NCBI GenBank assembly: GCA_964535385.1
Contig: CAZHSY010000005.1
Location: 263 to 64,262 of the forward strand
Direction of reading: 5' to 3'
DNA from: an uncultured Candidatus Saccharibacteria bacterium
Lineage (GTDB): Bacteria; Patescibacteriota; Saccharimonadia; CAILAD01; GCA-016700035
DNA length: 64,000 nucleotides
In this document: positions 1 to 64,000 of the stretch, in pieces
Layout of the letters: every line of letters begins with the position of its first letter
Numbering within the stretch: position 1 is the stretch's first letter
Made by a program: the position numbers and the translations under genes
The notes under the pieces: model-generated
What the model saw: only the letters and a program-made list of their open reading frames with translations
Database searches by the model: none
What the model was told of the DNA's origin: nothing

Positions 1-597
1 ATTATCTTTGGTCGTCCAGTATGAGGTGAATTTAAATGACTGCTTGGGATTATTGGCGTAGTACTTGGTATTTACACCATTGCTAATCACGAAGAGCTGG
101 ACGAACTGAAAGAGCCCCTGGCCAGCCGAGTAGCTGTGGCGATGGTAGCGGGCGACTTGATTGTAGGCTTCCTTGAGCTCCATGCCGCGACGCTTCAGCT
201 CGACTTGCACGAGTGGCAAGCCGTTGATCAGAATCGTCACATCATAGCGATTTTTGTAGCTTCCCTCCATAGTGACTTGATTGGTTACTTGGTACTGATT
301 CTGACACCAGTCGCGAGAGTTGAAGAAATCCACGAAGACCGTACTGCCATCATCACGCTGAAGCGCCATGCGATCACGTAAGGTCTTCGAGCGATCATAT
401 ATATTACCTTTGGACAGATGGTTGAGGATCTTGGCGAATTCAGGCTCGGAGTATGTAGCCTGATTATGCTTCTCGAGCTGAGTTTTGAGATTAGCGAGTA
501 AGTCCCGCTCATTCCGAATCGTCACCGGCTCATACTTCATGGCGGTGAGCTGGGTAATTAGGTTTTGCTCAAGGATTTGTTCGGATTGGGTTGTCAT
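1..597 (-). CDS. hsdR: Type I restriction enzyme R subunit (HsdR), N-terminal part; runs off the window edge
   Basis: Reverse-strand translation from ATG at 597 gives MTTQSEQILEQNLITQLTAMKYEPVTIRNERDLLANLK...VTILINGLPLVQVELKRRGMELKEAYNQVARYHRHSY...GLFQFVQLFVISNGVNTKYYANN. This is the classic HsdR N-terminal nuclease/helicase lead-in. No stop before position 1. The start overlaps the upstream ORF stop by ATGA. Confidence 0.88.
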   Translation of the reverse strand, partial: MTTQSEQILEQNLITQLTAMKYEPVTIRNERDLLANLKTQLEKHNQATYSEPEFAKILNHLSKGNIYDRSKTLRDRMALQRDDGSTVFVDFFNSRDWCQNQYQVTNQVTMEGSYKNRYDVTILINGLPLVQVELKRRGMELKEAYNQVARYHRHSYSAGQGLFQFVQLFVISNGVNTKYYANNPKQSFKFTSYWTTKDN

Positions 598-986
598 AGT
601 ATTCTTAATACCTTTTTAATATTCTCAAATGCTTTGTGCTTTTCGTCATTCGACTCAACGTCTGAACTATTTGATATAAATATTAGGTTACGGGCTACTT
701 CACTTAATTCTTGCTTTTTGGGAACTATACCAAAAACAACAAATACCATTTTAAGGGCTATCGATTGATATTTTTCCTCTAAATCGCAACTTAATTGCCG
801 CAGTTCATCAAATGCATCTCTGGATACCTCTATGGGTAGATCATTAAAATACTTATTACTGTTATATTTTAAACGGTTCTGGACCATGCCTTTAACAGAC
901 CTAAACTGCATCAAAGGCTCAAGCATAAAGTTTTTCCCAAATAAGTAATCGCTGCAACAAGATATCCGATCATAACTATTAGCCAA
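594..986 (-). CDS. Hypothetical 130-aa protein embedded between hsdS and hsdR (AT-rich, predicted helical)
   Basis: Intact ORF with 4-nt ATGA overlap into hsdR and 14 nt after hsdS. Roughly 33% GC against ~50% for the genome. No motif I recognise. Confidence 0.5.
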   Translation of the reverse strand: MANSYDRISCCSDYLFGKNFMLEPLMQFRSVKGMVQNRLKYNSNKYFNDLPIEVSRDAFDELRQLSCDLEEKYQSIALKMVFVVFGIVPKKQELSEVARNLIFISNSSDVESNDEKHKAFENIKKVLRIL

Positions 987-999
987 TTCTCACTTAGCA

Positions 1000-2196
1000 T
1001 CACGGAAAAATCCTTTGAAGAAGAGCTCTCCTGAGGAGCTTTGCCAGCCTTAAGTTCTCACTTATGGAATCGATTTTCTCGTCTAGAGACTCTAAGAAGT
1101 CTGTGATTTTTTGCTGCTCTTCAAGACAAGGTAAATTAATTCTCACCTTCCTCAGTTCATTACTGCTAATTTCCATAAATGTTGAGCCACTTGATTTTAT
1201 CAAAAACTCCTTACGTGAATATCTTGCCCAATAATAAACAAATACGTTATTTATAGCCTTGTTAGCTATCATTGACTGAAAACCTTGATTTGTCGTAATA
1301 GGCATCTTTGCTATTGCAACCTCACCAACAGTTGCTCTACTTGTAAAGATAATTGCACCTGGTGGTAGTATTTTTGCTGACGAATTTTGAAGGCCCTGTT
1401 CCGTGATTGTTCGCTGACTTGATGTAATATATCTACCTTTCACCTCCGAAGGTGTCAACCAGGCAATTCTTCCTCCCCAGTATCCTGGGTTTGACGTATC
1501 TGGAGTCCCGCCCCCAACTACCTTGACAACACTGCCGAGTTTTTTCTCTTCCCAGTTCGGATAATTGCCTCCATCCACATCCTTAAATCGAATCTGCTGA
1601 GTAAAGATTTTTTGCATTACGCCTTTTTTGTATTGTTTCAAGAGCTCAAGTCGTTTTTCCAGTAACTCAATCTTCTTATCAACCGCCATCAGAAAATCTG
1701 CGATCTTTTCTTGCTCACTGCGTGAAGGCAGGCTTACTTTTATATTCTTAACAATTTCCGCAGAGAGATTACCCTGACCACCCTGCAAATACGTCTTTAG
1801 GATATTACTCTTATCCGCAGTCAGCTTTGAATATATGAAATATGTGTTTGCAGCGGGGCGGATACATAGTACCGCTTGATTAATCGCGCCATCAATCTTA
1901 GATATAGCCACCTGGCCACTTGTGGCACCATATAGTGCGTATAAAATATCCCCTTTTTCAACAGACTTAGCTGATGAAGCCTGAAGTGCTTCTCCTGATA
2001 TACACTCTTTTGTTTTAGAAAATGATATTTCTCCAGACTTAATAAAGGGTATTTTCCCCTCGTAAAATGATCGATTCGTCGACGTAGGGGTCCCTCCCGA
2101 AAAAGTTGTTGAAATATTACCCAGCTTCTTCAATACCCATTCATCAGTAAATTCTGAAAATCTTAATTTCGGAACAGGCTTCATAACAGCATTCAC
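1000..2196 (-). CDS. hsdS: Type I R-M specificity subunit HsdS (two target-recognition domains)
   Basis: Two TRDs separated and followed by the conserved HsdS repeats (LPSRSEQEKIADFL... and LPCLEEQQKITDFLESLDEKI). 4-nt overlap with the upstream gene. Low GC. Confidence 0.85.
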   Translation of the reverse strand: MNAVMKPVPKLRFSEFTDEWVLKKLGNISTTFSGGTPTSTNRSFYEGKIPFIKSGEISFSKTKECISGEALQASSAKSVEKGDILYALYGATSGQVAISKIDGAINQAVLCIRPAANTYFIYSKLTADKSNILKTYLQGGQGNLSAEIVKNIKVSLPSRSEQEKIADFLMAVDKKIELLEKRLELLKQYKKGVMQKIFTQQIRFKDVDGGNYPNWEEKKLGSVVKVVGGGTPDTSNPGYWGGRIAWLTPSEVKGRYITSSQRTITEQGLQNSSAKILPPGAIIFTSRATVGEVAIAKMPITTNQGFQSMIANKAINNVFVYYWARYSRKEFLIKSSGSTFMEISSNELRKVRINLPCLEEQQKITDFLESLDEKIDSISENLRLAKLLRRALLQRIFP

Positions 2197-3239
2197 AAAT
2201 CTTTCTCCTGTGGCTTTTCTTCCGTGCTGGGTTTGTTATGAATCTTCTTCACGGCTTCATCAAAGTCCGACACAAACTGCTTGTCTTGGATGGGCTGGAA
2301 CTCCCCGTACTCTTCGTGCGCTAGTTTCTCAGCTGCGGATCGACTCACTCTACCTGGGTCTTTAAGAATCTCATATTCATTAAAGCGCAAAAAAGCATCA
2401 ATCTTATCTGTCCAGTCAGCCATCTTCATAGCTATGCCACGCTCGGCTTGATTCTCGGCGTAATCGAGATACATGGTCACAATGCGATTCAGCTCACGCA
2501 ACTCATTCTCATTGAGGTAGTTCTTGCCTACCGTGATATCGCTCTTGAGAATCTTGCCACTTGGTGAATTCTTCCACGTCTTGAGTCCCATGTGTGGCTT
2601 CGTCGCATCGGCTGAGCTCGTAATAAGCTCCGAGGCAGTCTGGCCGTGGATGGCGAAGTGCAGTTTATTCTGCACAGTTGCAAAAAACTCCTTAGTGATC
2701 GGGGCACCTTTGTCATAATCAATTGCAGTCGCGTAAATATCCGTAATCTTCTGATAAAAATGCCTCTCGCTAGCCCGGATCTCTCGGATCTTCTCGAGCA
2801 ACTCATCGAAATAATCCTTACCAAAATGCGTACCGTTCTTCAGTCGTTCATCATCGATGGCAAAGCCCTTAATAATAAAGTTGCGCAACGTCTGGGTCGC
2901 CCAGATTCGGAATTGAGTAGCCTGATGGGAATTCACGCGATAGCCAACCGAAATAATAGCGTCGAGGTTATAAAAATTTACTTCTCTCTCAATGTCTCGG
3001 CTACCCTCTTTTTGAACTATCCGGAATTTCCGGATAGTTGCATCTTCGGTCAGTTCGTTGCTGGTATAAATATTCCCCAGATGTTCATTGATAGTTCGTA
3101 CATCAACATCGAATAGCTCTGCCATTCGCTTCTGCGTTAACCAAATAGTCTCGTCCTGGAAAAAAACTTCAACCTTCACCTCCCCGTCTGGAGCAACGTA
3201 GAGTAGAAAGTCCGACTTCTTCATCTCTGCCTCATTCAC
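2193..3239 (-). CDS. rhuM: RhuM-family virulence/DNA-binding protein, embedded in the type I R-M operon
   Basis: N-terminal FLLY..DGEVKVEV..QDETIWLTQKRMAELFDVDVRTINEHLGNIY...RKFRIVQKEGSRDIEREVNFYNLDAIISVGYRVNS.QATQFRIWAT is the RhuM signature. 4-nt overlaps on both sides. Confidence 0.8.
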   Translation of the reverse strand: MNEAEMKKSDFLLYVAPDGEVKVEVFFQDETIWLTQKRMAELFDVDVRTINEHLGNIYTSNELTEDATIRKFRIVQKEGSRDIEREVNFYNLDAIISVGYRVNSHQATQFRIWATQTLRNFIIKGFAIDDERLKNGTHFGKDYFDELLEKIREIRASERHFYQKITDIYATAIDYDKGAPITKEFFATVQNKLHFAIHGQTASELITSSADATKPHMGLKTWKNSPSGKILKSDITVGKNYLNENELRELNRIVTMYLDYAENQAERGIAMKMADWTDKIDAFLRFNEYEILKDPGRVSRSAAEKLAHEEYGEFQPIQDKQFVSDFDEAVKKIHNKPSTEEKPQEKDL

Positions 3240-4807
3240 TGAGTGCCCCCAAACGGCGTCTCAATTCCTAGCTCTTTGCAGTACTCCGCAATCTTTTGAT
3301 CTATTGCGATACTGTCTTTGTCCAGCTGTTTAATCTCACGCGTAACTTCCGCCAGATCAATCTCTGGCTCCTCTTCGAAGGTATCGACATAACGTGGGAT
3401 GTTGAGGTTGTAATCATTTTCTTTGATCTCGGCCAGAGTCGCGCGGTGGCTATACTTCTCGATCTCTTCGCGTTTGGTGTAGGTATCGAGGATCTTCGCA
3501 ATGTCTTCTTCGCGGAGCTTGTTTTGATTTTTACCCTTTTCAAAATGCTTGCTAGCATCGATGAAAAGTATATCGTTCGTGCTCTCGCGGCATTTCTTAA
3601 AGACCAAGATACAAGCTGGGATGCTGGTGCCAAAGAAAAGGTTGGCCGGTAGACCAATCACGGCATCTAGGTAGTTCTTCTCACGGATAAGAAACTCGCG
3701 GATATGCCCCTCGGCTGCGCCGCGGAAGAGGACGCCGTGTGGCATGACGGTCGCCATAGTGCCATTGTCATCCAGCTGGTACACCATGTGTTGAATAAAA
3801 GCGTAATCCGCCTTGGTCCTCGGGGCTAGCTTGCCGTACTGCGCGAAGCGATCATCTTGCAAGTGCCCAGCATCAGCCGACCAGTGCGCACTAAAAGGAG
3901 GATTGGCTACGATTGCTTCAAAGTGATGCTCTGTATGCTGCGGGTGCTCGAGCGTATTTTCCTGACGGATATCAAACCTATCGAAGCGCACATCGTGAAG
4001 AATCATATTCATGCGCGCAAGGTTGTATGTGGTCGGGTTCAGCTCCTGTCCGTAGAACGCATCTACATCTTCCACATATCGGGCCACACGTAGCAGTAGC
4101 GAGCCCGAGCCACAGGTCGGATCATACACACTCTTAAGGCGCTTCTTCCCACTCGTAACAAGGCGGGCCAGCACTTCTGATACTTCTTGCGGAGTATAAA
4201 ACTCGCCAGCTTTCTTACCAGCCCCGGCCGCGAACTGACCAATGAGATACTCGTAAGCATCACCGAGTACGTCGATCTTGGCGTCTTCAAGTCGGAAATC
4301 AATCTTATCCAGATGAAGCAATACGCGAGAGAGAAGCTTGGCGCGGTCAGCATTAGTACGTCCAAGGCGTGAAGAGTTTAACTCAATCTCGCTGAAGAGC
4401 TTATCGAAGTCATCTTCGCTATCACGACCCATAGTGCTTTGCTCGATGCTATTAAGATTGCGCTCAAGGTCTTCGATGAGATTTGGTGAATTTGCACCGT
4501 GCTCGGCCACGTAGCTAAAGAGCTCTGTGGGTCTTAAAAAATAGCCCAGACCATCGACAGCCTCCTCTCGGATAGCTTCGATCATCTGCTTATCTTGCTT
4601 TACATTCTCATCGAGATCGACGTATACGCGGCCATCTGGCTTCAGCAACTTGTCGGCGTATGCGTTCATTTGCTCCGAGAGATACTTGTAAAAGATAAAG
4701 CCCAGGATGTAGTCACGGAACTGACCGGCATCCATATTACCGCGCAACTCATTGGCGATGTTCCATAGTTGGGTCTGCAGTATCTTCTTTTGTTCCTCGG
4801 ACATCAC
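3236..4807 (-). CDS. hsdM: Type I R-M N6-adenine DNA methyltransferase subunit HsdM
   Basis: 523 aa. N-terminal HsdM_N helical domain (LWNIANELRGNMDAGQFRDYILGFIFYKYLSE), AdoMet motif DPTCGSGSLL and catalytic NPPF (IVANPPFS). Good RBS AAAGGAGAGG upstream. Confidence 0.92.
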   Translation of the reverse strand: MMSEEQKKILQTQLWNIANELRGNMDAGQFRDYILGFIFYKYLSEQMNAYADKLLKPDGRVYVDLDENVKQDKQMIEAIREEAVDGLGYFLRPTELFSYVAEHGANSPNLIEDLERNLNSIEQSTMGRDSEDDFDKLFSEIELNSSRLGRTNADRAKLLSRVLLHLDKIDFRLEDAKIDVLGDAYEYLIGQFAAGAGKKAGEFYTPQEVSEVLARLVTSGKKRLKSVYDPTCGSGSLLLRVARYVEDVDAFYGQELNPTTYNLARMNMILHDVRFDRFDIRQENTLEHPQHTEHHFEAIVANPPFSAHWSADAGHLQDDRFAQYGKLAPRTKADYAFIQHMVYQLDDNGTMATVMPHGVLFRGAAEGHIREFLIREKNYLDAVIGLPANLFFGTSIPACILVFKKCRESTNDILFIDASKHFEKGKNQNKLREEDIAKILDTYTKREEIEKYSHRATLAEIKENDYNLNIPRYVDTFEEEPEIDLAEVTREIKQLDKDSIAIDQKIAEYCKELGIETPFGGTQ

Positions 4808-4893
4808 CCTCTCCTTTTGTATAGATGTATTCTACCTGATGCAACCTGGTAAATCATTAAATATTGATTTGTTTATCAACTAGGCTCTCCAGT

Positions 4894-5415
4894 TCAGCTC
4901 ACTTCAGCTAATGCTGAGCGGAATGCCGCCAGAGAAGAATCTGAACGCACCACAAAATACAGATCATCAAGTGACTCAACACCATGACTGAGAGCATTAA
5001 GGCCTGCTCGCACCGCCACACGGGCGGCTTCCTCGAGAGGATATCCAAAGCTCCCCGTCGATATGGCGGGTATTGCTAGTGATTTTAGACCATACTCTTG
5101 TGCTCTTTGGATCGCGTTGGCGTAACAAGCTGTCAGTAACTGCTCCTCGCGCCCCTCCTCTTGTCCATATATCGGCCCCACCGTATGAAAAACATAGTTT
5201 GCTGCCAGAGCAAACCCGGGGGTCACTTTTACTTCCCCTGTCTGACAACCACCGAGGGTGCGGCAGTAATCTTTTAGCTCTGGCCCGGCGGCTCGATGAA
5301 TAGCACCATCCACCCCACCACCACCAAGCAAGGTATAGTTTGCGGCGTTTACTATGGCGTCGACTTCTAGCTGAGTAATATCGGCCTGAATGATATGTAT
5401 ATTGGCTCGAGACAT
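4894..5415 (-). CDS. Macro-domain protein (O-acetyl-ADP-ribose deacetylase, YmdB/MacroD-like)
   Basis: IIQADITQLEVDAIVNAAN..LLGGGGVDGAIHRAAG...AIPAISTGSFGYP are macro-domain motifs. Confidence 0.85.
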   Translation of the reverse strand: MSRANIHIIQADITQLEVDAIVNAANYTLLGGGGVDGAIHRAAGPELKDYCRTLGGCQTGEVKVTPGFALAANYVFHTVGPIYGQEEGREEQLLTACYANAIQRAQEYGLKSLAIPAISTGSFGYPLEEAARVAVRAGLNALSHGVESLDDLYFVVRSDSSLAAFRSALAEVS

Positions 5416-5487
5416 ACATATATGGTATCAGAGCCTGTTTTGGGTGGGCAAAAACGCTCTTCTCACGAAACAACGTAGTAAATAAAT

Positions 5488-5574
5488 TGGTGCGGATGAG
5501 AGGACTTGAACCTCCACGGGGTTGCCCCCACTAGAACCTGAATCTAGCGTGTATACCAATTTCACCACATCCGC
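5488..5574 (-). tRNA. tRNA-Leu(CAG), 87 nt with long variable arm; CCA encoded
   Basis: Reverse complement GCGGATGTGGTGAAATTGGTATACACGCTAGATTCAGGTTCTAGTGGGGGCAACCCCGTGGAGGTTCAAGTCCTCTCATCCGCACCA. 7-bp acceptor stem, anticodon stem CTAGA/TCTAG with loop TTCAGGT (anticodon CAG), GC-rich variable arm, T-loop GGTTCAAGTCC. Confidence 0.85.
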
Positions 5575-5624
5575 ATGTAAACTTTTCTCTGATCTCAGCG
5601 CGACCTACTTCTAGCACGCTGGCC

Positions 5625-5735
5625 GGCGTTGTACGCTCCTATGAAGACTCACCGTACGTCGAGTACGCCTCGTCTTCATGCGGGGCTACTGCCTTGACCA
5701 GCATCACTAGAAGATAGCTCGGTACTCAATGAAGG
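5625..5735. repeat. Dispersed intergenic repeat, copy A (core in minus orientation)
   Basis: Shares about 80% identity over ~110 nt with copy B at 10745-10860. Contains the reverse of the family core (ccagcatcactagaag..cggtact) and the internal stem atgaagac/gtcttcat. Confidence 0.6.
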
Positions 5736-5823
5736 ATCATCTTTTTTAAGGGGCTTTGGGCTGTGTTTTTCTCAGGGACGATGATTGATCAGATCCAGAA
5801 TAACAACTGCGCGTCGGAAAAAT

Positions 5824-7551
5824 CTAATTCCCCTTCTTCGCTACCTGCTTGGTCTTGAGGGCCCAGCGTTCGGCGTGATAAAAGCGATCTGACGGGCTGG
5901 TCAAGTAACTGGCCTCAACACCGCTCAAGCGAACGGTATGAGCATACAGGTAATCTGGCGAGTAAAGCAAGAGGGCGGGAGCATCATCGGCCCACAGACT
6001 GACAAATTCCTGATACTTTTTATTACGAAACGCAGGGTCCTTACCTAGCCGAGCCTGTTCGATCAAGCTATCGGCCTTCGGATTGCTGTAGGCTGATAGA
6101 TTCAGGCCAGGGTCAGTCGCCTGACTGGAGTGCCAGAAGCTATAAACATCGCTCTCCCCGCCCATGTCTTGGCCATAGAGCAAGATATCGTACTCGCGAG
6201 GACGGATGTAGTTCTGTTGAAGGCTGAAGCTGTCCACCGTCACCACATCGACTGCCACGCCGGCGTCTTGGAAATTCTTGGCTACTCGAGCTGCCAGTAC
6301 TGGATAATCGCCGCTATTGACCGTCACAAGCTTCAGGCGATTCTTGAAGACACCCTGTAAGGCTGACTGGGCAGCACTGGCGTCATATGCAGGCTTGGTG
6401 GCCTGGGCATTGAAGCCGCCGTAGCCAGGAAGGATTGGGTAATTGATAATACTCCCCTCGTCGTGTAAGACATCATGAAAAATAGCTTCACGATCGACCG
6501 CCTTCGCAAGCGCCCGCCGCACATCTACGCTATCGAGGCCAGTCCGCTTGGTATTAAAATACACACCGACCATCACCGGCAGACGACTGCGTGTAACATC
6601 AAGCTGTGAGTACTTCTCGAGAGTTTTTACTTGCTCCGGCAAAACGCCGGCCATACCGTCAATCTCACGCTTGGCATAGCTATCGAGCATGCCGCGGGCG
6701 TCATCGAACTGCTTGAGCTCAATGGCATCGAGGTAGGCCTTTTGCCCATAATATTCTGGGTTGCGCTTCAGGCGGATAGCCGTCGCCTGTGGATCAAGCG
6801 GCTCCATCATGAATGGACCACTGCCAATCGGCTGTTGATTGTACTCATCGAGTCGCAGCATATTCGGCTGAACATTGCCGAGAACGTGCTCCGGCAGAAT
6901 ACTGACGCGGCCGAGGGCGTTTAGGAAGCCGCTATAGCTGGCTGGCAACACGAACTGAATATGCGTGTCATCGATCTGATTGATCACCACCTTGCCCCAG
7001 CTAGTAGCCAGCAAGGATCGGCTATCCGGGTTTTGGATAGTCTTAAAGGTAAAAATCACGTCCTTGGCCGTGAGTGGCACCCCATCCTGCCACTTCACCC
7101 CCTGTCGCAAGCCAATCGTATAGGTACGCTTATCACTCGAAGCCTCCCAACTAGTCGCAAGATCAGGCTCAATTGTTTCATTGGCCTTGACTCGAATCAG
7201 GCGCGAGAAAACTAGAGACGTCACATCTGAGGTAGCAGTATTATCTTCATAGAGTGGATTTACCAGGTGAACACGGCCAACAATCCCCTCGCGGTAGACA
7301 CCACCACTAGCCGGAACGGTCTTCTGCCATGAGCTGTCCAGATGATCCCAAGCCCTAACCAGACCAAAGATACTGATAAAAGCGATAAAAATCCAAGCCG
7401 CAAACTGCCAACGCATCTGACCGAGTTTCTGCCAGGCACCGTAGACATGGCGCTGTACGTAGTTATGGAGCCAAAGTCGAGCAGCCTTAAACCAACGGAC
7501 GAAGGCCCGGCGAGCTTGGTGGAAACGAAAGACAAAGTAGTTTGAACGCAT
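5824..7551 (-). CDS. ABC transporter substrate-binding protein, family 5 (oligopeptide/dipeptide/nickel type), with N-terminal membrane anchor
   Basis: 575 aa. SBP_bac_5 hallmarks (YTIGLRQGVKWQDGVPLTAKDVIFTF). N-terminal TM helix FAAWIFIAFISIFGLV. The real start may be the internal Met (MRWQF...). Confidence 0.8.
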   Translation of the reverse strand: MRSNYFVFRFHQARRAFVRWFKAARLWLHNYVQRHVYGAWQKLGQMRWQFAAWIFIAFISIFGLVRAWDHLDSSWQKTVPASGGVYREGIVGRVHLVNPLYEDNTATSDVTSLVFSRLIRVKANETIEPDLATSWEASSDKRTYTIGLRQGVKWQDGVPLTAKDVIFTFKTIQNPDSRSLLATSWGKVVINQIDDTHIQFVLPASYSGFLNALGRVSILPEHVLGNVQPNMLRLDEYNQQPIGSGPFMMEPLDPQATAIRLKRNPEYYGQKAYLDAIELKQFDDARGMLDSYAKREIDGMAGVLPEQVKTLEKYSQLDVTRSRLPVMVGVYFNTKRTGLDSVDVRRALAKAVDREAIFHDVLHDEGSIINYPILPGYGGFNAQATKPAYDASAAQSALQGVFKNRLKLVTVNSGDYPVLAARVAKNFQDAGVAVDVVTVDSFSLQQNYIRPREYDILLYGQDMGGESDVYSFWHSSQATDPGLNLSAYSNPKADSLIEQARLGKDPAFRNKKYQEFVSLWADDAPALLLYSPDYLYAHTVRLSGVEASYLTSPSDRFYHAERWALKTKQVAKKGN

Positions 7552-7570
7552 AAATAGAGCGGCAGCGAGA

Positions 7571-7789
7571 CTAGGCCAGGAAAAGCCGAGCCAATAAACT
7601 CACTACCAAAATCACGGCTAGCGCGATCGTGAAACCAAACAACCCGCGCTCTGCTCCGCGTCGGGTTCGATACACATTACTTGAACCACCAAAAGCGTCT
7701 CCTAGACCGCTCCCTTGGCTCTGCAACAATACAGCCACAATCAATAAAATCGAACTGGCTACAGCAATTATATTCAGCGCTACTATCAT
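7571..7789 (-). CDS. secG: Preprotein translocase subunit SecG
   Basis: 72 aa with two TM segments and the SecG loop motif LLQSQGSGLGDAFGGSS. Confidence 0.75.
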   Translation of the reverse strand: MIVALNIIAVASSILLIVAVLLQSQGSGLGDAFGGSSNVYRTRRGAERGLFGFTIALAVILVVSLLARLFLA

Positions 7790-8151
7790 GCGACTGACTC
7801 CTTACCTGGCATCAGAGCTGAGAAGAGATAGTTGACGAGCCAAATGATAATAACGGTGCCAATAGCAGTCGTCCACTTCGTAATCGATAAAGAGGGGTAG
7901 AAGAAGCTTGTGATGTAAAGCATGGCGGCGTTCACGAATAACATGAATATCCCGAGCGTCAAGACAATGGCCGGAAGACTCAAGAGGACTACCAGTGGGC
8001 GGATGAAGGCATTGACGATACCAAAAACAAGAGCTGCAATTACCAGTACGATAATCCGATCATCATACTGAATACGCCCAGCGAAAAGCTGTGCGGCAAT
8101 CCACAAACCTACGAAATTTACTGCCCATGAGAAAAGTATTCGACGGAGCAT
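7786..8151 (-). CDS. DUF360 / phage-holin-4-like 4-TM membrane protein
   Basis: 121 aa with 4 predicted TM helices. Pattern FxGLWIAAQLF...IVNAFIRPLVVLLSLPAIVLTLGIFMLFVNAAML is typical of PF04020. 4-nt overlap with secG. Confidence 0.65.
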   Translation of the reverse strand: MLRRILFSWAVNFVGLWIAAQLFAGRIQYDDRIIVLVIAALVFGIVNAFIRPLVVLLSLPAIVLTLGIFMLFVNAAMLYITSFFYPSLSITKWTTAIGTVIIIWLVNYLFSALMPGKESVA

Positions 8152-8174
8152 AACGGCGTATATTGTATCAAAAA

Positions 8175-8336
8175 TTAGTCCTTTTTGCGAGACTTAGAGG
8201 CGCTACTCGAAACCCTGCCCAACAGAAAAACGCCCTTGCCACTAACCTTCATACGGTTAGTGGCGTATTTTTTGCGATCACGAGCTTCGGCTTTAATGAG
8301 ACTCTGGGTAAGACGAGATTTTTTAGTGCGTGCCAT
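8175..8336 (-). CDS. Small basic protein, 53 aa (MARTKKSRLTQSLIKAEARDRKKYATNRMKVSGKGVFLLGRVSSSASKSRKKD); not in the ORF track because it is under 60 aa
   Basis: My own translation. Sits 24 nt upstream of the DUF360 gene on the same strand. A TATAAT box about 13 nt upstream of the ATG suggests a leaderless or short-leader mRNA. Lys/Arg-rich like a ribosomal or nucleic-acid-binding protein, but I cannot match it to a family. Confidence 0.35.
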   Translation of the reverse strand: MARTKKSRLTQSLIKAEARDRKKYATNRMKVSGKGVFLLGRVSSSASKSRKKD

Positions 8337-8737
8337 ACGTAAGCGCATTATAACCTGGTCGTAAGTAGGATAAAAGCTTTAGGAGACGTGATCTAAGTCA
8401 CAGACATGTTCGTACGGTTTTCGGTATAATAATAACCATGATTACCGCATAATGGAGGAAATGGATATGACACTTACAAGATCTGACCTGCAAGAGATTA
8501 AGGCACTCTTTCAGGAAAATAATGCCGAGATCTTCTCGGTTATTAATGATTTAGCCTCACATACTGATAGCCAGATACAATAACTACGTCAGGATATAGA
8601 AAAGATGCGAGACGATATTACCGACCTACGTGTCGACCTCACTAATCTGCAGTCAGAAGTCCGCACTGGCTTTGCTTACGTCAACCAATCAATCACTAGC
8701 CTTCAAACTACTCAAGCTCGATTGGAAGCACGATAAA

Positions 8738-10213
8738 CTAAGACGACAAACCGCTTGCTCCAACGTGCTGCTGGATAACCCTAGCTTTAGCGGCCCCGAC
8801 TACTCCACTTAAATCCGCCAAACTAGCCTCACGTACGCCTTTCACGCTGCCGAACTGCCTAATAAGCTTCTTGCGGGTGGTTGGCCCTACCCCCGGCACA
8901 CTATCAAGCCAGCTAGTAGTGGTTCGCTTATCGCGCACCGTCGTGTGATAGCTGACCGCAAACCGATGAGCCTCATCCCGAATGCGCTGCAAGAGCTGTA
9001 AGACTTTGCTGGTATGTGGCAAGGAAATAATCCGAAACTCTCCATCAATGTGTTCTTCTAGGCGACCAGCGCGCAGGCTCGGCGCATCGCGCAGGCGCTG
9101 CACGATCTGCTCATGTCGCTTAGCTAAACCAGCAGCTGGGATCTTCACGCCTAGCTCATCCAGTACCTCGGTTGCTGCCGCTAACTGCCCCTTCCCACCA
9201 TCGATGATGATTAAATCAGGCAGAGGCCAATCCTCGTGCTTGCCGGAGAAGCGCCGACGCATGGTCTCGGCCATCATGGCGAAGTCATTCGGGCCCTTGC
9301 TGCGCATTTTAAACTTCCGATATTGGCTCTGGTGAGCCGTGCCATTGGTGAATACCACCATTGAAGAGACGGCATCTCCACCTTGGAAGTTTGAGATATC
9401 GTAGCACTCCATGCGATTTGGTAATTTTTGCATACCCAACCGTTCGGCGAGACCAGTCAGGGCTTGATCCATGGCAATGTCAAAGCTCTCTTGATTACCA
9501 AACAAGACCTTGCGTGATAAGGCTTTGAGTGCCAAGTACTGATCGCGCAGCGCCGCCGCTTCTTCGTAATGCTTAGCCTTGGCAGCTCGATTCATCCCCT
9601 TCTCCAGGTCGCGCACCAGGGCTGTACTGCGGCCCTCCAGTACCATCATCAGACGGCGGATATTGGCTCGATATTCACTCACCGAGATGTCCGGTCGTGG
9701 TGCCACGCCGATCTGATGCTCGAGAGCAGATTTGGTCACTAGCTTAGAGTCCGAGAAGTATGGGAAGATCCGACGCAGTAAACGCAAAGCCTCTCGCACA
9801 AGACTGGTCGAGATGAACGGACCAAAGTAGCGGGCTTTATCATCGGCCGGTCGCCGCACGACCGTAATCTTCGGATAATCCTCCTGCACACTCACCCGTA
9901 TATAGATGAAGTTTTTATCATCCTTACCGTCGACGTTAAAGATTGGTTTGTAGCGCTTAATCAACTCAGCTTCAAGGAACAGCGCCTCAACCTCACTACC
10001 AGTCACAATCCAGTCCAGAGCAGCAATATTCTGCACCAAGATTGGCGTCTTGATATCTCGATGACTCTTCGTAAAGTACGAACGCACGCGTCGTTTGAGG
10101 ATGGAAGCCTTACCGACGTAGATAATTGTGCCGGCCTTATCCTTATACAAATACACGCCGGGCTCAGCAGGGAGCTCGGCCAGGCGGTCTTTGAGGTGAG
10201 CGGGGGCTGGCAT
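8738..10213 (-). CDS. uvrC: Excinuclease ABC subunit C (UvrC)
   Basis: N-terminal GIY-YIG (PGVYLYKDKAGTIIYVGKA...LKRRVRSYF), UvrBC-interaction region, and C-terminal (HhH)2 (VPGVGPTTRKKLIRQFGSVKGVREASLADL). Confidence 0.9.
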   Translation of the reverse strand: MPAPAHLKDRLAELPAEPGVYLYKDKAGTIIYVGKASILKRRVRSYFTKSHRDIKTPILVQNIAALDWIVTGSEVEALFLEAELIKRYKPIFNVDGKDDKNFIYIRVSVQEDYPKITVVRRPADDKARYFGPFISTSLVREALRLLRRIFPYFSDSKLVTKSALEHQIGVAPRPDISVSEYRANIRRLMMVLEGRSTALVRDLEKGMNRAAKAKHYEEAAALRDQYLALKALSRKVLFGNQESFDIAMDQALTGLAERLGMQKLPNRMECYDISNFQGGDAVSSMVVFTNGTAHQSQYRKFKMRSKGPNDFAMMAETMRRRFSGKHEDWPLPDLIIIDGGKGQLAAATEVLDELGVKIPAAGLAKRHEQIVQRLRDAPSLRAGRLEEHIDGEFRIISLPHTSKVLQLLQRIRDEAHRFAVSYHTTVRDKRTTTSWLDSVPGVGPTTRKKLIRQFGSVKGVREASLADLSGVVGAAKARVIQQHVGASGLSS

Positions 10214-10359
10214 ATTTATCGAATATTCCGTGTGAGATTTTATACTTGAATAGTATGGCCTTTTATTGTACCATGACCATGAAAACCAAACCTACGGCGA
10301 AAAACCATCCGGGTTTTCTTCGTACCTACCCACCTTGGCATCATAAGGAGGTGATACCT

Positions 10360-10641
10360 ATGCACGACGTCAATGCATTCCTGAGGGAGCACGGCCGAAG
10401 CGACCGAGAAGGCCTGGAAAGGCTAGTCTGTGACTATCTCGAAGTCGAATTCGAGATGGACCAGAAGAGCACTTCCTGGACCGACCCCGAGCTACAGCTC
10501 AAGCTGCGCGGCATCGTTCAGCAACTAGAAGTCTTGTTCGGCCTGCTTCCCGAAGACATCGATCTGGTGGCTGATGAGACCGAAGCCTTCCGCGCATACC
10601 TGATCGAACATAAGCCCCAGACTCTGAAGGAGACAGCGTGA
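10360..10641 (+). CDS. Hypothetical acidic protein, 93 aa
   Basis: The track ORF 10246..10641 begins at a TTG. A strong RBS AAGGAGG sits 7 nt before the internal ATG at 10360 (MHDVNAFLREHG...), so I place the start there. No recognisable domain. Confidence 0.45.
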   Translation: MHDVNAFLREHGRSDREGLERLVCDYLEVEFEMDQKSTSWTDPELQLKLRGIVQQLEVLFGLLPEDIDLVADETEAFRAYLIEHKPQTLKETA

Positions 10642-10659
10642 CTTCAGAAGTAACAAATA

Positions 10660-10696
10660 GTCCCTGATCGATATCGTAATTCGATCAGGGACTCAT
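10660..10696. terminator. Perfect 13-bp inverted repeat AGTCCCTGATCGA-N9-TCGATCAGGGACT, downstream of the 93-aa gene
   Basis: The palindrome is seen directly. No clean U-tract, so it could be a terminator or a protein-binding site. Confidence 0.4.
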
Positions 10697-10744
10697 CATG
10701 TATGCATTGCCGAGTCCTGGATACGGCTTATTTCCGGCACGCTG

Positions 10745-10860
10745 GGCGGCGGCATACGCTCCTATGAAAGCTCACCGTACTTCATGTACGCCTCACTTTC
10801 AAGCGGGGCTATTTCTTGCCCAGCATCACCAGAAAATAACCCGGTACTTAATAAAGGCGA
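10745..10860. repeat. Dispersed intergenic repeat, copy B
   Basis: Aligns to copy A with covarying stem (A: gaagac/gtcttc; B: gaaagc/actttc). Ends with cccagcatcaccagaaaataacccggtact, the reverse of the family core. Confidence 0.6.
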
Positions 10861-11001
10861 GTGGGCACTGGAAAGAATTTCATCCCAAACCTATTTTGGG
10901 ACGACAAACCCGATTCACCTCGTAGTCAAGGTTCGACCTGAGTGATACTGAGCAAGGTTTTCTTGTGTAAACGACGCTCAGCGCGCTCTAGATCGGGCTG
11001 A

Positions 11002-13881
11002 TTATTTCTTTAGTAGCTTCTTGAGATACTTACCAGTATGACTCTTCTCGATCTTCGCAATGTCCTCGGGGGTGCCTTCGCCAACTATCGTACCACCGCC
11101 AGAGCCACCCTCGGGACCGAGATCAATTAACCAGTCGGCAGATTTAATGACGTCAAGATTGTGCTCGATAATCAGGACACTATTCCCCATCTCGACAAGC
11201 TTCTGAATTACTTCGAGTAACCGATGGACATCTTCAAAATGCAGACCAGTGGTTGGTTCGTCTAAGATATACATAGTTTTACCCGTCGCTCGTCGTGATA
11301 ACTCGGAAGCTAACTTAATGCGCTGCGCTTCACCGCCAGACAGCGTAGTGGCTGGCTGACCAAGCTTGATGTAGCCCAAGCCAACTTCGTTGAGTGTCCC
11401 CAGCTTGCGAGCCACGGTCGGGATATTGCCAAAGAACTCATGGGCTTCCTCGACGGTCATGCCAAGCACATCGGAGATCGTCTTGTCCTTATACGTAATC
11501 TCGAGGGCTTCGCGGTTATACCGCTTCCCGTTACAAGTCTCGCAGGTCACATAAACGTCCGGTAAGAAATGCATCTCAATCTTAATAATCCCGTCACCCT
11601 TACAGGTCTCGCAGCGACCACCTTTAACATTAAACGAGAAGCGTCCGGCCGAGTAGCCACGGATCTTGGCCTCGGGAGTCTGCGCAAACAGATCGCGGAT
11701 ATCAGTGAAGGCTCCGGTGTAGGTTGCCGGGTTTGAGCGCGGGGTTCGACCGATCGGGCTCTGATCGATATCGATGACTTTATCGAGATTTTCGACGCCA
11801 TCGATGCGTTCGTGCTTCCCGGCTGGCTCCTGGCTACGGTGGTATTCCTGACTGAGCTTGCGAGCCAGAATATCGTTAATAAGTGAGCTCTTACCAGAGC
11901 CAGATACACCTGTCACTACGGTCATATTCCCAAGTGGGATCGAGACCGTGACGTTCTGTAAGTTGTGCTCAGTTGCGCCAACGATGGTCAGCGACTTGCC
12001 GTTGCCTTTGCGCCGTGTCTTCGGGACAACGATCTTTTTCTTGCCCGAGAGGTACTGGCCAGTGATCGACTTCGGATTCTTAGCTACCTCGGCTGGAGTA
12101 CCGATAGCCACAACTTCCCCACCGTGTTCGCCGGCGGCTGGGCCGATATCAATTACGCAGTCAGAGGCTAGAATCGTATCCTCATCATGCTCTACCACGA
12201 TCACCGTATTACCGAGATTGCGCAAGCGCTTGAGGGTCTCGATCAAGCGATCATTATCACGCTGATGTAAGCCAATCGATGGCTCATCAAGAATGTATAA
12301 GACGCCCATCAATGAGCTCCCGATTTGGGTAGCCAAACGAATCCGCTGAGCTTCTCCACCAGCCAAGGTGTTAGCGCTACGATTGAGGGTTAGATAGCTT
12401 AAGCCAACGTCGTTTAAGAAAGTTAGGCGCTCACAGATTTCTTTTAAAATCTGCTTAGCGATCTGAGCTTGCTGCTCATTGAGTGTTAGACCGGTGAAAT
12501 AAGCCACGGCCTTCTCAACACTCATCTCGGTCACATCGGCAATTGACTTGTCGTTGACAGTGATCGCCAAGACTTCCGGCTTGAGTCGCTTCCCCTGACA
12601 GACCGGGCAGACCATATTGTTCATATAGCGCTCGATCTCGCCTTTGACAAAATCACTATCGCTCTCACGATAGCGCCGCTCGAGATTCGGGATAACCCCT
12701 TCGAAAGTCGTCTTATAAGTACGGCCACCTGGTCCAGGCACTTCGATCGCCGCGCTACCAGTACCGTACAAGACCGTCGCCAGCTCATCTTGGGTCAGCT
12801 CGTTGACTGGCTTATCGAGTGAAAATTTGTGCGTCTTAGCCACGGCCTGCAGGAGCTTGGTGTACCAAGTCATGCGGCTGGTCGTGCGGCTCCAGGGACG
12901 AATAGCACCTTCACTGATGCTCAAGCGGGCGTTCGGGATCACCAGACCGGGGTCGACCACTAAGAGCGCACCGAGACCGGTGCAGTTTGGACAAGCACCG
13001 TGCGGAGCATTAAAAGAAAACAAGCGAGGCTCAATTTCGGCCAAGGAGAAACCAGAGTCGGTGGTGGCATAGTGTTCGGAGAAGACCTGCTCCTGTTTAG
13101 TTACAAAATCCTGCACGCTCAAGACGCCATCACCCAGGCGAAGTGCCTGCTCGACAGCCTCAGCCAAGCGCTGATGCTCCTCGGTCTCCACAGCTAAGCG
13201 ATCAACTACGACTTCAATGGTGTGCTTCTTCTGCTTCTCGAGCTCACCGACCTCATCGAGATCAATTTCTAGGTCATCGACACGGGCCTTGAGATAACCA
13301 GCCTTAATCAGCTCTTCAATAACATGACGATGTTCGCCCTTCTTGTCCTTGACGACGGTCGCTAGGATAACGACTCGGGTGCCAGCTGGGAAGCCTTCGA
13401 TTGCCTCAACAATCTGGGCTGGCGTCTGACGAGTTAATTCCTCGCCGGTCTTAGGGTCGTGCGGGACACCGATGCGAGCGAAAAGCAGCCGTAAATAATC
13501 ATAGATCTCGGTCACTGTAGCAACGGTAGAGCGTGGATTACGGCTGGTTGATTTCTGGTCAATCGAAATGGCTGGTGAAAGCCCTTCGATCTGATCAACA
13601 TCCGGCTTTTCCATCTGGCCTAAGAATTGACGAGCATAAGCTGAGAGCGACTCGACGTAGCGACGTTGGCCTTCGGCGTAGATGGTATCAAAAGCCAGCG
13701 AGCTCTTCCCAGACCCAGACAGGCCGGTAATAACTACCAGCTTATCCCGCGGGATAGTGACATCGATGTTCTTAAGATTGTTTTCTCGAGCGCCGCGAAT
13801 AACTAATTTATCATGCATAGAGGTCTTGTTGCTCTCACTTGTTACTAAATTCTTATCTGTTGCTCGGACAGGCCACATCAC
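11002..13881 (-). CDS. uvrA: Excinuclease ABC subunit A (UvrA)
   Basis: 959 aa, two ABC ATPase modules. [61 protein letters not shown] and the Zn-finger cysteines are present. The conserved core begins at M22 (MHDKLV, start 13818); the upstream ATGATG follows a TATAAT box. Confidence 0.95.
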
Positions 13882-14054
13882 ACAAAACTAGCGAGCAATT
13901 ATACGCGCCTAAGACCAGCCTTTCAAGCCTCCCTGGATCTTCCGAAAAGCGCTTTTTATTTACAAAACCGCCCGTACATGCCCAAATATTCACTCGAGTT
14001 ACGTCTTTTTAATCGAAGCCGATATTTGTTATACTTATTCTTGAATCATAAGAG

Positions 14055-14750
14055 GTGTTTATGCTCCCATCTACCCCATCACCCGAAGCTAGCGAACCGG
14101 TAAGCCATACTCCCGGAGCCCTTCAAGCCGCCCAAGAAGCCCAGGCAGCTTTTCTAAACAATCAACCTACCGTTCCCGAAGCTGTTGCGCCAACTGACGC
14201 CCAGCAGCCTATCGCCGTACCAGTTACTACTGACAATCCAGCTGGCACTGGCTTCCTAGGTGATCTGGCTGGAGCCCAAAAAGAGCCAGTCCTTCCAACA
14301 AATACTGCGACAGGGCAACAATTTACACAAGCCCCTGATGCTCCGTACGAGGCCGCGCCTCTTGTACCGCCAACACCGCCCGTCGTGGAGTCTGCAGCTG
14401 TCTCTCCAGCTACAGAAGCTACGCCACCAACACCTACTCCGCTCGAGGTAGCCCCTCCTACAGCATTAGTTCCAGAAGCCACGACTCCGAGTACCATCCT
14501 AGAAGACGGAGACAAGCTTGTCATTCCACCCCAAGTCGGAGAAGAGAAAGTAGAAGCCGTCAAACGAGAGGCCGGCGAAACTATCGCCAGCCCAACCGAC
14601 CTACGTGTACTTGGTGAAAAACTCGCGCAGCTACCTGAACAACTCAGCCCTCGAGAAGCTTCCGAACTAATTGTCGACCTGGTGCTCGCTCAGCGACATC
14701 TCGAAAATCAAGTTTTAAGCGCAACCGATACTCACCCTCAAGCAGCCTAA
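14055..14750 (+). CDS. Pro/Ala/Thr-rich low-complexity protein with C-terminal helical segment
   Basis: 231 aa. RBS AAGAGG upstream. Composition-biased. Convergent with the acidic-protein operon. Confidence 0.45.
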   Translation: MFMLPSTPSPEASEPVSHTPGALQAAQEAQAAFLNNQPTVPEAVAPTDAQQPIAVPVTTDNPAGTGFLGDLAGAQKEPVLPTNTATGQQFTQAPDAPYEAAPLVPPTPPVVESAAVSPATEATPPTPTPLEVAPPTALVPEATTPSTILEDGDKLVIPPQVGEEKVEAVKREAGETIASPTDLRVLGEKLAQLPEQLSPREASELIVDLVLAQRHLENQVLSATDTHPQAA

Positions 14751-14834
14751 CTTAGGAAATTCGCTATACAAAACACCGGCTGCTAATGAGCCGGTTTTTG
14801 TATATTCTGATCTGTAGCGTAATGCTATTTTGAA

Positions 14835-16142
14835 CTATTTTGTAAAGCGACTCTTCAGTGCAGCCAGCTCGTCACGAACCTTCTGCAGACCAGCATCAAG
14901 CTCATCAACGTGCTGTTCGAGACGAACTAAGGCAGCCTGTGTCTCGCCGCTGTCATCTGGTTTGACTTCTCCCGTAGTAGCTGCGATATCTACGCTCGAC
15001 TCCGAGTCATCGTTTGGTGTTACTACCCTGTCCTCTTCCTTAGCCTTTGGATCGCTGCTGTCGGTCACGTATTCGCCACGGCCTGAGAGAATATCACTGA
15101 CTTCACCAGCAACTTCGGCGGATTTTTCATCTGAGGCGGCTTGAGGGGCTTCAGATAACGCATCCTCACTCGTAGGGACACCCTCATCCACTTTGCTAGA
15201 CTGTTCGGATTGCCAAGCCTGACCTTCTTCGACCGGTGGGGCTGGTGGCTCGGGTGAGCTATCTGATGTCGTGTCAGTACCCGAAACTACCGCATCAGCA
15301 AATGGAGCTTCTGCGGTGACAGTGGGCTCATCCGGTACCTCGACTGCAGATGGTACTTCTTCGCTTGCAGAAGGCTCTGCGACCGGCTCAATGTCGGCGA
15401 CTGGGGTTTCTTCAGTCGTCGCTGGCTCAAATGGATGACTTGGAATCTCAAAACTATCATGACTAGCCTCCGGACTCTCTAGTGATGGAGTATCCACTGG
15501 ACTAGGTTCTGTGGGTTCTTCAGGCGAGGTTAGCTCAGGGGTATCGGTCTGACTATTCTGAACCGCATTGGCAGCGTGAGCAGCCTGAGCGTCCTTCAGG
15601 GCCTGCATATCTGGGTCTGTACTCTCGGTAGCTTCAGCCGCAGCAGACTCTTCTAGGACTGGAGTATCACTGTCTGGAGTGCTAGCTTCTAGGCTAGGGA
15701 CTGGCTCATCCGCAGCCATAACTTCTGAAGTAGGGGTTGGCTCATCTGTAATTGGAGCTTGGTCGGCAGCCGCTTCCGCCGCCGGAGTCTCAGGCGCAAC
15801 CGAAGGAGTCTCGCTCGCAGTGAGGTCAACTGGCTCATGTCCACCCTTAGGAATAGCATGCACATCACTCATAGTACTATTGCTCACGACTGCCTCAGGA
15901 GTTGGCGCTTCCAAGGGTGCTGGCGGGTCAGTCTCAGTCGTAGCGGCAGTCGCAAGATCAGCCACACCGGCCGCGGCTGCATCTTCCGGATGAATCACGT
16001 TCGGATCAGCTGGAGCTTCATCTGCGACTGCTGCAGTTGGGTCATCATGGTGACCAAAAATCTTACTAAAGAATCCCCCCTGCTTGGCGTGAGCGTCCTC
16101 GGCGTGCATCGACGTACTTTTCCTCTCTTTATTGGCGTACAA
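14835..16142 (-). CDS. Highly acidic intrinsically disordered protein (Glu/Asp/Pro/Thr/Ala-rich) with C-terminal coiled coil
   Basis: 435 aa. Long open frame across GC-rich DNA. C-terminal ETQAALVRLEQHVDELDAGLQKVRDELAALKSRF. Confidence 0.5.
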   Translation of the reverse strand: MYANKERKSTSMHAEDAHAKQGGFFSKIFGHHDDPTAAVADEAPADPNVIHPEDAAAAGVADLATAATTETDPPAPLEAPTPEAVVSNSTMSDVHAIPKGGHEPVDLTASETPSVAPETPAAEAAADQAPITDEPTPTSEVMAADEPVPSLEASTPDSDTPVLEESAAAEATESTDPDMQALKDAQAAHAANAVQNSQTDTPELTSPEEPTEPSPVDTPSLESPEASHDSFEIPSHPFEPATTEETPVADIEPVAEPSASEEVPSAVEVPDEPTVTAEAPFADAVVSGTDTTSDSSPEPPAPPVEEGQAWQSEQSSKVDEGVPTSEDALSEAPQAASDEKSAEVAGEVSDILSGRGEYVTDSSDPKAKEEDRVVTPNDDSESSVDIAATTGEVKPDDSGETQAALVRLEQHVDELDAGLQKVRDELAALKSRFTK

Positions 16143-16217
16143 AATCTTAATTGGCGTGCAAAGAGCTTATGCTCTAATCACATTAAGTGTAGCAAAGTTT
16201 TAGCTTACCGCCTAGGC

Positions 16218-17273
16218 TTATTCATACCCCTCAGGAGTAAGCTCAACCGACGGCGTTCGTACCTTTAAAGTAACTTCCTCTTCGACTGTTTTGGCGGCGT
16301 CCTGATCGAGCCTACTCTCCGTATCGGCTAACCGAGCGAGATCTCGTTTGAAGCGATCATTGCGTTGACTAAAATCGCGTAAAGACTCCTGCATCTGTCC
16401 TGGCGGGAAACGATATAAGAGTTGATTGAGCTGATCAATCAGAGTAGTGAGAGCAGTCTCAAGCTGTTGTGCTTGGTCTCGCAGTTCGCCTGAGAAACTC
16501 CGGGCTGTGGCCAAATCGGGCTGTGCTTGCAAGCCTTCACGGCCCTTATTTAGGCTATATGACGATTGATAAACTTGATCTTGGAATTGCTGACGAGCCT
16601 GCAGAAGCTCGGCCGCCATTGGTCCACCCTGCAAAGCTTGTTCGAGAGGCTTGAGCTTCTCGTCAACTTCGCGGTGTAGCATGCGTGTAAGATTGTTTGT
16701 TGTCCTGAAGCGCTGCTCGAGCTCGCCATTATATTGCTCTTGCTCTGGAACTTCTGCTTCCGCAGGCTCGAGAGCCGCTGATGCCCGGTCGGATACCCTG
16801 ACAGCAGCTGCTTCAGCTGACGCTGGCGCCTCCTGGGCCGGTAAAGCTTCCGGCGTCATATCGGCTACCAGGATATCCTCTTGCATCTCGCCGGTCAGGT
16901 TTGGATTCGATGCGGGTGTATCCTGAGGCTGTTCCCAGGCCGTGTTTTCATCCGGGGAGTCGTCGGCATCGATTTGCGCTTGATAGGCGGCCTCATAAGA
17001 TTCGAAAGTCATGTACTGACCAGCGGCATTCTCTACAAACCATCGACCGTCCGGCATAGCATGTCCAGATATACCACCCTCGTCAAAGAAATCCTTACGA
17101 AATTGCTTGAGCTGGCGATCCGCCTCAGCTTGATCGCGGTCGGCCTGCTCGGCGGTCTGACGATTAGTCAGATCAGCAATGCCTTGCAAGTCATGTCGAC
17201 GGGTATCTTCTGGAGAGTCAGCCGAGACCTCAGGCTGGGTGTCCTCCGTACTCTCATATTCTGGACTTAGCAT
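16218..17273 (-). CDS. Acidic coiled-coil protein of unknown function
   Basis: 351 aa. Gln/Glu/Ala/Asp-rich with heptad-like C-terminal half. Confidence 0.5.
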   Translation of the reverse strand: MLSPEYESTEDTQPEVSADSPEDTRRHDLQGIADLTNRQTAEQADRDQAEADRQLKQFRKDFFDEGGISGHAMPDGRWFVENAAGQYMTFESYEAAYQAQIDADDSPDENTAWEQPQDTPASNPNLTGEMQEDILVADMTPEALPAQEAPASAEAAAVRVSDRASAALEPAEAEVPEQEQYNGELEQRFRTTNNLTRMLHREVDEKLKPLEQALQGGPMAAELLQARQQFQDQVYQSSYSLNKGREGLQAQPDLATARSFSGELRDQAQQLETALTTLIDQLNQLLYRFPPGQMQESLRDFSQRNDRFKRDLARLADTESRLDQDAAKTVEEEVTLKVRTPSVELTPEGYE

Positions 17274-17322
17274 ATCTCTATACCACTCATGCTTCTAGTA
17301 TGACATAGCTATTCATAAAGAA

Positions 17323-18387
17323 CTACGGCAGACGCCGCTGAACTGGTGATTGGTTAAAGTAGCGATTCAAAACAGGCTCAAGAGCTACAATATGTGACCC
17401 ACCGTAGGGAACAAATGGCTTTTTACCAGATTTCACAGCGCCGGTTATCGCCTCAAAGATATGTCGATCCCGAAAAACACTGACTCGATTTCCAATCTGA
17501 TTCATTCTCCCATCACGAGTTGGCGATGCTAGGTTGATAAGCTCCGTCGGATCCTCGATGCCGAAACGTAATTCACCATCTACCACTGTGAATTCTGGCA
17601 AGCCTTGCTCCTCCAGAATTGGGTTGAAGTGTTGCAAGGCAAACTCTGTGCCGCGATGGGCGAAATCAGCCAACACCTCAGCTGTGCGTTGAGGATCGCG
17701 GCTGATCTCAGTCTTCTCCTCTTCGGTAAGCTCATGAAAACCCGGTACAGCATTACGAGCTAACTGGAAGCAAATCAACGCTGGCAAATTCCCTGTTCCT
17801 CGTTCGGCTAGAAGTTGTGGCCCAAGAGCTCGCAAAGTAGTGAAGAGAGCCGTTTCAGTGCGCGATATACCTTGCCGCTCAAGTTCCGTCGCCACCTCAC
17901 CATCTGACGGCTCCCCAGAAATAGCCGGCGTTTGCGTCTGAGCAGCCAAGAACTGAGCCAGACCCGAATCGGCTCGTCGCTGAATTGCGGTGGTGCGATC
18001 CGTAAAAGACTGAGCTGACCCCTCAAAGATAAGCAGTCTCTCATCTGGTGGCGTCTCCTCCAGATACTTCTGAAATGAGGCTTCGAGATCGCGATGGGCC
18101 TGGGCTTCAGGATCTTGCTCATGTCCGCTAATGGCTTCTCCGGACGCATCAACTCGTATTGAAGCTACGAGTGTAGCGCCTGGATAATGATACTCAGTTA
18201 TCTTTCCGGCTTTAGTCCGCTCTTGATTAGCTCGATCGTACCGATCGTCATAGCCAGAGTATTCACTCCAGGCCTCTTCACGGCGCTCTGACTCGTCTTG
18301 GGCTGCACTGCTATCCATTATCATCTTCAAGCCGTCGGTTTCAGGAAATAAGACTTCGGACTCATCCCGACTACCCTCCGGGTTCAC
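17323..18387 (-). CDS. Hypothetical protein overlapping uvrB by 1 nt
   Basis: 354 aa. The start overlaps the uvrB stop by 1 nt. Acidic N-terminal half and a more ordered C-terminal half (…RDRHIFEAITGAVKSGKKPFVPYGGSHIVALEPVL). Confidence 0.55.
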   Translation of the reverse strand: MNPEGSRDESEVLFPETDGLKMIMDSSAAQDESERREEAWSEYSGYDDRYDRANQERTKAGKITEYHYPGATLVASIRVDASGEAISGHEQDPEAQAHRDLEASFQKYLEETPPDERLLIFEGSAQSFTDRTTAIQRRADSGLAQFLAAQTQTPAISGEPSDGEVATELERQGISRTETALFTTLRALGPQLLAERGTGNLPALICFQLARNAVPGFHELTEEEKTEISRDPQRTAEVLADFAHRGTEFALQHFNPILEEQGLPEFTVVDGELRFGIEDPTELINLASPTRDGRMNQIGNRVSVFRDRHIFEAITGAVKSGKKPFVPYGGSHIVALEPVLNRYFNQSPVQRRLP

Positions 18388-20372
18388 TACTTCTTTATCC
18401 TTTGTCCGAGCTGGAAATCTTTAATCTCGGCAATCTGATCACGCAGCTCAGCGGCTTTTTCAAACTGCAAATTCGCGGCTGCCATGTCCATCTGCTCATT
18501 AAGTTGCTTCAGAAGCTGCTTCAGCTCATCCTTGGGGATCTTATTCAGATCCAGCTCCTTCACATCGGCAAGCTCAGTCTCCTTCTCCTCGGCCATCCGC
18601 TCGGCAATTGCCTTTTGGATACCCTGCGGCGTGATGCCATGCGCTTCGTTATAGGCTTGTTGCTTCTCACGGCGGCGCTCGGTCTCATCGATGGCGGCCT
18701 TCATCGATCGCGTGATCGTATCGGCGTACATAATCACCCGTCCGTCAACGTGACGAGCCGCTCTACCAATGGTCTGAATCAGGGCCGACTGGCTACGCAA
18801 GAAGCCTTCTTTATCGGCGTCAATGATGGCCACCAACGAGACTTCTGGGAGATCGAGCCCTTCGCGCAAGAGATTGATCCCAACCAAAACGTCGTACACA
18901 CCCAAGCGTAAGTCGCGCAAGATATCAGTCCGCTCGAGTGTGTTTACCTCGGAGTGCAGGTACTGGACTTTAATGCCAATATCGGCCAGATATTCTGAGA
19001 GATCCTCGGACATCCGCTTGGTTAGGGTGGTAACGAGTGTTCGCTGCCCCTTTTTGACTCGATCGCGAATCTCGGCGATAAGATCGTCAATCTGATGCTC
19101 GACCGGACGAACTTCGATCTTAGGATCGATAAGACCAGTCGGACGAATAATTTGTTCGACAACCCGTGATGAACGTGACAGTTCATAGTCGGTCGGCGTC
19201 GCCGAGACATAAACGACTTGATTAATGTGGCGATCAAATTCCTCAAAGCGAAGTGGCCTATTGTCTAGTGCGCTTGGCAAACGAAAGCCATAGTTAACCA
19301 ACACTTCCTTACGGGCTCGGTCACCATTAAACATACCTCGCACCTGCGGTACAGTAATATGACTCTCGTCAATCAACATTAGAAAGTCATCCGGAAAATA
19401 GTCGAGCAAGGTGGCTGGCTGCTCGCCTGGTTCGCGATTAGTCAGATAGCGTGAGTAATTCTCGATACCTTTTACAAAACCAGTCTGCTCGAGGATCTCA
19501 CAGTCATATTGAATGCGTTGCTCAAGACGTTGAGCTTCTAAGTGCTGCTCATTCTTCTTGAAATAGGCAATCCGCTCAGTAGCTTCGCTTTTAATCTGCA
19601 CAATTGCCTTCTGAAGCTGCTCCTTGGGCGTCACATAGTGCTTAGCCGGAAAGATCGTGATCTGATCTGGTCGATCAAGCATCTCGCCGGTGAGCGGATC
19701 GAGCTTAGCAATCGACTCTACTTCGTCACCAAAGAACTGAATCCGATAGGCCTCTTCGCCATCGGCTGGGATCACGTCGACATACTCACCGCGCACCCGG
19801 AAGGTACCACGCATGAAGTTCTGGTCATTGCGGCTGTACTGAATGTCGGTCAGATGGCGCAAGAATTTATCACGCCTGCGCAACTCACCTTTCTTAATCG
19901 GTAGCGCCATAGCCGAGAACGCCTCGACCGTACCGATGCCGTAGATACACGATACCGAAGCAATGATCAGCGTGTCCGGGCGGGTCAACAATGAGCTGGT
20001 CGCGGCCAAACGCAAGCGATCAATTTCTTCATTGATCGAGCTATCCTTCTCGATATACGTATCACTCCGGGGAATATAAGCTTCTGGCTGGTAATAATCG
20101 AAGTAGCTCACAAAATAGTGCACCGCGTTGTCCGGGAAGAATTCTTTAAACTCCGAGTACAACTGAGCCGCCAGTGTCTTATTGTGGCTTAAGACCAGCG
20201 TCGGCTTATTGCGTTGAGCAATAAGATTGGCCATCGAGAAGGTCTTGCCGGATCCTGTCACGCCGAGTAGGGTTTGCTCGCGCTCACCAGTAGCTATGCC
20301 GGAGGCAAGCTGCCTAATTGCCTCGGGTTGGTCGCCGGATGGTTCGTATTTTGATCGGAGATTGAAGGCCAT
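18387..20372 (-). CDS. uvrB: Excinuclease ABC subunit B (UvrB)
   Basis: 661 aa. Helicase motifs ([12 protein letters not shown]), beta-hairpin region, and C-terminal UVR domain ([15 protein letters not shown]). Confidence 0.95.
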
Positions 20373-20476
20373 AACCTTCAGTATAGCGCGTTTTTAAAAA
20401 ACCGTAAGCCCCATCAAGCAGTTGAGCCACCCAAAGACCTGGGTGGCTCACGATAGCGCCGACTAAGCCGGCCTGG

Positions 20477-21607
20477 CTATTTCTTAGTCGCAGGATTAGC
20501 AGGAGTGGGTGGTGTCGCTGATATGACAGGCGAAACTTGAGTGGTCGTTCCAGGATTTGTAGGAGTAGTGGTCGTGGTAGAGGGTGGAGGAGTAGTTGGT
20601 GTCGGAGTGACTGAGGGGTCACCAACCGTCGCGTCGCGAGTAATTAGATTAAGAAGGATCTCTTTTTTATACTCTCCAGTGATATATATCTGTAAGCCTT
20701 TAGTTACATCCTTAATCGTGACATACTGGCAAACTCGGAAGTCCTTGAACCCGCTCGTACCAGCTGGTGTCTGTATGTAGTTTACATCTCGAGCACCGAC
20801 ACCATTACCATCGAAACCGATACTCAACGCGCTACTGCTTGAAGCCTCTATGCAATAATTTGCTGTACCAACTACAGGCTTAACCTGAACATATAAATAC
20901 TCTCCACCAGGTGAGGTTGCCGTACCGCCACTGGGGACACTCTTACTTACAATGTAGGGACTCCAGGATGACTGAAGAGTCCCGTACTTGAGAGCTGCAT
21001 TGGCCTGACTTGGATCAATTGTAATAGCGCTTGGCCGCCACGCAAAATCTCCAGACGTACCAGCCGAGTTAGCGATAAACCGCACTGCGCCTATTGAGGC
21101 CGAGCCGCCAGTAACTGATAGCTCAAATTCACGATTAGGATATGTATTGTCTGCGCCTACCTGCACACAACTTGATGTTGTAGAGGCGGCTTTTACTCTA
21201 TTCGTTCCATTGACGCTAAAAACAGATAGTGTCACTACCGCTTCACCGCCACCGTAGAGTATCGTTGCCGGCATCGCACAGTATGTACCCGCACCTAGAT
21301 TCTGATGGGCTATGCGAAAGCTTCCCTCCTGCGCGTACCAAGTGGTAGCCGGCGTTGAGCCAGGCAGTGTCGCGCGCACCCCACCATAGCCATCCGTTAC
21401 ATTAAATGACTGAAAACTATCGGCATACCATACCTTTGTGCCAACTGCGACAGTAGCTGCCTTACTCAACTGGTAATACAAGAAGCCAAGAGCCACAACG
21501 ATCACACCTGCGACCAGAGTAAGCGTTTTCCAGTTAAAAGAGGTCTTTTTTAAGGCTGTTTTTGTAGCGACACGAGACTTAGCTACTGTTTTGTTGACGA
21601 CGGCCAT
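20477..21607 (-). CDS. Secreted/membrane-anchored beta-rich protein with C-terminal Pro/Thr-rich tail; carries the shared N-terminal anchor module
   Basis: 376 aa. N-terminus KKTSFNWKTLTLVAGVIVVALGFLYYQLSKA. C-terminus TPTPTTPPPSTTTTTPTNPGTTTQ. Two internal Cys-containing repeats. Confidence 0.6.
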   Translation of the reverse strand: MAVVNKTVAKSRVATKTALKKTSFNWKTLTLVAGVIVVALGFLYYQLSKAATVAVGTKVWYADSFQSFNVTDGYGGVRATLPGSTPATTWYAQEGSFRIAHQNLGAGTYCAMPATILYGGGEAVVTLSVFSVNGTNRVKAASTTSSCVQVGADNTYPNREFELSVTGGSASIGAVRFIANSAGTSGDFAWRPSAITIDPSQANAALKYGTLQSSWSPYIVSKSVPSGGTATSPGGEYLYVQVKPVVGTANYCIEASSSSALSIGFDGNGVGARDVNYIQTPAGTSGFKDFRVCQYVTIKDVTKGLQIYITGEYKKEILLNLITRDATVGDPSVTPTPTTPPPSTTTTTPTNPGTTTQVSPVISATPPTPANPATKK

Positions 21608-21674
21608 GGTTTTTCCTTTTTTATTTTCTACTAGTAATACTTATGCTTAAAGATAGCTGAAGAGAGATGATATG

Positions 21675-23147
21675 TCAAAGTTTTTTATGCTGTTTTCGCG
21701 CCATGATGAAAGACCTTATCACATACCAGATAGCTAGCATGCCCGATATCGGCACTATCCAATCACCCACGTATTCGTAAACGGTTTTCTTACTATTGGC
21801 CCGCACCTCGGCCGCCACCACCGCCCCTTGACCAGACCACGCAAAAGCTTGGGTTTTGCCATCCTTATCTAGGATATATGCCGGTCCGCCCTTAGCTGAC
21901 TGCACGAAAGGCTTAGCGTGAGCCACGGCTGCCAGTCGGTTCATTTGTAAGGCTTCATGATGAAAAAGTGGTGAGATACCCATGGTGTCTAGTGCTGCCG
22001 AATTCGTAAAAATCTCGGCGCCTTGCTGAGCTAGTTGGTTATAGAAGTCTGGTGAAAGCACCCCCGAGCAAGCGTGCGCACCGTAGCTCACCCCCTCATA
22101 CTCAAAAGGTCTTTCTAGCGCTTCACCGCGACTTACACTCTTCTGCTGATTAAAATGTAACAGCAACTGACCATGTCCGGCATATGCTAATACGACCTGG
22201 TAAATGTATGGCACGTATTCCCCAGCCGGCACAACAAACCACTTCTGCTGCTGGTTCAGCGTGTCCCCGGTCGCAGTTTGGAAGGTTAGTAAATTATGAC
22301 TTTGAGCGGCAGTACTGTCGCGCCGACTATGAATTATTAAGCCCTCATCACGCTTCATGAGCGATGTCAGCACAGCTGCATCAGCTTCTCGATCGCTCGC
22401 CGTATCAAAATAATGCGAATACTCCGGTAGCACCAAGGTATCCAAGCGACTCTTGGGGCCGGCGCTCAGGACCGGATAACTCTCACTAGAACGCAGATAG
22501 GTTGCGTCCTGTCGAGCATATTCCACCGCGCCAATCGTTAGGCTTTGACCATGGTCGGCACGATACAAAAACCAGCCCGCAAAGGTCAGCCCAAGCACTA
22601 GGGTTATAATAAGCACTAGAGGTCGTACTTGTTGAAGTCGCCACCACTGATAGGCAGCTACCGCCAAGGCCATAATGACAAAACTCAACAGATACACTCC
22701 ACCGAAACGAGACAGGTATGATACTGGTGTCTCGGCCAGGTAGTAGCCCAGATGACCAAACGTCCAATATGGCCCCACTCTGCCGTCCGGCCCCAGGCTA
22801 ATGATGGAGAATAGGATCGCCCGTAGATACTCAGAAACAACCCAGAGGGCCGGTATCAGCCAGAGAGCTTGCCGGTCAGTCCACTTCACGCCCGAGCGTC
22901 GCTGAAGCCAAACAAAGACCATAAAGCCCAGTGCCAAACCGCTTACAGTTACCAGTGCGACCGAGAAAGCTACGATTTTTATCAAAAAGCCGTCTGCTAT
23001 CTCCGAGGTCTTGATGGTCGCCATCCAGGAAACCACGAGGGAGAAATAGATGATACCAATGGCATACGAGCTCACGTACGGATGCCGCCATGACCAATTA
23101 CGTAAGCGCTTTATAACCAATGCAGGACTTTTGTTTGGCTTTGACAT
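21675..23147 (-). CDS. Polytopic membrane protein with C-terminal CN-hydrolase-like domain (apolipoprotein N-acyltransferase/Lnt-like, divergent)
   Basis: 490 aa. At least 6 N-terminal TM helices and the Lnt-like WLIPALWVVSEYLR motif. Soluble domain with conserved Cys (GAHACSG). A terminal TM helix as in Lnt. Confidence 0.45.
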   Translation of the reverse strand: MSKPNKSPALVIKRLRNWSWRHPYVSSYAIGIIYFSLVVSWMATIKTSEIADGFLIKIVAFSVALVTVSGLALGFMVFVWLQRRSGVKWTDRQALWLIPALWVVSEYLRAILFSIISLGPDGRVGPYWTFGHLGYYLAETPVSYLSRFGGVYLLSFVIMALAVAAYQWWRLQQVRPLVLIITLVLGLTFAGWFLYRADHGQSLTIGAVEYARQDATYLRSSESYPVLSAGPKSRLDTLVLPEYSHYFDTASDREADAAVLTSLMKRDEGLIIHSRRDSTAAQSHNLLTFQTATGDTLNQQQKWFVVPAGEYVPYIYQVVLAYAGHGQLLLHFNQQKSVSRGEALERPFEYEGVSYGAHACSGVLSPDFYNQLAQQGAEIFTNSAALDTMGISPLFHHEALQMNRLAAVAHAKPFVQSAKGGPAYILDKDGKTQAFAWSGQGAVVAAEVRANSKKTVYEYVGDWIVPISGMLAIWYVIRSFIMARKQHKKL

Positions 23148-23214
23148 ATCCCAACTACCATACCAAAACTACCTCGGCTGACCGAGGTAGTTTTTTAATA
23201 GTTTAGATACCCCC

Positions 23215-24216
23215 TTACGACTTCCTGGCCGCGTTCGGACTGGCGAGGGCATTCCAGGTATTTGTGCCGACCACGCCGTCTTTAGGCAGACCACTCTTGG
23301 ACTGGAAGACCTTAACTGCACTGGTAGTTTTCTCGCCATAGATGCCGTCTACAGTACCAGGATCATAGCCGAGATCTTTGAGGCGCTGCTGGATGAAGGT
23401 TACGCAGGCGTTTTGATTACCTTGGCCGTTGACCATGGTGGCGCAATTAAGCGGCGTCGGCGTAGCGGGAGCTGGAGCTTTGGCGGCCGGGTTGGCGGCG
23501 GGAGGCGGCGTGGTGGCTGGAGCGGGATTCGAGGTTGGCGTGGTGGCAGCGCGAGTTTTGGCGGCGGAGTCCGAGACTGGAGTGGGCGCAGCACCGACAA
23601 CTCTTATCCCAGTAATATAGTCACCAGTGCTAATACCCACTTCTAACTTAACCGGCTCATTTGGGCCACACATTTTCTTGATATGACCCGCCGGCACGGG
23701 CAGAGATAGCGTGAAGGGAGCTTTAACCACACCTGTGGTGACTTGTTCGACCGACAGATCATTACTTGCGCATCTCGCCGTTATGGATGCGTTACCTCTT
23801 GCCACAAAGCCATCATTATCCGAATCAAACAAAGTAACCTGATATGTTGTGTCAGCATCTGGATAGGCCAGCAATCCCCCGCTATTACCGAGCCCTACAT
23901 TAGGATAGGTATTCACGCTGCCAAACCCCGGGCCGTAAATAACCTTCGTGCCATTAACCTTTGTACCCTGGCTAGCACCGTCCGTCTTTTTAATATCGTC
24001 AACGCTAATGGTACCGATGCCAGAAGCCCTGCTCAACCGTACATACAAAAATCCAAGAGCGAGCACCAGCACAACTGCTATTAGGCCGACTATCTTCCAA
24101 TTAAACTTTAGCTTTTTACTGAGGACACCACTCTTAGCGACATTGGTCTTGTTGGTTTTCATAGCCCTCGATGTAGCTTTTGATTTATTTTTTGCAGGCG
24201 CTGACTTAGTAACCAT
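23215..24216 (-). CDS. Membrane-anchored secreted protein with C-terminal peptidoglycan-binding domain (PG_binding_1)
   Basis: 333 aa. N-terminus KKLKFNWKIVGLIAVVLVLALGFLYVRLSRA, a Pro/Ala-rich linker, and C-terminal CVTFIQQRLKDLGYDPGTVDGIYGEKTTSAVKVFQSKSGLPKDGVVGTNTWNAL. Confidence 0.7.
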   Translation of the reverse strand: MVTKSAPAKNKSKATSRAMKTNKTNVAKSGVLSKKLKFNWKIVGLIAVVLVLALGFLYVRLSRASGIGTISVDDIKKTDGASQGTKVNGTKVIYGPGFGSVNTYPNVGLGNSGGLLAYPDADTTYQVTLFDSDNDGFVARGNASITARCASNDLSVEQVTTGVVKAPFTLSLPVPAGHIKKMCGPNEPVKLEVGISTGDYITGIRVVGAAPTPVSDSAAKTRAATTPTSNPAPATTPPPAANPAAKAPAPATPTPLNCATMVNGQGNQNACVTFIQQRLKDLGYDPGTVDGIYGEKTTSAVKVFQSKSGLPKDGVVGTNTWNALASPNAARKS

Positions 24217-24323
24217 GAATGATTTTCCTCTTTTTGACAGGTTTTATAAATGCTTATGCTTATGCTTAAGAATAGCTGTGAGTCATAATAGCTGTCAACT
24301 ACCTGACTGCGACGGAGCCACGG

Positions 24324-25004
24324 CTAGAACTTGTACGCCGCGCCGCTTCCGCCGCCGCCGATAATCGTGCCGTAGCCCGATATAGATGCGTCGGTCTTAC
24401 TGTAGTTACGACGCACTACCTGATCGCTAACATTACCTTCGATAGTTGAGACCTGGGGCTCTTTATTGGCCGGAAAATCAACCTTCTCAACAATGCCGGT
24501 ATGACTCTCGTCATCACCGAAGACAATTACGTCACCGGGCGCAGGCGTGTAGCTTCCATTTCGACCACCCCATTGCCAGGTGCCTTGAGTGGAGAAATAG
24601 TCGCGTAGATTCGGCTTGCCAGCTACTTTTTTCCAGGCTAAAGTAATACGCCAGGAACTTCGGCCTGCCTCAGGTGTGGTATAGAAGGGGTAGCCTGCTG
24701 ACATATATACCCAGCTCACAAAGTCAGCACACCATCGCTCGCGATGTCCTTCGGTGTAAGCCAGGACTTGCGGACTATATTCTCGCTGCCCCACCTGTGA
24801 GCTGGCCACCTGTAGAACACGCAAGCGTTGGTAGCCATCATAGTTGGCTGCCCGAGACAACCGTACGTATAAGTAACCAAGTGCGGCAACCATAACCACC
24901 CCTATCATGGCTGCAATCTTCCAATTAAATCTTTGTTTTTTGTTCAGAGCAGTCTTCTTAGCAGTGTGGCCTCGGGTGGGTTTGGTAGATGACTTGGTGG
25001 GCAT
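24324..25004 (-). CDS. Membrane-anchored CHAP-domain peptidoglycan amidase/peptidase
   Basis: 226 aa. N-terminus KKQRFNWKIAAMIGVVMVAALGYLYVRLSRA. CHAP Cys motif WCADFVSWVY and His motif GDDESHTGIV. Confidence 0.75.
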   Translation of the reverse strand: MPTKSSTKPTRGHTAKKTALNKKQRFNWKIAAMIGVVMVAALGYLYVRLSRAANYDGYQRLRVLQVASSQVGQREYSPQVLAYTEGHRERWCADFVSWVYMSAGYPFYTTPEAGRSSWRITLAWKKVAGKPNLRDYFSTQGTWQWGGRNGSYTPAPGDVIVFGDDESHTGIVEKVDFPANKEPQVSTIEGNVSDQVVRRNYSKTDASISGYGTIIGGGGSGAAYKF

Positions 25005-25052
25005 AATGAGCTTCTTTTAATTTGTCATAAGCATAAGCGCAAAGAAGCCAAT

Positions 25053-25097
25053 CTGTCAAAAAAAGACTTACATAATCTGTAAGTCTTTTTTTGACAG
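25053..25097. terminator. Perfect 18-bp palindrome GTCAAAAAAAGACTTACA-taatc-TGTAAGTCTTTTTTTGAC with flanking A/T runs; probable bidirectional terminator after grx
   Basis: Inverted repeat with U-tracts on both strands, lying between the grx 3' end and the CHAP gene start. Confidence 0.55.
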
Positions 25098-25106
25098 TAT
25101 GCGACC

Positions 25107-25355
25107 CTAGGTAGCCAGGGCAGCTTCAAGCTTCGGCTTATCAAAGCCCACGATAACAGTCCCCTTGATGTCGGTCACGGGCACGCCCATCTGGCCGGAC
25201 TTATCGATCATTTCTTGAGCCTTAGCCGAGTCAGCCAGGACATTAATCTCCTCGTAAGCTACCCCTTTCTCATCGAGCATAGCCTTCACATTCTTGCAAA
25301 AGACACAGGTTGGGGTGCTGTAAATAATCACCTTATCTTGGACTTGATCACTCAT
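25107..25355 (-). CDS. Glutaredoxin-like protein (NrdH/Grx family, CxxC)
   Basis: 82 aa. IIYSTPTCVFCKNVKAMLDEKGVAYEEINV is a thioredoxin-fold CVFC active site. Confidence 0.8.
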   Translation of the reverse strand: MSDQVQDKVIIYSTPTCVFCKNVKAMLDEKGVAYEEINVLADSAKAQEMIDKSGQMGVPVTDIKGTVIVGFDKPKLEAALAT

Positions 25356-25424
25356 GAATTTCCTCCTAATTTAATACATAACAGTTAACATGTTTACTAA
25401 AATTTTACCACACATGTATGGCCA

Positions 25425-25600
25425 AATCCAGGCCGTGGCTAGTCACGGCCTGGCCTGCGCACAAAAACACTACCCGCCCCATCCTCCTAGTACCCGGTCG
25501 CCCTGAGTGATGCTGGCAAGTACTTCTTCTCTTAGGGTGTATTAAGGTGTATACGCAATTACGCCGCCTGAGCACCGCAGAGAAAAACTACTAGCCAGCG
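25425..25600. repeat. Dispersed intergenic repeat, copy C (core in plus orientation)
   Basis: ggccgtggctagtcacggcctggcctgcgcacaaaaac...tagtacccggtcgccctgagtgatgctggcaagtacttcttctcttagg...ccgcagagaaaaac. About 170 nt, collinear with copy D. Confidence 0.6.
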
Positions 25601-25620
25601 CGCTCTAGACTGGGCGGCTT

Positions 25621-26652
25621 TCAGGAGTCAGTGTTGACCTTAAGCCAAGTGGAGACTTCCATAGCCGCCTTAGCCCCCTCGCCGGCCGCCACGATAATCT
25701 GCTTGTGCGGCACATCGGTCACATCGCCAGCCGCAAAAACGCCTTCAACCGACGTCATATTGTGTTTATCAATAATAATTTCATGATTGTCGTTGAGTTT
25801 CACAAAGCCTTCTGCGAAGTCATCAGCCGGTATAGAGCCAGCTTCAATCATCACACCTTGTACCGCCAGCTCCTTCTCCTTGCCCGTCGACTTCTCCTGC
25901 ACGGTGATGGCCTGCACGACGCTGTCTCCGGTGATCCGCAATGTCTGGGCATCATTGATTATGCGAATATTGGCTGCTGCCCGAGCCTTGTCGACCATCA
26001 CTTCATCGGCCGTCAATTCAGCCGTAAGATTAATAATATATACCTGCGTAGCAATCTTCTCGACTACAAAAGCAGCGTCAAGGGCCGAGTTGCCACCACC
26101 GATGATAGCCACGGCTTTATCTTTAAATAATGGACCGTCACACCACGCACAGTACGTTACACCCTTATGTAGGAATTCTGTCTCACCCGGAATACCAAGC
26201 TGCCTAGGCTGTTTTCCGCTAGATATAATTACCGCCCGAGCAGCCTGACTACTGCCGTCTGCTAGTACCAGGCGAAATCCTTGCTTACCAAGGGAAACAA
26301 TTTCGCGCACACCATCCTTAGTGAGTTTAAGAGTAATATCTTCCCGGAAAGCTTGGAGATGATCCTGAAAATGCCGGGTCAGCTCAGCTCCAGTCAGCAG
26401 AGTATAGCCAAGGTAGTTTTCGACATCGCTCGACCAAGCCGTCTGACCACCAATGTCCTTGGTAATCAGCAGCGTCTTCAGCTTCTTGCGAGCTAAATAT
26501 ATACAGGCTGCCATGCCAGCCGGTCCGCTGCCGATGACGGCGACATCATGCTGTGACGGTCGATCAGCCGGATTAGCCACAGCCAAAACAGCCGCCTGAC
26601 TACGCTGAGTCGGCGCAGTCGTCAAAATAGATGAGGACGTAGTGGCTTCCAT
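25621..26652 (-). CDS. trxB: Thioredoxin-disulfide reductase
   Basis: FAD motif VAVIGSGPAGMAACIY, redox-active CAWCDG, NADPH motif IIGGGNSALDAAF. Confidence 0.9.
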   Translation of the reverse strand: MEATTSSSILTTAPTQRSQAAVLAVANPADRPSQHDVAVIGSGPAGMAACIYLARKKLKTLLITKDIGGQTAWSSDVENYLGYTLLTGAELTRHFQDHLQAFREDITLKLTKDGVREIVSLGKQGFRLVLADGSSQAARAVIISSGKQPRQLGIPGETEFLHKGVTYCAWCDGPLFKDKAVAIIGGGNSALDAAFVVEKIATQVYIINLTAELTADEVMVDKARAAANIRIINDAQTLRITGDSVVQAITVQEKSTGKEKELAVQGVMIEAGSIPADDFAEGFVKLNDNHEIIIDKHNMTSVEGVFAAGDVTDVPHKQIIVAAGEGAKAAMEVSTWLKVNTDS

Positions 26653-26782
26653 AGCTCAAAGACTAACCATAATCATAAGCAGTATACAACGCTGACGCCG
26701 GTCAGTGGTAGTGGGCATTTCCGCGGCTCAACTTGGCCTAGCCTAAAAATATTGTCCGAAGGGCTCGGTCCTCCATGATTAT

Positions 26783-27805
26783 CTATGCTGGCTTATACTC
26801 TTTCGGCTCGTAGTCCTTTGGCGCCTGGCGCAGGTAGGCCTCAAGCTCGTGTCGTTTGAGGAGGCCAGCTTGAGCGCCGACCTTCTGCACAACACTCATG
26901 GAGTTGATCGGCCCCCACTTCATAGCCTCTTTCAGGTCACCAGTCACAATCAAGCCAGCAATCAAGGTCGAGGCATAAGAGTCGCCAGCGCCCGTGCGCT
27001 CATACGGTGGTGCTGGATCTGGATAATTACGCATACTGTAAACAGTCGTACCATTCGAAGCATAGCTTCCATGCGGTCCATCGGTGATCACCACAATCTT
27101 CGGGCCATGTCCATGAATGACTTCAGCCAACTTGCGAATATCACGTTCCCCTGGCTGCTTGGTCATCATCTGAGCTTCTTCGACATTTACACCAAAAATC
27201 TCAGTCTGCTTATATAGATAGGCCAGTTTCTCGAAGCCCATACGCATCTGGAAGGTGCCTGGCTGGAAGGCTAGCTTGACTTCGGGATGCCTGGTTAAAT
27301 ACTCACTAATTTCTTTATGCAAATGCTCACCGCTTTCGGCAAACGAGCTCAAATAAATCCAACGTGGCGTGTCCTCCTCGGGAATCCGTGGCCACTTATA
27401 CTCGTAGTTCTCGTGCTTAATCAAAATCGTCCGGTCATCCTTATACCAAAGCACGTAGTGATAGTTACTAACCTTGCCATGATTGACGTGCACATACTGA
27501 GTTTGCACACCATTCTTCTTCAGCGCCGCCAACATATCGCGGCCGATCTGGTCAGCGCCAATATTTGCATAAATCGAAGCTTTGAGACCAAGGCGAGCAA
27601 TCGATACCGCCGCATTCGCACTATTGCCTACCCCTTCGATAACCTGAGCTTCTTCAAAAGGAATCTTGGTGCCATAGGGCATACACAACAAGGGGTGCTT
27701 ATCGGCCGCTTTCGAAGGATCGAGCTCAGCCTCCGTCTGCAGAAGTTTTATAAACGCGTCGGTGACGATATCTCCGACAGCAAGTACATCTATACGGTTG
27801 GCCAT
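26783..27805 (-). CDS. PfkB-family carbohydrate kinase (ribokinase/fructokinase-like)
   Basis: 340 aa. N-terminal LAVGDIVTDAF and C-terminal TGAGDSYASTLIAGL (the GAGD anion hole). Confidence 0.8.
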   Translation of the reverse strand: MANRIDVLAVGDIVTDAFIKLLQTEAELDPSKAADKHPLLCMPYGTKIPFEEAQVIEGVGNSANAAVSIARLGLKASIYANIGADQIGRDMLAALKKNGVQTQYVHVNHGKVSNYHYVLWYKDDRTILIKHENYEYKWPRIPEEDTPRWIYLSSFAESGEHLHKEISEYLTRHPEVKLAFQPGTFQMRMGFEKLAYLYKQTEIFGVNVEEAQMMTKQPGERDIRKLAEVIHGHGPKIVVITDGPHGSYASNGTTVYSMRNYPDPAPPYERTGAGDSYASTLIAGLIVTGDLKEAMKWGPINSMSVVQKVGAQAGLLKRHELEAYLRQAPKDYEPKEYKPA

Positions 27806-27905
27806 GAAAATCCTTTCATTACTTTAGTAACTAGGAGTTAGAAGCTTAGAATTAGCATTCTTGTAGTAACCGCTGACTTCTATCTTCCAATTCTTAACTT
27901 CTAAC

Positions 27906-28868
27906 TCACGATTCGAAAACGCTTACCTTTATTTCTAACACATCGACCTCAAGATTGCGAAGTATCCCAGCCTTAGCGCCGATGTAGCCGATGACCGATG
28001 TGGCGTTAGCGGCTGCAAAACTAAGGGCTTGCTCGAGACTCTTACCGGCCTGAATGGCGGCTACAAAGCCGGCCCCAAAAGCATCTCCAGCCCCAGTTCG
28101 ATCGATAACCTTAACATTTTTATACAGGCCGGCCCTATAGACATAACTGCCGTCTAGCAGCCAGCTACCCTGATCGGCATCGGTCACAATCAATGAATGC
28201 CAACCAGCCCGTCTAGCCAGACGGAAGAGATCATACATGTCAGATTCCTCAAATAACTCAACGGCTTCACTATGATTCAAAATCACGACATCTGCCTGGC
28301 GCAAGAGTCGTTTCAGGCGTACGGCTTTCTCGAGCTCCATCTGACCTGGGTTGACGGCTACTTTCACTCCCTGCAAGGAAGCCCACTTCAATAATCGCCC
28401 GAGGACTACTAAATCGCCCGCCAGCGAAGTAACGTACAACCAGTCAGCTGAGATGTCCTTAAAACTAAAATCATTACGCTTGTACTCATAACCAGCCCCA
28501 CGATGACTGAGGAGCGTATCTTCCCCTTGTGGGCCTTTTAGGATAACTGACTGACCAGTCTGATGGCCGCGCTCCTTAATAAGAAAGTTATGAATTTTCT
28601 CTTTGCCAAGTTCACGTTCGACTTCTCGACCAGCCCCATCGAGACCCACCTTAGCCATGCAGGCCGTCTTTCGCCCAGTTCGCGCAAAGGTCACAGCCGC
28701 ATTCGTACCCCCGCCGCCTGTACTGATCGCAATGTCCGGAATATCAACCTTGGTGGCGGCGGGAATCAGTAGATATTTCTGAGCATCTTGGGTCTCGGCG
28801 GCAAATTCGCGTGATAAGAGAAAAGTATCCTGCGTCGCCGCGCCGACTGTCACCACATCAAATTTCAT
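27906..28868 (-). CDS. PfkB-family carbohydrate kinase (second paralogue)
   Basis: 320 aa. DRTGAGDAFGAGFVAAI. N-terminal Gly-rich sugar-binding region. Confidence 0.8.
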   Translation of the reverse strand: MKFDVVTVGAATQDTFLLSREFAAETQDAQKYLLIPAATKVDIPDIAISTGGGGTNAAVTFARTGRKTACMAKVGLDGAGREVERELGKEKIHNFLIKERGHQTGQSVILKGPQGEDTLLSHRGAGYEYKRNDFSFKDISADWLYVTSLAGDLVVLGRLLKWASLQGVKVAVNPGQMELEKAVRLKRLLRQADVVILNHSEAVELFEESDMYDLFRLARRAGWHSLIVTDADQGSWLLDGSYVYRAGLYKNVKVIDRTGAGDAFGAGFVAAIQAGKSLEQALSFAAANATSVIGYIGAKAGILRNLEVDVLEIKVSVFES

Positions 28869-29855
28869 TTAAGCCTTGTCCGCTATAACATTCTTGGCTG
28901 CTTTTACAATATGTGGAGCGGTTAACTTGTATTGCTCCCAAAGCTCGCCGACCTTGCCTGACTGCCCAAAACAATCACGGATACCAATCCGTCGCAAATA
29001 GGATGGCTGCTTTTCAGAGAGCAGTTCTGCTATCACACTTCCCAAGCCACCGGCTATTTGAGCCTCCTCAATTGTGACTACGGCGTTGGTCTTACGCACG
29101 CTTTTCAAAATCGTTATTTCATCTAGTGGCTTTATGCTCGGGCTATTGATCAGTTCGGCGCTAATGCCAGTCCGGGCGAGCTCCTCACACGCCTTGAGCG
29201 CCTCATAAGCTAACGGCCCGGCTACAACAAGCGTCACGTCCGAACCCTCTCGCCAAATTTGAGCTTTACCAATTTCAAACGGTGAGTCGGTCGTCGTGAC
29301 AACCGGCGACTTCTCACGAACCAATCGTAAGTAAACCGGCTGCTTAGTTTTAGCAATTGCCAGCGTAGCCTTGCGCGCCTCGTGCATATCACAGGGCACA
29401 ATAACGGTCATATTTGGCAAGACACGCATTAAAGCAATATCTTCAAGCATCTGATGGGTGGCTCCGTCAGGTCCGACTGATAAACCAGCGTGTGAACCTA
29501 CCACCTTCACTGGCTGTTCGTTGAGACAGGCTGTCGTACGAATCTGCTCCCAATTTCTTCCTGGCGAGAAAGCTGCGTAGGAGCTCGTAAAAGGAATTTT
29601 ACCTTCAGCGGCCATCCCGGCGGCCACAGTTACCAAGTTTTGTTCGGCCACACCTACCTCCACAAAGCGCTCAGGATATTTCTTCGCAAAAGCTTCGATC
29701 ATAGTCGATTCAGTTAAATCAGCGCATAGGGCAACCACTCGCGCGTCGGTATCGCCAGCGAGTACTAATCCTTCGCTGAAACCTTTACGGATGAGCTCTT
29801 GATCAATTGAGTCGAGGAAAAGCTGGCGAGAAAGATGATGAGCGTATTTATTCAT
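28869..29855 (-). CDS. tktB: Transketolase, C-terminal section (pyrimidine-binding + C-terminal domain)
   Basis: 328 aa, matching the split-transketolase subunit B. Immediately follows the N-terminal-subunit gene with an 8-nt overlap. Confidence 0.9.
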   Translation of the reverse strand: MNKYAHHLSRQLFLDSIDQELIRKGFSEGLVLAGDTDARVVALCADLTESTMIEAFAKKYPERFVEVGVAEQNLVTVAAGMAAEGKIPFTSSYAAFSPGRNWEQIRTTACLNEQPVKVVGSHAGLSVGPDGATHQMLEDIALMRVLPNMTVIVPCDMHEARKATLAIAKTKQPVYLRLVREKSPVVTTTDSPFEIGKAQIWREGSDVTLVVAGPLAYEALKACEELARTGISAELINSPSIKPLDEITILKSVRKTNAVVTIEEAQIAGGLGSVIAELLSEKQPSYLRRIGIRDCFGQSGKVGELWEQYKLTAPHIVKAAKNVIADKA

Positions 29856-30729
29856 GTTCGCTCCTTATCTTGCCACGTAATGTTCTTAGGTCGGCAAGCG
29901 CCACCTTGACTTGCTCTTCCTTTGGCGGGTCACCCGGCACATCTTTTAGACCCGGCGGCATACCATGCCAAATCGGCTCACCTTCCATATACTCGACTCC
30001 TTTGCCGGGAATAGTATGGGCAATAATAATTGTAGGACGTTCAAAGATAGCCTTAGCCTGGTTGCAGGCGCCAACAATTTCCTCAATGTTATGGCCATCG
30101 ACTTCGATAACATGCCAGCCAAAGGCCTGCCACTTCATGGCGAGAGGCTCGAGTGGCATAACTGCCTCAGTTAAACCATCAATCTGAATATTATTACGAT
30201 CAATGATGCCGGTTAGGTTTGAGAGTTTATTTTTGCCGATAAACATAGCGGCCTCCCATATGTTTCCTTCATTCAGTTCGCCATCGCCCATCACCACATA
30301 GACGTGGTTCTTCTTACCATCCATCCTGAGCGCCGTCGCAATACCAGCTGCCTGGCTTAAGCCCTCGCCGAGTGGACCGGACGTCGTCTCCATGCCAGGT
30401 AATCTAGTTCTCTCTGGATGACCCTGTAAGCGCGAGCCAAAGTGACGAAGCGTTTTGAGTTCTTCTTTGGGGAAATAACCGGCTTCAGCCATGGTTGCAT
30501 ATCTAACCGGTACGATGTGGCCATTGCTTAAGATGAGCTTGTCACGTTCCTCCCAATCAGGATTCTTTGGGTCGTGCTTCATGACTTCAAAGTAAAGCGC
30601 GGTAAATACATCGGCCATACCCAACGGTCCCGCCGAATGCCCGGAACCCGCTGCTTCGACCAGCATTTTGATGATATCTTGCCGAATGGTGTTGGCCCTG
30701 AGCTCAAGGTCTTTGACACTATGCTTCAC
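29848..30729 (-). CDS. tktA: Transketolase, N-terminal section (TPP-binding)
   Basis: 293 aa. GHSAGPLGMADVFTALYF and GDGELNEGNIWEA are the TPP-binding motifs. Confidence 0.9.
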   Translation of the reverse strand: MKHSVKDLELRANTIRQDIIKMLVEAAGSGHSAGPLGMADVFTALYFEVMKHDPKNPDWEERDKLILSNGHIVPVRYATMAEAGYFPKEELKTLRHFGSRLQGHPERTRLPGMETTSGPLGEGLSQAAGIATALRMDGKKNHVYVVMGDGELNEGNIWEAAMFIGKNKLSNLTGIIDRNNIQIDGLTEAVMPLEPLAMKWQAFGWHVIEVDGHNIEEIVGACNQAKAIFERPTIIIAHTIPGKGVEYMEGEPIWHGMPPGLKDVPGDPPKEEQVKVALADLRTLRGKIRSEHE

Positions 30730-31358
30730 GGATTGAGGGCTCCGATCAGCTCGTGATAACGCGTTAAGACCGAATCAGCACTAAAGAGATAGCTATTCGT
30801 ACAGACAAAATCAAATTTGGCCTTAGCGATCTTATTCAGGGTGGCTTCCTCGACGCCACCATCCAGGCCAACTTCGAGATTACCATCCAGCTCTCGCACC
30901 TCGGCGACTCGCTTGAGTACACTTGGCTGGAGTTTCTGCCCGGCGAAGCCAGCTGGGTAGGCCATGAGCAGCACAGTTGAGAGCTTCTCAAGATTATCAT
31001 TGACGACACTCAGGTCAGTGCCGGGGTTAATAGCAATGCCAGCCCGGATACCACCAGCTGTAATCTTAGCGATCGCCTCGCTCACACCCTGCTCAGCCTC
31101 AGCCTGCACAATCACCGTGTAGGGCCGCAAGCGAATCGCCTGAGAGATATACTCCAGGGGCCGCTGCACCATTAAATGAATATCGACCTTCAAACTATCT
31201 GGCGGATCAATCTCCTGGGGCTGAATTGTACGATTATCGACAAATCTGCCGTCAATCACATCGAGCTGGAAGCGGCCGGTCAGCTGTCGAACTTGGGCTA
31301 CCTTCCGTCGGTACTCGCCAGCAGTCGTTTCTAAAATAGCTGGTACTATCTTGGTCAT
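30726..31358 (-). CDS. rpe: Ribulose-phosphate 3-epimerase
   Basis: 210 aa. IVPAIL...DVIDGRFVDN...HLMV are the RPE motifs. 4-nt overlap with tktA. Confidence 0.88.
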   Translation of the reverse strand: MTKIVPAILETTAGEYRRKVAQVRQLTGRFQLDVIDGRFVDNRTIQPQEIDPPDSLKVDIHLMVQRPLEYISQAIRLRPYTVIVQAEAEQGVSEAIAKITAGGIRAGIAINPGTDLSVVNDNLEKLSTVLLMAYPAGFAGQKLQPSVLKRVAEVRELDGNLEVGLDGGVEEATLNKIAKAKFDFVCTNSYLFSADSVLTRYHELIGALNP

Positions 31359-31819
31359 TAACCCTCCTCTAGTCGAGCGATTTGCTCAATCCGCCGCTTG
31401 TGTCGCGCTTCACCCGAGAAAGGCGTGCTTAAGAAGCGACGCGTGATTTTGATGAGGTCGGCCTCTGATTCAAACCGAGCTGGTAAAGCTAGGATATTGG
31501 CGTCATTATCTTGGCGGGTTTCTTCGGCCACTACCTCGTCCCAGACAACGGCTGCGCGAATGCCGTCAATCTTATTAGCCGCTATCGCCATGCCCTCCCC
31601 CGAGCCGCAGACCAGTACACCGAGGCTACCGGAGTCTGTGACGACTTTAATTGCGGTCTGTCTGGCGTGAGGAGTGAAGTCGTCACTCGGATCAAGCCGG
31701 TCTGGCCCAAGATCCACAATCCTGAATTCACCCTCCAGTTCATTCACGATTTTCCTCTTAGCTGTCAGCCCGGCGTGATCGGCTGCAATATAGACAGTGT
31801 GTGGTTTGAAGTCTGCCAT
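31358..31819 (-). CDS. rpiB: Ribose-5-phosphate isomerase B (RpiB/LacAB family)
   Basis: 153 aa. VYIAADHAGL...VLVCGSGEGMAIAANK. Confidence 0.88.
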   Translation of the reverse strand: MADFKPHTVYIAADHAGLTAKRKIVNELEGEFRIVDLGPDRLDPSDDFTPHARQTAIKVVTDSGSLGVLVCGSGEGMAIAANKIDGIRAAVVWDEVVAEETRQDNDANILALPARFESEADLIKITRRFLSTPFSGEARHKRRIEQIARLEEG

Positions 31820-31860
31820 GCCTGTATCTAGTATATAGGAGTTGGCAGTTAGGGGCTAGA

Positions 31861-32325
31861 TTAGCCCACGCCTCGCCACCGAAAACACTGCTGAGATTTC
31901 GGTGAACCATGGAGTTTGAGCAAAGCTTGATAGGTTCCAAAATTGCGAAGGCTAAGGCGCTGATCGATCTGCTTACGCATGTGCGCGTTGAGCCGCCGAA
32001 GATATGGCCAAAAATCAACGCCCAGGTAGCTTATGCCACGACGAGTACGATCAATGTGATCAAGTCGTGGATTAATCGTCAGCTTGAGCTCAGCCTGCAA
32101 GAAATAACTAGCTAATCTGCGCGTGGGATCAAGGGCTTGACCACGAGTGTGAAAACTCAACCAATCATCACCGTAGCGCATATAGGCCGCTGGTTTGAGC
32201 TGATGCACCATAAAACGATCGAACTCATGCAAGTAAATATTGACGAATATTTGGCTGGTTAAGCTACCAATCGGAATAGCCATCGACTGTTTGGCTTTTG
32301 ATACTATCCGGCTTTCGCGCCTCAC
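31861..32325 (-). pseudogene. Reverse transcriptase, C-terminal fragment (motifs 4-7 only) with a diversity-generating-retroelement (DGR) type signature
   Basis: 154-aa ORF with a GTG start. It contains AIPIGSLTSQIFVNIYLHEFDRF (DGR RTs carry IGxxxSQ where group II intron RTs carry SP) and YMRYGDDWLSF (the YxDD catalytic box). Fingers motifs 1-3 are absent. All three upstream frames are closed by stops within 270 nt. Confidence 0.6.
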
Positions 32326-32600
32326 GCATGAGGTGGAAATATCATTTCTTTCAGCACTCTTGTAATAGCACTCATATCAAAAACGTGGGGTGAAGGGGTT
32401 CTAAACGGATAGACATTTCCAAGAGAAACTGCGTGGAATGCGTACACAGTCCACGTTCACCAAGGAAACTTGCTTTATAGCCTATCAATCGTCGTGCATT
32501 TGGGGCACCGTGCGATTGACCGTTGCAATCGTAGGGCTACGTACCCCAATCGTTGGTTGTAAAAGGATCTAAAGAAAAATGAAGGAGCAAAGACTAAGGC

Positions 32601-33140
32601 CTACCCCACCACCAGCCGTGCCTGGTAGTCATCCTCGACAAACGACCCGCCCAAGTTCGGCTCGCCACCGAAGTACACGTAGGAATCCGGAACCTCGGAA
32701 TAGCCATCGACTGCTTGAGGCTCCAAATCAAAATGACGAATGTAGGTACGGTCGAAAGCACCACTATCAGACAGTTCGTCGCCGCCAGCTCGCAATGCAT
32801 ACCAATAGGTCACTGCATCGAGTGCCGACGGTACCCGGAGATGAAGCTCTGGCTGATCAGTTTGCAGGCGAGCCAAGGTTTGTCGCTGCTCACGGGCCGT
32901 TTGATAGCCCAAGACTCGAGACTGGCATGAAGGTATTAGGCTAAAACGGACGGGTATACCTGTAGCCGATCCTGATAATTCCTGGCCACTGTAGTGCCCG
33001 GGCTTATACAGCTCCTCATAGATACGCGTGGGGTATGGTTGGGTCAGCCCAAAGTTCTCCGCCAGACTGACCACGGCCTCTGGGCTGGTCTCGACTTCGG
33101 GAGTTGCCACGACCCGGAAGCTCGCACCATCCGATAGCAT
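32601..33140 (-). CDS. Hypothetical acidic protein, 179 aa, immediately upstream of the RT fragment
   Basis: Intact ORF. The C-terminal tail YFGGEPNLGGSFVEDDYQARLVVG loosely resembles the end of C-type-lectin-fold DGR variable regions (GGSW...GFRxV). Confidence 0.4.
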   Translation of the reverse strand: MLSDGASFRVVATPEVETSPEAVVSLAENFGLTQPYPTRIYEELYKPGHYSGQELSGSATGIPVRFSLIPSCQSRVLGYQTAREQRQTLARLQTDQPELHLRVPSALDAVTYWYALRAGGDELSDSGAFDRTYIRHFDLEPQAVDGYSEVPDSYVYFGGEPNLGGSFVEDDYQARLVVG

Positions 33141-33204
33141 AGTTTTCGCAACATATTCATAGACGCCTCGGGTCAGCCATTCCTGATGCTTTTGTTCGTA
33201 AAAT

Positions 33205-33250
33205 GTCGCTAGCCAAGGCCTGGCCTGACATGAAAAACCAATACCCGACT
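33205..33250. repeat. Partial copy of the dispersed repeat (5' module aggcctggcctgacatgaaaaaccaatacccg)
   Basis: Same module as 34391-34425. Flanks gap on the downstream side. Confidence 0.5.
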
Positions 33251-34268
33251 ACTTCTTGAGTTTTCTGCCGATCAGGGACACCAACTCAACCAGCCGGTTT
33301 GAGTACCCCCACTCGTTGTCGTACCAGGCAACGACTTTCACCATGTTACCACCGACGACATTGGTAAGTTTGGTGTCGACAACCCCGCTGTGGGGATCAC
33401 CAATGAAGTCACTCGAGACGAGTTCTTCCTCGGTGTAGGTTAAGACACCACGGAAACGCTCTTGGCGTGAAGCTTTTTTAATGACCGCGTTAACTTCTTC
33501 GATTGTAGTGTTTTTCTTGGTCAAAAACGTAAAATCAGACATCGAAACAACCGGGGTCGGGACTCGTACCGACAGTCCCTGGAAAACGCCCTCAAGAGCC
33601 GGCAAGGCTTTAGCAGCTGCGAGCGTCGCACCCGTACTGGTCGGCACAATATTCTCAGCGGCATTACGACCTTCACGCAGATCTTTGGCTGGAGCATCCT
33701 GCAAGACCTGGCTGGCAGTATAACTATGGATGGTCGTCATCATAGCCTTCTCGATACCAAACTCACGCTCGATAATGGCTGCAACCGGCGTAATGTTATT
33801 GGTCGTACAACTAGCATTTGAGAAGACATTAGTCTTAGCCACATCGATGTCTTGCTCATTCACACTTATGACGTTGGTCGACACACTCGTATCGTCGCCC
33901 TTGGCCGGAGCTGAGATCACGACCTTTTTGGCGCCGGCCTTAATGTGGAGACTGGCATCCTCCCCCTTTACAAAGCGACCAGTGGACTCAATGACAACAT
34001 CGATATTCATGTGCTTCCATGGAAGGAGCGCCGGATCCTTCTCGGCGGTAACGGCAATCTTAATGCCATCGACTATAATGTGCTTCTCGTCATATTCGAC
34101 TTTCTTATGATACAGGCCGTAATTACTATCGTGCTTAAGTAGATGAGCCAGGGTCTTGGTGTCGGTTAGGTCATTAATAGCAATTATTTTGGTGTCAGGA
34201 CGGGCAAAGGCAATCTTAAAAGCATTGCGGCCAATGCGGCCAAACCCGTTAATAGCGACGCGAGTCAT
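33249..34268 (-). CDS. gap: Glyceraldehyde-3-phosphate dehydrogenase (type I)
   Basis: 339 aa. N-terminus VAINGFGRIGRNAF, catalytic ASCTTN, and C-terminus WYDNEWGYSNR. Confidence 0.95.
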   Translation of the reverse strand: MTRVAINGFGRIGRNAFKIAFARPDTKIIAINDLTDTKTLAHLLKHDSNYGLYHKKVEYDEKHIIVDGIKIAVTAEKDPALLPWKHMNIDVVIESTGRFVKGEDASLHIKAGAKKVVISAPAKGDDTSVSTNVISVNEQDIDVAKTNVFSNASCTTNNITPVAAIIEREFGIEKAMMTTIHSYTASQVLQDAPAKDLREGRNAAENIVPTSTGATLAAAKALPALEGVFQGLSVRVPTPVVSMSDFTFLTKKNTTIEEVNAVIKKASRQERFRGVLTYTEEELVSSDFIGDPHSGVVDTKLTNVVGGNMVKVVAWYDNEWGYSNRLVELVSLIGRKLKK

Positions 34269-34364
34269 AGAGTATGAATCCTTTGTTTAGTTAAAGCGCT
34301 TATGCTCACTATTGTACGGGGTTCATACATGAATGTCATGTTTTGTTAGGGGCTAGGATGTGGC

Positions 34365-34560
34365 AATCACGCTGCAGGCCAGGCCTTGGCTCGCCAGGGC
34401 CTGGCCTGACACGAAAACCAATGCCCACCCCCTCTCAGGTAAGTACCCGGTCGTCTTGGGTGATACTAGTCGGTATTTCTTCTCCTAGGAACGGAGTAAA
34501 CTGTACAGATAAGCACATCGTCGAGTACCGCAGAGAAAAATGCCGGTTAGCTCGTACTAA
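34365..34560. repeat. Dispersed intergenic repeat, copy D (core in plus orientation)
   Basis: ggcctggcctgacacgaaaaccaatgcccacc...gtaagtacccggtcgtcttgggtgatactagtcggtatttcttctcctagg...ccgcagagaaaaatg. Collinear with copy C. Confidence 0.6.
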
Positions 34561-34913
34561 GACGGGTGGCTCTCTTTACCCCTCATATCACTATGCGGCT
34601 GACAGACCCCATCTTTACAATCCTCGCCTTGCATAAAAGCTCGTAGTATCGCCTCTTCCTGAACGCCACATAGTGCCTGGTGAGTTTGCGTATTCACAAA
34701 GGCCGGCACACCAGCATAACCACCGCAAGCTTCACCGATGATGTCGCTGTATTGAGCCATGATTTTCTCATTTTCAGGGTTCTGCCAGACTTCAAGCTTC
34801 GTAATCTCTACCTCGAGCTCGTCTTCTAGCTGCTGAATGATCGGTCGCATACTAACGCAATGCGGGCAGGTCTCACCATAGAACTCAATAATATGTTCAA
34901 GCTTCTTCTTCAT
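34557..34913 (-). CDS. Thioredoxin/glutaredoxin-fold protein (CPHC active site)
   Basis: Start placed at the internal Met (MKKKLEHIIEFYGETCPHCVSM). Last gene of the DsbA-VKOR operon. Confidence 0.65.
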   Translation of the reverse strand: MKKKLEHIIEFYGETCPHCVSMRPIIQQLEDELEVEITKLEVWQNPENEKIMAQYSDIIGEACGGYAGVPAFVNTQTHQALCGVQEEAILRAFMQGEDCKDGVCQPHSDMRGKESHPS

Positions 34914-35382
34914 CGCTCGCCTCCTCCTTATTGTCGTGATTAACTGAACGTGATTGCAGATAGGCCACAATCGCTAATATAAAAATCAACGTCGATGACA
35001 AGCCAGACAAAAGACAGTACTGACACCAAGCGTGGATTACAAATGCCTGCAAGAAAGTCAGGAAGACCGAGCTAGCAAAGCCAAGACTCGCCCAGACCAG
35101 CAATGGCAGGCGTGGCAAACGAGTCTGGTTTGTAACGGCGAAAATAACCGCAAAGAGAATTACCCCATAAAAGATAATACCTAGAGCTGAAGTCGGAATC
35201 GGTCCAATGCTGGCCCATCGGCTGGTCAGAACCGTCTCACAGCCCTGCGTGAACGTGCACGGCAAGGTCAGTGCTTTGTAGTGCTCAATAGTCAGTAGTA
35301 TAGAGTCAGCCACCCCGCCAAGAGCGATCAGGCCAACAAGCGCCTCAATCCACTCTGGCCTAGCCTGATCTCGGGCCTGCAA
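34897..35382 (-). CDS. Vitamin K epoxide reductase (VKOR) family membrane protein
   Basis: 161 aa, 4-5 TM helices. Loop cysteine pair (PCTFTQGC) and TM CxxC (AWCQYC). Confidence 0.78.
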   Translation of the reverse strand: MQARDQARPEWIEALVGLIALGGVADSILLTIEHYKALTLPCTFTQGCETVLTSRWASIGPIPTSALGIIFYGVILFAVIFAVTNQTRLPRLPLLVWASLGFASSVFLTFLQAFVIHAWCQYCLLSGLSSTLIFILAIVAYLQSRSVNHDNKEEASDEEEA

Positions 35383-35385
35383 AAT

Positions 35386-36072
35386 CTACTGTCCGTTTCC
35401 GTTTACGAGACTTTCGATCTTAGTCTTGAGGCCGGCCGGACCACCAGATGTCTGATAAGCTTCACCATTGATAAAGAATGACGGCGTGCCAGAGAGTTTA
35501 ATCTCCTTCCCAAACGCTAGATCACGATCGATGTTTGCCTTACCCGCCTGATTGTCATAGTCCTTCGTAAAGGTATCAACATTAAGATTCAGCTCTCGAG
35601 CATAGCCAACAAATTTATCTTTCGGGTCAGACAGGCTCACCCATTCATCCTGCTTCTCGTACAGGGCGTCATGCATTTCCCAGAATTTGCCTTGATTAGC
35701 AGCAGCCTCGGAAGCGTAGGCAGCGTTGCGTGCGTTCTTATGAGGCTGCGGGAAGAGTGGGAAATGCTTCCATACGAACAACATCTTATCTGAATACTTC
35801 TGGCGCAACTCCTCAATAGTAGATTCATACTGCTTACAGGCTGGACATTCAAAATCACCAAACTCCGTCAGTACAACAGTAGCCTGCCCATTGCCATACT
35901 TCTGTCCTTCTTTGAGTTGATCTTTTTGCTTCTGCGTCAAAGCTTGCGGGGTTGGCGAGGCTGTATCTTCTGGCTTGGAATCATTACCACTGCTCACGAG
36001 TGCGCGAATAGCAAAGAACAATATAACAACAATGATGACCGTAAAGATGACCGGCGCGAGATATTTTTTCAT
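35386..36072 (-). CDS. DsbA-like thiol:disulfide oxidoreductase (Thioredoxin_4) with N-terminal anchor
   Basis: 228 aa. EFGDFECPACKQYE (CPAC). N-terminal TM helix. Confidence 0.8.
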   Translation of the reverse strand: MKKYLAPVIFTVIIVVILFFAIRALVSSGNDSKPEDTASPTPQALTQKQKDQLKEGQKYGNGQATVVLTEFGDFECPACKQYESTIEELRQKYSDKMLFVWKHFPLFPQPHKNARNAAYASEAAANQGKFWEMHDALYEKQDEWVSLSDPKDKFVGYARELNLNVDTFTKDYDNQAGKANIDRDLAFGKEIKLSGTPSFFINGEAYQTSGGPAGLKTKIESLVNGNGQ

Positions 36073-36386
36073 ACGCCTGATTGTATCAAACCTGATAGCA
36101 TCAGGCCATTGTCTACCGACCTAATATCTAGATCTAGACTGCAAAAACAGCCAAACTAATTGCGGCCAATACTATAGCTACACCTGCAATGATGCATATA
36201 TCGATAAAACTTATCTGACTCTTAAAGAATTTCATACGTCCAATCTACTTATGCTTAAGTTACTGGAATTTCTCAATAAATTCAAATCTACACCTGAAAA
36301 ACTACGCCTAGTCAAACCATCACCAGCACTATAGATCGGCACAGACTAGACAGGGGGGTTTCTTTCTGGTAACGTAGACACTCGTT

Positions 36387-36560
36387 ATGGCAAAGAAACA
36401 AGCGCGCCAACTTATCGTTCTCAAGAACCCGGAAACGGGCAGTTTGTATTACACAAAAAAGAACCCGATTAACTCACCAGACAAGCTCACCATGAAGAAG
36501 TATGATCCGAAGCTTCGCAAGGTAGCAGAATTTACCGAAACTAAAATGAAGCTGGGCTAA
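36387..36560 (+). CDS. rpmG: 50S ribosomal protein L33 (cysteine-less form)
   Basis: My own translation: MAKKQARQLIVLKNPETGSLYYTKKNPINSPDKLTMKKYDPKLRKVAEFTETKMKLG (57 aa). Matches the L33 pattern ..YTT.KN.RN.P.KLELKKYDP.LRKH....E.K. Not in the ORF track because it is under 60 aa. Confidence 0.72.
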   Translation: MAKKQARQLIVLKNPETGSLYYTKKNPINSPDKLTMKKYDPKLRKVAEFTETKMKLG

Positions 36561-36591
36561 TCCTAGTCCACTTAAGAACTTCTCTCAAAGC

Positions 36592-36626
36592 AAATACCCA
36601 TCCGGCAGATGGGTATTTTTTATTTC
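36592..36626 (+). terminator. Rho-independent terminator after rpmG
   Basis: Hairpin ATACCCATC-cggca-GATGGGTAT followed by TTTTTTATTT. Confidence 0.65.
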
Positions 36627-36729
36627 ACAATGAAACTTATACTTGGTTTTCTAGCGTAAAACCAGTAAAATACCCGGTGGATTAGCGATTTCCAGCTTAT
36701 TCGTACTACGCACCTACACGGGAGAATAC

Positions 36730-37401
36730 ATGTCTGTGATTGTCACGATTGACGGAGGCGCCGGCACCGGCACCTCTAGCTTGGCGGCTGGCCTAGCTGA
36801 AAAACTCGGCTCCCCAGCCCTCAACAGCGGTCACCTCTACCGAGGCCTGACACTGTTGGCTCTGGATGAACTCCGCACTGCTGAGGCATTCCCTGGCCAT
36901 ACCGAGCGCATCATTGACCTCGCCCAGAGCATCAACTTTGGCTTCAAGGGTGGTTCGGTCATCGAGATCAACGGCCTGGGCGTCGAAGAGTCAGCTCTGC
37001 GATCGGTCAGCGAAGCTGTGCCGCATCTGGCTCACATCCCTGAGGTTCGCTTGGCTCTGAGGATTTGGCAGCACCGCTTCGCAGAAGATCATGAGTGCCT
37101 GGTGGCAGAGGGGCGCGACCTCGGAACGGTCGTCTTCCCAGATGCCACACGTAAGATCTTCCTGGTCTGCGACGATGAGGAACGCGCACGGCGTCGTTCC
37201 AATCAGGCCGGGCGACTCATCACTGTCGGGGAACTGCTCGAACGTGACCGCCTGGACAGCGAGCGCGATGACTCACCAATGCGACACGGTGGCGATGCCA
37301 TCATCTTCGACACCACCAAGACCAGCGTCCCAGCCCTGGTTAAGAACGTCATCAATTCCCTGCGAGGAGTCCCCGCTTTCGAACGGCTCTTCGCCGAGTA
37401 G
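36730..37401 (+). CDS. cmk: Cytidylate kinase
   Basis: IVTIDGGAGTGTSSLAAGLAEKLG...LNSGHLYR P-loop/NMP-binding. 223 aa. Confidence 0.88.
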   Translation: MSVIVTIDGGAGTGTSSLAAGLAEKLGSPALNSGHLYRGLTLLALDELRTAEAFPGHTERIIDLAQSINFGFKGGSVIEINGLGVEESALRSVSEAVPHLAHIPEVRLALRIWQHRFAEDHECLVAEGRDLGTVVFPDATRKIFLVCDDEERARRRSNQAGRLITVGELLERDRLDSERDDSPMRHGGDAIIFDTTKTSVPALVKNVINSLRGVPAFERLFAE

Positions 37402-37420
37402 TCGGTTCGCCGATTACCAA

Positions 37421-37452
37421 GGGGGTAACCATCCGGTTACCCCCTTTTTCTT
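37421..37452 (+). terminator. Rho-independent terminator after cmk
   Basis: GGGGGTAACC-atccg-GGTTACCCCC followed by TTTTTCTTTC. Confidence 0.65.
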
Positions 37453-37504
37453 TCATTTAGTCAAAACTAAACCTGTTTTTATTTTCATAGTCCAACCATT
37501 CCCA

Positions 37505-37625
37505 TCTGGTACCCGGTCATTATGAGTGAGCCAAAACTGACTTTCTCTGGTAGGAGCGCAGAGCCTCCAGGCCTGTACCCGATCACCCTGAGTGATGCTG
37601 GTGAGTATTTATCCTCGAGGAGTGC
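37505..37625. repeat. Dispersed repeat, copy E (two half-sites GTACCCGGTCATTATGAGTGAG ... GTACCCGATCACCCTGAGTGATGCTGG)
   Basis: Collinear with copy F at 39362-39450 and shares the family core with C and D. Confidence 0.6.
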
Positions 37626-37706
37626 AGCAAGGCGTATGTATAATTACGGTGTCGATCACCGGAGAGGGAAATGCTCACCAGCGCGCTCAAGAGCGAGCGG
37701 CCTTCT

Positions 37707-38510
37707 TCATATCTCTAAAGTAATACTGACGGGGCAATGATCCGAGCCCATAACCTCCGGGTGAATGTCTGCGGCGACCACCTTATCCTTCAGACTTTCG
37801 GAAACCAGCACATAATCAATCCGCCAGCCAACATTATTCGCGCGCGCGCCACCAAAGTGTGACCACCAGGTATAGTAACCGCTACCTTCTTTAAACATTC
37901 GCAGAGTATCTATGAAACCAGCATCAATAAAATTCTGAAAGCCTTGGCGTTCTTCTGCCGTGAAACCCTTTTTGCCAACATTCGGCTTGGGCCGGGCTAG
38001 ATCATCTTCGGTGTGAGCCACGTTCAAGTCCCCACAGAAGACCACCGGCTTGGTCTTCTCTAGAAGTTTACAGTACTCCAGAAAAACTGGATCCCAGTGT
38101 TTATGACGAAGCGGGATTCGAGACAAATCATCCTTGGCGTTTGGCGTGTAGACGGTTACCACCCAAAACTTCTCGAACTCCGCCGCCATAATTCGCCCTT
38201 CGCTAGCCGAGTCTCCATAAGCATCGGCTAAGGTGTACTTTTGTAATAACTCTTTAGGCAATCCATTGATAACCGATAGTGGCTTTAGCTTTGTAAAAAT
38301 CGCTGTCCCTGAGTAGCCTTTGCGTTCGGCTGAATTCCAGTACTCTTCATAGCCGAGCAGATCGACCTCGGCTTGGCCTTGTTGGGCCTTGGTCTCTTGT
38401 AGGCACCAAATATCGGGCTTCTCTGCATCAATAAATGGTTTTAAAGCATCCTTACGCACCACTGCGCGGATACCATTTACATTCCAGGAGTAAATTCGAG
38501 TTTTTGTCAT
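37707..38510 (-). CDS. xth: Exodeoxyribonuclease III / AP endonuclease
   Basis: Conserved start MTKTRIYSWNVNGIRA (the track ORF has a 16-aa upstream extension). ...LQETK..., C-terminal SDHCPV. Confidence 0.88.
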   Translation of the reverse strand: MTKTRIYSWNVNGIRAVVRKDALKPFIDAEKPDIWCLQETKAQQGQAEVDLLGYEEYWNSAERKGYSGTAIFTKLKPLSVINGLPKELLQKYTLADAYGDSASEGRIMAAEFEKFWVVTVYTPNAKDDLSRIPLRHKHWDPVFLEYCKLLEKTKPVVFCGDLNVAHTEDDLARPKPNVGKKGFTAEERQGFQNFIDAGFIDTLRMFKEGSGYYTWWSHFGGARANNVGWRIDYVLVSESLKDKVVAADIHPEVMGSDHCPVSITLEI

Positions 38511-38564
38511 AGCAGTAGTATAGCAAATGAAAGCCCCTCCGAGTTGCGGAGGGGCCAAATTACC

Positions 38565-38825
38565 CTATCGGGTAGGCGCTAGTCGGCGACGCCGCGCAAA
38601 AGCGAACTCATCGGTCAGCTGGGTATGGAAATCTTGACGCATCTTCCGTGCGATCAGCTCGATCAGGGGCCGAGCCGTAGCAGTCACCTCAAGACTACCC
38701 TCCAAGCCTCGCCTCACCTGGAAGCGTGGGTCACCCACTCCCCGAGCGCAAATCAGCCGGCGCAGATCGGCCGGTGACATGTCCTCGCCAAAATCACTGC
38801 GCCGTTCGACGATCAGAATATACAT
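38565..38825 (-). CDS. Hypothetical 86-aa protein
   Basis: Intact ORF only. No RBS or motif I recognise. Possibly a remnant. Confidence 0.25.
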   Translation of the reverse strand: MYILIVERRSDFGEDMSPADLRRLICARGVGDPRFQVRRGLEGSLEVTATARPLIELIARKMRQDFHTQLTDEFAFARRRRLAPTR

Positions 38826-38833
38826 GATACCTC

Positions 38834-39055
38834 CTAGTGAGCGATGAAGTTACGTATGATCAACGGTGGTTTATAGCTGATTGATTCGATGGGGCTCAGA
38901 GCACGCCCTGTCACCAAGCGTTCACTCCAGACCTCCAGCGATGTGCGCTCGGCTACGATATGAAAGCAAGTGAAATCCAGATCGAACGGTGTCTTACCAA
39001 GGCCAAAGCCTGTGACTCCAGGCCACGACCCACTTCGCCAAGCTTCATTGGCCAA
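38834..39055 (-). CDS. Hypothetical 73-aa protein
   Basis: Intact ORF only. 8 nt upstream of the 86-aa ORF. Confidence 0.25.
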   Translation of the reverse strand: MANEAWRSGSWPGVTGFGLGKTPFDLDFTCFHIVAERTSLEVWSERLVTGRALSPIESISYKPPLIIRNFIAH

Positions 39056-39149
39056 TCATAGACATTGCTGCTCCAGCCGGCTTGAGGCTTCGGTCTGCCG
39101 CTTAAGATAAATAGGTACTCCACGTACACTCCTCCTTGATTCTATCCGT

Positions 39150-39188
39150 AGAAACAAAAACGCCCGGAGGAATCCGGACGGTGGTTGG
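39150..39188 (-). terminator. Rho-independent terminator on the minus strand (CCGGAUUCCUCCGG hairpin + GCGUUUUUGUUUCU)
   Basis: Minus-strand reading ccgtCCGGAttccTCCGGgcgtttttgtttct. It terminates a transcript coming from the 39.2-39.8 kb region. Confidence 0.5.
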
Positions 39189-39361
39189 TCGATGACGTGT
39201 TACTCAGAGTAAGCTTATTCGTCAATCCTAATCCGAACCTCCGCCCGTTCCCGGACGATAAGCTTACAAAGCACGTTTAGGATGTGATCGAAATACTTCA
39301 CGTTCATCAGCTTACGCTTATAGTCAGGAAAATGCAAGCTACTAAAATTAACATCTAACCC

Positions 39362-39450
39362 TTACTCAGTACCCGGTTATTTTGAGTGAGTTCCAAGTGA
39401 CTTTCTGGCAGGATCTTGAGGCCTTCGGATATGTACCCGATTGTCTTAGA
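39362..39450. repeat. Dispersed repeat, copy F
   Basis: cagtacccggttattttgagtgagttccaagtgactttctggcaggatcttgaggccttcggatatgtacccgattgtcttagag, collinear with copy E. Confidence 0.6.
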
Positions 39451-39636
39451 GCCCGACTGCATACAAAGAAGACCTCGTGGCAATATACCGCGAGGTCTTC
39501 GTAAAATCTTCAAATAAATTAGATGAAGGGAATCAGTTCGGCGTGTGACCGCTTAGAATCTAGTCAAACTTGGAGCTTCCCTAGGCTCACAAGAGGCTGA
39601 CAAAGCCTGTTCACACGCTTTGGCCTTTAGAACGCT

Positions 39637-39792
39637 ACTAGATAGCGTTTCTCGTTTTGAGTCTGAGACTATTAAGTCTCTCGGCCTTGAGCGCCCATTT
39701 TGTCGCCATCTCATCCATGAGCTCATCGACGGTACGCATGTCATGGATTAGATTTTTTGGTGCTCTCCGGTGTCTACGAATTGGTTTTCTCA
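39637..39792 (-). CDS. Candidate small ORF, 52 aa (MRKPIRRHRRAPKNLIHDMRTVDELMDEMATKWALKAERLNSLRLKTRNAI), with a perfect AGGAGG RBS
   Basis: My own translation. AGGAGG 6 nt upstream of the ATG. It overlaps the track ORF 39553..39744 in another frame. No recognisable domain. Confidence 0.3.
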
Positions 39793-39865
39793 TTTGAGTC
39801 CTCCTGTCGTTTTAATACCGTGATTACACTATATATCCAGTCAACTGAGAAAACGGTGAAAAATC

Positions 39866-41053
39866 TTACATGTGTGCGTGACGCTTCTGCGGACCCCAGG
39901 CCAAGAGTCGTGGCAATAGGAAGAGATAGCAGAACGTAGCGATAAAACCGAAGAGAAAAACAGTATTAAGCTGGCCAGTAATCAATACCACCAAACAAGC
40001 CAACAGCCGGCCCATCCCGATCCAAAGCTGCCGAAAGAAGAAATAATTAGCCCGATCAGTGCTCTCCTCGGCCTCTGTATAAACTACCTTCTCATAGGCC
40101 GTATCTAGCAGATGATAGCTCAGCTGGCCATACAGATTTGATATGAAGAAACCAAAGGGCGAGACCAGGAGTAAGCGGATAATCCAACTCGGTGCGTGTA
40201 GGAGTACTCCCCCAACCAGGCTCTCGATTGGTTTACGATCAACTCGCCGACCGTACCAGAGAATGAATATCACCATAATAATGGTCGTAAGCGTGAAGAC
40301 CGTGCCGACATCCAGAACACTCTGTAACAAAATATACATATAGAGTGGCCAGAACGTTTCCGTAGCTAGCTGGAGTGAACCGTAACCAACATAGCTTATA
40401 GCCTTATCAGGCTTGTCGGCACGACGTAACCGTTTCCATGAAAAAATTGGTTTCTTTTCTTTAAAATCTGGCGAAAAAAAGAGTGGTGCACATGAAAGCA
40501 AACTCAACACAGCCGCCACAATAAATGACGTGATAAATGAGCTGTTTACGATCAAGACCGATCCAATAAATGGACCAAGCGCGCTAGCTATGAGGATGAT
40601 TGATTTAACCACCGATAGATCTTGGCCTTCAGCTCGGCGGTCGGCACTACGAGTAAAGTCAACCTGATAAGCCGCCCAGAAGAGGCCTCCCGAGAAAGCG
40701 AAGAGCAGAATCGGCAGTAGAGCTGCTACCCCAAATGCCTTCAAGGTAGTCAGTGAGAAGAGATAGCCTATAAAAAGAAGGTCACCAAGCAGCATCGTCT
40801 TCTTCACTCCAATTTTGTAATTTAGCCATAGGCCAAGCGGAGTGGCTAAAACTACACCGAGAAATTCAAAGACATAGAAGCAGGCGATCGAACGGATCGA
40901 AAAATTAAGGCTGTAGAGAAAGATCGGAACAAATAGCAGGACCAAACTATGGGCGACATTCTTAATAAAAACCGCTAGGTAGAGCTCAGTCATTTCCCGA
41001 TTGCGGAAGTAGCGGATGATATTGAAACCCGGGAAGGCCAGCTGATAACTCAT
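39866..41053 (-). CDS. Polytopic membrane transporter (MFS-like, about 12 TM)
   Basis: 395 aa. Alternating hydrophobic helices with short basic loops (GRRVDRK), organised as 6+6. Confidence 0.55.
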   Translation of the reverse strand: MSYQLAFPGFNIIRYFRNREMTELYLAVFIKNVAHSLVLLFVPIFLYSLNFSIRSIACFYVFEFLGVVLATPLGLWLNYKIGVKKTMLLGDLLFIGYLFSLTTLKAFGVAALLPILLFAFSGGLFWAAYQVDFTRSADRRAEGQDLSVVKSIILIASALGPFIGSVLIVNSSFITSFIVAAVLSLLSCAPLFFSPDFKEKKPIFSWKRLRRADKPDKAISYVGYGSLQLATETFWPLYMYILLQSVLDVGTVFTLTTIIMVIFILWYGRRVDRKPIESLVGGVLLHAPSWIIRLLLVSPFGFFISNLYGQLSYHLLDTAYEKVVYTEAEESTDRANYFFFRQLWIGMGRLLACLVVLITGQLNTVFLFGFIATFCYLFLLPRLLAWGPQKRHAHM

Positions 41054-41172
41054 ACGGTTATTGTACCATTCCCGGTACGACTTACCTCCGATGTCCTGGT
41101 CACTACTAAGGAGGTAACCAGAGCACTAGAAAGTAACCCTTCACTAGATGGGGTAGTCGATTTCTATTGAAT

Positions 41173-41583
41173 CTAGTTTGGCAGAATAACGAGAATTATG
41201 CCCATACCGATCAAGGCAACTAGGGTATAACCGAGATTAATTGCCAGGACACGTTTGGAGCCACCAGAGAACAAGGTGTGAATGGCGTTGGTCGTGAAGG
41301 CAAAGCCAGCCCAAGCCCAGAAACCAGTCACGGCACCCTCGATCCAGGTGTCGGCAGCGATATATTGGACAGCATGAGCCATGACATAGGCTACGAGGAG
41401 CCAAAGTAGCGCGGTCAGGAGATAGACCTGGCCGGCATCTTTTTGTAGATCTTCAGGCTTCTTGCCAACGAGCTGCATCCATCGTTTTCCAAAAACTGGT
41501 ATTGAGTACCAAAGTACCCCGAGCACCATAGCGAAGGCCGTAGCCGCAGCAACACCCCAGAGATTAATTTGTACAGGTGGCAT
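41173..41583 (-). CDS. DUF1761-like small membrane protein
   Basis: 136 aa, 4 TM helices. N-terminal VFGKRWMQL pattern. Confidence 0.55.
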   Translation of the reverse strand: MPPVQINLWGVAAATAFAMVLGVLWYSIPVFGKRWMQLVGKKPEDLQKDAGQVYLLTALLWLLVAYVMAHAVQYIAADTWIEGAVTGFWAWAGFAFTTNAIHTLFSGGSKRVLAINLGYTLVALIGMGIILVILPN

Positions 41584-41670
41584 GGAACAATTCCCTCATT
41601 AATGTATCTGAACTGAAAATATTATGCCCGGTTGAATCTCCCGGTGCAAGCTAGGAACAATGTATGCCGT

Positions 41671-43095
41671 TTAGTAAGACTGGCCGAAAATCCAAGTATG
41701 GTCGGCTGCCTTGCCTGTATAAAAATCAATCCCCGGGGCATCCTCACCGATTAAACGACAGCGACTAGTTGCTGTCGTCTCCTGCTTGATATTAGCCTCA
41801 ATTTCAGGGTTGTCATTCCAGTGCACCTTAATAAAGCCCTTGTGCTCCTGCATTATCCGCTTGAAATCGTCATAATTAGTCGCCACACGAGTATTCTCAC
41901 GCGTATGCTGCTTGGATAGCTCAAGTAGATGGGCTTGGATGCCATCAAGTAGGTTTGTGATATAGATCACGCTTTCTTCAATCGGCAGCTCAGCTTCGCC
42001 ACCAGTATCACGACGCTTGATGAGCGTCACTCCCCGCTCGACTTCTTTAGGCCCGAGCTTCAGGATGATCGGCACACCTTTGACTTCCCACTTATTAAGT
42101 TTGAAACCAAACGTCTCATCATCACGAGTATCAATCAGAGCACGTATTCCAGCCGCCTCGAGAGCTTGCTGTAAACGTTCGGCGTACTGCACAACATCAT
42201 CTTGGATTTTAGCCGGCACAAGTACTACCTGGGTTGGCGCAATCTTTGGCGGCAAGATAAGACCACTATCATCGCCGTGGGCCAAGATGAGACCACCAAT
42301 CGACCGAGTACTGAGGCCCCAACTGGTCTGCCAAGCAAACTCAGTTTCACCGTTACGACCCTGGAAAGAAATATCAAAGGTTTTTGAGAAGTTTTGCCCT
42401 AGATCATGTGAAGTACAGCTCTGCAGAGCCTTCCCACTAGGCATAAGGGCCTCAAATGTCAACGTCGTATTGGCGCCAGCAAAGCGCTCACTAGTCGACT
42501 TGAAACCCACATACCCATCTATGGCGAGGTATTCTCGATAGATCTCTTGATATGTCGCCATCGCCCAGTCCTGCATAGCGACAGCTTCATCATGGGTCTC
42601 ATGCGCCGTGTGGCCTTCTTGCCAGAGAAATTCACTCGTTCTGAGAAACGGCGTGGTTCGCTTCTCCCACCGCACGACGTTATTCCACTGATTCATAGCC
42701 AGCGGCAGGTCACGCCAAGACTGGATCCACTTTGCGTAAGAATTGTACATGATCGTCTCACTAGTCGGACGCACCGCCAGCGACTCCTCGAGCTTCTCAC
42801 CCCCACCATGGGTGACAACGGCTAGTTCGGGAGCAAACCCCTCGACGTGATTTTTTTCTTTCTCCAAGAAAGACATTGGAATAAAAATCGGAAAGTAGGC
42901 ATTACCTACTCCATGAGCTTTGATCTTTGGATCAAGTGCCGCCCGTATGGCTTCCCACAGCGCGTATCCATACGGCTTCATAATCATCGTACCGCGGACT
43001 GGGCCGTAATCGGCCAAATCGGCTAACTGAATAACCGAGGTGTACCATTCAGAAATGTCATCGGTTTTTTTGGGGAGAAGTCGCTTGTCGCTCAT
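41671..43095 (-). CDS. proS: Prolyl-tRNA synthetase, archaeal/eukaryotic type (no INS editing domain)
   Basis: 474 aa. Class II motifs. C-terminal Zn-binding-like domain ending ...WIFGQSY. Anticodon-binding domain present. Confidence 0.93.
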   Translation of the reverse strand: MSDKRLLPKKTDDISEWYTSVIQLADLADYGPVRGTMIMKPYGYALWEAIRAALDPKIKAHGVGNAYFPIFIPMSFLEKEKNHVEGFAPELAVVTHGGGEKLEESLAVRPTSETIMYNSYAKWIQSWRDLPLAMNQWNNVVRWEKRTTPFLRTSEFLWQEGHTAHETHDEAVAMQDWAMATYQEIYREYLAIDGYVGFKSTSERFAGANTTLTFEALMPSGKALQSCTSHDLGQNFSKTFDISFQGRNGETEFAWQTSWGLSTRSIGGLILAHGDDSGLILPPKIAPTQVVLVPAKIQDDVVQYAERLQQALEAAGIRALIDTRDDETFGFKLNKWEVKGVPIILKLGPKEVERGVTLIKRRDTGGEAELPIEESVIYITNLLDGIQAHLLELSKQHTRENTRVATNYDDFKRIMQEHKGFIKVHWNDNPEIEANIKQETTATSRCRLIGEDAPGIDFYTGKAADHTWIFGQSY

Positions 43096-43196
43096 ATTTT
43101 TGTACTCCTAGTATACCTGAAATTACTCTGCTTTGACCAAGGAGACAGTCTCATCCATACTAGGGCTAGTCAATCTCACGCCTTGGAGATGCACCT

Positions 43197-43610
43197 ATGA
43201 TCTGTATCGTGACCGTAAACTGCACTTACTGCTCAATCGCTTCTAGCGTGGCGGCCTCAGTAGTCAGCGTCTTTCGTTTCGATGAGCCATCGATGCCGAT
43301 GTGGGCCAGCTTCCAGTGTCCGGCCTGTCAGCGATGGCAAACACACGGCTTGAATCAACGCACCCTGCGGGGCTTGCGAGAGACATGTGAGGGGCAAGCC
43401 CAGGAGTATATGTTTCGCTTCCATGCATTAAACCGCATCATCAAGGCTGATAAGGTTCGAGTACGACCACTGTCCCAGACGAGCATCGATCGAATGATCT
43501 GGCGGGTCAAGCACGAGGCCGAGTTCGAGGAAGACCTGCGTAATTTCTTCGAGCTCATGACCGAATCCGAGACCTTTGCCCGACTACTCGATCAAGTCCG
43601 CCCTGAATAA
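43197..43610 (+). CDS. Hypothetical protein with N-terminal Cys4 zinc-ribbon-like motif (CTYC...CPAC)
   Basis: 137 aa. RBS GGAGA 8 nt upstream. Confidence 0.4.
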   Translation: MICIVTVNCTYCSIASSVAASVVSVFRFDEPSMPMWASFQCPACQRWQTHGLNQRTLRGLRETCEGQAQEYMFRFHALNRIIKADKVRVRPLSQTSIDRMIWRVKHEAEFEEDLRNFFELMTESETFARLLDQVRPE

Positions 43611-43701
43611 TCTCAGGCTACTACCAGCCCGATCTACTTGTGCAGTGTAGGTCGGGCCTTATTTAATTTCTGCCCAAAGCAAGGATTGAGCTTACTGCGG
43701 G

Positions 43702-44658
43702 CTAAATCAAAACATCGCGGACAGCCGCGAGGTTGCGACACTCCATGAGCCGCGTCCGCAGCTCGGCGGCTCCGTCGAAGCCGGAAATGTAGATTTTGAA
43801 AAAGCGCTTGAGGGGCTCGAAGCGACGCTGCTGATCTTCAAGCGATAGCGTCGTTTCCCAGATCTCCAAATGACGTCGGAGGGCCGCCGTCCGTTCGGCT
43901 AGACTATGCTCGCGGGGCTCGGCCTCGAAAGCCCAAGGGTCATGAAAAATCCCTCGCCCAATCATGACGCCATCACAGCCAGCCTGTTCGATAAGCCGAA
44001 GCGCGTGCGGGCGATTTTCGACATCGCCATTCCCATACAACTTAGTCTGTGGGGCGATTTTGTCACGCAAGCGCACCAGCTCGGGCATGACTTCCCAATG
44101 AGCTGGGACTTTACTGAGCTCTTTGACGGTGCGTAGATGCACACTTAAAGCCGCAATATCTTGACGCAAGAGATGCTCAATCCAGCCCATGTCGATCTGC
44201 GTTTTACCGAGACGAGTCTTGACACTAACCGGAAGCTTCGGCGCGCCAGCCTTAGTAGCGGCGATTATTTCAGCTGCCCGCCCAGGATCGCCGATAAGGC
44301 CCGAACAAGCCCCCTTGCGCACTACATCGCGTACCGGACAGCCCATGTTGAGATCGATCCCGACAAAGCCACGGCCTGAAATATCCCGAGCAAACTGGCG
44401 GAAGTTCTCTGGATGTAGTCCCCAGATCTGCGCGATCACACGCTTCTCTCCCGGGCCCTCCCCAAGAAGTACTCGACGCTCGACAGCATGACGACCTGGC
44501 GAGCACCAGCCATCGGCATTAGCAAATTCGGTCATATAAAAATCAGCCGGTGCCAGCTCCTCGACGAGCTGCCGGAACACTAGGTCGGTTACATCGTCCA
44601 TTGGTGCTAAAATCACACCCGGATTATATGCTTCCCAAATATTTCCCTGAGTAGTCAT
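43702..44658 (-). CDS. tRNA-dihydrouridine synthase (Dus family)
   Basis: 318 aa. ILAPMDDVTDLVFRQL...IDLNMGCP...catalytic Cys in a TIM-barrel flavoenzyme pattern. Confidence 0.85.
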   Translation of the reverse strand: MTTQGNIWEAYNPGVILAPMDDVTDLVFRQLVEELAPADFYMTEFANADGWCSPGRHAVERRVLLGEGPGEKRVIAQIWGLHPENFRQFARDISGRGFVGIDLNMGCPVRDVVRKGACSGLIGDPGRAAEIIAATKAGAPKLPVSVKTRLGKTQIDMGWIEHLLRQDIAALSVHLRTVKELSKVPAHWEVMPELVRLRDKIAPQTKLYGNGDVENRPHALRLIEQAGCDGVMIGRGIFHDPWAFEAEPREHSLAERTAALRRHLEIWETTLSLEDQQRRFEPLKRFFKIYISGFDGAAELRTRLMECRNLAAVRDVLI

Positions 44659-44747
44659 TGCCGCAAGATTTTAGCAGAAAAATCGGCCCATGTCACCAGT
44701 GCAGTAAGGCGGTATGTAGCTACCGTCAAAAATGATACAATCTAGTT

Positions 44748-45995
44748 ATGCTTGCGCAAAATATGCGAGCTCGTCCTCTGACGCCTTACTCTCAATGGAT
44801 TGACACTGCTCTGACTCACCGACTTGAGCACCACGGACGAGCCCTAAATCAACACAAAATTTACGAAATCAACTCTACCGCCATCGGTGGTGGCGTAGTT
44901 GAATTGCTTCGTTCGCAACTCCCCCTTACCCGTGGTCTTGGCATCGACGCCCACTGGCTCGTCATGCCGCCAGACAAGCAATTTTTCACTATTACTAAGC
45001 AAATTCATAACGCTCTGCAGGGCAAAGTCCTTGACAAACCGCTTGATCTTGATTATTACGCCGACTACACCAAATCCGTCGCGCGCGATCTCCCCCTGGA
45101 TGGTAATCTCTATATACTGCATGACCCTCAGACACTTGGTCTCATTCCTGCACTGACTGCGGCCGGCAAGACGGTAATCTGGCGCTGCCACATTGATCTG
45201 ACTAAATCAGACCCCACGATACATAGATGGGTGGCTGACCAACTCGATAATGTCGCAGCCATTATCGTCTCCCTGCATAGCTATGCCCACGGCTTAGATA
45301 GTCACAAGATCCGCGTGGTCACTCCAGCTATCGATCCACTCGCAGCCAAAAACCAACCCCTGTCCACCGCCATGCACCAACGCATTCTGAAAGCTCAAGG
45401 CATTGACCCGACCGCACCGTTCATCGCCCAAGTATCACGCTATGATCGCTTCAAGGATCCGCTGGGGGTAATTAACGTCTACGACCACCTCCAACACTAC
45501 TTCCCAGGCTTACAATGTGTCATGCTCGGGAATGATGCCAGCGATGACCCTGAGGGCCGCGAAGTCTATGGCGAGGTCCGGGCACGGGCGGCCTCGAGCC
45601 ATGGCAAAGTCCATGTGATCTGTAAGAATTCGGAGCTCCTGGCCAACACCATCCAGGCGACTGCCCGTGCTATCATCCAATACTCAAACCGCGAGGGCTT
45701 TGGCTTGACCGTCACCGAAGCCCTCTGGAAGAAGGCCGTCGTCTTGGCTCGGCCAGTTGGCGGCATCCAGCTGCAGATTATAGACAACAAGACCGGTATA
45801 GCCGCTACCGGAAAGCCCCGCTACGACGCCGAGCGCCTAGCTGAAGTACTCCAATCTCCAAAACAGAGCTTGCGCCTACAAACCCTCGGCCACGAGTACG
45901 TGCGTCGTCACTTCATAACCCCGGTCATGCTCGAGAAATATTTAGCCGTTTATCAATCGACTATTGCAATACCGGCTCAGACCGCCATCGCCTAA
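44748..45995 (+). CDS. GT4-family glycosyltransferase (trehalose synthase TreT-like)
   Basis: 415 aa. N-terminal INSTAIGGGVVELLRSQLPL; C-terminal GT-B E..G....EA motif (EGFGLTVTEALWKK). Confidence 0.6.
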   Translation: MLAQNMRARPLTPYSQWIDTALTHRLEHHGRALNQHKIYEINSTAIGGGVVELLRSQLPLTRGLGIDAHWLVMPPDKQFFTITKQIHNALQGKVLDKPLDLDYYADYTKSVARDLPLDGNLYILHDPQTLGLIPALTAAGKTVIWRCHIDLTKSDPTIHRWVADQLDNVAAIIVSLHSYAHGLDSHKIRVVTPAIDPLAAKNQPLSTAMHQRILKAQGIDPTAPFIAQVSRYDRFKDPLGVINVYDHLQHYFPGLQCVMLGNDASDDPEGREVYGEVRARAASSHGKVHVICKNSELLANTIQATARAIIQYSNREGFGLTVTEALWKKAVVLARPVGGIQLQIIDNKTGIAATGKPRYDAERLAEVLQSPKQSLRLQTLGHEYVRRHFITPVMLEKYLAVYQSTIAIPAQTAIA

Positions 45996-46047
45996 AATTT
46001 AGCTAAAGAACGATCGTCACTCAGGCTGGCGTATTATAATAATAGCT

Positions 46048-46842
46048 ATGGCAAATTACGCAATCATTACCAATGACACTCCATTTGCAACCGAGGTCAG
46101 CGAAGAGCTTAGGGCTGCTCTGGAGGCAACCCCCCTGCTCGACCATCCCGAGCCAATTGTATTTGCTGTCGGCGGTGATGGCACCTTCCTAACAGCCATC
46201 CGCCAACACTTGCTTGCCGACGCTCTCTTCGTCGGCATTTCAGCGGGTACACTTGGCTTCCTCCAGTCCATTCAGCGCGAGCAAATCTCTGACATCATTG
46301 CCGCCCTCAATACAAAGAGCTTCTCACTCCTCGAAGCCCCGCTCTTAACCGCTACATACCAGGGATCGACAGATCATCTCGGCTTTGCCTTCAACGACAT
46401 CACCGTTGATCGTGGCAGTGCGCAAGCGATTAAATTTGACCTCGCGATTGATAAATCGACCGGCAGCTTCATCGGTGATGGCGTGATTTTCTCAACTCCG
46501 CTGGGATCGACAGCCTATTCGTTAGCCGCAGGTGGACCAATTATTGACTCAAAAATCCGCGATTGCTTTGTAATTACGCCAAGTAATCCGCATTTCTCAA
46601 CCCTATACTCTAGCTTACAGCGCCCGCACGTGACTCACCGTAGCCGGAGAGTTGACATCATCCTCGATGCGGCCGACAGCCAGAAGCGACCAGCCCGACT
46701 TATGATCGATGGGCATACTATCCTAGAAACAATCACTCAAAACATTACTATCTCTCTATCCAAGAATCACGTGAAGATTGTCCAGCTAAACCCGGATGAT
46801 TTTCATTCTAGGATAGAATCTAAGCGACTCGGCCGAAATTAA
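46048..46842 (+). CDS. nadK: NAD kinase
   Basis: GGDGTFL and NDITVDRG...DGVIFSTPLGSTAYSLAAGGP. Confidence 0.9.
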   Translation: MANYAIITNDTPFATEVSEELRAALEATPLLDHPEPIVFAVGGDGTFLTAIRQHLLADALFVGISAGTLGFLQSIQREQISDIIAALNTKSFSLLEAPLLTATYQGSTDHLGFAFNDITVDRGSAQAIKFDLAIDKSTGSFIGDGVIFSTPLGSTAYSLAAGGPIIDSKIRDCFVITPSNPHFSTLYSSLQRPHVTHRSRRVDIILDAADSQKRPARLMIDGHTILETITQNITISLSKNHVKIVQLNPDDFHSRIESKRLGRN

Positions 46843-46920
46843 GTTGTTTCCCGAGTTCTGAATCCTGCGCTGAACTTGTTTCAGTATTGTTTCAGGATGA
46901 CAGCTTCTTGAAGTACACAA

Positions 46921-47904
46921 CTATCCGACGGGAAGAGTAACTTTAAAGGTCGATCCTTTATGCGGGACTGTACTCACATCGATAACACCACCGTGGGCGT
47001 CAACGATATGCTTGGCTAGCGAAAGGCCTAAGCCATACCCGCTGGCTTGCTGCTTCGAGCGAGAGCTTTCAGCTCTATAAAAACGATCAAAGATATGCGG
47101 CAAATGCTCAGCTGCAATACCATCACCCCTATCACGCACCTCTATTACAGCCTGATGCTTGATTTGATTGACCGCAATTTTCACCTGTGAACCACGTGGA
47201 CTGTACTTAATTGCATTATCTACCAGCACAGCCACCACCTCCACAAGGCTGGCCGCATCCCCCCGGGAAGTAACCGACTTTAACTGAGTCTTGAAGGTAA
47301 CCTTACGCTGTTTGGCAGCCGACTCGTAGCGCTCCATCACCTGTCGTACTACCTCCGACAAGTCAACTGTCTCTGTTGAGACCTGCTGATTCTCTGCTCG
47401 GCTTAGCTGCAGAAGATCCTCGGCTAAGGAGCGCAGTTTGCCAACCTCTTCCAAATTACTATCTAGTAATTCACGGGCCTCGACCAAGGTTAAGCGCTTA
47501 TCGCGCAGAGCTACCTCAATCTCTGTCTGCATAGCTGTAAGAGGCGTGCGAAGCTCATGCGAAGCATCGCTGGCAAATCGACTCTGAGCCTCCATCGAAG
47601 CTTCGATCGGTTTTAAGGTTCGTCGAGCTAACCAATAGCTAGCTCCGCCGCCAAGACCAAGCGTCACGAGATTTAGTAATAGTAGGTTCTGCTTCACATT
47701 ACTCTCGCCAGTCAATAAATCTTGGCGACGCAGTTCACTCATATTCCGTTGGTAGAAATAATATGGAAGTGGTCGATTTGCACTGCGGCTTAACTCAGCC
47801 ACCGAAACGTTATACAGCAAAAAACTGAAGCCGACCGACAACAGCATAATAATAGCCAAATATGAAAGTGTTAGCCGTATAACCGCCGAGCGGATGACTC
47901 TCAC
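46921..47904 (-). CDS. Sensor histidine kinase (2 TM, HisKA + HATPase_c)
   Basis: H-box SHELRTPLTAMQ. N, G1, G2 boxes (DRGDGI, GYGLGLS). Confidence 0.9.
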   Translation of the reverse strand: MRVIRSAVIRLTLSYLAIIMLLSVGFSFLLYNVSVAELSRSANRPLPYYFYQRNMSELRRQDLLTGESNVKQNLLLLNLVTLGLGGGASYWLARRTLKPIEASMEAQSRFASDASHELRTPLTAMQTEIEVALRDKRLTLVEARELLDSNLEEVGKLRSLAEDLLQLSRAENQQVSTETVDLSEVVRQVMERYESAAKQRKVTFKTQLKSVTSRGDAASLVEVVAVLVDNAIKYSPRGSQVKIAVNQIKHQAVIEVRDRGDGIAAEHLPHIFDRFYRAESSRSKQQASGYGLGLSLAKHIVDAHGGVIDVSTVPHKGSTFKVTLPVG

Positions 47905-48581
47905 TGTACAGTCCCAAGCCGATAGCCGAATCCACGCACCGTGTTAAGCAGTGGTTGACCCTTAAATGGGTCGTCGATCTTCTTACGCAGATAGCCCATG
48001 TAGACCTCTACCGTATTCGGCAAAACATCGGCATCATAATCCCAGACATGGGCAATAATGGCGTCCTTTGAGAGTACCCGACGCGAATTACGCAGTAAGT
48101 ATTCGAGCAAGGCATATTCACGACTCGTCAGATCCACAACCTTACCCGCACGACGAACCGTCTTGGTATTCGTATCTAGCTCCAAATCATCCAGCTTGAG
48201 CGTCGTACCAAGGGCTTCGTGCGGGCGGCGCAAGAGTGCCTTGACTCGAGCCAATAATTCTTCAAAGGCAAATGGCTTGATTAAGTAATCATCAGCCCCG
48301 GCATTGAGCCCGGTCACACGATCGCGAATCTGATCCTTAGCAGTCAACATAATAATAGGCGTATGCAATTTAGCTTCACGTACCGCTCGACAAATATCCA
48401 GGCCTTCTTTATCTCCTGGTAAAAGTCGATCAAGAATAATCAGATCATGTTCGCCGGAAGTAGCCTCCATCTCGCCATCTTCAGCGTCATAGACCACATC
48501 AACCGCATAGGACTCCTGCTCAAGACCACGCTTGAGGGCTTGGGCAATCTTATGCTCATCTTCAACAATAAGAATTCTCAT
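47901..48581 (-). CDS. OmpR/PhoB-family response regulator
   Basis: REC domain (ILIVEDE...D51...K) plus winged-helix C-terminus (LTSREYALLEYL...GFGYRL). 4-nt overlap with the kinase gene. Confidence 0.9.
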   Translation of the reverse strand: MRILIVEDEHKIAQALKRGLEQESYAVDVVYDAEDGEMEATSGEHDLIILDRLLPGDKEGLDICRAVREAKLHTPIIMLTAKDQIRDRVTGLNAGADDYLIKPFAFEELLARVKALLRRPHEALGTTLKLDDLELDTNTKTVRRAGKVVDLTSREYALLEYLLRNSRRVLSKDAIIAHVWDYDADVLPNTVEVYMGYLRKKIDDPFKGQPLLNTVRGFGYRLGTVQ

Positions 48582-48694
48582 GCCCCCATTGTAGCCTGAA
48601 AAAGCTGAAAGGAAACTTAGAAAGAGTCCATCTTCTGGGGAATTAGTGCTAACGCGAGCGCAATCGTTATTTATAACGTAACGTATGTGTGTCG

Positions 48695-49987
48695 TTACTC
48701 ATAACGAAGTGCATCAATTGGATTCTGCTTGGCGGCTCGCCGTGCAGGCAGGGTGCCAGCCAAGAAGGCAATCAACATAATTAATCCAACGATACCAACC
48801 ACTGACTGCCAGGGGAACGACAAGAGTTGCAAGCCGACCAAGTCTTTTAAGAATGTCTGGCTGGCGATCTGGTTAGCTATTCGGCCACCAACCTCAGCCA
48901 CTGCCACGCCAAGCAAACTGCCCCAGAAGCCGAGCATGGCGGCTTCAATACTAAAGAGCAAGAAAATCCTCCCACTACTCATGCCCATAGCTTTCATCAG
49001 GCCGATCTCCTTGGTACGCTCCTGTACGGCCATAAGTAATGTATTAATAATACCGAAGCTGGCAGCGAGGAGTGCGATAGCGGCAAAGAAGTTCAACACG
49101 CCAATAATACCGCCGATCACCTGCTGCACGATGCCAATTTGATCCTCAATTGTAGAAGCTTGATACCCCTTATCTGTTAACTGTCTCTTAAGCTCAGTTA
49201 TCTGACTCTCGTTATAGTCAGCTGGAAAACGTGCGAATATGACCGGAAATTGATCGGTTCTCGCAGCTGGCAACCCTACGTTCTGTAAATCATGAAGTTG
49301 ATTGAGAAAAGCCGTATTAATCGAGGCTTCATTGGTAGCAAACAGACTTGGCTGCAACACACCAACGACTGTTGCCTCACGAGTCTCGACCTGACTGTCG
49401 GCGTTCGTTACCGCAACGGTCACCTTCTTACCTACCGCCTGCTCGGCTGAGCCGAGACCAAGTACATTAATATAGTTCAAGGGAATAAGAATCTGATTAT
49501 GGTCGGCCTGATTACTTAAGCCTCCACCAGCCGCCAAATCTAAATTAGTGCCATCAATATACTGCGACAATGTAACCCTAAACTTATCATGATCCGGACG
49601 TGTAATGTAGTTAGCCGATACACTCCGCAGTGGCTCAGCACTCACCACGCCAGCCTGTGATCGAACTTTTTCTAGATCGGATGATGTTAATACAGGCTGA
49701 TCACTACGGAAGATTGTGTTCGTAGTAGCACGATTGGGATCATACTTCGGCGGATCATCAGTGTTCTGCGAAGTAGTCGTCTCGGCCTTAGGCTGTATCA
49801 GTAAGATATCTTTCGCCCCCAGGCTATCAACTTGTCGATCAATATAGCTAGATATTCCTGCACCCAAACCATTTGTCAACGTCAAAGTCAGTGAGCCAAT
49901 AAAGATCGCAATGATCGTCAAGAAGCTACGCAGTTTAGCCCGTGTTAAATTGGAGCTGGCAGTCAGGATGATATCTGTGAGCTTCAT
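48695..49987 (-). CDS. ABC transporter permease, FtsX/MacB-type (4 TM with large extracytoplasmic domain)
   Basis: 430 aa. N-terminal TM, about 250-aa periplasmic domain, and 3 C-terminal TM helices with the FtsX motif. Confidence 0.82.
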   Translation of the reverse strand: MKLTDIILTASSNLTRAKLRSFLTIIAIFIGSLTLTLTNGLGAGISSYIDRQVDSLGAKDILLIQPKAETTTSQNTDDPPKYDPNRATTNTIFRSDQPVLTSSDLEKVRSQAGVVSAEPLRSVSANYITRPDHDKFRVTLSQYIDGTNLDLAAGGGLSNQADHNQILIPLNYINVLGLGSAEQAVGKKVTVAVTNADSQVETREATVVGVLQPSLFATNEASINTAFLNQLHDLQNVGLPAARTDQFPVIFARFPADYNESQITELKRQLTDKGYQASTIEDQIGIVQQVIGGIIGVLNFFAAIALLAASFGIINTLLMAVQERTKEIGLMKAMGMSSGRIFLLFSIEAAMLGFWGSLLGVAVAEVGGRIANQIASQTFLKDLVGLQLLSFPWQSVVGIVGLIMLIAFLAGTLPARRAAKQNPIDALRYE

Positions 49988-50694
49988 GTCAGCTTACCTC
50001 GTATGAGCTTACCATCCTTAATGAACACTTGCCGGTCGCAACGCCGAGCCAGATCATAGTCGTGTGTCACGATTATTAACGTAATACCCTCGTTCTTATT
50101 GAGCTTAAAGAGCAATTCTTCAATCTTGCTGCCAGTATTGCTATCCAGGTTGCCAGTTGGCTCGTCGGCAAAGATAACATCGGGCTTATTCATGAGTGCT
50201 CGAGCGATAACTACTCGCTGCTTTTGGCCGCCACTGAGATCATTAGCCTTATTCTTAGCTTTATCCTCTAGCCCTACCTGACGCAATACTTCGAGCCCGC
50301 GCTTGTTGCGCTCTCGTCGGCTCTTACCAGCAATCTTCAGCGGCAAAACGATGTTCTCCAAGACACTAGCATTCCCGTTTAAGAAGAACTGCTGAAAGAC
50401 GAAGCCAAACTCTTGGTTGCGCAGTCGATCCAGTTGGCGCTTCTTGAGCTTAGCAGCTGAATCGCTATGGATTAAGACGCTGCCGTCGGTTGGCTTATCG
50501 AGCAGTGCTAAGAGATGCATAAGAGTCGATTTTCCAGAGCCACTCTTCCCAATAACAGCCACGCTCTCGCCAGCCTTAATATCAAGATTAACGTCATGAA
50601 GAGCAGTAAAGGCGTTTTCGCCTTTACCATAGACCTTGTAGAGATTTTGGGTGGTAAGTACCGACTTTGTAGACTGTTTTGGCATTACCCCCAT
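49984..50694 (-). CDS. ABC transporter ATP-binding protein (MacB/LolD-like)
   Basis: Walker A GKSGSGKST. Signature LSGGQKQRVVIARAL. Walker B IIFADEPT. 4-nt overlap with the permease gene. Confidence 0.9.
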   Translation of the reverse strand: MGVMPKQSTKSVLTTQNLYKVYGKGENAFTALHDVNLDIKAGESVAVIGKSGSGKSTLMHLLALLDKPTDGSVLIHSDSAAKLKKRQLDRLRNQEFGFVFQQFFLNGNASVLENIVLPLKIAGKSRRERNKRGLEVLRQVGLEDKAKNKANDLSGGQKQRVVIARALMNKPDVIFADEPTGNLDSNTGSKIEELLFKLNKNEGITLIIVTHDYDLARRCDRQVFIKDGKLIRGKLT

Positions 50695-50709
50695 TGTACG
50701 CGATTCCGC

Positions 50710-51906
50710 CTAGCGAGGCCACGTACCATCATAGTATGCCCAGCCGAGATATTGATTGCTCAAGCCTGTCACGCGATGCTGCCAAACTGGCGAGCGTTGG
50801 CCACTATATCCTTGAGTCGAAATTACATAGCCATTTCCGATAGATATCCCCACATGCCCATCGGCACCAGCATAGAAAACGAAGGCACCAGCTGGTGGAC
50901 TAGCATCGGTATGCATAGCCCCACGCTGCAAGCGATACTGGTAATGAGTGAAGGCTGAAGCGGCCCGACCACGGACACCATAGGCCAGCTCAACAAACGT
51001 CTCACATCGGCCCGACCACCAGGCACCAAGTTGATCACTCCAAGCCGGAGCCGGTGAGCTCCTCTCGGCGCTGACCCAAGCCACCGCTCGAACTTCAGCG
51101 GCCGTTTGACAGGCTGGCGCGATACCCTGCACTGGATGTGTCTTCAAGGTGAGCTCGAGGTTATCGCGACTTAGCTCTGTAATCGGCTGGCCGGACTGAC
51201 AGCGCTGCAATTGCTCGGCCTCGCGGTATTCGAGGGCTTGTTCACCCTGTAAGAGAAAGGCACTCGCACTATAGCTCGCCGAGTGCACCAGCTGACCGCT
51301 TGGTAGTTGTGGCAACTGACGCACGCCTACTTCAGCTCGCCAGACCAAGACGCCATGTTCAAAATCCTGTCGCCGCTCACCCTGCCAATCAAACGCATCA
51401 CCAATTGGCTGGCCCAGGTTCGTTCGATGATCTAACTGACTGTAGTACGACCAGAAAGGCTCAGGAACCACGAAGCTGCTGGCCGGTGTCGCAACTACCG
51501 CCACGGTACCGAGGCTGCCACCGCTGAATACCTGGGTAGAACCAACCTCAGTTTGGTCGGCTTCCGATAGCGGCATGCCGATAGTTAGTGGATCCAGCTC
51601 CTCCACGACACGCCAAATCTCTGGCTGTACAACCACCACTCGGCTGCCGCAACCAGGAGCCATTAGTGTCGTCTCCCGCCCATCATCGCGATACGTCTGG
51701 GTGCAGCCCAATTGGGTGACGGTCGGAGGAGTTGGCTCCCCAAGCTCTCCTCTTGCGCTTAACTCAGCTTGCTTCTGCTCAAAAGCCCGAGCTGCGACCT
51801 GACTCACCACGGCAGGCCGAGCACCGGCCTGCGCAGCTTGAGGAACTAGTAAATAAACTGCCACCACCCCCATAACCTGTACTAGATATCGTAAACGAAT
51901 CTTCAC
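50710..51906 (-). CDS. Secreted LGFP-repeat + NlpC/P60/CHAP-like cell-wall peptidase
   Basis: Sec signal peptide (AQA). LGFP-like repeats (W..Y.....LG.P....Q.FE.G.L.W). C-terminal Cys/His catalytic domain (CETFV...GHVGISIG). Confidence 0.65.
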   Translation of the reverse strand: MKIRLRYLVQVMGVVAVYLLVPQAAQAGARPAVVSQVAARAFEQKQAELSARGELGEPTPPTVTQLGCTQTYRDDGRETTLMAPGCGSRVVVVQPEIWRVVEELDPLTIGMPLSEADQTEVGSTQVFSGGSLGTVAVVATPASSFVVPEPFWSYYSQLDHRTNLGQPIGDAFDWQGERRQDFEHGVLVWRAEVGVRQLPQLPSGQLVHSASYSASAFLLQGEQALEYREAEQLQRCQSGQPITELSRDNLELTLKTHPVQGIAPACQTAAEVRAVAWVSAERSSPAPAWSDQLGAWWSGRCETFVELAYGVRGRAASAFTHYQYRLQRGAMHTDASPPAGAFVFYAGADGHVGISIGNGYVISTQGYSGQRSPVWQHRVTGLSNQYLGWAYYDGTWPR

Positions 51907-52044
51907 TCTCTTCTCTCCTTAGCTGTGACGCCATCGTAAGGAGAGATCTAGATATAGCCAAGCATCAGGATGATGCCTGACGCAGTATCAGCGTGACCTA
52001 GATCACACCTTCACAGAGAAATGGCCTACACGAGATCCACGATT

Positions 52045-52602
52045 TCAGCTTTCGGATACTAGTTGCCCCAGGACTGGGAAAAGTTGGTCATTCAGGGCAG
52101 CTTCAAGTACCACATGGGCTTCGTTGTTATATGGTAGCCGGTAGAGTATTTGTTGGAGGAGCCGCAAATGACTGTCGATCGAATCTCGCTCTACTTGTGA
52201 TAATTGACCTGACACACCCAGTGTAGCTATAAGATCACCAACGTGCTCCAAAGCGTCCAAGCAAGCTCCCTGCCCGTCGTAATCACGCTCGCCCAGCTGA
52301 CTACACAGCACTCTCACGGCGCGCTGGACTTGTTCGAGCTCGCTCAAAGCCCGACGACGATTACGGTTTACTGCGACTAGTTCTTGCGAGCCTCCTGCCT
52401 CGTACCGCTTCTCTTGAATCTGGTACTCATGCACTTCAGCTGGTAGTACTGTCAGAGCTTGAATATCTGACTCACTTACTAATAAATCCTCCAGAGGTGA
52501 CGAAGGCAAACCTGGTTCTTCCGGCCTAGCCAACATCGACTGCAAGTCGTGCTTAAGATCATTATTTGACCTAGATTCTTCAGTAAAGTGAGTTTCTCGC
52601 AT
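52045..52602 (-). CDS. Hypothetical protein, 185 aa
   Basis: Intact ORF, divergent from the sortase gene. No recognisable domain. Confidence 0.4.
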   Translation of the reverse strand: MRETHFTEESRSNNDLKHDLQSMLARPEEPGLPSSPLEDLLVSESDIQALTVLPAEVHEYQIQEKRYEAGGSQELVAVNRNRRRALSELEQVQRAVRVLCSQLGERDYDGQGACLDALEHVGDLIATLGVSGQLSQVERDSIDSHLRLLQQILYRLPYNNEAHVVLEAALNDQLFPVLGQLVSES

Positions 52603-52649
52603 AACGCTAGTATAGCGGATATGCTTATGCTCCGGTTACAATAGAAAGC

Positions 52650-53288
52650 ATGATCCGTCGTAGACCCCGCACTGCGGTGCAAGCCCACCCCCATGAGACT
52701 CCCTACTACGCTCCTGGCAAAACCAAAGCCAAAAGACGTCGAGTGGTGCTATTAATCTTGGCAATAGCCTGCATCCTAGCCGGATTGTATCTGGGTTACC
52801 TTTTGCTCAGCCCAAAGATCGCTACTCTAGTGCCGATCAAAACCAAGATTGACCTTAATACAACCGACGACTCGACCGATCATCGTAATCGTATCCAGAT
52901 ACAGAAGATCAATCTTGAAGTGCCGTTCCTGGAAGGCGACGCTAGCTCATTAGATCACGGCGCCTGGCACCGTTACCCCGAGCGAGGCAATCCCGAAGAT
53001 GGCGGCAACTTCATCCTCTCAGCTCACCGCTTTAATATTGGTACCACACCAGTAGAAACAAAAGAACGCTCACCTTTCTATAATGTTGATAAACTAAAAG
53101 TCGGCGACACTATGCGGGTTTTTTATAATGACCACTGGTATGACTATGTAATCACCAAGACCTACAGCGTTAAGCCAAATGCGATTGAGATCGAAGCCCC
53201 GTCCGAAGATGCTCACCTCACTCTCTACAGTTGTTCGCTGGGAGGTAGCAGTGACGGCCGAACCGTCATTGAAGCCAAGCTTAAATAA
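52650..53288 (+). CDS. Sortase (class E/F-like transpeptidase) with N-terminal membrane anchor
   Basis: Catalytic His (LSAHRF), TLxTC-type motif LTLYSCS, and conserved Arg near the C-terminus. Confidence 0.78.
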   Translation: MIRRRPRTAVQAHPHETPYYAPGKTKAKRRRVVLLILAIACILAGLYLGYLLLSPKIATLVPIKTKIDLNTTDDSTDHRNRIQIQKINLEVPFLEGDASSLDHGAWHRYPERGNPEDGGNFILSAHRFNIGTTPVETKERSPFYNVDKLKVGDTMRVFYNDHWYDYVITKTYSVKPNAIEIEAPSEDAHLTLYSCSLGGSSDGRTVIEAKLK

Positions 53289-53302
53289 AAACTTGCCATA
53301 TA

Positions 53303-53332
53303 AAAACCAGGCTCCGATAGCCTGGTTTTTAT
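53303..53332. terminator. Bidirectional rho-independent terminator between the convergent sortase and ABC-2 genes
   Basis: AAAAACCAGGCT-ccgat-AGCCTGGTTTTT. Confidence 0.65.
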
Positions 53333-53348
53333 ATGGAACACAGGAGTG

Positions 53349-54143
53349 CTAAGCTCGACGCTTGTAAGCCCAGACAGCTAACGGCACGAAGATGACCAAG
53401 AGACCAAGAGACCAAGTGGCTGCCTTCCACGGTGCACCATAGGTATTCACCCCAAGAGCAAATTCACGCGACGCATTGACCACGAACGTAACCGGCTGAT
53501 TGCGCACAAATGCCTGCAACCAATCTGGTAGAGTTTGAGTCGGTACGAAAGCTGAGCTCGCGAACGTCAGCGGAAATATAGCTAAGAAACTAGCCAGCTG
53601 AGCCGTCTCCGCATCACGCACACTCAAGCCAATGAAAGCAAAGAGCCATGACAAGGCATAGCCAAACAACGCCGAAATACCGATCATACCAAGTGCACCA
53701 GTTAAGCCATTCTGAAAGCGGAAGCCGAGCAAGGCGCCGACAGAAATCATAATAAGCATGACGGCCAAGTTACGAACCAGGTCGGATAGAGTTCGGCCAG
53801 CGATAACAGCAATCCGGCTCATCGGCAGAGATCGATACCGATCAACAATCCCTTTGCCCATGTCCTCGGCTAGACCGATACCGGTCTGCACACCCCCAAA
53901 CATGACGGTCTGAATGAGGATGCCGGGAAGTAAGAAGTTAATATACTTTCCGCCTGGAATAGCAGCGATGGCTCCAGCTCCGATGGCCCCACCAAAGACA
54001 TAGTTAAACAGTACCAAAAACATAATTGGTTGAACTGAGCTGAAGAACAACAGCTGTGGCAGACGAACATAGCGCAAGAGATTACGCTTCGCGATAATCG
54101 TCGTGTCGCGGAAAGCTTTAGCAAAACGCTTCAACGGATTCAT
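53349..54143 (-). CDS. ABC-2 type transporter permease (6 TM)
   Basis: 264 aa. ABC-2 topology. 4-nt overlap with the ATPase gene. Confidence 0.8.
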   Translation of the reverse strand: MNPLKRFAKAFRDTTIIAKRNLLRYVRLPQLLFFSSVQPIMFLVLFNYVFGGAIGAGAIAAIPGGKYINFLLPGILIQTVMFGGVQTGIGLAEDMGKGIVDRYRSLPMSRIAVIAGRTLSDLVRNLAVMLIMISVGALLGFRFQNGLTGALGMIGISALFGYALSWLFAFIGLSVRDAETAQLASFLAIFPLTFASSAFVPTQTLPDWLQAFVRNQPVTFVVNASREFALGVNTYGAPWKAATWSLGLLVIFVPLAVWAYKRRA

Positions 54144-55141
54144 GAGCGTCCGCCTTTCTTACCCGAGGTCGGCTTCTCAGTGTCCTCAGTCCGTTCTCCA
54201 GTCAGGGCGAGGAAGACATCATCGAGTGACGGACGGTGGAGTGAGATGCCCGTCATATCCACCTTGATGTTGCCTAAGGCCTGCACGATTACAAGCAAAT
54301 CCTTGGTACCACGAGCTACTGGCACAATAATTCGCTTGCCTTCATCTTCGACCTTCGGAGCCTTAGCGGCGATTGCCTTGACCGCTTCGAGCACTTGAGC
54401 TTCTCGCCCACCCTGAGCAAACTCAAGCTCAACGACATCACCACCCAAGCGAGCCTTGAGCTCGTCAGATGTACCTTCGGCAATAATCTTGCCTTTATTC
54501 AATACTGCAATGCGATCAGCCAGCTCATCGGCTTCTTCGAGATATTGAGTAGTCAAGACAATACTACGACCTTCACTCACCAGGTCGCGAATGATTTGCC
54601 ACAGCTCCAAGCGAGTCCGCGGATCAAGACCAGTGGTTGGCTCATCGAGCAAAATGACCTGAGCTTCACCGACCAAACTGGCACCAAGGTCGAGGCGGCG
54701 GCGCATCCCGCCAGAGTATGTCCGTACCGGACGATTGGCGGCATCAGTAAGGCTCAAGCGCTCGAGAATAGCGTTGGTCCGACGCTTAGCCTCAGCCGTA
54801 GTCAAGCCATACAGCCGACCAGTAATGTAGATATTTTCATAGCCAGTTAAGAACTCATCGACAGCTGCATACTGACCAGCTAAACCAATCAGACTCCGAA
54901 CTCCTTCAGGATCCTCGGCAACATCAACACCTAACACTTTTAGACTACCCTTGTCGGGTGCGAGAAGTGTCGCCAGAGCTCGTACGAGGGTTGTCTTACC
55001 AGCCCCATTCGGACCAAGTAATCCGAAAATTGTGCCGGCCTTTGCTTCGAGTGTCACCCCATCAAGTGCCTTGACGCTACCGAAGTGCTTCCGTACACCA
55101 CGAGCGCTAAAAGCTAATTGATCTGATATTTTCATTGACAT
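54140..55141 (-). CDS. ABC transporter ATP-binding protein (DrrA-like)
   Basis: Start placed at MSMKIS, preceded by RBS AAGGAGA (the track ORF has a 19-aa extension). Walker A GPNGAGKTT, signature YSGGMRRRL, and a C-terminal DrrA-type extension. Confidence 0.88.
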   Translation of the reverse strand: MSMKISDQLAFSARGVRKHFGSVKALDGVTLEAKAGTIFGLLGPNGAGKTTLVRALATLLAPDKGSLKVLGVDVAEDPEGVRSLIGLAGQYAAVDEFLTGYENIYITGRLYGLTTAEAKRRTNAILERLSLTDAANRPVRTYSGGMRRRLDLGASLVGEAQVILLDEPTTGLDPRTRLELWQIIRDLVSEGRSIVLTTQYLEEADELADRIAVLNKGKIIAEGTSDELKARLGGDVVELEFAQGGREAQVLEAVKAIAAKAPKVEDEGKRIIVPVARGTKDLLVIVQALGNIKVDMTGISLHRPSLDDVFLALTGERTEDTEKPTSGKKGGRS

Positions 55142-55346
55142 AACTATTCTCCTTATAATTTCTGTATCTACGAGATTCTTCCAGGGATTACCCGACAAAT
55201 CTGCTTGCTTTCAGATCTATAAACTCTATATATATGTAGCCCCGTATGAGAGCCCGCAAGCGCGCAGTCTTCAAGGCGCCCGTAAAAATCTATGTAGACG
55301 TATTGGCTACTCCTGCAGCTTAATATCCGGCTCTGCCCAAGCCAAT

Positions 55347-55892
55347 TTAGCCGGCCTCCGAGTAAGGCTTGCCTGTCTCCGAAGCATCCGAGCCGTCGGC
55401 GATATCGCACAAGTCTTTGAGAGATTTTTCAACGACTTCTCGGGCTGCGTCAAACTGTTGATCACTACCATGGCGAATAATCTGCTTCATGGTTTTCATA
55501 AACTGCATACCGATCATGCGGAGCTGCATGATGCGTTCTGGCGCACGATTACCACGCTCCCAAGGCATGTCCTGTGGATCTTGGCTTTTAGCCTTCTGCT
55601 TGCCAGCCTCTGTTAGGGAGTAGATTTTCTTACCCTTATCCTCTTCGGCTTCGATAAGCCCCTGATCAACCAACATTTGGAGAGTTGGGTAAATCGAACC
55701 AGGGCTTGGGCGCCAAACGCCCTGACTGCGGTCTTCTAAGTAACGGATAATCTCATACCCGTGCATTGGTTTGCTTTGTAGTACATCCAAGATCATAGCT
55801 TGAATATCGCCACGACCGGCCTTCCAGTCGTTACGCCAATTGTCATGTATATCTCGCCAATCTTGGCCGTGATGATAGCCTCTGTGTTCCAT
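55347..55892 (-). CDS. PadR-family transcriptional regulator
   Basis: ILDVLQSKPMHGYEIIRYLEDRS...SPGSIYPTLQMLVDQGLIEA is a PadR winged helix. It heads the padR-ABC operon. Confidence 0.85.
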   Translation of the reverse strand: MEHRGYHHGQDWRDIHDNWRNDWKAGRGDIQAMILDVLQSKPMHGYEIIRYLEDRSQGVWRPSPGSIYPTLQMLVDQGLIEAEEDKGKKIYSLTEAGKQKAKSQDPQDMPWERGNRAPERIMQLRMIGMQFMKTMKQIIRHGSDQQFDAAREVVEKSLKDLCDIADGSDASETGKPYSEAG

Positions 55893-55920
55893 AGAGACTC
55901 CTTTCGATTACTTTTATTCG

Positions 55921-55968
55921 ATAATACGATATATCGTGATATATCATAGTTCACGATATATCGTATTG
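55921..55968. promoter_or_regulatory. Candidate PadR operator: two copies of the perfect palindrome ACGATATATCGT flanking TGATATATCA, overlapping a GATAAT -10-like box upstream of padR
   Basis: The palindromes are seen directly at 55926-55937 and 55953-55964. PadR regulators bind inverted repeats and autoregulate. Confidence 0.5.
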
Positions 55969-56072
55969 TCAAGACTTTTCTTAAATCAATTTCAACCAAG
56001 AAATCCATTGTAATATTACTGTTTTTATTGTATAGTTACGCGATGTCACACCGAGTAAAGGAAGTTCTGGCC

Positions 56073-56780
56073 ATGCGCGCTGTGCGCGGATTTTTGATTG
56101 TGGCTGCACTTGGTCTGCTGGCCGTAATCGGCAAACAACACTATGCGCAGTCAGTGACGGCCGAAGACACCAAGCCCTGCGGTCTCAACTGCTGGCATAC
56201 CGACATAACTACCACCTACGAACAGGGTGGCACTCGCGCTACCGCCGATGATATGGGGCAGAGCAATCGCCCATCAGCCTGGTATCGAGATTGGTCAAAG
56301 CACCTGTGTGGGGCTGACAAGGCCGGCAATCGTACTGTCGTGCAGGCTGGCTGTGACAATCTCTTCTACTTCGCACTACCCTGCAGTGACTACGATAGCC
56401 ACGGTCCCATCAAGAGCCACATTCAAGCATCACCTTGGGCAAAGGATAACCTCGCGACTAATCAGTCTTGGTTTAAGAACAAATGGATTGAGATCCGCTA
56501 CCAAGGCAAAACGGTCTATGCCCAGTGGGAAGACGTTGGTCCAATGGGCCAAGCCGGTCATGAGATTGAAGACTGTAAGTATGTCTTTGGTTCCGACCGC
56601 CCCAAGCAAGAACGTGACCAGCACGCCTACAGTGCTCTGGATATATCGCCGGCTGCCTTCAAGCTTCTTACCGATGACGACCTTGAAATTGGCATGATTC
56701 AGACCCAGTGGCGCTTCGTCGAAGCTCCACCGGACGGTATTTGGTCGGCCAATATCACCACAAGTGGTCCTGATTGGTAG
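56073..56780 (+). CDS. Secreted protein with possible RlpA/expansin-like DPBB fold (putative cell-wall binding/lytic)
   Basis: Start at MRAVRGFLIVAALGLLAVIG (signal peptide) with RBS AAGGAAG. The C-terminal pattern VYAQWEDVGPMG...ALDISPAAFKLL resembles V..DRGP....ID.S..AF..L of DPBB proteins. A weak call. Confidence 0.4.
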   Translation: MRAVRGFLIVAALGLLAVIGKQHYAQSVTAEDTKPCGLNCWHTDITTTYEQGGTRATADDMGQSNRPSAWYRDWSKHLCGADKAGNRTVVQAGCDNLFYFALPCSDYDSHGPIKSHIQASPWAKDNLATNQSWFKNKWIEIRYQGKTVYAQWEDVGPMGQAGHEIEDCKYVFGSDRPKQERDQHAYSALDISPAAFKLLTDDDLEIGMIQTQWRFVEAPPDGIWSANITTSGPDW

Positions 56781-56943
56781 TCTCTCCAAGAAACTGCCTC
56801 CACTTGACGGAGCTCCGAGATCATTCTCGGAGCTCTTTTATACTTATATCCTCTTGAGAATCCCTATATATTGACTTTTTATAGTACTTATGTTAATATA
56901 AACAATCCTTTCCAGACACCCAGATACAGGAGATGCACCTGAC

Positions 56944-58203
56944 ATGTTCAAGCTTCCGCGCAATCTGCTGGCGGCACTGGCGGTCCTCGTGACCGTCATC
57001 GCCGCAGCCTGTTCGCCCGCTCCCAGCGGGGGCGGCACAACCGTTCCGACCAAGCCAGCTGTCAACCTGATCGCCAACCCCTCCCTGGAGGCTGGTACGG
57101 CGACCGGTGTTGAGCACTGGACCAGTGCTGGCTACGGTTCGCTGAACGCTGCCTTCTCGGTGTCTTCGGATGCCCAACAAGGCACGCGAGCAGCTCGGGT
57201 CGACGTGACCAACTACGAGTCCGGCGATGCCAAGTGGATCTTCGATCCCGTCAACGTCAGCCCGAACACGACCTACATCTTCTCCGACTACTACAAGTCG
57301 TCGGCGAAGTCACAGGTGCTGGCTGTCACCACTGACTTGGCCGGAACCGCCACCTACCAGTGGCTGTCCGACCTCGATCTGACCTCAACCTGGAAGCAGG
57401 TCAAGCAGTCCGTCACCGTACCGGCTAACGCCGTCACTCTGACGGTCTACCACCTGCTCTTTTCCAACGGCGCCCTGACCATCGACAATGCGTCGCTGGT
57501 ACAGGCACCCAAGGGCCAGGCCATGGTTTCGATCGAGTTCGACGATGGCTGGCGCAGCGCCTACACGCTGGGCCTGCCCATCGTCCGCAGCTTCGGCTGG
57601 GTTCCAACCCAGTACGTCATCACTGACCCGGTCAAGAACCCGGGTAACTACGACGGCGAGTACATGACCGCCAGTCAGGTAAAGGACTGGGTGGCCCAGG
57701 GCGGTCAGATCGGTAACCACACCGTGGATCACGCCGATCTCACCACCCTCACCGCCACCCAGACCCAGGCCGAACTGGCTGACAGTCAGGCCTATCTGAA
57801 GTCCCTGCTCGGTACCGCCCCGCGCCTGTTCGCGACGCCCTATTGCGCCACAAACGACGCGGTCACAGCACTCGCCAAGCAGTACTTCATCGGCCAGCGC
57901 AACTGCGCCACGCCGTTCAACACCCTGGGCGACTGGAACCCCTACAATCTGGGGTCCTTCCAGGTCCTGGCCACCACCACGGTGGCTGAGATCCAGGCAG
58001 CTCTGGCTCAGGCCAAGGCCAATGGCTCATGGCTGACGCTGACCTTCCACGAAGTGGGTGCACCAGTCGATCCGACCGATGCCGCCTACGCCGTGACGGC
58101 AGCTCAGCTGACCGCCATGCTGCAGGTTGTGAAGGATTCGGGACTTCCCGTCTATTCCAGCCAGCAGGCGTTCGACAAGACGAACGCGCTTGCCAATAGC
58201 TAA
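56944..58203 (+). CDS. Polysaccharide deacetylase (NodB homology domain) lipoprotein with N-terminal carbohydrate-binding-like domain; atypically high GC
   Basis: Lipobox VIAAAC. NodB motifs SIEFDDGW, H..DH and LTFHEV. Local GC is 63-75% against about 50% for the genome, with G/C-ending codons. Confidence 0.8.
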   Translation: MFKLPRNLLAALAVLVTVIAAACSPAPSGGGTTVPTKPAVNLIANPSLEAGTATGVEHWTSAGYGSLNAAFSVSSDAQQGTRAARVDVTNYESGDAKWIFDPVNVSPNTTYIFSDYYKSSAKSQVLAVTTDLAGTATYQWLSDLDLTSTWKQVKQSVTVPANAVTLTVYHLLFSNGALTIDNASLVQAPKGQAMVSIEFDDGWRSAYTLGLPIVRSFGWVPTQYVITDPVKNPGNYDGEYMTASQVKDWVAQGGQIGNHTVDHADLTTLTATQTQAELADSQAYLKSLLGTAPRLFATPYCATNDAVTALAKQYFIGQRNCATPFNTLGDWNPYNLGSFQVLATTTVAEIQAALAQAKANGSWLTLTFHEVGAPVDPTDAAYAVTAAQLTAMLQVVKDSGLPVYSSQQAFDKTNALANS

Positions 58204-58229
58204 AGTATCGGTTCCGGTAGTTTAGCGCC

Positions 58230-58262
58230 AAACGGTCACCCTTCGGGGTGGCCGTTTTCCAT
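58230..58262 (+). terminator. Rho-independent terminator after the deacetylase gene
   Basis: AACGGTCACCC-ttcg-GGGTGGCCGTT followed by a T-rich run. Confidence 0.6.
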
Positions 58263-58284
58263 TTCTAAGTAATGCTTTGCTTGG

Positions 58285-59382
58285 TTATAGTAAAAACTGA
58301 GCTTTCTGATCGGCTATAATCACACCGACCAAGACTGCAATGAGTCCGTACGCCAGACTCACATCCGGCAGGAACACCTGAATAATAGCTACGAGGATAC
58401 TGGCCACTAAGATCGTCGGGAAGACCATTCCGCCCCGATAGTGACTGGCCTTTGACCAGCCAATGGCAGCCATTTTGACCACCAGCATCCAGGCGAGGCC
58501 AGCAAGACCTAATGCACTCGCTTGCTGGAGCATCGGGTTGATTGCCTCATTGCCAGTGAACTCCACCAGTGGGCCACCCAGCCAATAGATAATAGTCAGG
58601 CCGAGAGCAGCCACGATAGCCTTCGCCCACCACGGATGACGAGCCACTACACCCTGCGCATACCTCGATGCATCGTGTAAGAATTTAATGCCAAAGGTAA
58701 CCCCGTATCCAGCCACCAATAAAAATACCAGTGCTATTGCTGTATGAATATTCAGCACCCAGCCAACATCTGGAATATCGATCAAGGGACGTGACGGCAC
58801 CAGTGAAAGCACAGCCACTGTTGTCAGTGAAGCCAACACAGCAAAGGCCAGTAACTTCGCATTCAGCTTAAGATTCTTTTCTTTCAGCACTAGAAGTAGA
58901 CCGATCAGGCCAGCCGCGAAGGAGTGAAAGAAAGCCGCGAAGAGCGCGACGAATCCAACCATGGCCAGGAGATTACTGGCTGGCTGGTTTCTCTTAAAGA
59001 CCCGATCACCAACCAAGCCGCCGATTATTAATGAAGCTGGCACCAGGATGGCCTCAGGGCCAAGTGAAGCACCTGCTAGGAGCGAAAGAAAGCCTATAAA
59101 TAAGACCTGGATATAGGCTTTCCCCGTAAACTGCGGCGTCTCTCCTAAGCCCTTAGACTCCCTTGCTTCTGACTTTGGGTCGAGAATATGCTGGGCGCCA
59201 AAAAATAATAGCGAAAGCACTAAGCACAGCGGCAACACCACCCACCGCAAGCTATCGGTCTGAAAGACTTCCGTCCAGATTACACTGGTCGATACACGCA
59301 CCGCCCACTCGAATACCGAATACGTCAGCGCCACACCAACGCTTACCACCATCGTCGCAAAAATAGCCTTTATGAGCTTCAT
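58285..59382 (-). CDS. ClC-family chloride channel / H+-Cl- antiporter (short form)
   Basis: ClC selectivity motifs AGASLGPEAILV (GxEGP) and YRGGMVFPTI (GxFxP). I place the start at MKLIKAIF. The first 91 aa of the track ORF overlap the upstream gene and a TATAAT box, so I treat them as non-coding. Confidence 0.65.
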   Translation of the reverse strand: MKLIKAIFATMVVSVGVALTYSVFEWAVRVSTSVIWTEVFQTDSLRWVVLPLCLVLSLLFFGAQHILDPKSEARESKGLGETPQFTGKAYIQVLFIGFLSLLAGASLGPEAILVPASLIIGGLVGDRVFKRNQPASNLLAMVGFVALFAAFFHSFAAGLIGLLLVLKEKNLKLNAKLLAFAVLASLTTVAVLSLVPSRPLIDIPDVGWVLNIHTAIALVFLLVAGYGVTFGIKFLHDASRYAQGVVARHPWWAKAIVAALGLTIIYWLGGPLVEFTGNEAINPMLQQASALGLAGLAWMLVVKMAAIGWSKASHYRGGMVFPTILVASILVAIIQVFLPDVSLAYGLIAVLVGVIIADQKAQFLL

Positions 59383-59467
59383 CTCTATTACTGCCATTAT
59401 ACCCTGCTTCGCTCTCAGAATGTAAGCAGAACATACCATTGAATCAAGCCTGCTTAAAACCGCTTGT

Positions 59468-59520
59468 CTACACATGTAAAAAGGTGCTTGCAGCCACCTC
59501 ATAGGTAAGCTGCAAGCACC
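59468..59520 (-). terminator. Minus-strand rho-independent terminator after the 59625..60590 gene
   Basis: Minus reading AAGGTGCTTGCAGC-ttacctatgaggtg-GCTGCAAGCACCTTTTT. Confidence 0.5.
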
Positions 59521-59624
59521 TTGCTTAACGACGCCGGAACTCGGCCATTTGTTGACGGACGCGCTGAATCGACGTCTCTCTCTCATGGTATTCATGCGGT
59601 ACCAGTGTCTGGCGATAACACTGC

Positions 59625-60590
59625 TCAGCAATTGCCAAGCATGATCGCATGACAATCCTCGTCACTCCTAACAGGCCGTGGCTCTAGCACCGTGCAGGCC
59701 GGTGGTTGGTCGCTCCGAATCGGCGGATCAAGTGTCGCCGCCACTGGAATCACGACTCCACGCATCATTTGCATGGTGCCCCTCTTGAGCGGCTGCATAT
59801 GAACCTTTCGCCAATGCAAGTCGTGCGACGCACTGGGTGCAATGGCTAGAAGATGGCCACCCTGAGCCTGCAGCCAAGCCACTTCAAGCTTGGTTAGCCG
59901 GTTACTCAGACTCACCAAGCCATCTGGAAATGCCCTATCCCGTGTCGTCGGCGTAGTAGGAAAACTAAACACCACATTGGCAAAGAGCTGGATCGCCTCA
60001 ACTGCCGACATCTCCGGCAGGCCAGTCGCCGCTAGTTTGGTGGTGGTAATACCGCGACCAATCACCAACGTACTGCGTTCAGAGAATTCTTCTGGTGGCA
60101 ACCATGGCTCACTCTCCAAGCGACAAGCGCCCAACACCAATGCAATATCAATGACATTACTGTGATTGGTAACCAACGTGTAGTTACTCCCCCTGCAAGC
60201 CATCTCGGCAGTGATCAGGGCCAGCATATGGCCCAGCGGTCGCAGAGCTTCCGGGATAATCGGGAAGGCCGAATGGGTGGCTGACCCAATCATAGCCAAA
60301 TCCTGATTGTTAATTGGCGTAGTCGGCATCAGAACCGTCTCGAGCTGATGATAGGGTTTCTGCGCCGAATAAGCCATCAACTTGAGCAGTCCACCCGTAT
60401 GACGATCGCCCAGCTCGGTCAAAAGTGAGTAAACCTCACTAGAGTTGTATTGTCTAAGCTGCTCAATCAAGGCAGCTCGACGTGCTTCGTATTCGACACG
60501 ATCCATCTCGCCTCCAACGTTCAAATAAAAGGTACAATTATCCGATTGCAGTATGTCAGGTTTTTGGTGAGAATACGATGACTTAGCCAT
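59625..60590 (-). CDS. Hypothetical protein, possible acyltransferase (NHxxxxD motif)
   Basis: 321 aa. VTNHSNVIDIALVL fits LPLAT motif I (NH.S..D). The other motifs are weak. Confidence 0.35.
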   Translation of the reverse strand: MAKSSYSHQKPDILQSDNCTFYLNVGGEMDRVEYEARRAALIEQLRQYNSSEVYSLLTELGDRHTGGLLKLMAYSAQKPYHQLETVLMPTTPINNQDLAMIGSATHSAFPIIPEALRPLGHMLALITAEMACRGSNYTLVTNHSNVIDIALVLGACRLESEPWLPPEEFSERSTLVIGRGITTTKLAATGLPEMSAVEAIQLFANVVFSFPTTPTTRDRAFPDGLVSLSNRLTKLEVAWLQAQGGHLLAIAPSASHDLHWRKVHMQPLKRGTMQMMRGVVIPVAATLDPPIRSDQPPACTVLEPRPVRSDEDCHAIMLGNC

Positions 60591-60615
60591 TGCCGGCCTC
60601 GCAGGCCAGACGACC

Positions 60616-62280
60616 TTATTTATCTAAACCGTCGATCGACACGACTTCCCCGCCCAAGGCTTGGCCGAAGTAGCTATCGTGCGAGATGTAGAGAACCGCC
60701 CCATCGTAGCGCTTGAGGGCCATCTCCAGTTCTTCGATCGAGGGCAAATCAAGGTGGTTGGTTGGCTCATCCAAAATTAATAAATTCGGCCGATGTGCAA
60801 ACAATGCGATCAATTGAATCCGTGCCTTCTGCCCTCCCGAAAGCTGAGCTACCGGTACACTACCGTCATGTCGATCAAATAGATACTCGGCCAGCGTCTG
60901 GAAGATCGCTTCATCATTAACTGGACGATTAGCGGCTCGATAGATGCTGGCAATGGCTTCAGCCAGCGTCTTATTAAGTAAATCAGACCGAATCTCCTGC
61001 TCATAGCGGCCGATTACCAGCCCCTGACTACAGTCGATAAAGCCATCGTAAATCGTGCAGTTCAACTGCTCACCAGCAGCCGTAGCGCACAGAGCATCAA
61101 CGAACGTCGTCTTACCCGCACCATTGCGACCAATAATATGTATGCGCTCACCGGCTCGCACTTCGAACTTCACATCGCGAAACAACGGCTCGCCATAACC
61201 GAGGGCTAGATTATCAACTCGAACAAGTTGTGAGGCATGACCAACGGCGCCGTGCTTGGCATCCTTGAGTGTAATATTGCGAGCCTTATACTTCTCGTAT
61301 TGCTCAGACTGCCCGCGTTTCAGTTCTTGGGTCGAAGCTTGATCGATCCAAATTGTCGGTTTCTTCGTCCGTTCTTCCAGCGCCTCAACCTCCTTCTCAA
61401 GTCGACGTACCAGTGGAATAAATGGGTTTGGCGACTGTTTCGAACGATCCTTCTTAATCCGTGCTTGACGCAGAGCTTCACGCCGATTCTCCAGCGTCTT
61501 ACTGTCCACTTCATACTGATGCATAGCCGAAACGTTAGAGCTGGCGTTTTGCTTGAGATAGGCAGCGTAATCACCAGAGAAAGAATATAGCTGATGATCC
61601 TTCAGCTCGATGATACGGTCAACTGCCGCTAAGACGTCTCGATCGTGGGAGATCACCAGCACACCGGAGCTAGTGTCTTGAAGCCAATCTACGAAATTAG
61701 CCTTGGCCACATAGTCCATATGATTGGTTGGCTCGTCTAGGAGCAAGAGATCAGCATTTGAATACTCGATTTGGACGAGCTGCGCGAAGCGTTTCTGACC
61801 ACCTGACAGTGCTTGAAATGGCCCATGGATCTGGGCTTTGCTCAGCTGGTAGGCCTTGAGTGACTCACTAATCTGATCACGGACGTGATAATAGCCATAG
61901 GTCGCGTATTTTTCTAGGGCGTCAGAATACAGTTGAATTTTCTCCATATCCTCACCGTCTGGTCCAGCCTCGATGATGGCCGTCAACTCACGGTAATCTC
62001 TTAAGCCATCCAACACATAATCAAACACGCTCGTCTCCGCCTTGGCTCGCTGTTCTTGGTCGGTCGTCAGAATCATCAAGCCTCTCGCTACATCGACCGT
62101 ACCAAGAAAATCCTTATCTTCGCCTAGAATTATTCGCGCTAGTGTCGTTTTGCCTACACCATTACGGCCAACAAAGCCAACTTTCTCTCCATCTTGAATC
62201 TTAAGCTCACTATCTTGAATGAGTAGTTTTGCGCCAGCTTGTTTTTCTTCTATATATGCGGAGCACAGCATTCCAATCAA
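60616..62280 (-). CDS. ABC-F family ATPase (tandem ABC domains, no TM)
   Basis: 554 aa. Two Walker A sites (GRNGVGKTT, GRNGAGKTT) and two signatures (LSGGQKRFAQL, LSGGQKARIQL) with an inter-domain linker. Confidence 0.9.
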   Translation of the reverse strand: MIGMLCSAYIEEKQAGAKLLIQDSELKIQDGEKVGFVGRNGVGKTTLARIILGEDKDFLGTVDVARGLMILTTDQEQRAKAETSVFDYVLDGLRDYRELTAIIEAGPDGEDMEKIQLYSDALEKYATYGYYHVRDQISESLKAYQLSKAQIHGPFQALSGGQKRFAQLVQIEYSNADLLLLDEPTNHMDYVAKANFVDWLQDTSSGVLVISHDRDVLAAVDRIIELKDHQLYSFSGDYAAYLKQNASSNVSAMHQYEVDSKTLENRREALRQARIKKDRSKQSPNPFIPLVRRLEKEVEALEERTKKPTIWIDQASTQELKRGQSEQYEKYKARNITLKDAKHGAVGHASQLVRVDNLALGYGEPLFRDVKFEVRAGERIHIIGRNGAGKTTFVDALCATAAGEQLNCTIYDGFIDCSQGLVIGRYEQEIRSDLLNKTLAEAIASIYRAANRPVNDEAIFQTLAEYLFDRHDGSVPVAQLSGGQKARIQLIALFAHRPNLLILDEPTNHLDLPSIEELEMALKRYDGAVLYISHDSYFGQALGGEVVSIDGLDK

Positions 62281-62389
62281 AAGCCACCTTGAGTAATGAT
62301 CCCTTAGTCTACCGGTTAGGACTCAGAATAGCAAAAAGCAAGCCTTGCCAACCCGTGCTAAACTTAGGGCAGCAAAGGGAAATCCACAA

Positions 62390-63946
62390 ATGACCAAGCA
62401 GACTACGAAAACCAGCAACCCAACACTTGCACTGCTTCTTGCGATGGCAATGTTTGTATTGGTTGTCGATACTTCTATCATGAACGTGTCAATCTCGTCA
62501 GTCGTCCAATCCCTCAATACTACTGTCAGTAGCGTACAGTCAGTTATCGCCCTGGAGGCTCTCATATCGGCGGCTTTTATTCTCATAAGTAGTAAGCTCG
62601 GCGATATAATTGGTCGCAAACGAGCCTACACACTCGGCCTCATAGCCTATGGTATGGGAGCGCTCTCAATGGCTCTGGCCCATAACCTTCAAGCCATCAT
62701 TATTTTTTGGGCTATTATTGGCGGCCTCGGCGCCTCACTCCTACTCCCTGCTATGCAGTCTCTAATCCATGGGAACTTCGAAGGTGCTGCGCAGAAAAAA
62801 ACCTACGCGCTAGTAGGGGCTGCCGCTGCGATTGCAGCTGCGGTAGGCCCACTTATCGGTGGGTTCCTAACGACCTATCTGTCATACCGATTTGCTTTCC
62901 TGCTTGAATTTCTGATCATTGTCATTGTGCTCCTGGGCAACAAGCTCATTCGCGACGTACCCTATACTGGCTCACGCAAGATTGATTATGTGGGTACTAT
63001 CTTATCAATACTAGGTATGGGCGGCGTAGTACTCGGCATTCTGGTCTGGCAGGAGGGTGGCGATTTCGTCGGCCTGCTTATCACTCTCGGTATTATCATG
63101 CTCGGATCACTGGCCTGGTGGCTTAAACGACAAGATGCGGCCGGCAAAACTACCCTGATAGATCCCAAGCTATTCAAATTTCCCCACTTTCGCCTCGGAA
63201 TCTCTGGACAAATGATGCAGAACATTGTACTCGGTGGCTCCATGATTGCCTTACCCATTTTCCTGCAAATTTCGCTTGAATATAATGCCATGCAAACCGG
63301 CCTGACCATTGCGCCACTCTCGCTATCCATGTTCGCCGTGGCGTTGATCGCGGGGCGTAAATTTGCCCACGTTCGTACAAGCAAGATCATCAAGTACGGC
63401 TTCTTACTCTCAACCCTCGGCTTCCTCATCTTATTGCCACTGATCCCCTCGGCTGAGTCAGGCTGGTGGCTAGTTATCCCGCTCTTAATCATTGGCTCCG
63501 GCCTCGGCCTCTTAGTCTCGCAGCTCAATAACTATACCCTCGCACCCATAAGCGAGAAGCGTGTCAGCGAGGCTGCTGGGATAAATTCTGCAGCTGGCTC
63601 CTTCGGACTGTCCTTTGGTCTGGCTGTAGCTGGTGGCGTACTTCTAGCCGCTTTGTCGATCAGCTTTACCAACCTCACCAATCAAAGCTCAGCCATCCCA
63701 AGTACTCAAAAGCAGCAAATTGCCACCAAGTTGGAGGCCAGTGCTGAGGTGGTCAGCAATGGTGATTTAGAACAGGCCATCAGCAGCCAACCGGCTGAGG
63801 TTCGGGAAGCTATTCTAGCCATCAATACCGATGCCACCCATCTTGCTCTTCAAATTGCGCTGCTGGTGCCCTTAGTTGCGTCCCTTATTGGCACAATTAA
63901 CGCTTTTCACATGGAGACTTTACCGGAGATTAAGCCATCTAGCTAA
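62390..63946 (+). CDS. MFS transporter, DHA2 (14-TM drug:H+ antiporter, EmrB/QacA-like)
   Basis: Start at MTKQTTK (the track ORF has a 15-aa extension). MFS motif A (GDIIGRKRAY) and 14 hydrophobic segments. Confidence 0.85.
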   Translation: MTKQTTKTSNPTLALLLAMAMFVLVVDTSIMNVSISSVVQSLNTTVSSVQSVIALEALISAAFILISSKLGDIIGRKRAYTLGLIAYGMGALSMALAHNLQAIIIFWAIIGGLGASLLLPAMQSLIHGNFEGAAQKKTYALVGAAAAIAAAVGPLIGGFLTTYLSYRFAFLLEFLIIVIVLLGNKLIRDVPYTGSRKIDYVGTILSILGMGGVVLGILVWQEGGDFVGLLITLGIIMLGSLAWWLKRQDAAGKTTLIDPKLFKFPHFRLGISGQMMQNIVLGGSMIALPIFLQISLEYNAMQTGLTIAPLSLSMFAVALIAGRKFAHVRTSKIIKYGFLLSTLGFLILLPLIPSAESGWWLVIPLLIIGSGLGLLVSQLNNYTLAPISEKRVSEAAGINSAAGSFGLSFGLAVAGGVLLAALSISFTNLTNQSSAIPSTQKQQIATKLEASAEVVSNGDLEQAISSQPAEVREAILAINTDATHLALQIALLVPLVASLIGTINAFHMETLPEIKPSS

Positions 63947-64000
63947 GCCTTGATGGCCCTTAGCCGATGAAGGAATTCCGACCACACAGCCATCGTGCCC

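Follow-up and report, generated by a model that had tools for sequence, protein, structure and literature searches.

The locus and its genes

The gene considered here lies in the last part of the window (the whole 64,000-nt stretch of DNA that was analysed) and encodes a putative lipid-anchored deacetylase of carbohydrate esterase family 4 (CE4). The features at and around it are as follows.

56028 to 56780, plus strand: upstream neighbour, a secreted/membrane protein with an orthologue in L010
56871 to 56899, plus strand: promoter found by consensus scan, with -35 element TTGACT, 17-nt spacer and extended -10 element TG-TTAATAT (TATGTTAATAT)
56900 to 56943, plus strand: 5'UTR; it contains ATCCnTTCC (a pyrimidine-rich block), AGGAG at 56928 to 56932 (the Shine-Dalgarno, SD, sequence) and G(C/T)ACCT ahead of the ATG
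56944 (ATG) to 58203 (TAA), plus strand: deacetylase ORF, 419 aa
56944 to 57012, plus strand: predicted lipoprotein signal peptide with lipobox AAAC and predicted lipidated residue Cys23 (PROSITE-type regular expression)
57064 to 57450, plus strand: predicted CBM_4_9-type beta-sandwich, aa 41 to 169 (PF02018), with a Pro/Thr/Gly linker N-terminal to it
57499 to 58203, plus strand: predicted CE4/NodB catalytic domain, aa 186 to 419 (PF01522, alignment A1, AF2 and Foldseek)
58231 to 58258, plus strand: intrinsic terminator with a 12-bp GC-rich stem, UUCG loop and T-tract (AACGGTCACCCTTCGGGGTGGCCGTTTT)
58285 to 59439, minus strand: downstream neighbour in convergent orientation, a membrane protein (384 aa in the L016 call)

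The ORF is intact and, with a dN of 0.165 and a dS of 0.83 against its orthologue in the sister genome L010, evolves under purifying selection. It forms a transcription unit of its own, running from promoter and SD sequence through the ORF to the terminator. The terminator has a predicted energy of -21 kcal/mol (z -4.8), the 5'UTR showed no predicted structure (z -0.09), and an Rfam scan recovered no family in the 5'UTR, its one match being a spurious miRNA far under the gathering score. The upstream neighbour is a separate transcription unit, for which a terminator scan placed a terminator at 56809 to 56836. Neither it nor the downstream neighbour, which shares 72% identity with the L010 orthologue, matched a Pfam family, and neither a glycoside hydrolase partner nor a prophage context was seen near the deacetylase, which does lie near sortase and cell-wall hydrolase genes. 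For the lipoprotein processing machinery (Lgt, LspA), the window yielded just one protein like the Lnt N-domain (21675 to 23147). Two minus-strand ORFs (57385 to 57732 and 57917 to 58231) were rejected as genes, their cross-locus matches mirroring sense-strand conservation; such ORFs inside the gene are by-products of its high GC3.

Judged by UvrB, whose best named matches are Candidatus Saccharibacteria (83% identity), the host is a Saccharibacterium, so that the guess of a Saccharibacteria-type epibiont made in an earlier, sequence-only reading of this DNA is supported.

Domains, catalytic residues and predicted function

The sequence-only reading had described a lipobox, a carbohydrate-binding N-domain and a NodB deacetylase, and all three were recovered by the corresponding models. 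Pfam Polysacc_deac_1 (PF01522) matched residues 189 to 314 (E 8.9e-23, scoring 81 bits where the cut-off is 23.1) and CBM_4_9 (PF02018) residues 41 to 169 (E 5.9e-8, 33.6 bits against 25.9), whilst the PROSITE-type lipobox pattern {DERK}(6)-[LIVMFWSTAG](2)-[LIVMFYSTAGCQ]-[AGS]-C matched over residues 1 to 23 (MFKLPRNLLAALAVLVTVIAAAC), with the Cys at residue 23; the L010 orthologue and every member of the GC-rich subclade described below also match this pattern. In the AF2 model pLDDT exceeds 90 over residues 190 to 419, and Foldseek against the PDB found numerous CE4 structures (probability 1.00; target-normalised TM-scores 0.66 to 0.74), the modelled fold being the distorted (beta/alpha) barrel of CE4. 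The carbohydrate-binding module (CBM) is modelled as beta-strands at residues 83 to 181 with pLDDT 57 to 86, its N-terminal part poorly.

The residues of the CE4 metal triad are present as D201 (in FDDG) and H259 and H263 (in HTVDH), both histidines being invariant in alignment A1 and D201 conserved in at least 90% of sequences, as are those of the catalytic base, D200 (FDDG), and of the catalytic acid, H369 (FHEV), the latter invariant in the same alignment. The arginine of motif 3 (RxPY) is missing: A297-T298-P299-Y300 (ATPY) stands in its place, FATP being invariant throughout the clade. R319 (in RNC), C301 and C321 are also invariant in the catalytic domain in alignment A1, and R319 might stand in for the motif 3 arginine. 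All NCBIfam equivalog models scored far under their cut-offs, including the best match, HfsH (45 against 400 bits), PgdA (28 to 30 against 400 to 800), NodB (30 against 240) and PgaB (24 against 322), which would place the protein outside every characterised CE4 subfamily represented there.

The product would thus be exported and tethered to the membrane's outer face by a lipid at Cys23, and would comprise a flexible linker, a CBM4/9 beta-sandwich and a CE4 deacetylase. By analogy with CE4 enzymes D201, H259 and H263 would hold the metal, with D200 acting as base and H369 as acid; the CBM may dock the enzyme on a glycan from which the catalytic domain takes acetyl groups off. The putative substrate is most likely GlcNAc in peptidoglycan or in another wall or surface glycan, either of the cell itself or of the bacterium that carries it, and possible roles could include evasion of lysozyme or autolysins, remodelling of the host wall, and scavenging of GlcNAc and acetate. 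A predicted deacetylase that is lipid-anchored, guided by a CBM, equipped with strong-looking expression signals, and both conserved and diversified among Saccharibacteria, is a good candidate for the envelope and host interface. Our literature search returned no paper on such a deacetylase in Saccharibacteria; horizontal gene transfer in this group has been treated generally, the deacetylase gene not being covered (McLean et al., 2020).

Base composition of the gene

The sequence-only reading had reported a GC anomaly with strong use of G/C-ending codons, and the anomaly is real. GC of the ORF is 0.625, with GC1, GC2 and GC3 of 0.59, 0.49 and 0.80, whilst window ORFs of at least 150 aa (n=51) average a GC of 0.513 (sd 0.035) and a GC3 of 0.528 (sd 0.068), giving the ORF a GC3 z of about 4.0 with the next highest value at 0.68. 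Against 192 other 1260-nt segments, with a mean GC of 0.502 (sd 0.027, maximum 0.563), the ORF lies above all, and its dinucleotide delta* of 0.145 compares with 0.066 (sd 0.023; z about 3.4), one of the 192 segments being as deviant. Codons ending in G or C make up 15/15 for AAG, 11/11 for ATC, 5/5 for CAC, 12/13 for TTC and 27/38 for CTG. GC3 is about 0.80 throughout, in the signal peptide, CBM and catalytic domain alike, whilst the flanking intergenic 100-mers drop to a GC of 0.34 and 0.44; the GC island coincides exactly with the ORF. The low-GC hsdS gene used as the other extreme in the earlier reading is indeed GC-poor, the figure of 37% giving way to a GC of 0.40 (GC3 0.36) for the ORF at 1000 to 2196 (Methylase_S).

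Overall, the synonymous codons of the gene are better matched by L017, an actinobacterial contig of 67% GC (logL -401), than by the host (logL -474.5), and the three codon-position values are near those of the actinobacterial copy of the gene (0.56/0.48/0.82). The signal expected of a donor in amino-acid usage and GC1 is, however, absent. GC1 of the ORF equals the host mean at 0.59. The protein has an R/(K+R) of 0.32, where the window background has 0.51 and the actinobacterial background 0.83; in the related cassettes described below the ratio is 0.31, in native-GC relatives 0.40 and in the high-GC copies 0.57 and 0.95, values that rest on small Lys and Arg counts per protein. At 4-fold sites C/(C+G) is 0.55 to 0.65 in 8/8 cassettes and 0.56 to 0.57 in host backgrounds, whilst the actinobacterial lipoprotein copy P0030 has 0.41 and its own background 0.49. 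The GC excess is therefore limited to synonymous sites, the preference for Lys over Arg and for C over G being host-like, the latter unlike that of L017 or P0030.

The sister locus and a lineage of GC-rich lipoprotein cassettes

The sister genome L010, the one covered by our syntenic-locus comparison, carries at the same locus and between the same neighbours an orthologue that is 77% identical and also GC-rich. The flanking genes of the two genomes are 72 to 94% identical, so that the divergence of the deacetylase is comparable to theirs. The promoter is about 85% conserved in L010 despite an rve-family insertion sequence (IS) directly upstream of that copy, and the terminator is conserved as well. 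The flanking genes are saturated at synonymous sites, and because of this NG86 dS is undefined for most of them; a saturation null and the 4-fold p/psat measure were used in its place. Synonymous divergence of the deacetylase was lower than that of any of the 10 flanking genes, a pattern consistent with constraint at those sites.

Beyond the L010 orthologue (P0002, from a sister Saccharibacterium), the closest homologues are P0250 and single-domain lipoproteins on contigs of 47 to 52% GC. Apart from that orthologue, a search of 1.84 billion representative proteins returned nothing above about 50% identity, searches of 5.8 and 1.84 billion sequences gave no homologue above about 57%, and a scan of metagenome contigs gave six loci. 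The sequence-only reading had proposed acquisition from an actinobacterial donor and had named beforehand two observations that would speak against it, nearest homologues of similar GC within the same lineage and vertical inheritance in sister genomes. Both are what we find: the sister genome has the orthologue in place, diverged as its flanks are, and the nearest homologues lie on Saccharibacteria-type contigs, the genes of the same subclade being similarly GC-rich. The taxonomy of the relatives was drawn from UvrB, marker domains (WhiB, DUF3499) and tetranucleotide signatures, with L019, L025, L031 and L036 being of Saccharibacteria type by tetranucleotide similarity alone (r 0.66 to 0.86), and we infer that all low-GC contigs with a cassette are Saccharibacteria.

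In neighbour-joining trees built from simple distances the window pair groups with P0250 at 81.5% bootstrap support, and this group with the single-domain lipoproteins at 90.5%; in a first tree the window pair had sat on an unresolved long branch with 29% support, which was resolved once P0250, found by exhaustive search, was added. All nine lipobox-bearing members for which DNA was available have a GC3 of 0.72 to 0.90, eight of them in flanks of 0.47 to 0.52 GC. The relatives that have no lipobox (P0003, P0024, P0026, P0319 and P0328) show a native GC3 of 0.39 to 0.56 in low-GC flanks (n=5). For P0312 a high GC3 was predicted from the lipobox alone and confirmed (0.89 in a flank of 0.49).

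The eight GC-rich members in low-GC flanks share a cassette whose hallmarks are the lipobox, a post-His insertion 'HEVGxPxDPxDxxY', a TATGTTAxTAT promoter and a CGGCCACCC...GGGTGGCCG terminator. The promoter is homologous in L037, L023, L019, L036, L025 and L031; in the window TATGTTA[ATC]TAT occurs once, at the promoter. The 5'UTR is conserved in an alignment of eight cassettes, and a strict search for the terminator hairpin in 489 kb found it only directly downstream of GC-rich deacetylase genes. Homology of the flanks, which are AT-rich (0.34 to 0.42 GC), reaches from about -75 to about +65. Neither the native-GC relatives nor P0030 had the cassette promoter, 5'UTR or terminator. The cassettes lie at different loci with unrelated neighbours, and deep pairs are saturated at 4-fold sites (p/psat 0.91 to 1.02). 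A mosaicism scan across the cassettes gave no clear conversion tracts apart from a sole candidate, 38 nt in the linker region at which L019 and L037 are identical; L023 and L036 share 26 identical nt at their terminators. Four further GC3-rich genes (GC3 0.67 to 0.86) lie beside the cassette in L023.

Of about ten members of the subclade just one, P0030, is actinobacterial, on a contig that carries WhiB and DUF3499. The family also includes P0018 from Dactylosporangium, and a plasmid search added a distant match, over the CBM only, on an Arthrobacter conjugative plasmid; an IMG/VR scan returned one irrelevant 24% match and no relevant viral homologue. Within its own actinobacterial contig P0030 looks like an immigrant, with GC at z -3.4, GC1 at z -2.8 and R/(K+R) of 0.56 against 0.83 (p 0.012). 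Since P0030 falls inside the subclade and the outgroup, L033 (98.5% support), comes from a 75% GC contig, inter-phylum transfer has occurred, and the gene may still prove to be of ancient foreign origin.

Origin and apparent maintenance of the GC excess

The reading that we favour, and that we hold to be right with slightly more conviction than doubt, is that the gene is a resident CE4 lipoprotein cassette rather than a recent actinobacterial import, its GC excess being kept by a force on synonymous sites. It would belong to a lineage of homologous promoter-ORF-terminator cassettes at differing loci in Saccharibacteria-type genomes, which would keep a GC3 of 0.72 to 0.90 past synonymous saturation whilst retaining amino-acid usage and regulatory flanks typical of the low-GC host. 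As saturation has been passed and both amino-acid usage and flanks are host-type, the GC enrichment is apparently actively maintained. One candidate force, if the gene is expressed very strongly, is selection acting on its mRNA or on how that mRNA is translated; another is GC-biased conversion confined to the cassette, which could arise because the cassette alone is homologous between the loci or genomes that exchange DNA. Reported effects of GC-biased gene conversion in bacteria are small (PMC4450053). Set against this preferred explanation, the five-gene GC3-rich stretch in L023 resembles an ordinary foreign island.

A fairly recent capture from a high-GC actinobacterial host, with GC3 as a donor signature not yet ameliorated, would account for the strength of the anomaly, its sharp edges at the ORF boundaries and a codon usage nearer the actinobacterial contig than the host, and would suit both the presence of the family in Actinobacteria (Dactylosporangium, the P0030 contig, the Arthrobacter plasmid) and the IS beside the L010 copy. 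We nevertheless regard it as very unlikely: the gene is in place in a sister genome, where its flanking genes are synonymously saturated, the sequence searches yielded, outside that orthologue, no closer relative than the roughly 57% identity given above, and amino-acid usage is host-like (Lys over Arg), whereas passive amelioration should wipe out the synonymous signal first. The 4-fold preference for C over G is host-like too, the AT-rich promoter and 5'UTR are common to the Saccharibacteria-type copies but missing from the actinobacterial one, and P0030 is itself an outlier in its contig. Moving the transfer back in time, to a single event from a high-GC and possibly actinobacterial donor into an ancestor of this Saccharibacteria group, with promoter and terminator recruited later and constraint retaining the GC-rich codons, keeps the same compositional evidence and gains from the well-supported high-GC outgroup L033, from the co-occurrence on one branch of lipobox, post-His insertion, special flanks and high GC3, and from moderately GC3-rich genes elsewhere (cmk at 0.68 in the window; the L023 island). 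We consider this unlikely, though it deserves to be kept in view, since the same force would still be needed to hold GC3 at 0.8 to 0.9 beyond saturation and could have made the bias in situ; amino-acid usage moreover carries no trace of a donor, and the sole actinobacterial member in the sample has the look of a derived copy, not of an ancestral one. The chance that the island is a product of faulty assembly or binning, with a piece of actinobacterial DNA wrongly joined to a Saccharibacteria contig, is negligible: composition alone speaks for this view, whilst a single-ORF island with a native-type promoter speaks against it. A chimeric assembly was ruled out by an independent Logan assembly, 100% identical over 46944 to 64000 including both junctions, and by an orthologue with the same flanks in other samples.

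Repeated recent import of the whole cassette, promoter and terminator included, from an unsampled high-GC lineage or mobile element would explain the different loci with unrelated neighbours, a GC3 spread of 0.72 to 0.90 as might follow from differing residence times, and the short identical stretches shared by L019 and L037 and by L023 and L036, and promoter-gene-terminator units of deviant composition recall phage morons. This too seems rather improbable, given that neither protein nor contig searches revealed a reservoir, that there was no relevant viral match, that flanks of 0.34 to 0.42 GC are unlike a high-GC genome and that Lys is preferred to Arg; in addition, the window/L023 divergence of the catalytic domain (52%) is about what would be expected from UvrB (82%) by way of the window/L010 rate ratio. 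Ordinary translational selection, in which the cassette is highly expressed and G/C-ending codons are optimal, draws on the near-consensus promoter with extended -10, good SD sequence and very strong terminator found in all cassettes, on the preference for NNC in two-fold boxes and for C at 4-fold sites, on a tRNA-Leu(CAG) in the window alongside 71% CTG usage, and on the reduced synonymous divergence. It is equally hard to credit, as GAPDH, the substrate-binding protein and other window genes show no gradient, leaving the deacetylase a discontinuous outlier, and pilin-like and sortase-substrate genes at sister loci have a GC3 of 0.36 to 0.49. Nc is about the value predicted by GC3 alone and did not discriminate between hypotheses. 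The U34 tRNAs of small genomes do not favour AAG, CAG and GAG, whereas these codons stand at 0.8 to 1.0 here.

Returning to the resident cassette, a more specific proposal, which we offer tentatively and with less confidence than doubt, is that a gene-specific process at synonymous sites acts on CE4 cassettes (GC3 0.7 to 0.9 in genomes of about 50% GC) and that the cassette has passed at least once from an epibiont to an actinobacterial host. The process could be the GC-biased conversion named above or selection for GC-rich mRNA or DNA tied to life on high-GC hosts. If true, this would be an unusually clean bacterial example of single-gene GC enrichment that is persistent, non-mutational and non-translational, and the export would run in the reverse of the direction usually assumed. 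Deviant GC3 is usually taken for recent horizontal transfer, a shortcut that would misread the history here because the signal is synonymous-only, older than saturation and paired with a host-type promoter and terminator. For Patescibacteria this is a caution that composition alone is poor ground for calling gene flow from host to epibiont, and if maintenance is real the cassettes offer a tractable natural system for composition-setting forces beyond mutation bias and translational selection.

Comparison with known systems

The protein is predicted to share its fold with the CE4 deacetylases PgdA (2c1g, Streptococcus pneumoniae), Bc1960 (4l1g, Bacillus cereus), PdaC (6h8l, Bacillus subtilis) and PplD (6dq3, Streptococcus pyogenes), with Foldseek E-values of 1e-9 to 1e-10 and target-normalised TM-scores of about 0.7, PplD giving the strongest match by sequence to a solved structure (E 8e-6). 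In common with these enzymes it has the Asp-His-His metal triad, the catalytic Asp and His and an extracytoplasmic location, the last predicted here, whilst it differs in its low identity to them (15 to 27%), in the clade-wide ATPY in place of RxPY, and in the addition of an N-terminal CBM4/9 and a predicted lipid anchor. The modular acetylxylan esterases Xyn11A-CE4 (2c71, Clostridium thermocellum), Xyl-CE4 (7ax7, termite gut) and AxeA (2cc0, Streptomyces lividans) likewise combine CE4 with CBMs and give comparable structural scores, but these are soluble secreted or cellulosomal enzymes of plant-biomass degradation, whereas the window protein is a predicted membrane lipoprotein of an ultra-small epibiont.

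Under the Lawrence-Ochman model, compositional islands acquired horizontally ameliorate over time. The gene resembles such an island in being a single gene with deviant GC, GC3 and dinucleotide signature and sharp borders. It is unlike one in that its deviation is synonymous-only whilst slow-changing amino-acid usage is host-like, the reverse of the order of amelioration, and in that the deviation persists past saturation and is common to the orthologue and to homologous cassettes in related genomes. Phage morons are autonomous promoter-gene-terminator units of deviant composition, and the cassette shares with them this organisation, a composition unlike its surroundings and its occurrence at different loci, but has neither prophage context nor a relevant IMG/VR match.

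A further comparison is with the actinobacterial P0030, a lipoprotein CE4 of the same subclade. It too has a lipobox and the post-His insertion, and its catalytic domain is 53% identical. Unlike the window gene it is single-domain without a CBM and lies in an operon with GC-rich flanks. That operon also encodes a deacetylase-GT2 fusion and a DUF3048 protein; the fusion resembles MatB, the poly-GlcNAc synthase of Streptomyces, and this context hints at a GlcNAc polymer as the substrate of P0030.

Composition and transcription unit

The deacetylase ORF lies exactly where the sequence-only reading had placed it, and the GC anomaly reported there was confirmed, the gene having a GC content of 0.625 and a GC3 of 0.80 against means of 0.513 and 0.528 (sd 0.068) for the 51 window ORFs of at least 150 aa, among which the second-ranked GC3 was 0.68. 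Its GC was 4.6 sd above the mean of 192 other equal-length window segments and its dinucleotide signature 3.4 sd off, with 1 of 192 segments equally deviant. GC3 was evenly about 0.80 in the signal peptide, CBM and catalytic domain, and the intergenic DNA flanking the gene had a GC of 0.34 on one side and 0.44 on the other, so that the GC-rich island is the ORF alone. An assembly chimera was ruled out, an independent assembly being identical at both junctions.

The hsdS gene, used for comparison in the same reading, stands out in the window on the low-GC side, at a GC of 0.40 rather than the 0.37 given there (GC3 0.36); it occupies 1000–2196 of a type I R-M module (1000–4807, −) in which a RhuM-family gene (2193–3239) separates it from hsdM (3236–4807). 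The second compositional outlier is the cytidylate kinase gene cmk (36730–37401, +; GC 0.60, GC3 0.68), which stands on the plus strand amid a minus-strand gene run and is the sole other gene with codon usage toward that of the deacetylase (LLR +0.016, the rest ≤ −0.16); it could be foreign or under the same bias.

By its signals the deacetylase gene forms a transcription unit of its own, with an unstructured 5′UTR carrying AGGAG 11 nt upstream of the ATG. Upstream, the neighbouring gene ends in a separate terminator; downstream, the next gene runs convergently.

56871–56899, +: predicted promoter, TTGACT-17-TAATAT with extended TG
56944–58203, +: deacetylase ORF, 419 aa
58231–58258, +: terminator, 12-bp stem, UUCG loop, −21 kcal/mol

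The neighbourhood is envelope-related, comprising an LGFP repeat and NlpC/P60 hydrolase protein (50710–51906, −; GC1 high, 0.67), a sortase, an ABC-2 exporter with a PadR regulator, a secreted protein of unassigned family and a membrane protein. LGFP repeats typically occur in cell-wall proteins of Actinobacteria. Two genes further downstream from the deacetylase, the product of 59625–60590 (−), to which no family was assigned, has a 28%-identical homologue (~300 aa) at 2504–3607 of the actinobacterial contig L017, about 6.4 kb from the deacetylase homologue P0030.

Sister locus and phylogeny

The window organism is a Saccharibacterium, as its UvrB shares 83% identity with proteins assigned by name to Candidatus Saccharibacteria and 73% with those of Patescibacteria, which bears out the lifestyle group guessed earlier. 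An acquisition from an actinobacterial donor, proposed in the sequence-only reading, was not supported. In the one sister genome compared (L010, a 94-kb contig from a different sample) an orthologue with 77% identity and a GC3 of 0.75 lies at the same locus, with the same neighbours on both sides (proteins 72–94% identical), and the nearest relatives are on Saccharibacteria-type contigs with similar gene GC3, both being findings that the sequence-only reading had itself named as counting against a donor. Promoter and terminator are conserved in L010 despite an IS inserted just upstream. Synonymous sites are saturated in the flanking genes, and 4-fold divergence relative to saturation (p/psat) was 0.66 for the deacetylase and higher in all ten flanking genes (0.80–1.00).

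On the L010 side (8881–9855), an rve-family transposase lies directly before the promoter of the deacetylase gene, and an additional MFS gene lies downstream. The segment between the sortase and ABC-F genes is variable (window 53349–55892, L010 7933–8053), the ABC-2 permease, ATPase and PadR regulator being absent from L010, and no gene was called in the 1.2-kb gap of L010 (5453–6684) at the position of the LGFP and NlpC/P60 gene. On L032, a Saccharibacteria-type contig further removed from the window, a CBM+CE4 gene of native GC that encodes no lipoprotein is followed by two ~760-aa surface proteins and a sortase 65–68% identical to that of the window (585–7284), a gene order which associates deacetylase and sortase loci in this group.

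Besides the L010 orthologue, neither two word-indexed searches of 5.8 billion sequences nor exhaustive HMMER searching of 1.84 billion representatives returned anything above ~57% identity. In distance-based neighbour-joining trees of the catalytic domain (200 bootstraps) the window and L010 proteins grouped with homologue P0250 (81.5%), and this trio with single-domain lipoproteins of ~270 aa (90.5%), the lipoprotein subclade being nested in a wider clade of two-domain proteins on Saccharibacteria-type contigs. The outgroup to the wider clade was a protein of a 75% GC contig, with 98.5% bootstrap in the initial tree and 29% (not well supported) in the expanded one. A polysaccharide deacetylase family protein of an Arthrobacter conjugative plasmid (NZ_CP110116.1, 9925–10416) has a CBM 34% identical to residues 34–188, and members of the wider family are thus plasmid-borne in Actinobacteria.

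A shared GC-rich cassette

All lipobox-bearing members for which DNA was obtained were GC3-rich (9/9 loci), and the high GC3 of L037 was predicted beforehand from the lipobox alone. Non-lipobox relatives with low-GC flanks had native GC3 (0.39–0.56).

Gene GC3 and flank GC of the lipobox-bearing loci
Locus, gene GC3, flank GC
Window, 0.80, 0.50
L010, 0.75, 0.48
L036, 0.87, 0.52
L025, 0.72, 0.47
L031, 0.83, 0.47
L023, 0.90, 0.50
L019, 0.90, 0.52
L037, 0.89, 0.49
L017 (actinobacterial), 0.82, 0.67

Taxonomy of L019, L025, L031 and L036 was taken from tetranucleotide correlation with the window (0.66–0.86; actinobacterial contigs 0.1–0.4), L037 being left out for its short flank; indirect evidence suggests that L023 carries a Saccharibacteria UvrB.

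The GC-rich copies in low-GC contigs encode proteins 41–80% identical and have unrelated neighbours, yet their non-coding flanks are homologous from about −75 to immediately past the T-tract, and they thus descend from one promoter-ORF-terminator cassette. The flanks share a −35 box, an extended −10 (TATGTTAxTAT), a pyrimidine-rich 5′UTR, the pre-ATG elements AAGGAAG and then G(C/T)ACCT, and a terminator of the form CGGCCACCC-loop-GGGTGGCCG, all parts of the AT-rich, low-GC-host type. Across the 489 kb searched, the strict hairpin occurred solely just downstream of GC-rich deacetylase genes. The promoters and terminators of native-GC relatives are their own and differ from those of the cassettes, and P0030 is operonic, with GC-rich flanks and without the cassette promoter or terminator.

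Identical short stretches occur between cassettes otherwise about 60% identical, namely 38 nt within the Thr/Ser/Pro linker (L019 gene nt 120–157, L037 gene nt 123–160) and 26 nt of terminator (L023 10851–10876, L036 2213–2238), and may be footprints of exchange.

Age and apparent maintenance of the GC bias

In deep cassette pairs 4-fold sites were saturated (p/psat 0.91–1.02) and GC3 was still 0.8–0.9 in each. Lys exceeded Arg in the catalytic domains of all nine members (R/(K+R) 0.31, from small counts per protein), similar to native-GC relatives (0.40), the high-GC copies having 0.57 and 0.95. All eight cassettes preferred C over G at 4-fold sites (0.55–0.65) as did host backgrounds (0.56–0.57); P0030 had 0.41 and its background 0.49. 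Given this host-like Lys excess and C preference, the enrichment is restricted to synonymous positions, as though A/T-ending codons had been taken out of the host usage. Under passive amelioration a donor signal would be lost first at synonymous sites and last in amino-acid usage; the cassettes show the opposite order, with host-like amino-acid usage and synonymous sites still GC-rich. By a rough two-state estimate, a starting GC3 of 0.95 and flank divergence at least at saturation would leave ~0.63–0.68, against the 0.75–0.80 observed. For the window and L023 copies, the divergence of the catalytic domain (52%) would be about that predicted from the UvrB divergence of the two genomes (82%) and the window/L010 rate ratio.

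P0030, the only actinobacterial member of the subclade, is a low-GC (z −3.4), low-GC1 (z −2.8), Lys-rich (p 0.012) outlier of its contig, which points to a probable transfer out of the cassette lineage, not into it. It overlaps a DUF3048 gene at the stop of the latter, which is itself preceded by a 708-aa polysaccharide deacetylase and GT2/chitin-synthase-like fusion (L017 6739–10801), an arrangement that by analogy resembles a poly-GlcNAc synthesis operon.

Strong expression signals conserved in the cassettes keep translational selection alive as an explanation of the high GC3; it is nevertheless not supported by the genes compared, as the deacetylase stands out discontinuously, codon usage in GAPDH and in the substrate-binding protein is not shifted in its direction, and GC3 is low in the pilin-like and surface genes of sister loci. 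GC-biased gene conversion confined to the cassette, the sole DNA homologous between loci, would explain both the sharp borders and the lowered synonymous divergence, but reported effects of such conversion in bacteria are small (PMC4450053), and a mosaicism scan found no clear conversion tracts between cassettes.

Repeated import of the cassette from an unsampled reservoir would need no special force to maintain GC3, but it calls for a donor that combines high GC with AT-rich flanks and Lys-rich proteins, and no such donor was found. Speaking for a foreign origin at some earlier time are an overall codon fit better to the actinobacterial contig than to the host, the high-GC outgroup and a five-gene GC3-rich stretch on L023. 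There, four further GC3-rich genes (0.67, 0.86, 0.73 and 0.71; 10977–14462), one BtpA-like and three without a Pfam match, adjoin the single-domain cassette (GC3 0.90) in a background of 0.33–0.57, and the cassette promoter and terminator motifs are absent from these four. What is of interest in the cassette lineage to which the deacetylase belongs is its GC enrichment, persistent and restricted to synonymous sites.

The encoded protein

The domain reading made from sequence held, with a lipobox pattern ending at Cys23 and Pfam matches to CBM_4_9 at residues 41–169 and Polysacc_deac_1 at 189–314. Elsewhere in the window, a 490-aa protein (21675–23147, −) matches the apolipoprotein N-acyltransferase N-terminal domain (LNT_N, E 2e-12), which bears on lipoprotein processing in a Saccharibacterium. 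The deacetylase retains the CE4 residues D200, D201, H259, H263 and H369, and two of its cysteines are invariant; in place of the RxPY arginine the whole clade has Ala, for which the invariant R319 might compensate. A dN of 0.165 against a dS of 0.83 relative to the L010 orthologue indicates purifying selection.

In the AlphaFold model the catalytic domain is confident (pLDDT above 90) and the CBM moderate. The best Foldseek match of the whole two-domain model (me6bb0b1678b7) was the Haloferax tailed virus 1 turret protein (PDB 8qpg_TA; E 1e-15, TM 0.44, 15% identity, rmsd 17.6), suggesting that an archaeal virus structural protein may have a similar pair of beta-sandwich and CE4-like domains. 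NCBIfam equivalogs were all far below cut-off, so that the substrate is not readable from homology. Within CE4 the protein is a new subfamily member, as yet uncharacterised. Foldseek matches among known systems spanned CE4 deacetylases of peptidoglycan, chitin and acetylxylan, at 15–27% identity, and the closest solved relative by sequence is PplD of S. pyogenes (E 8e-6).
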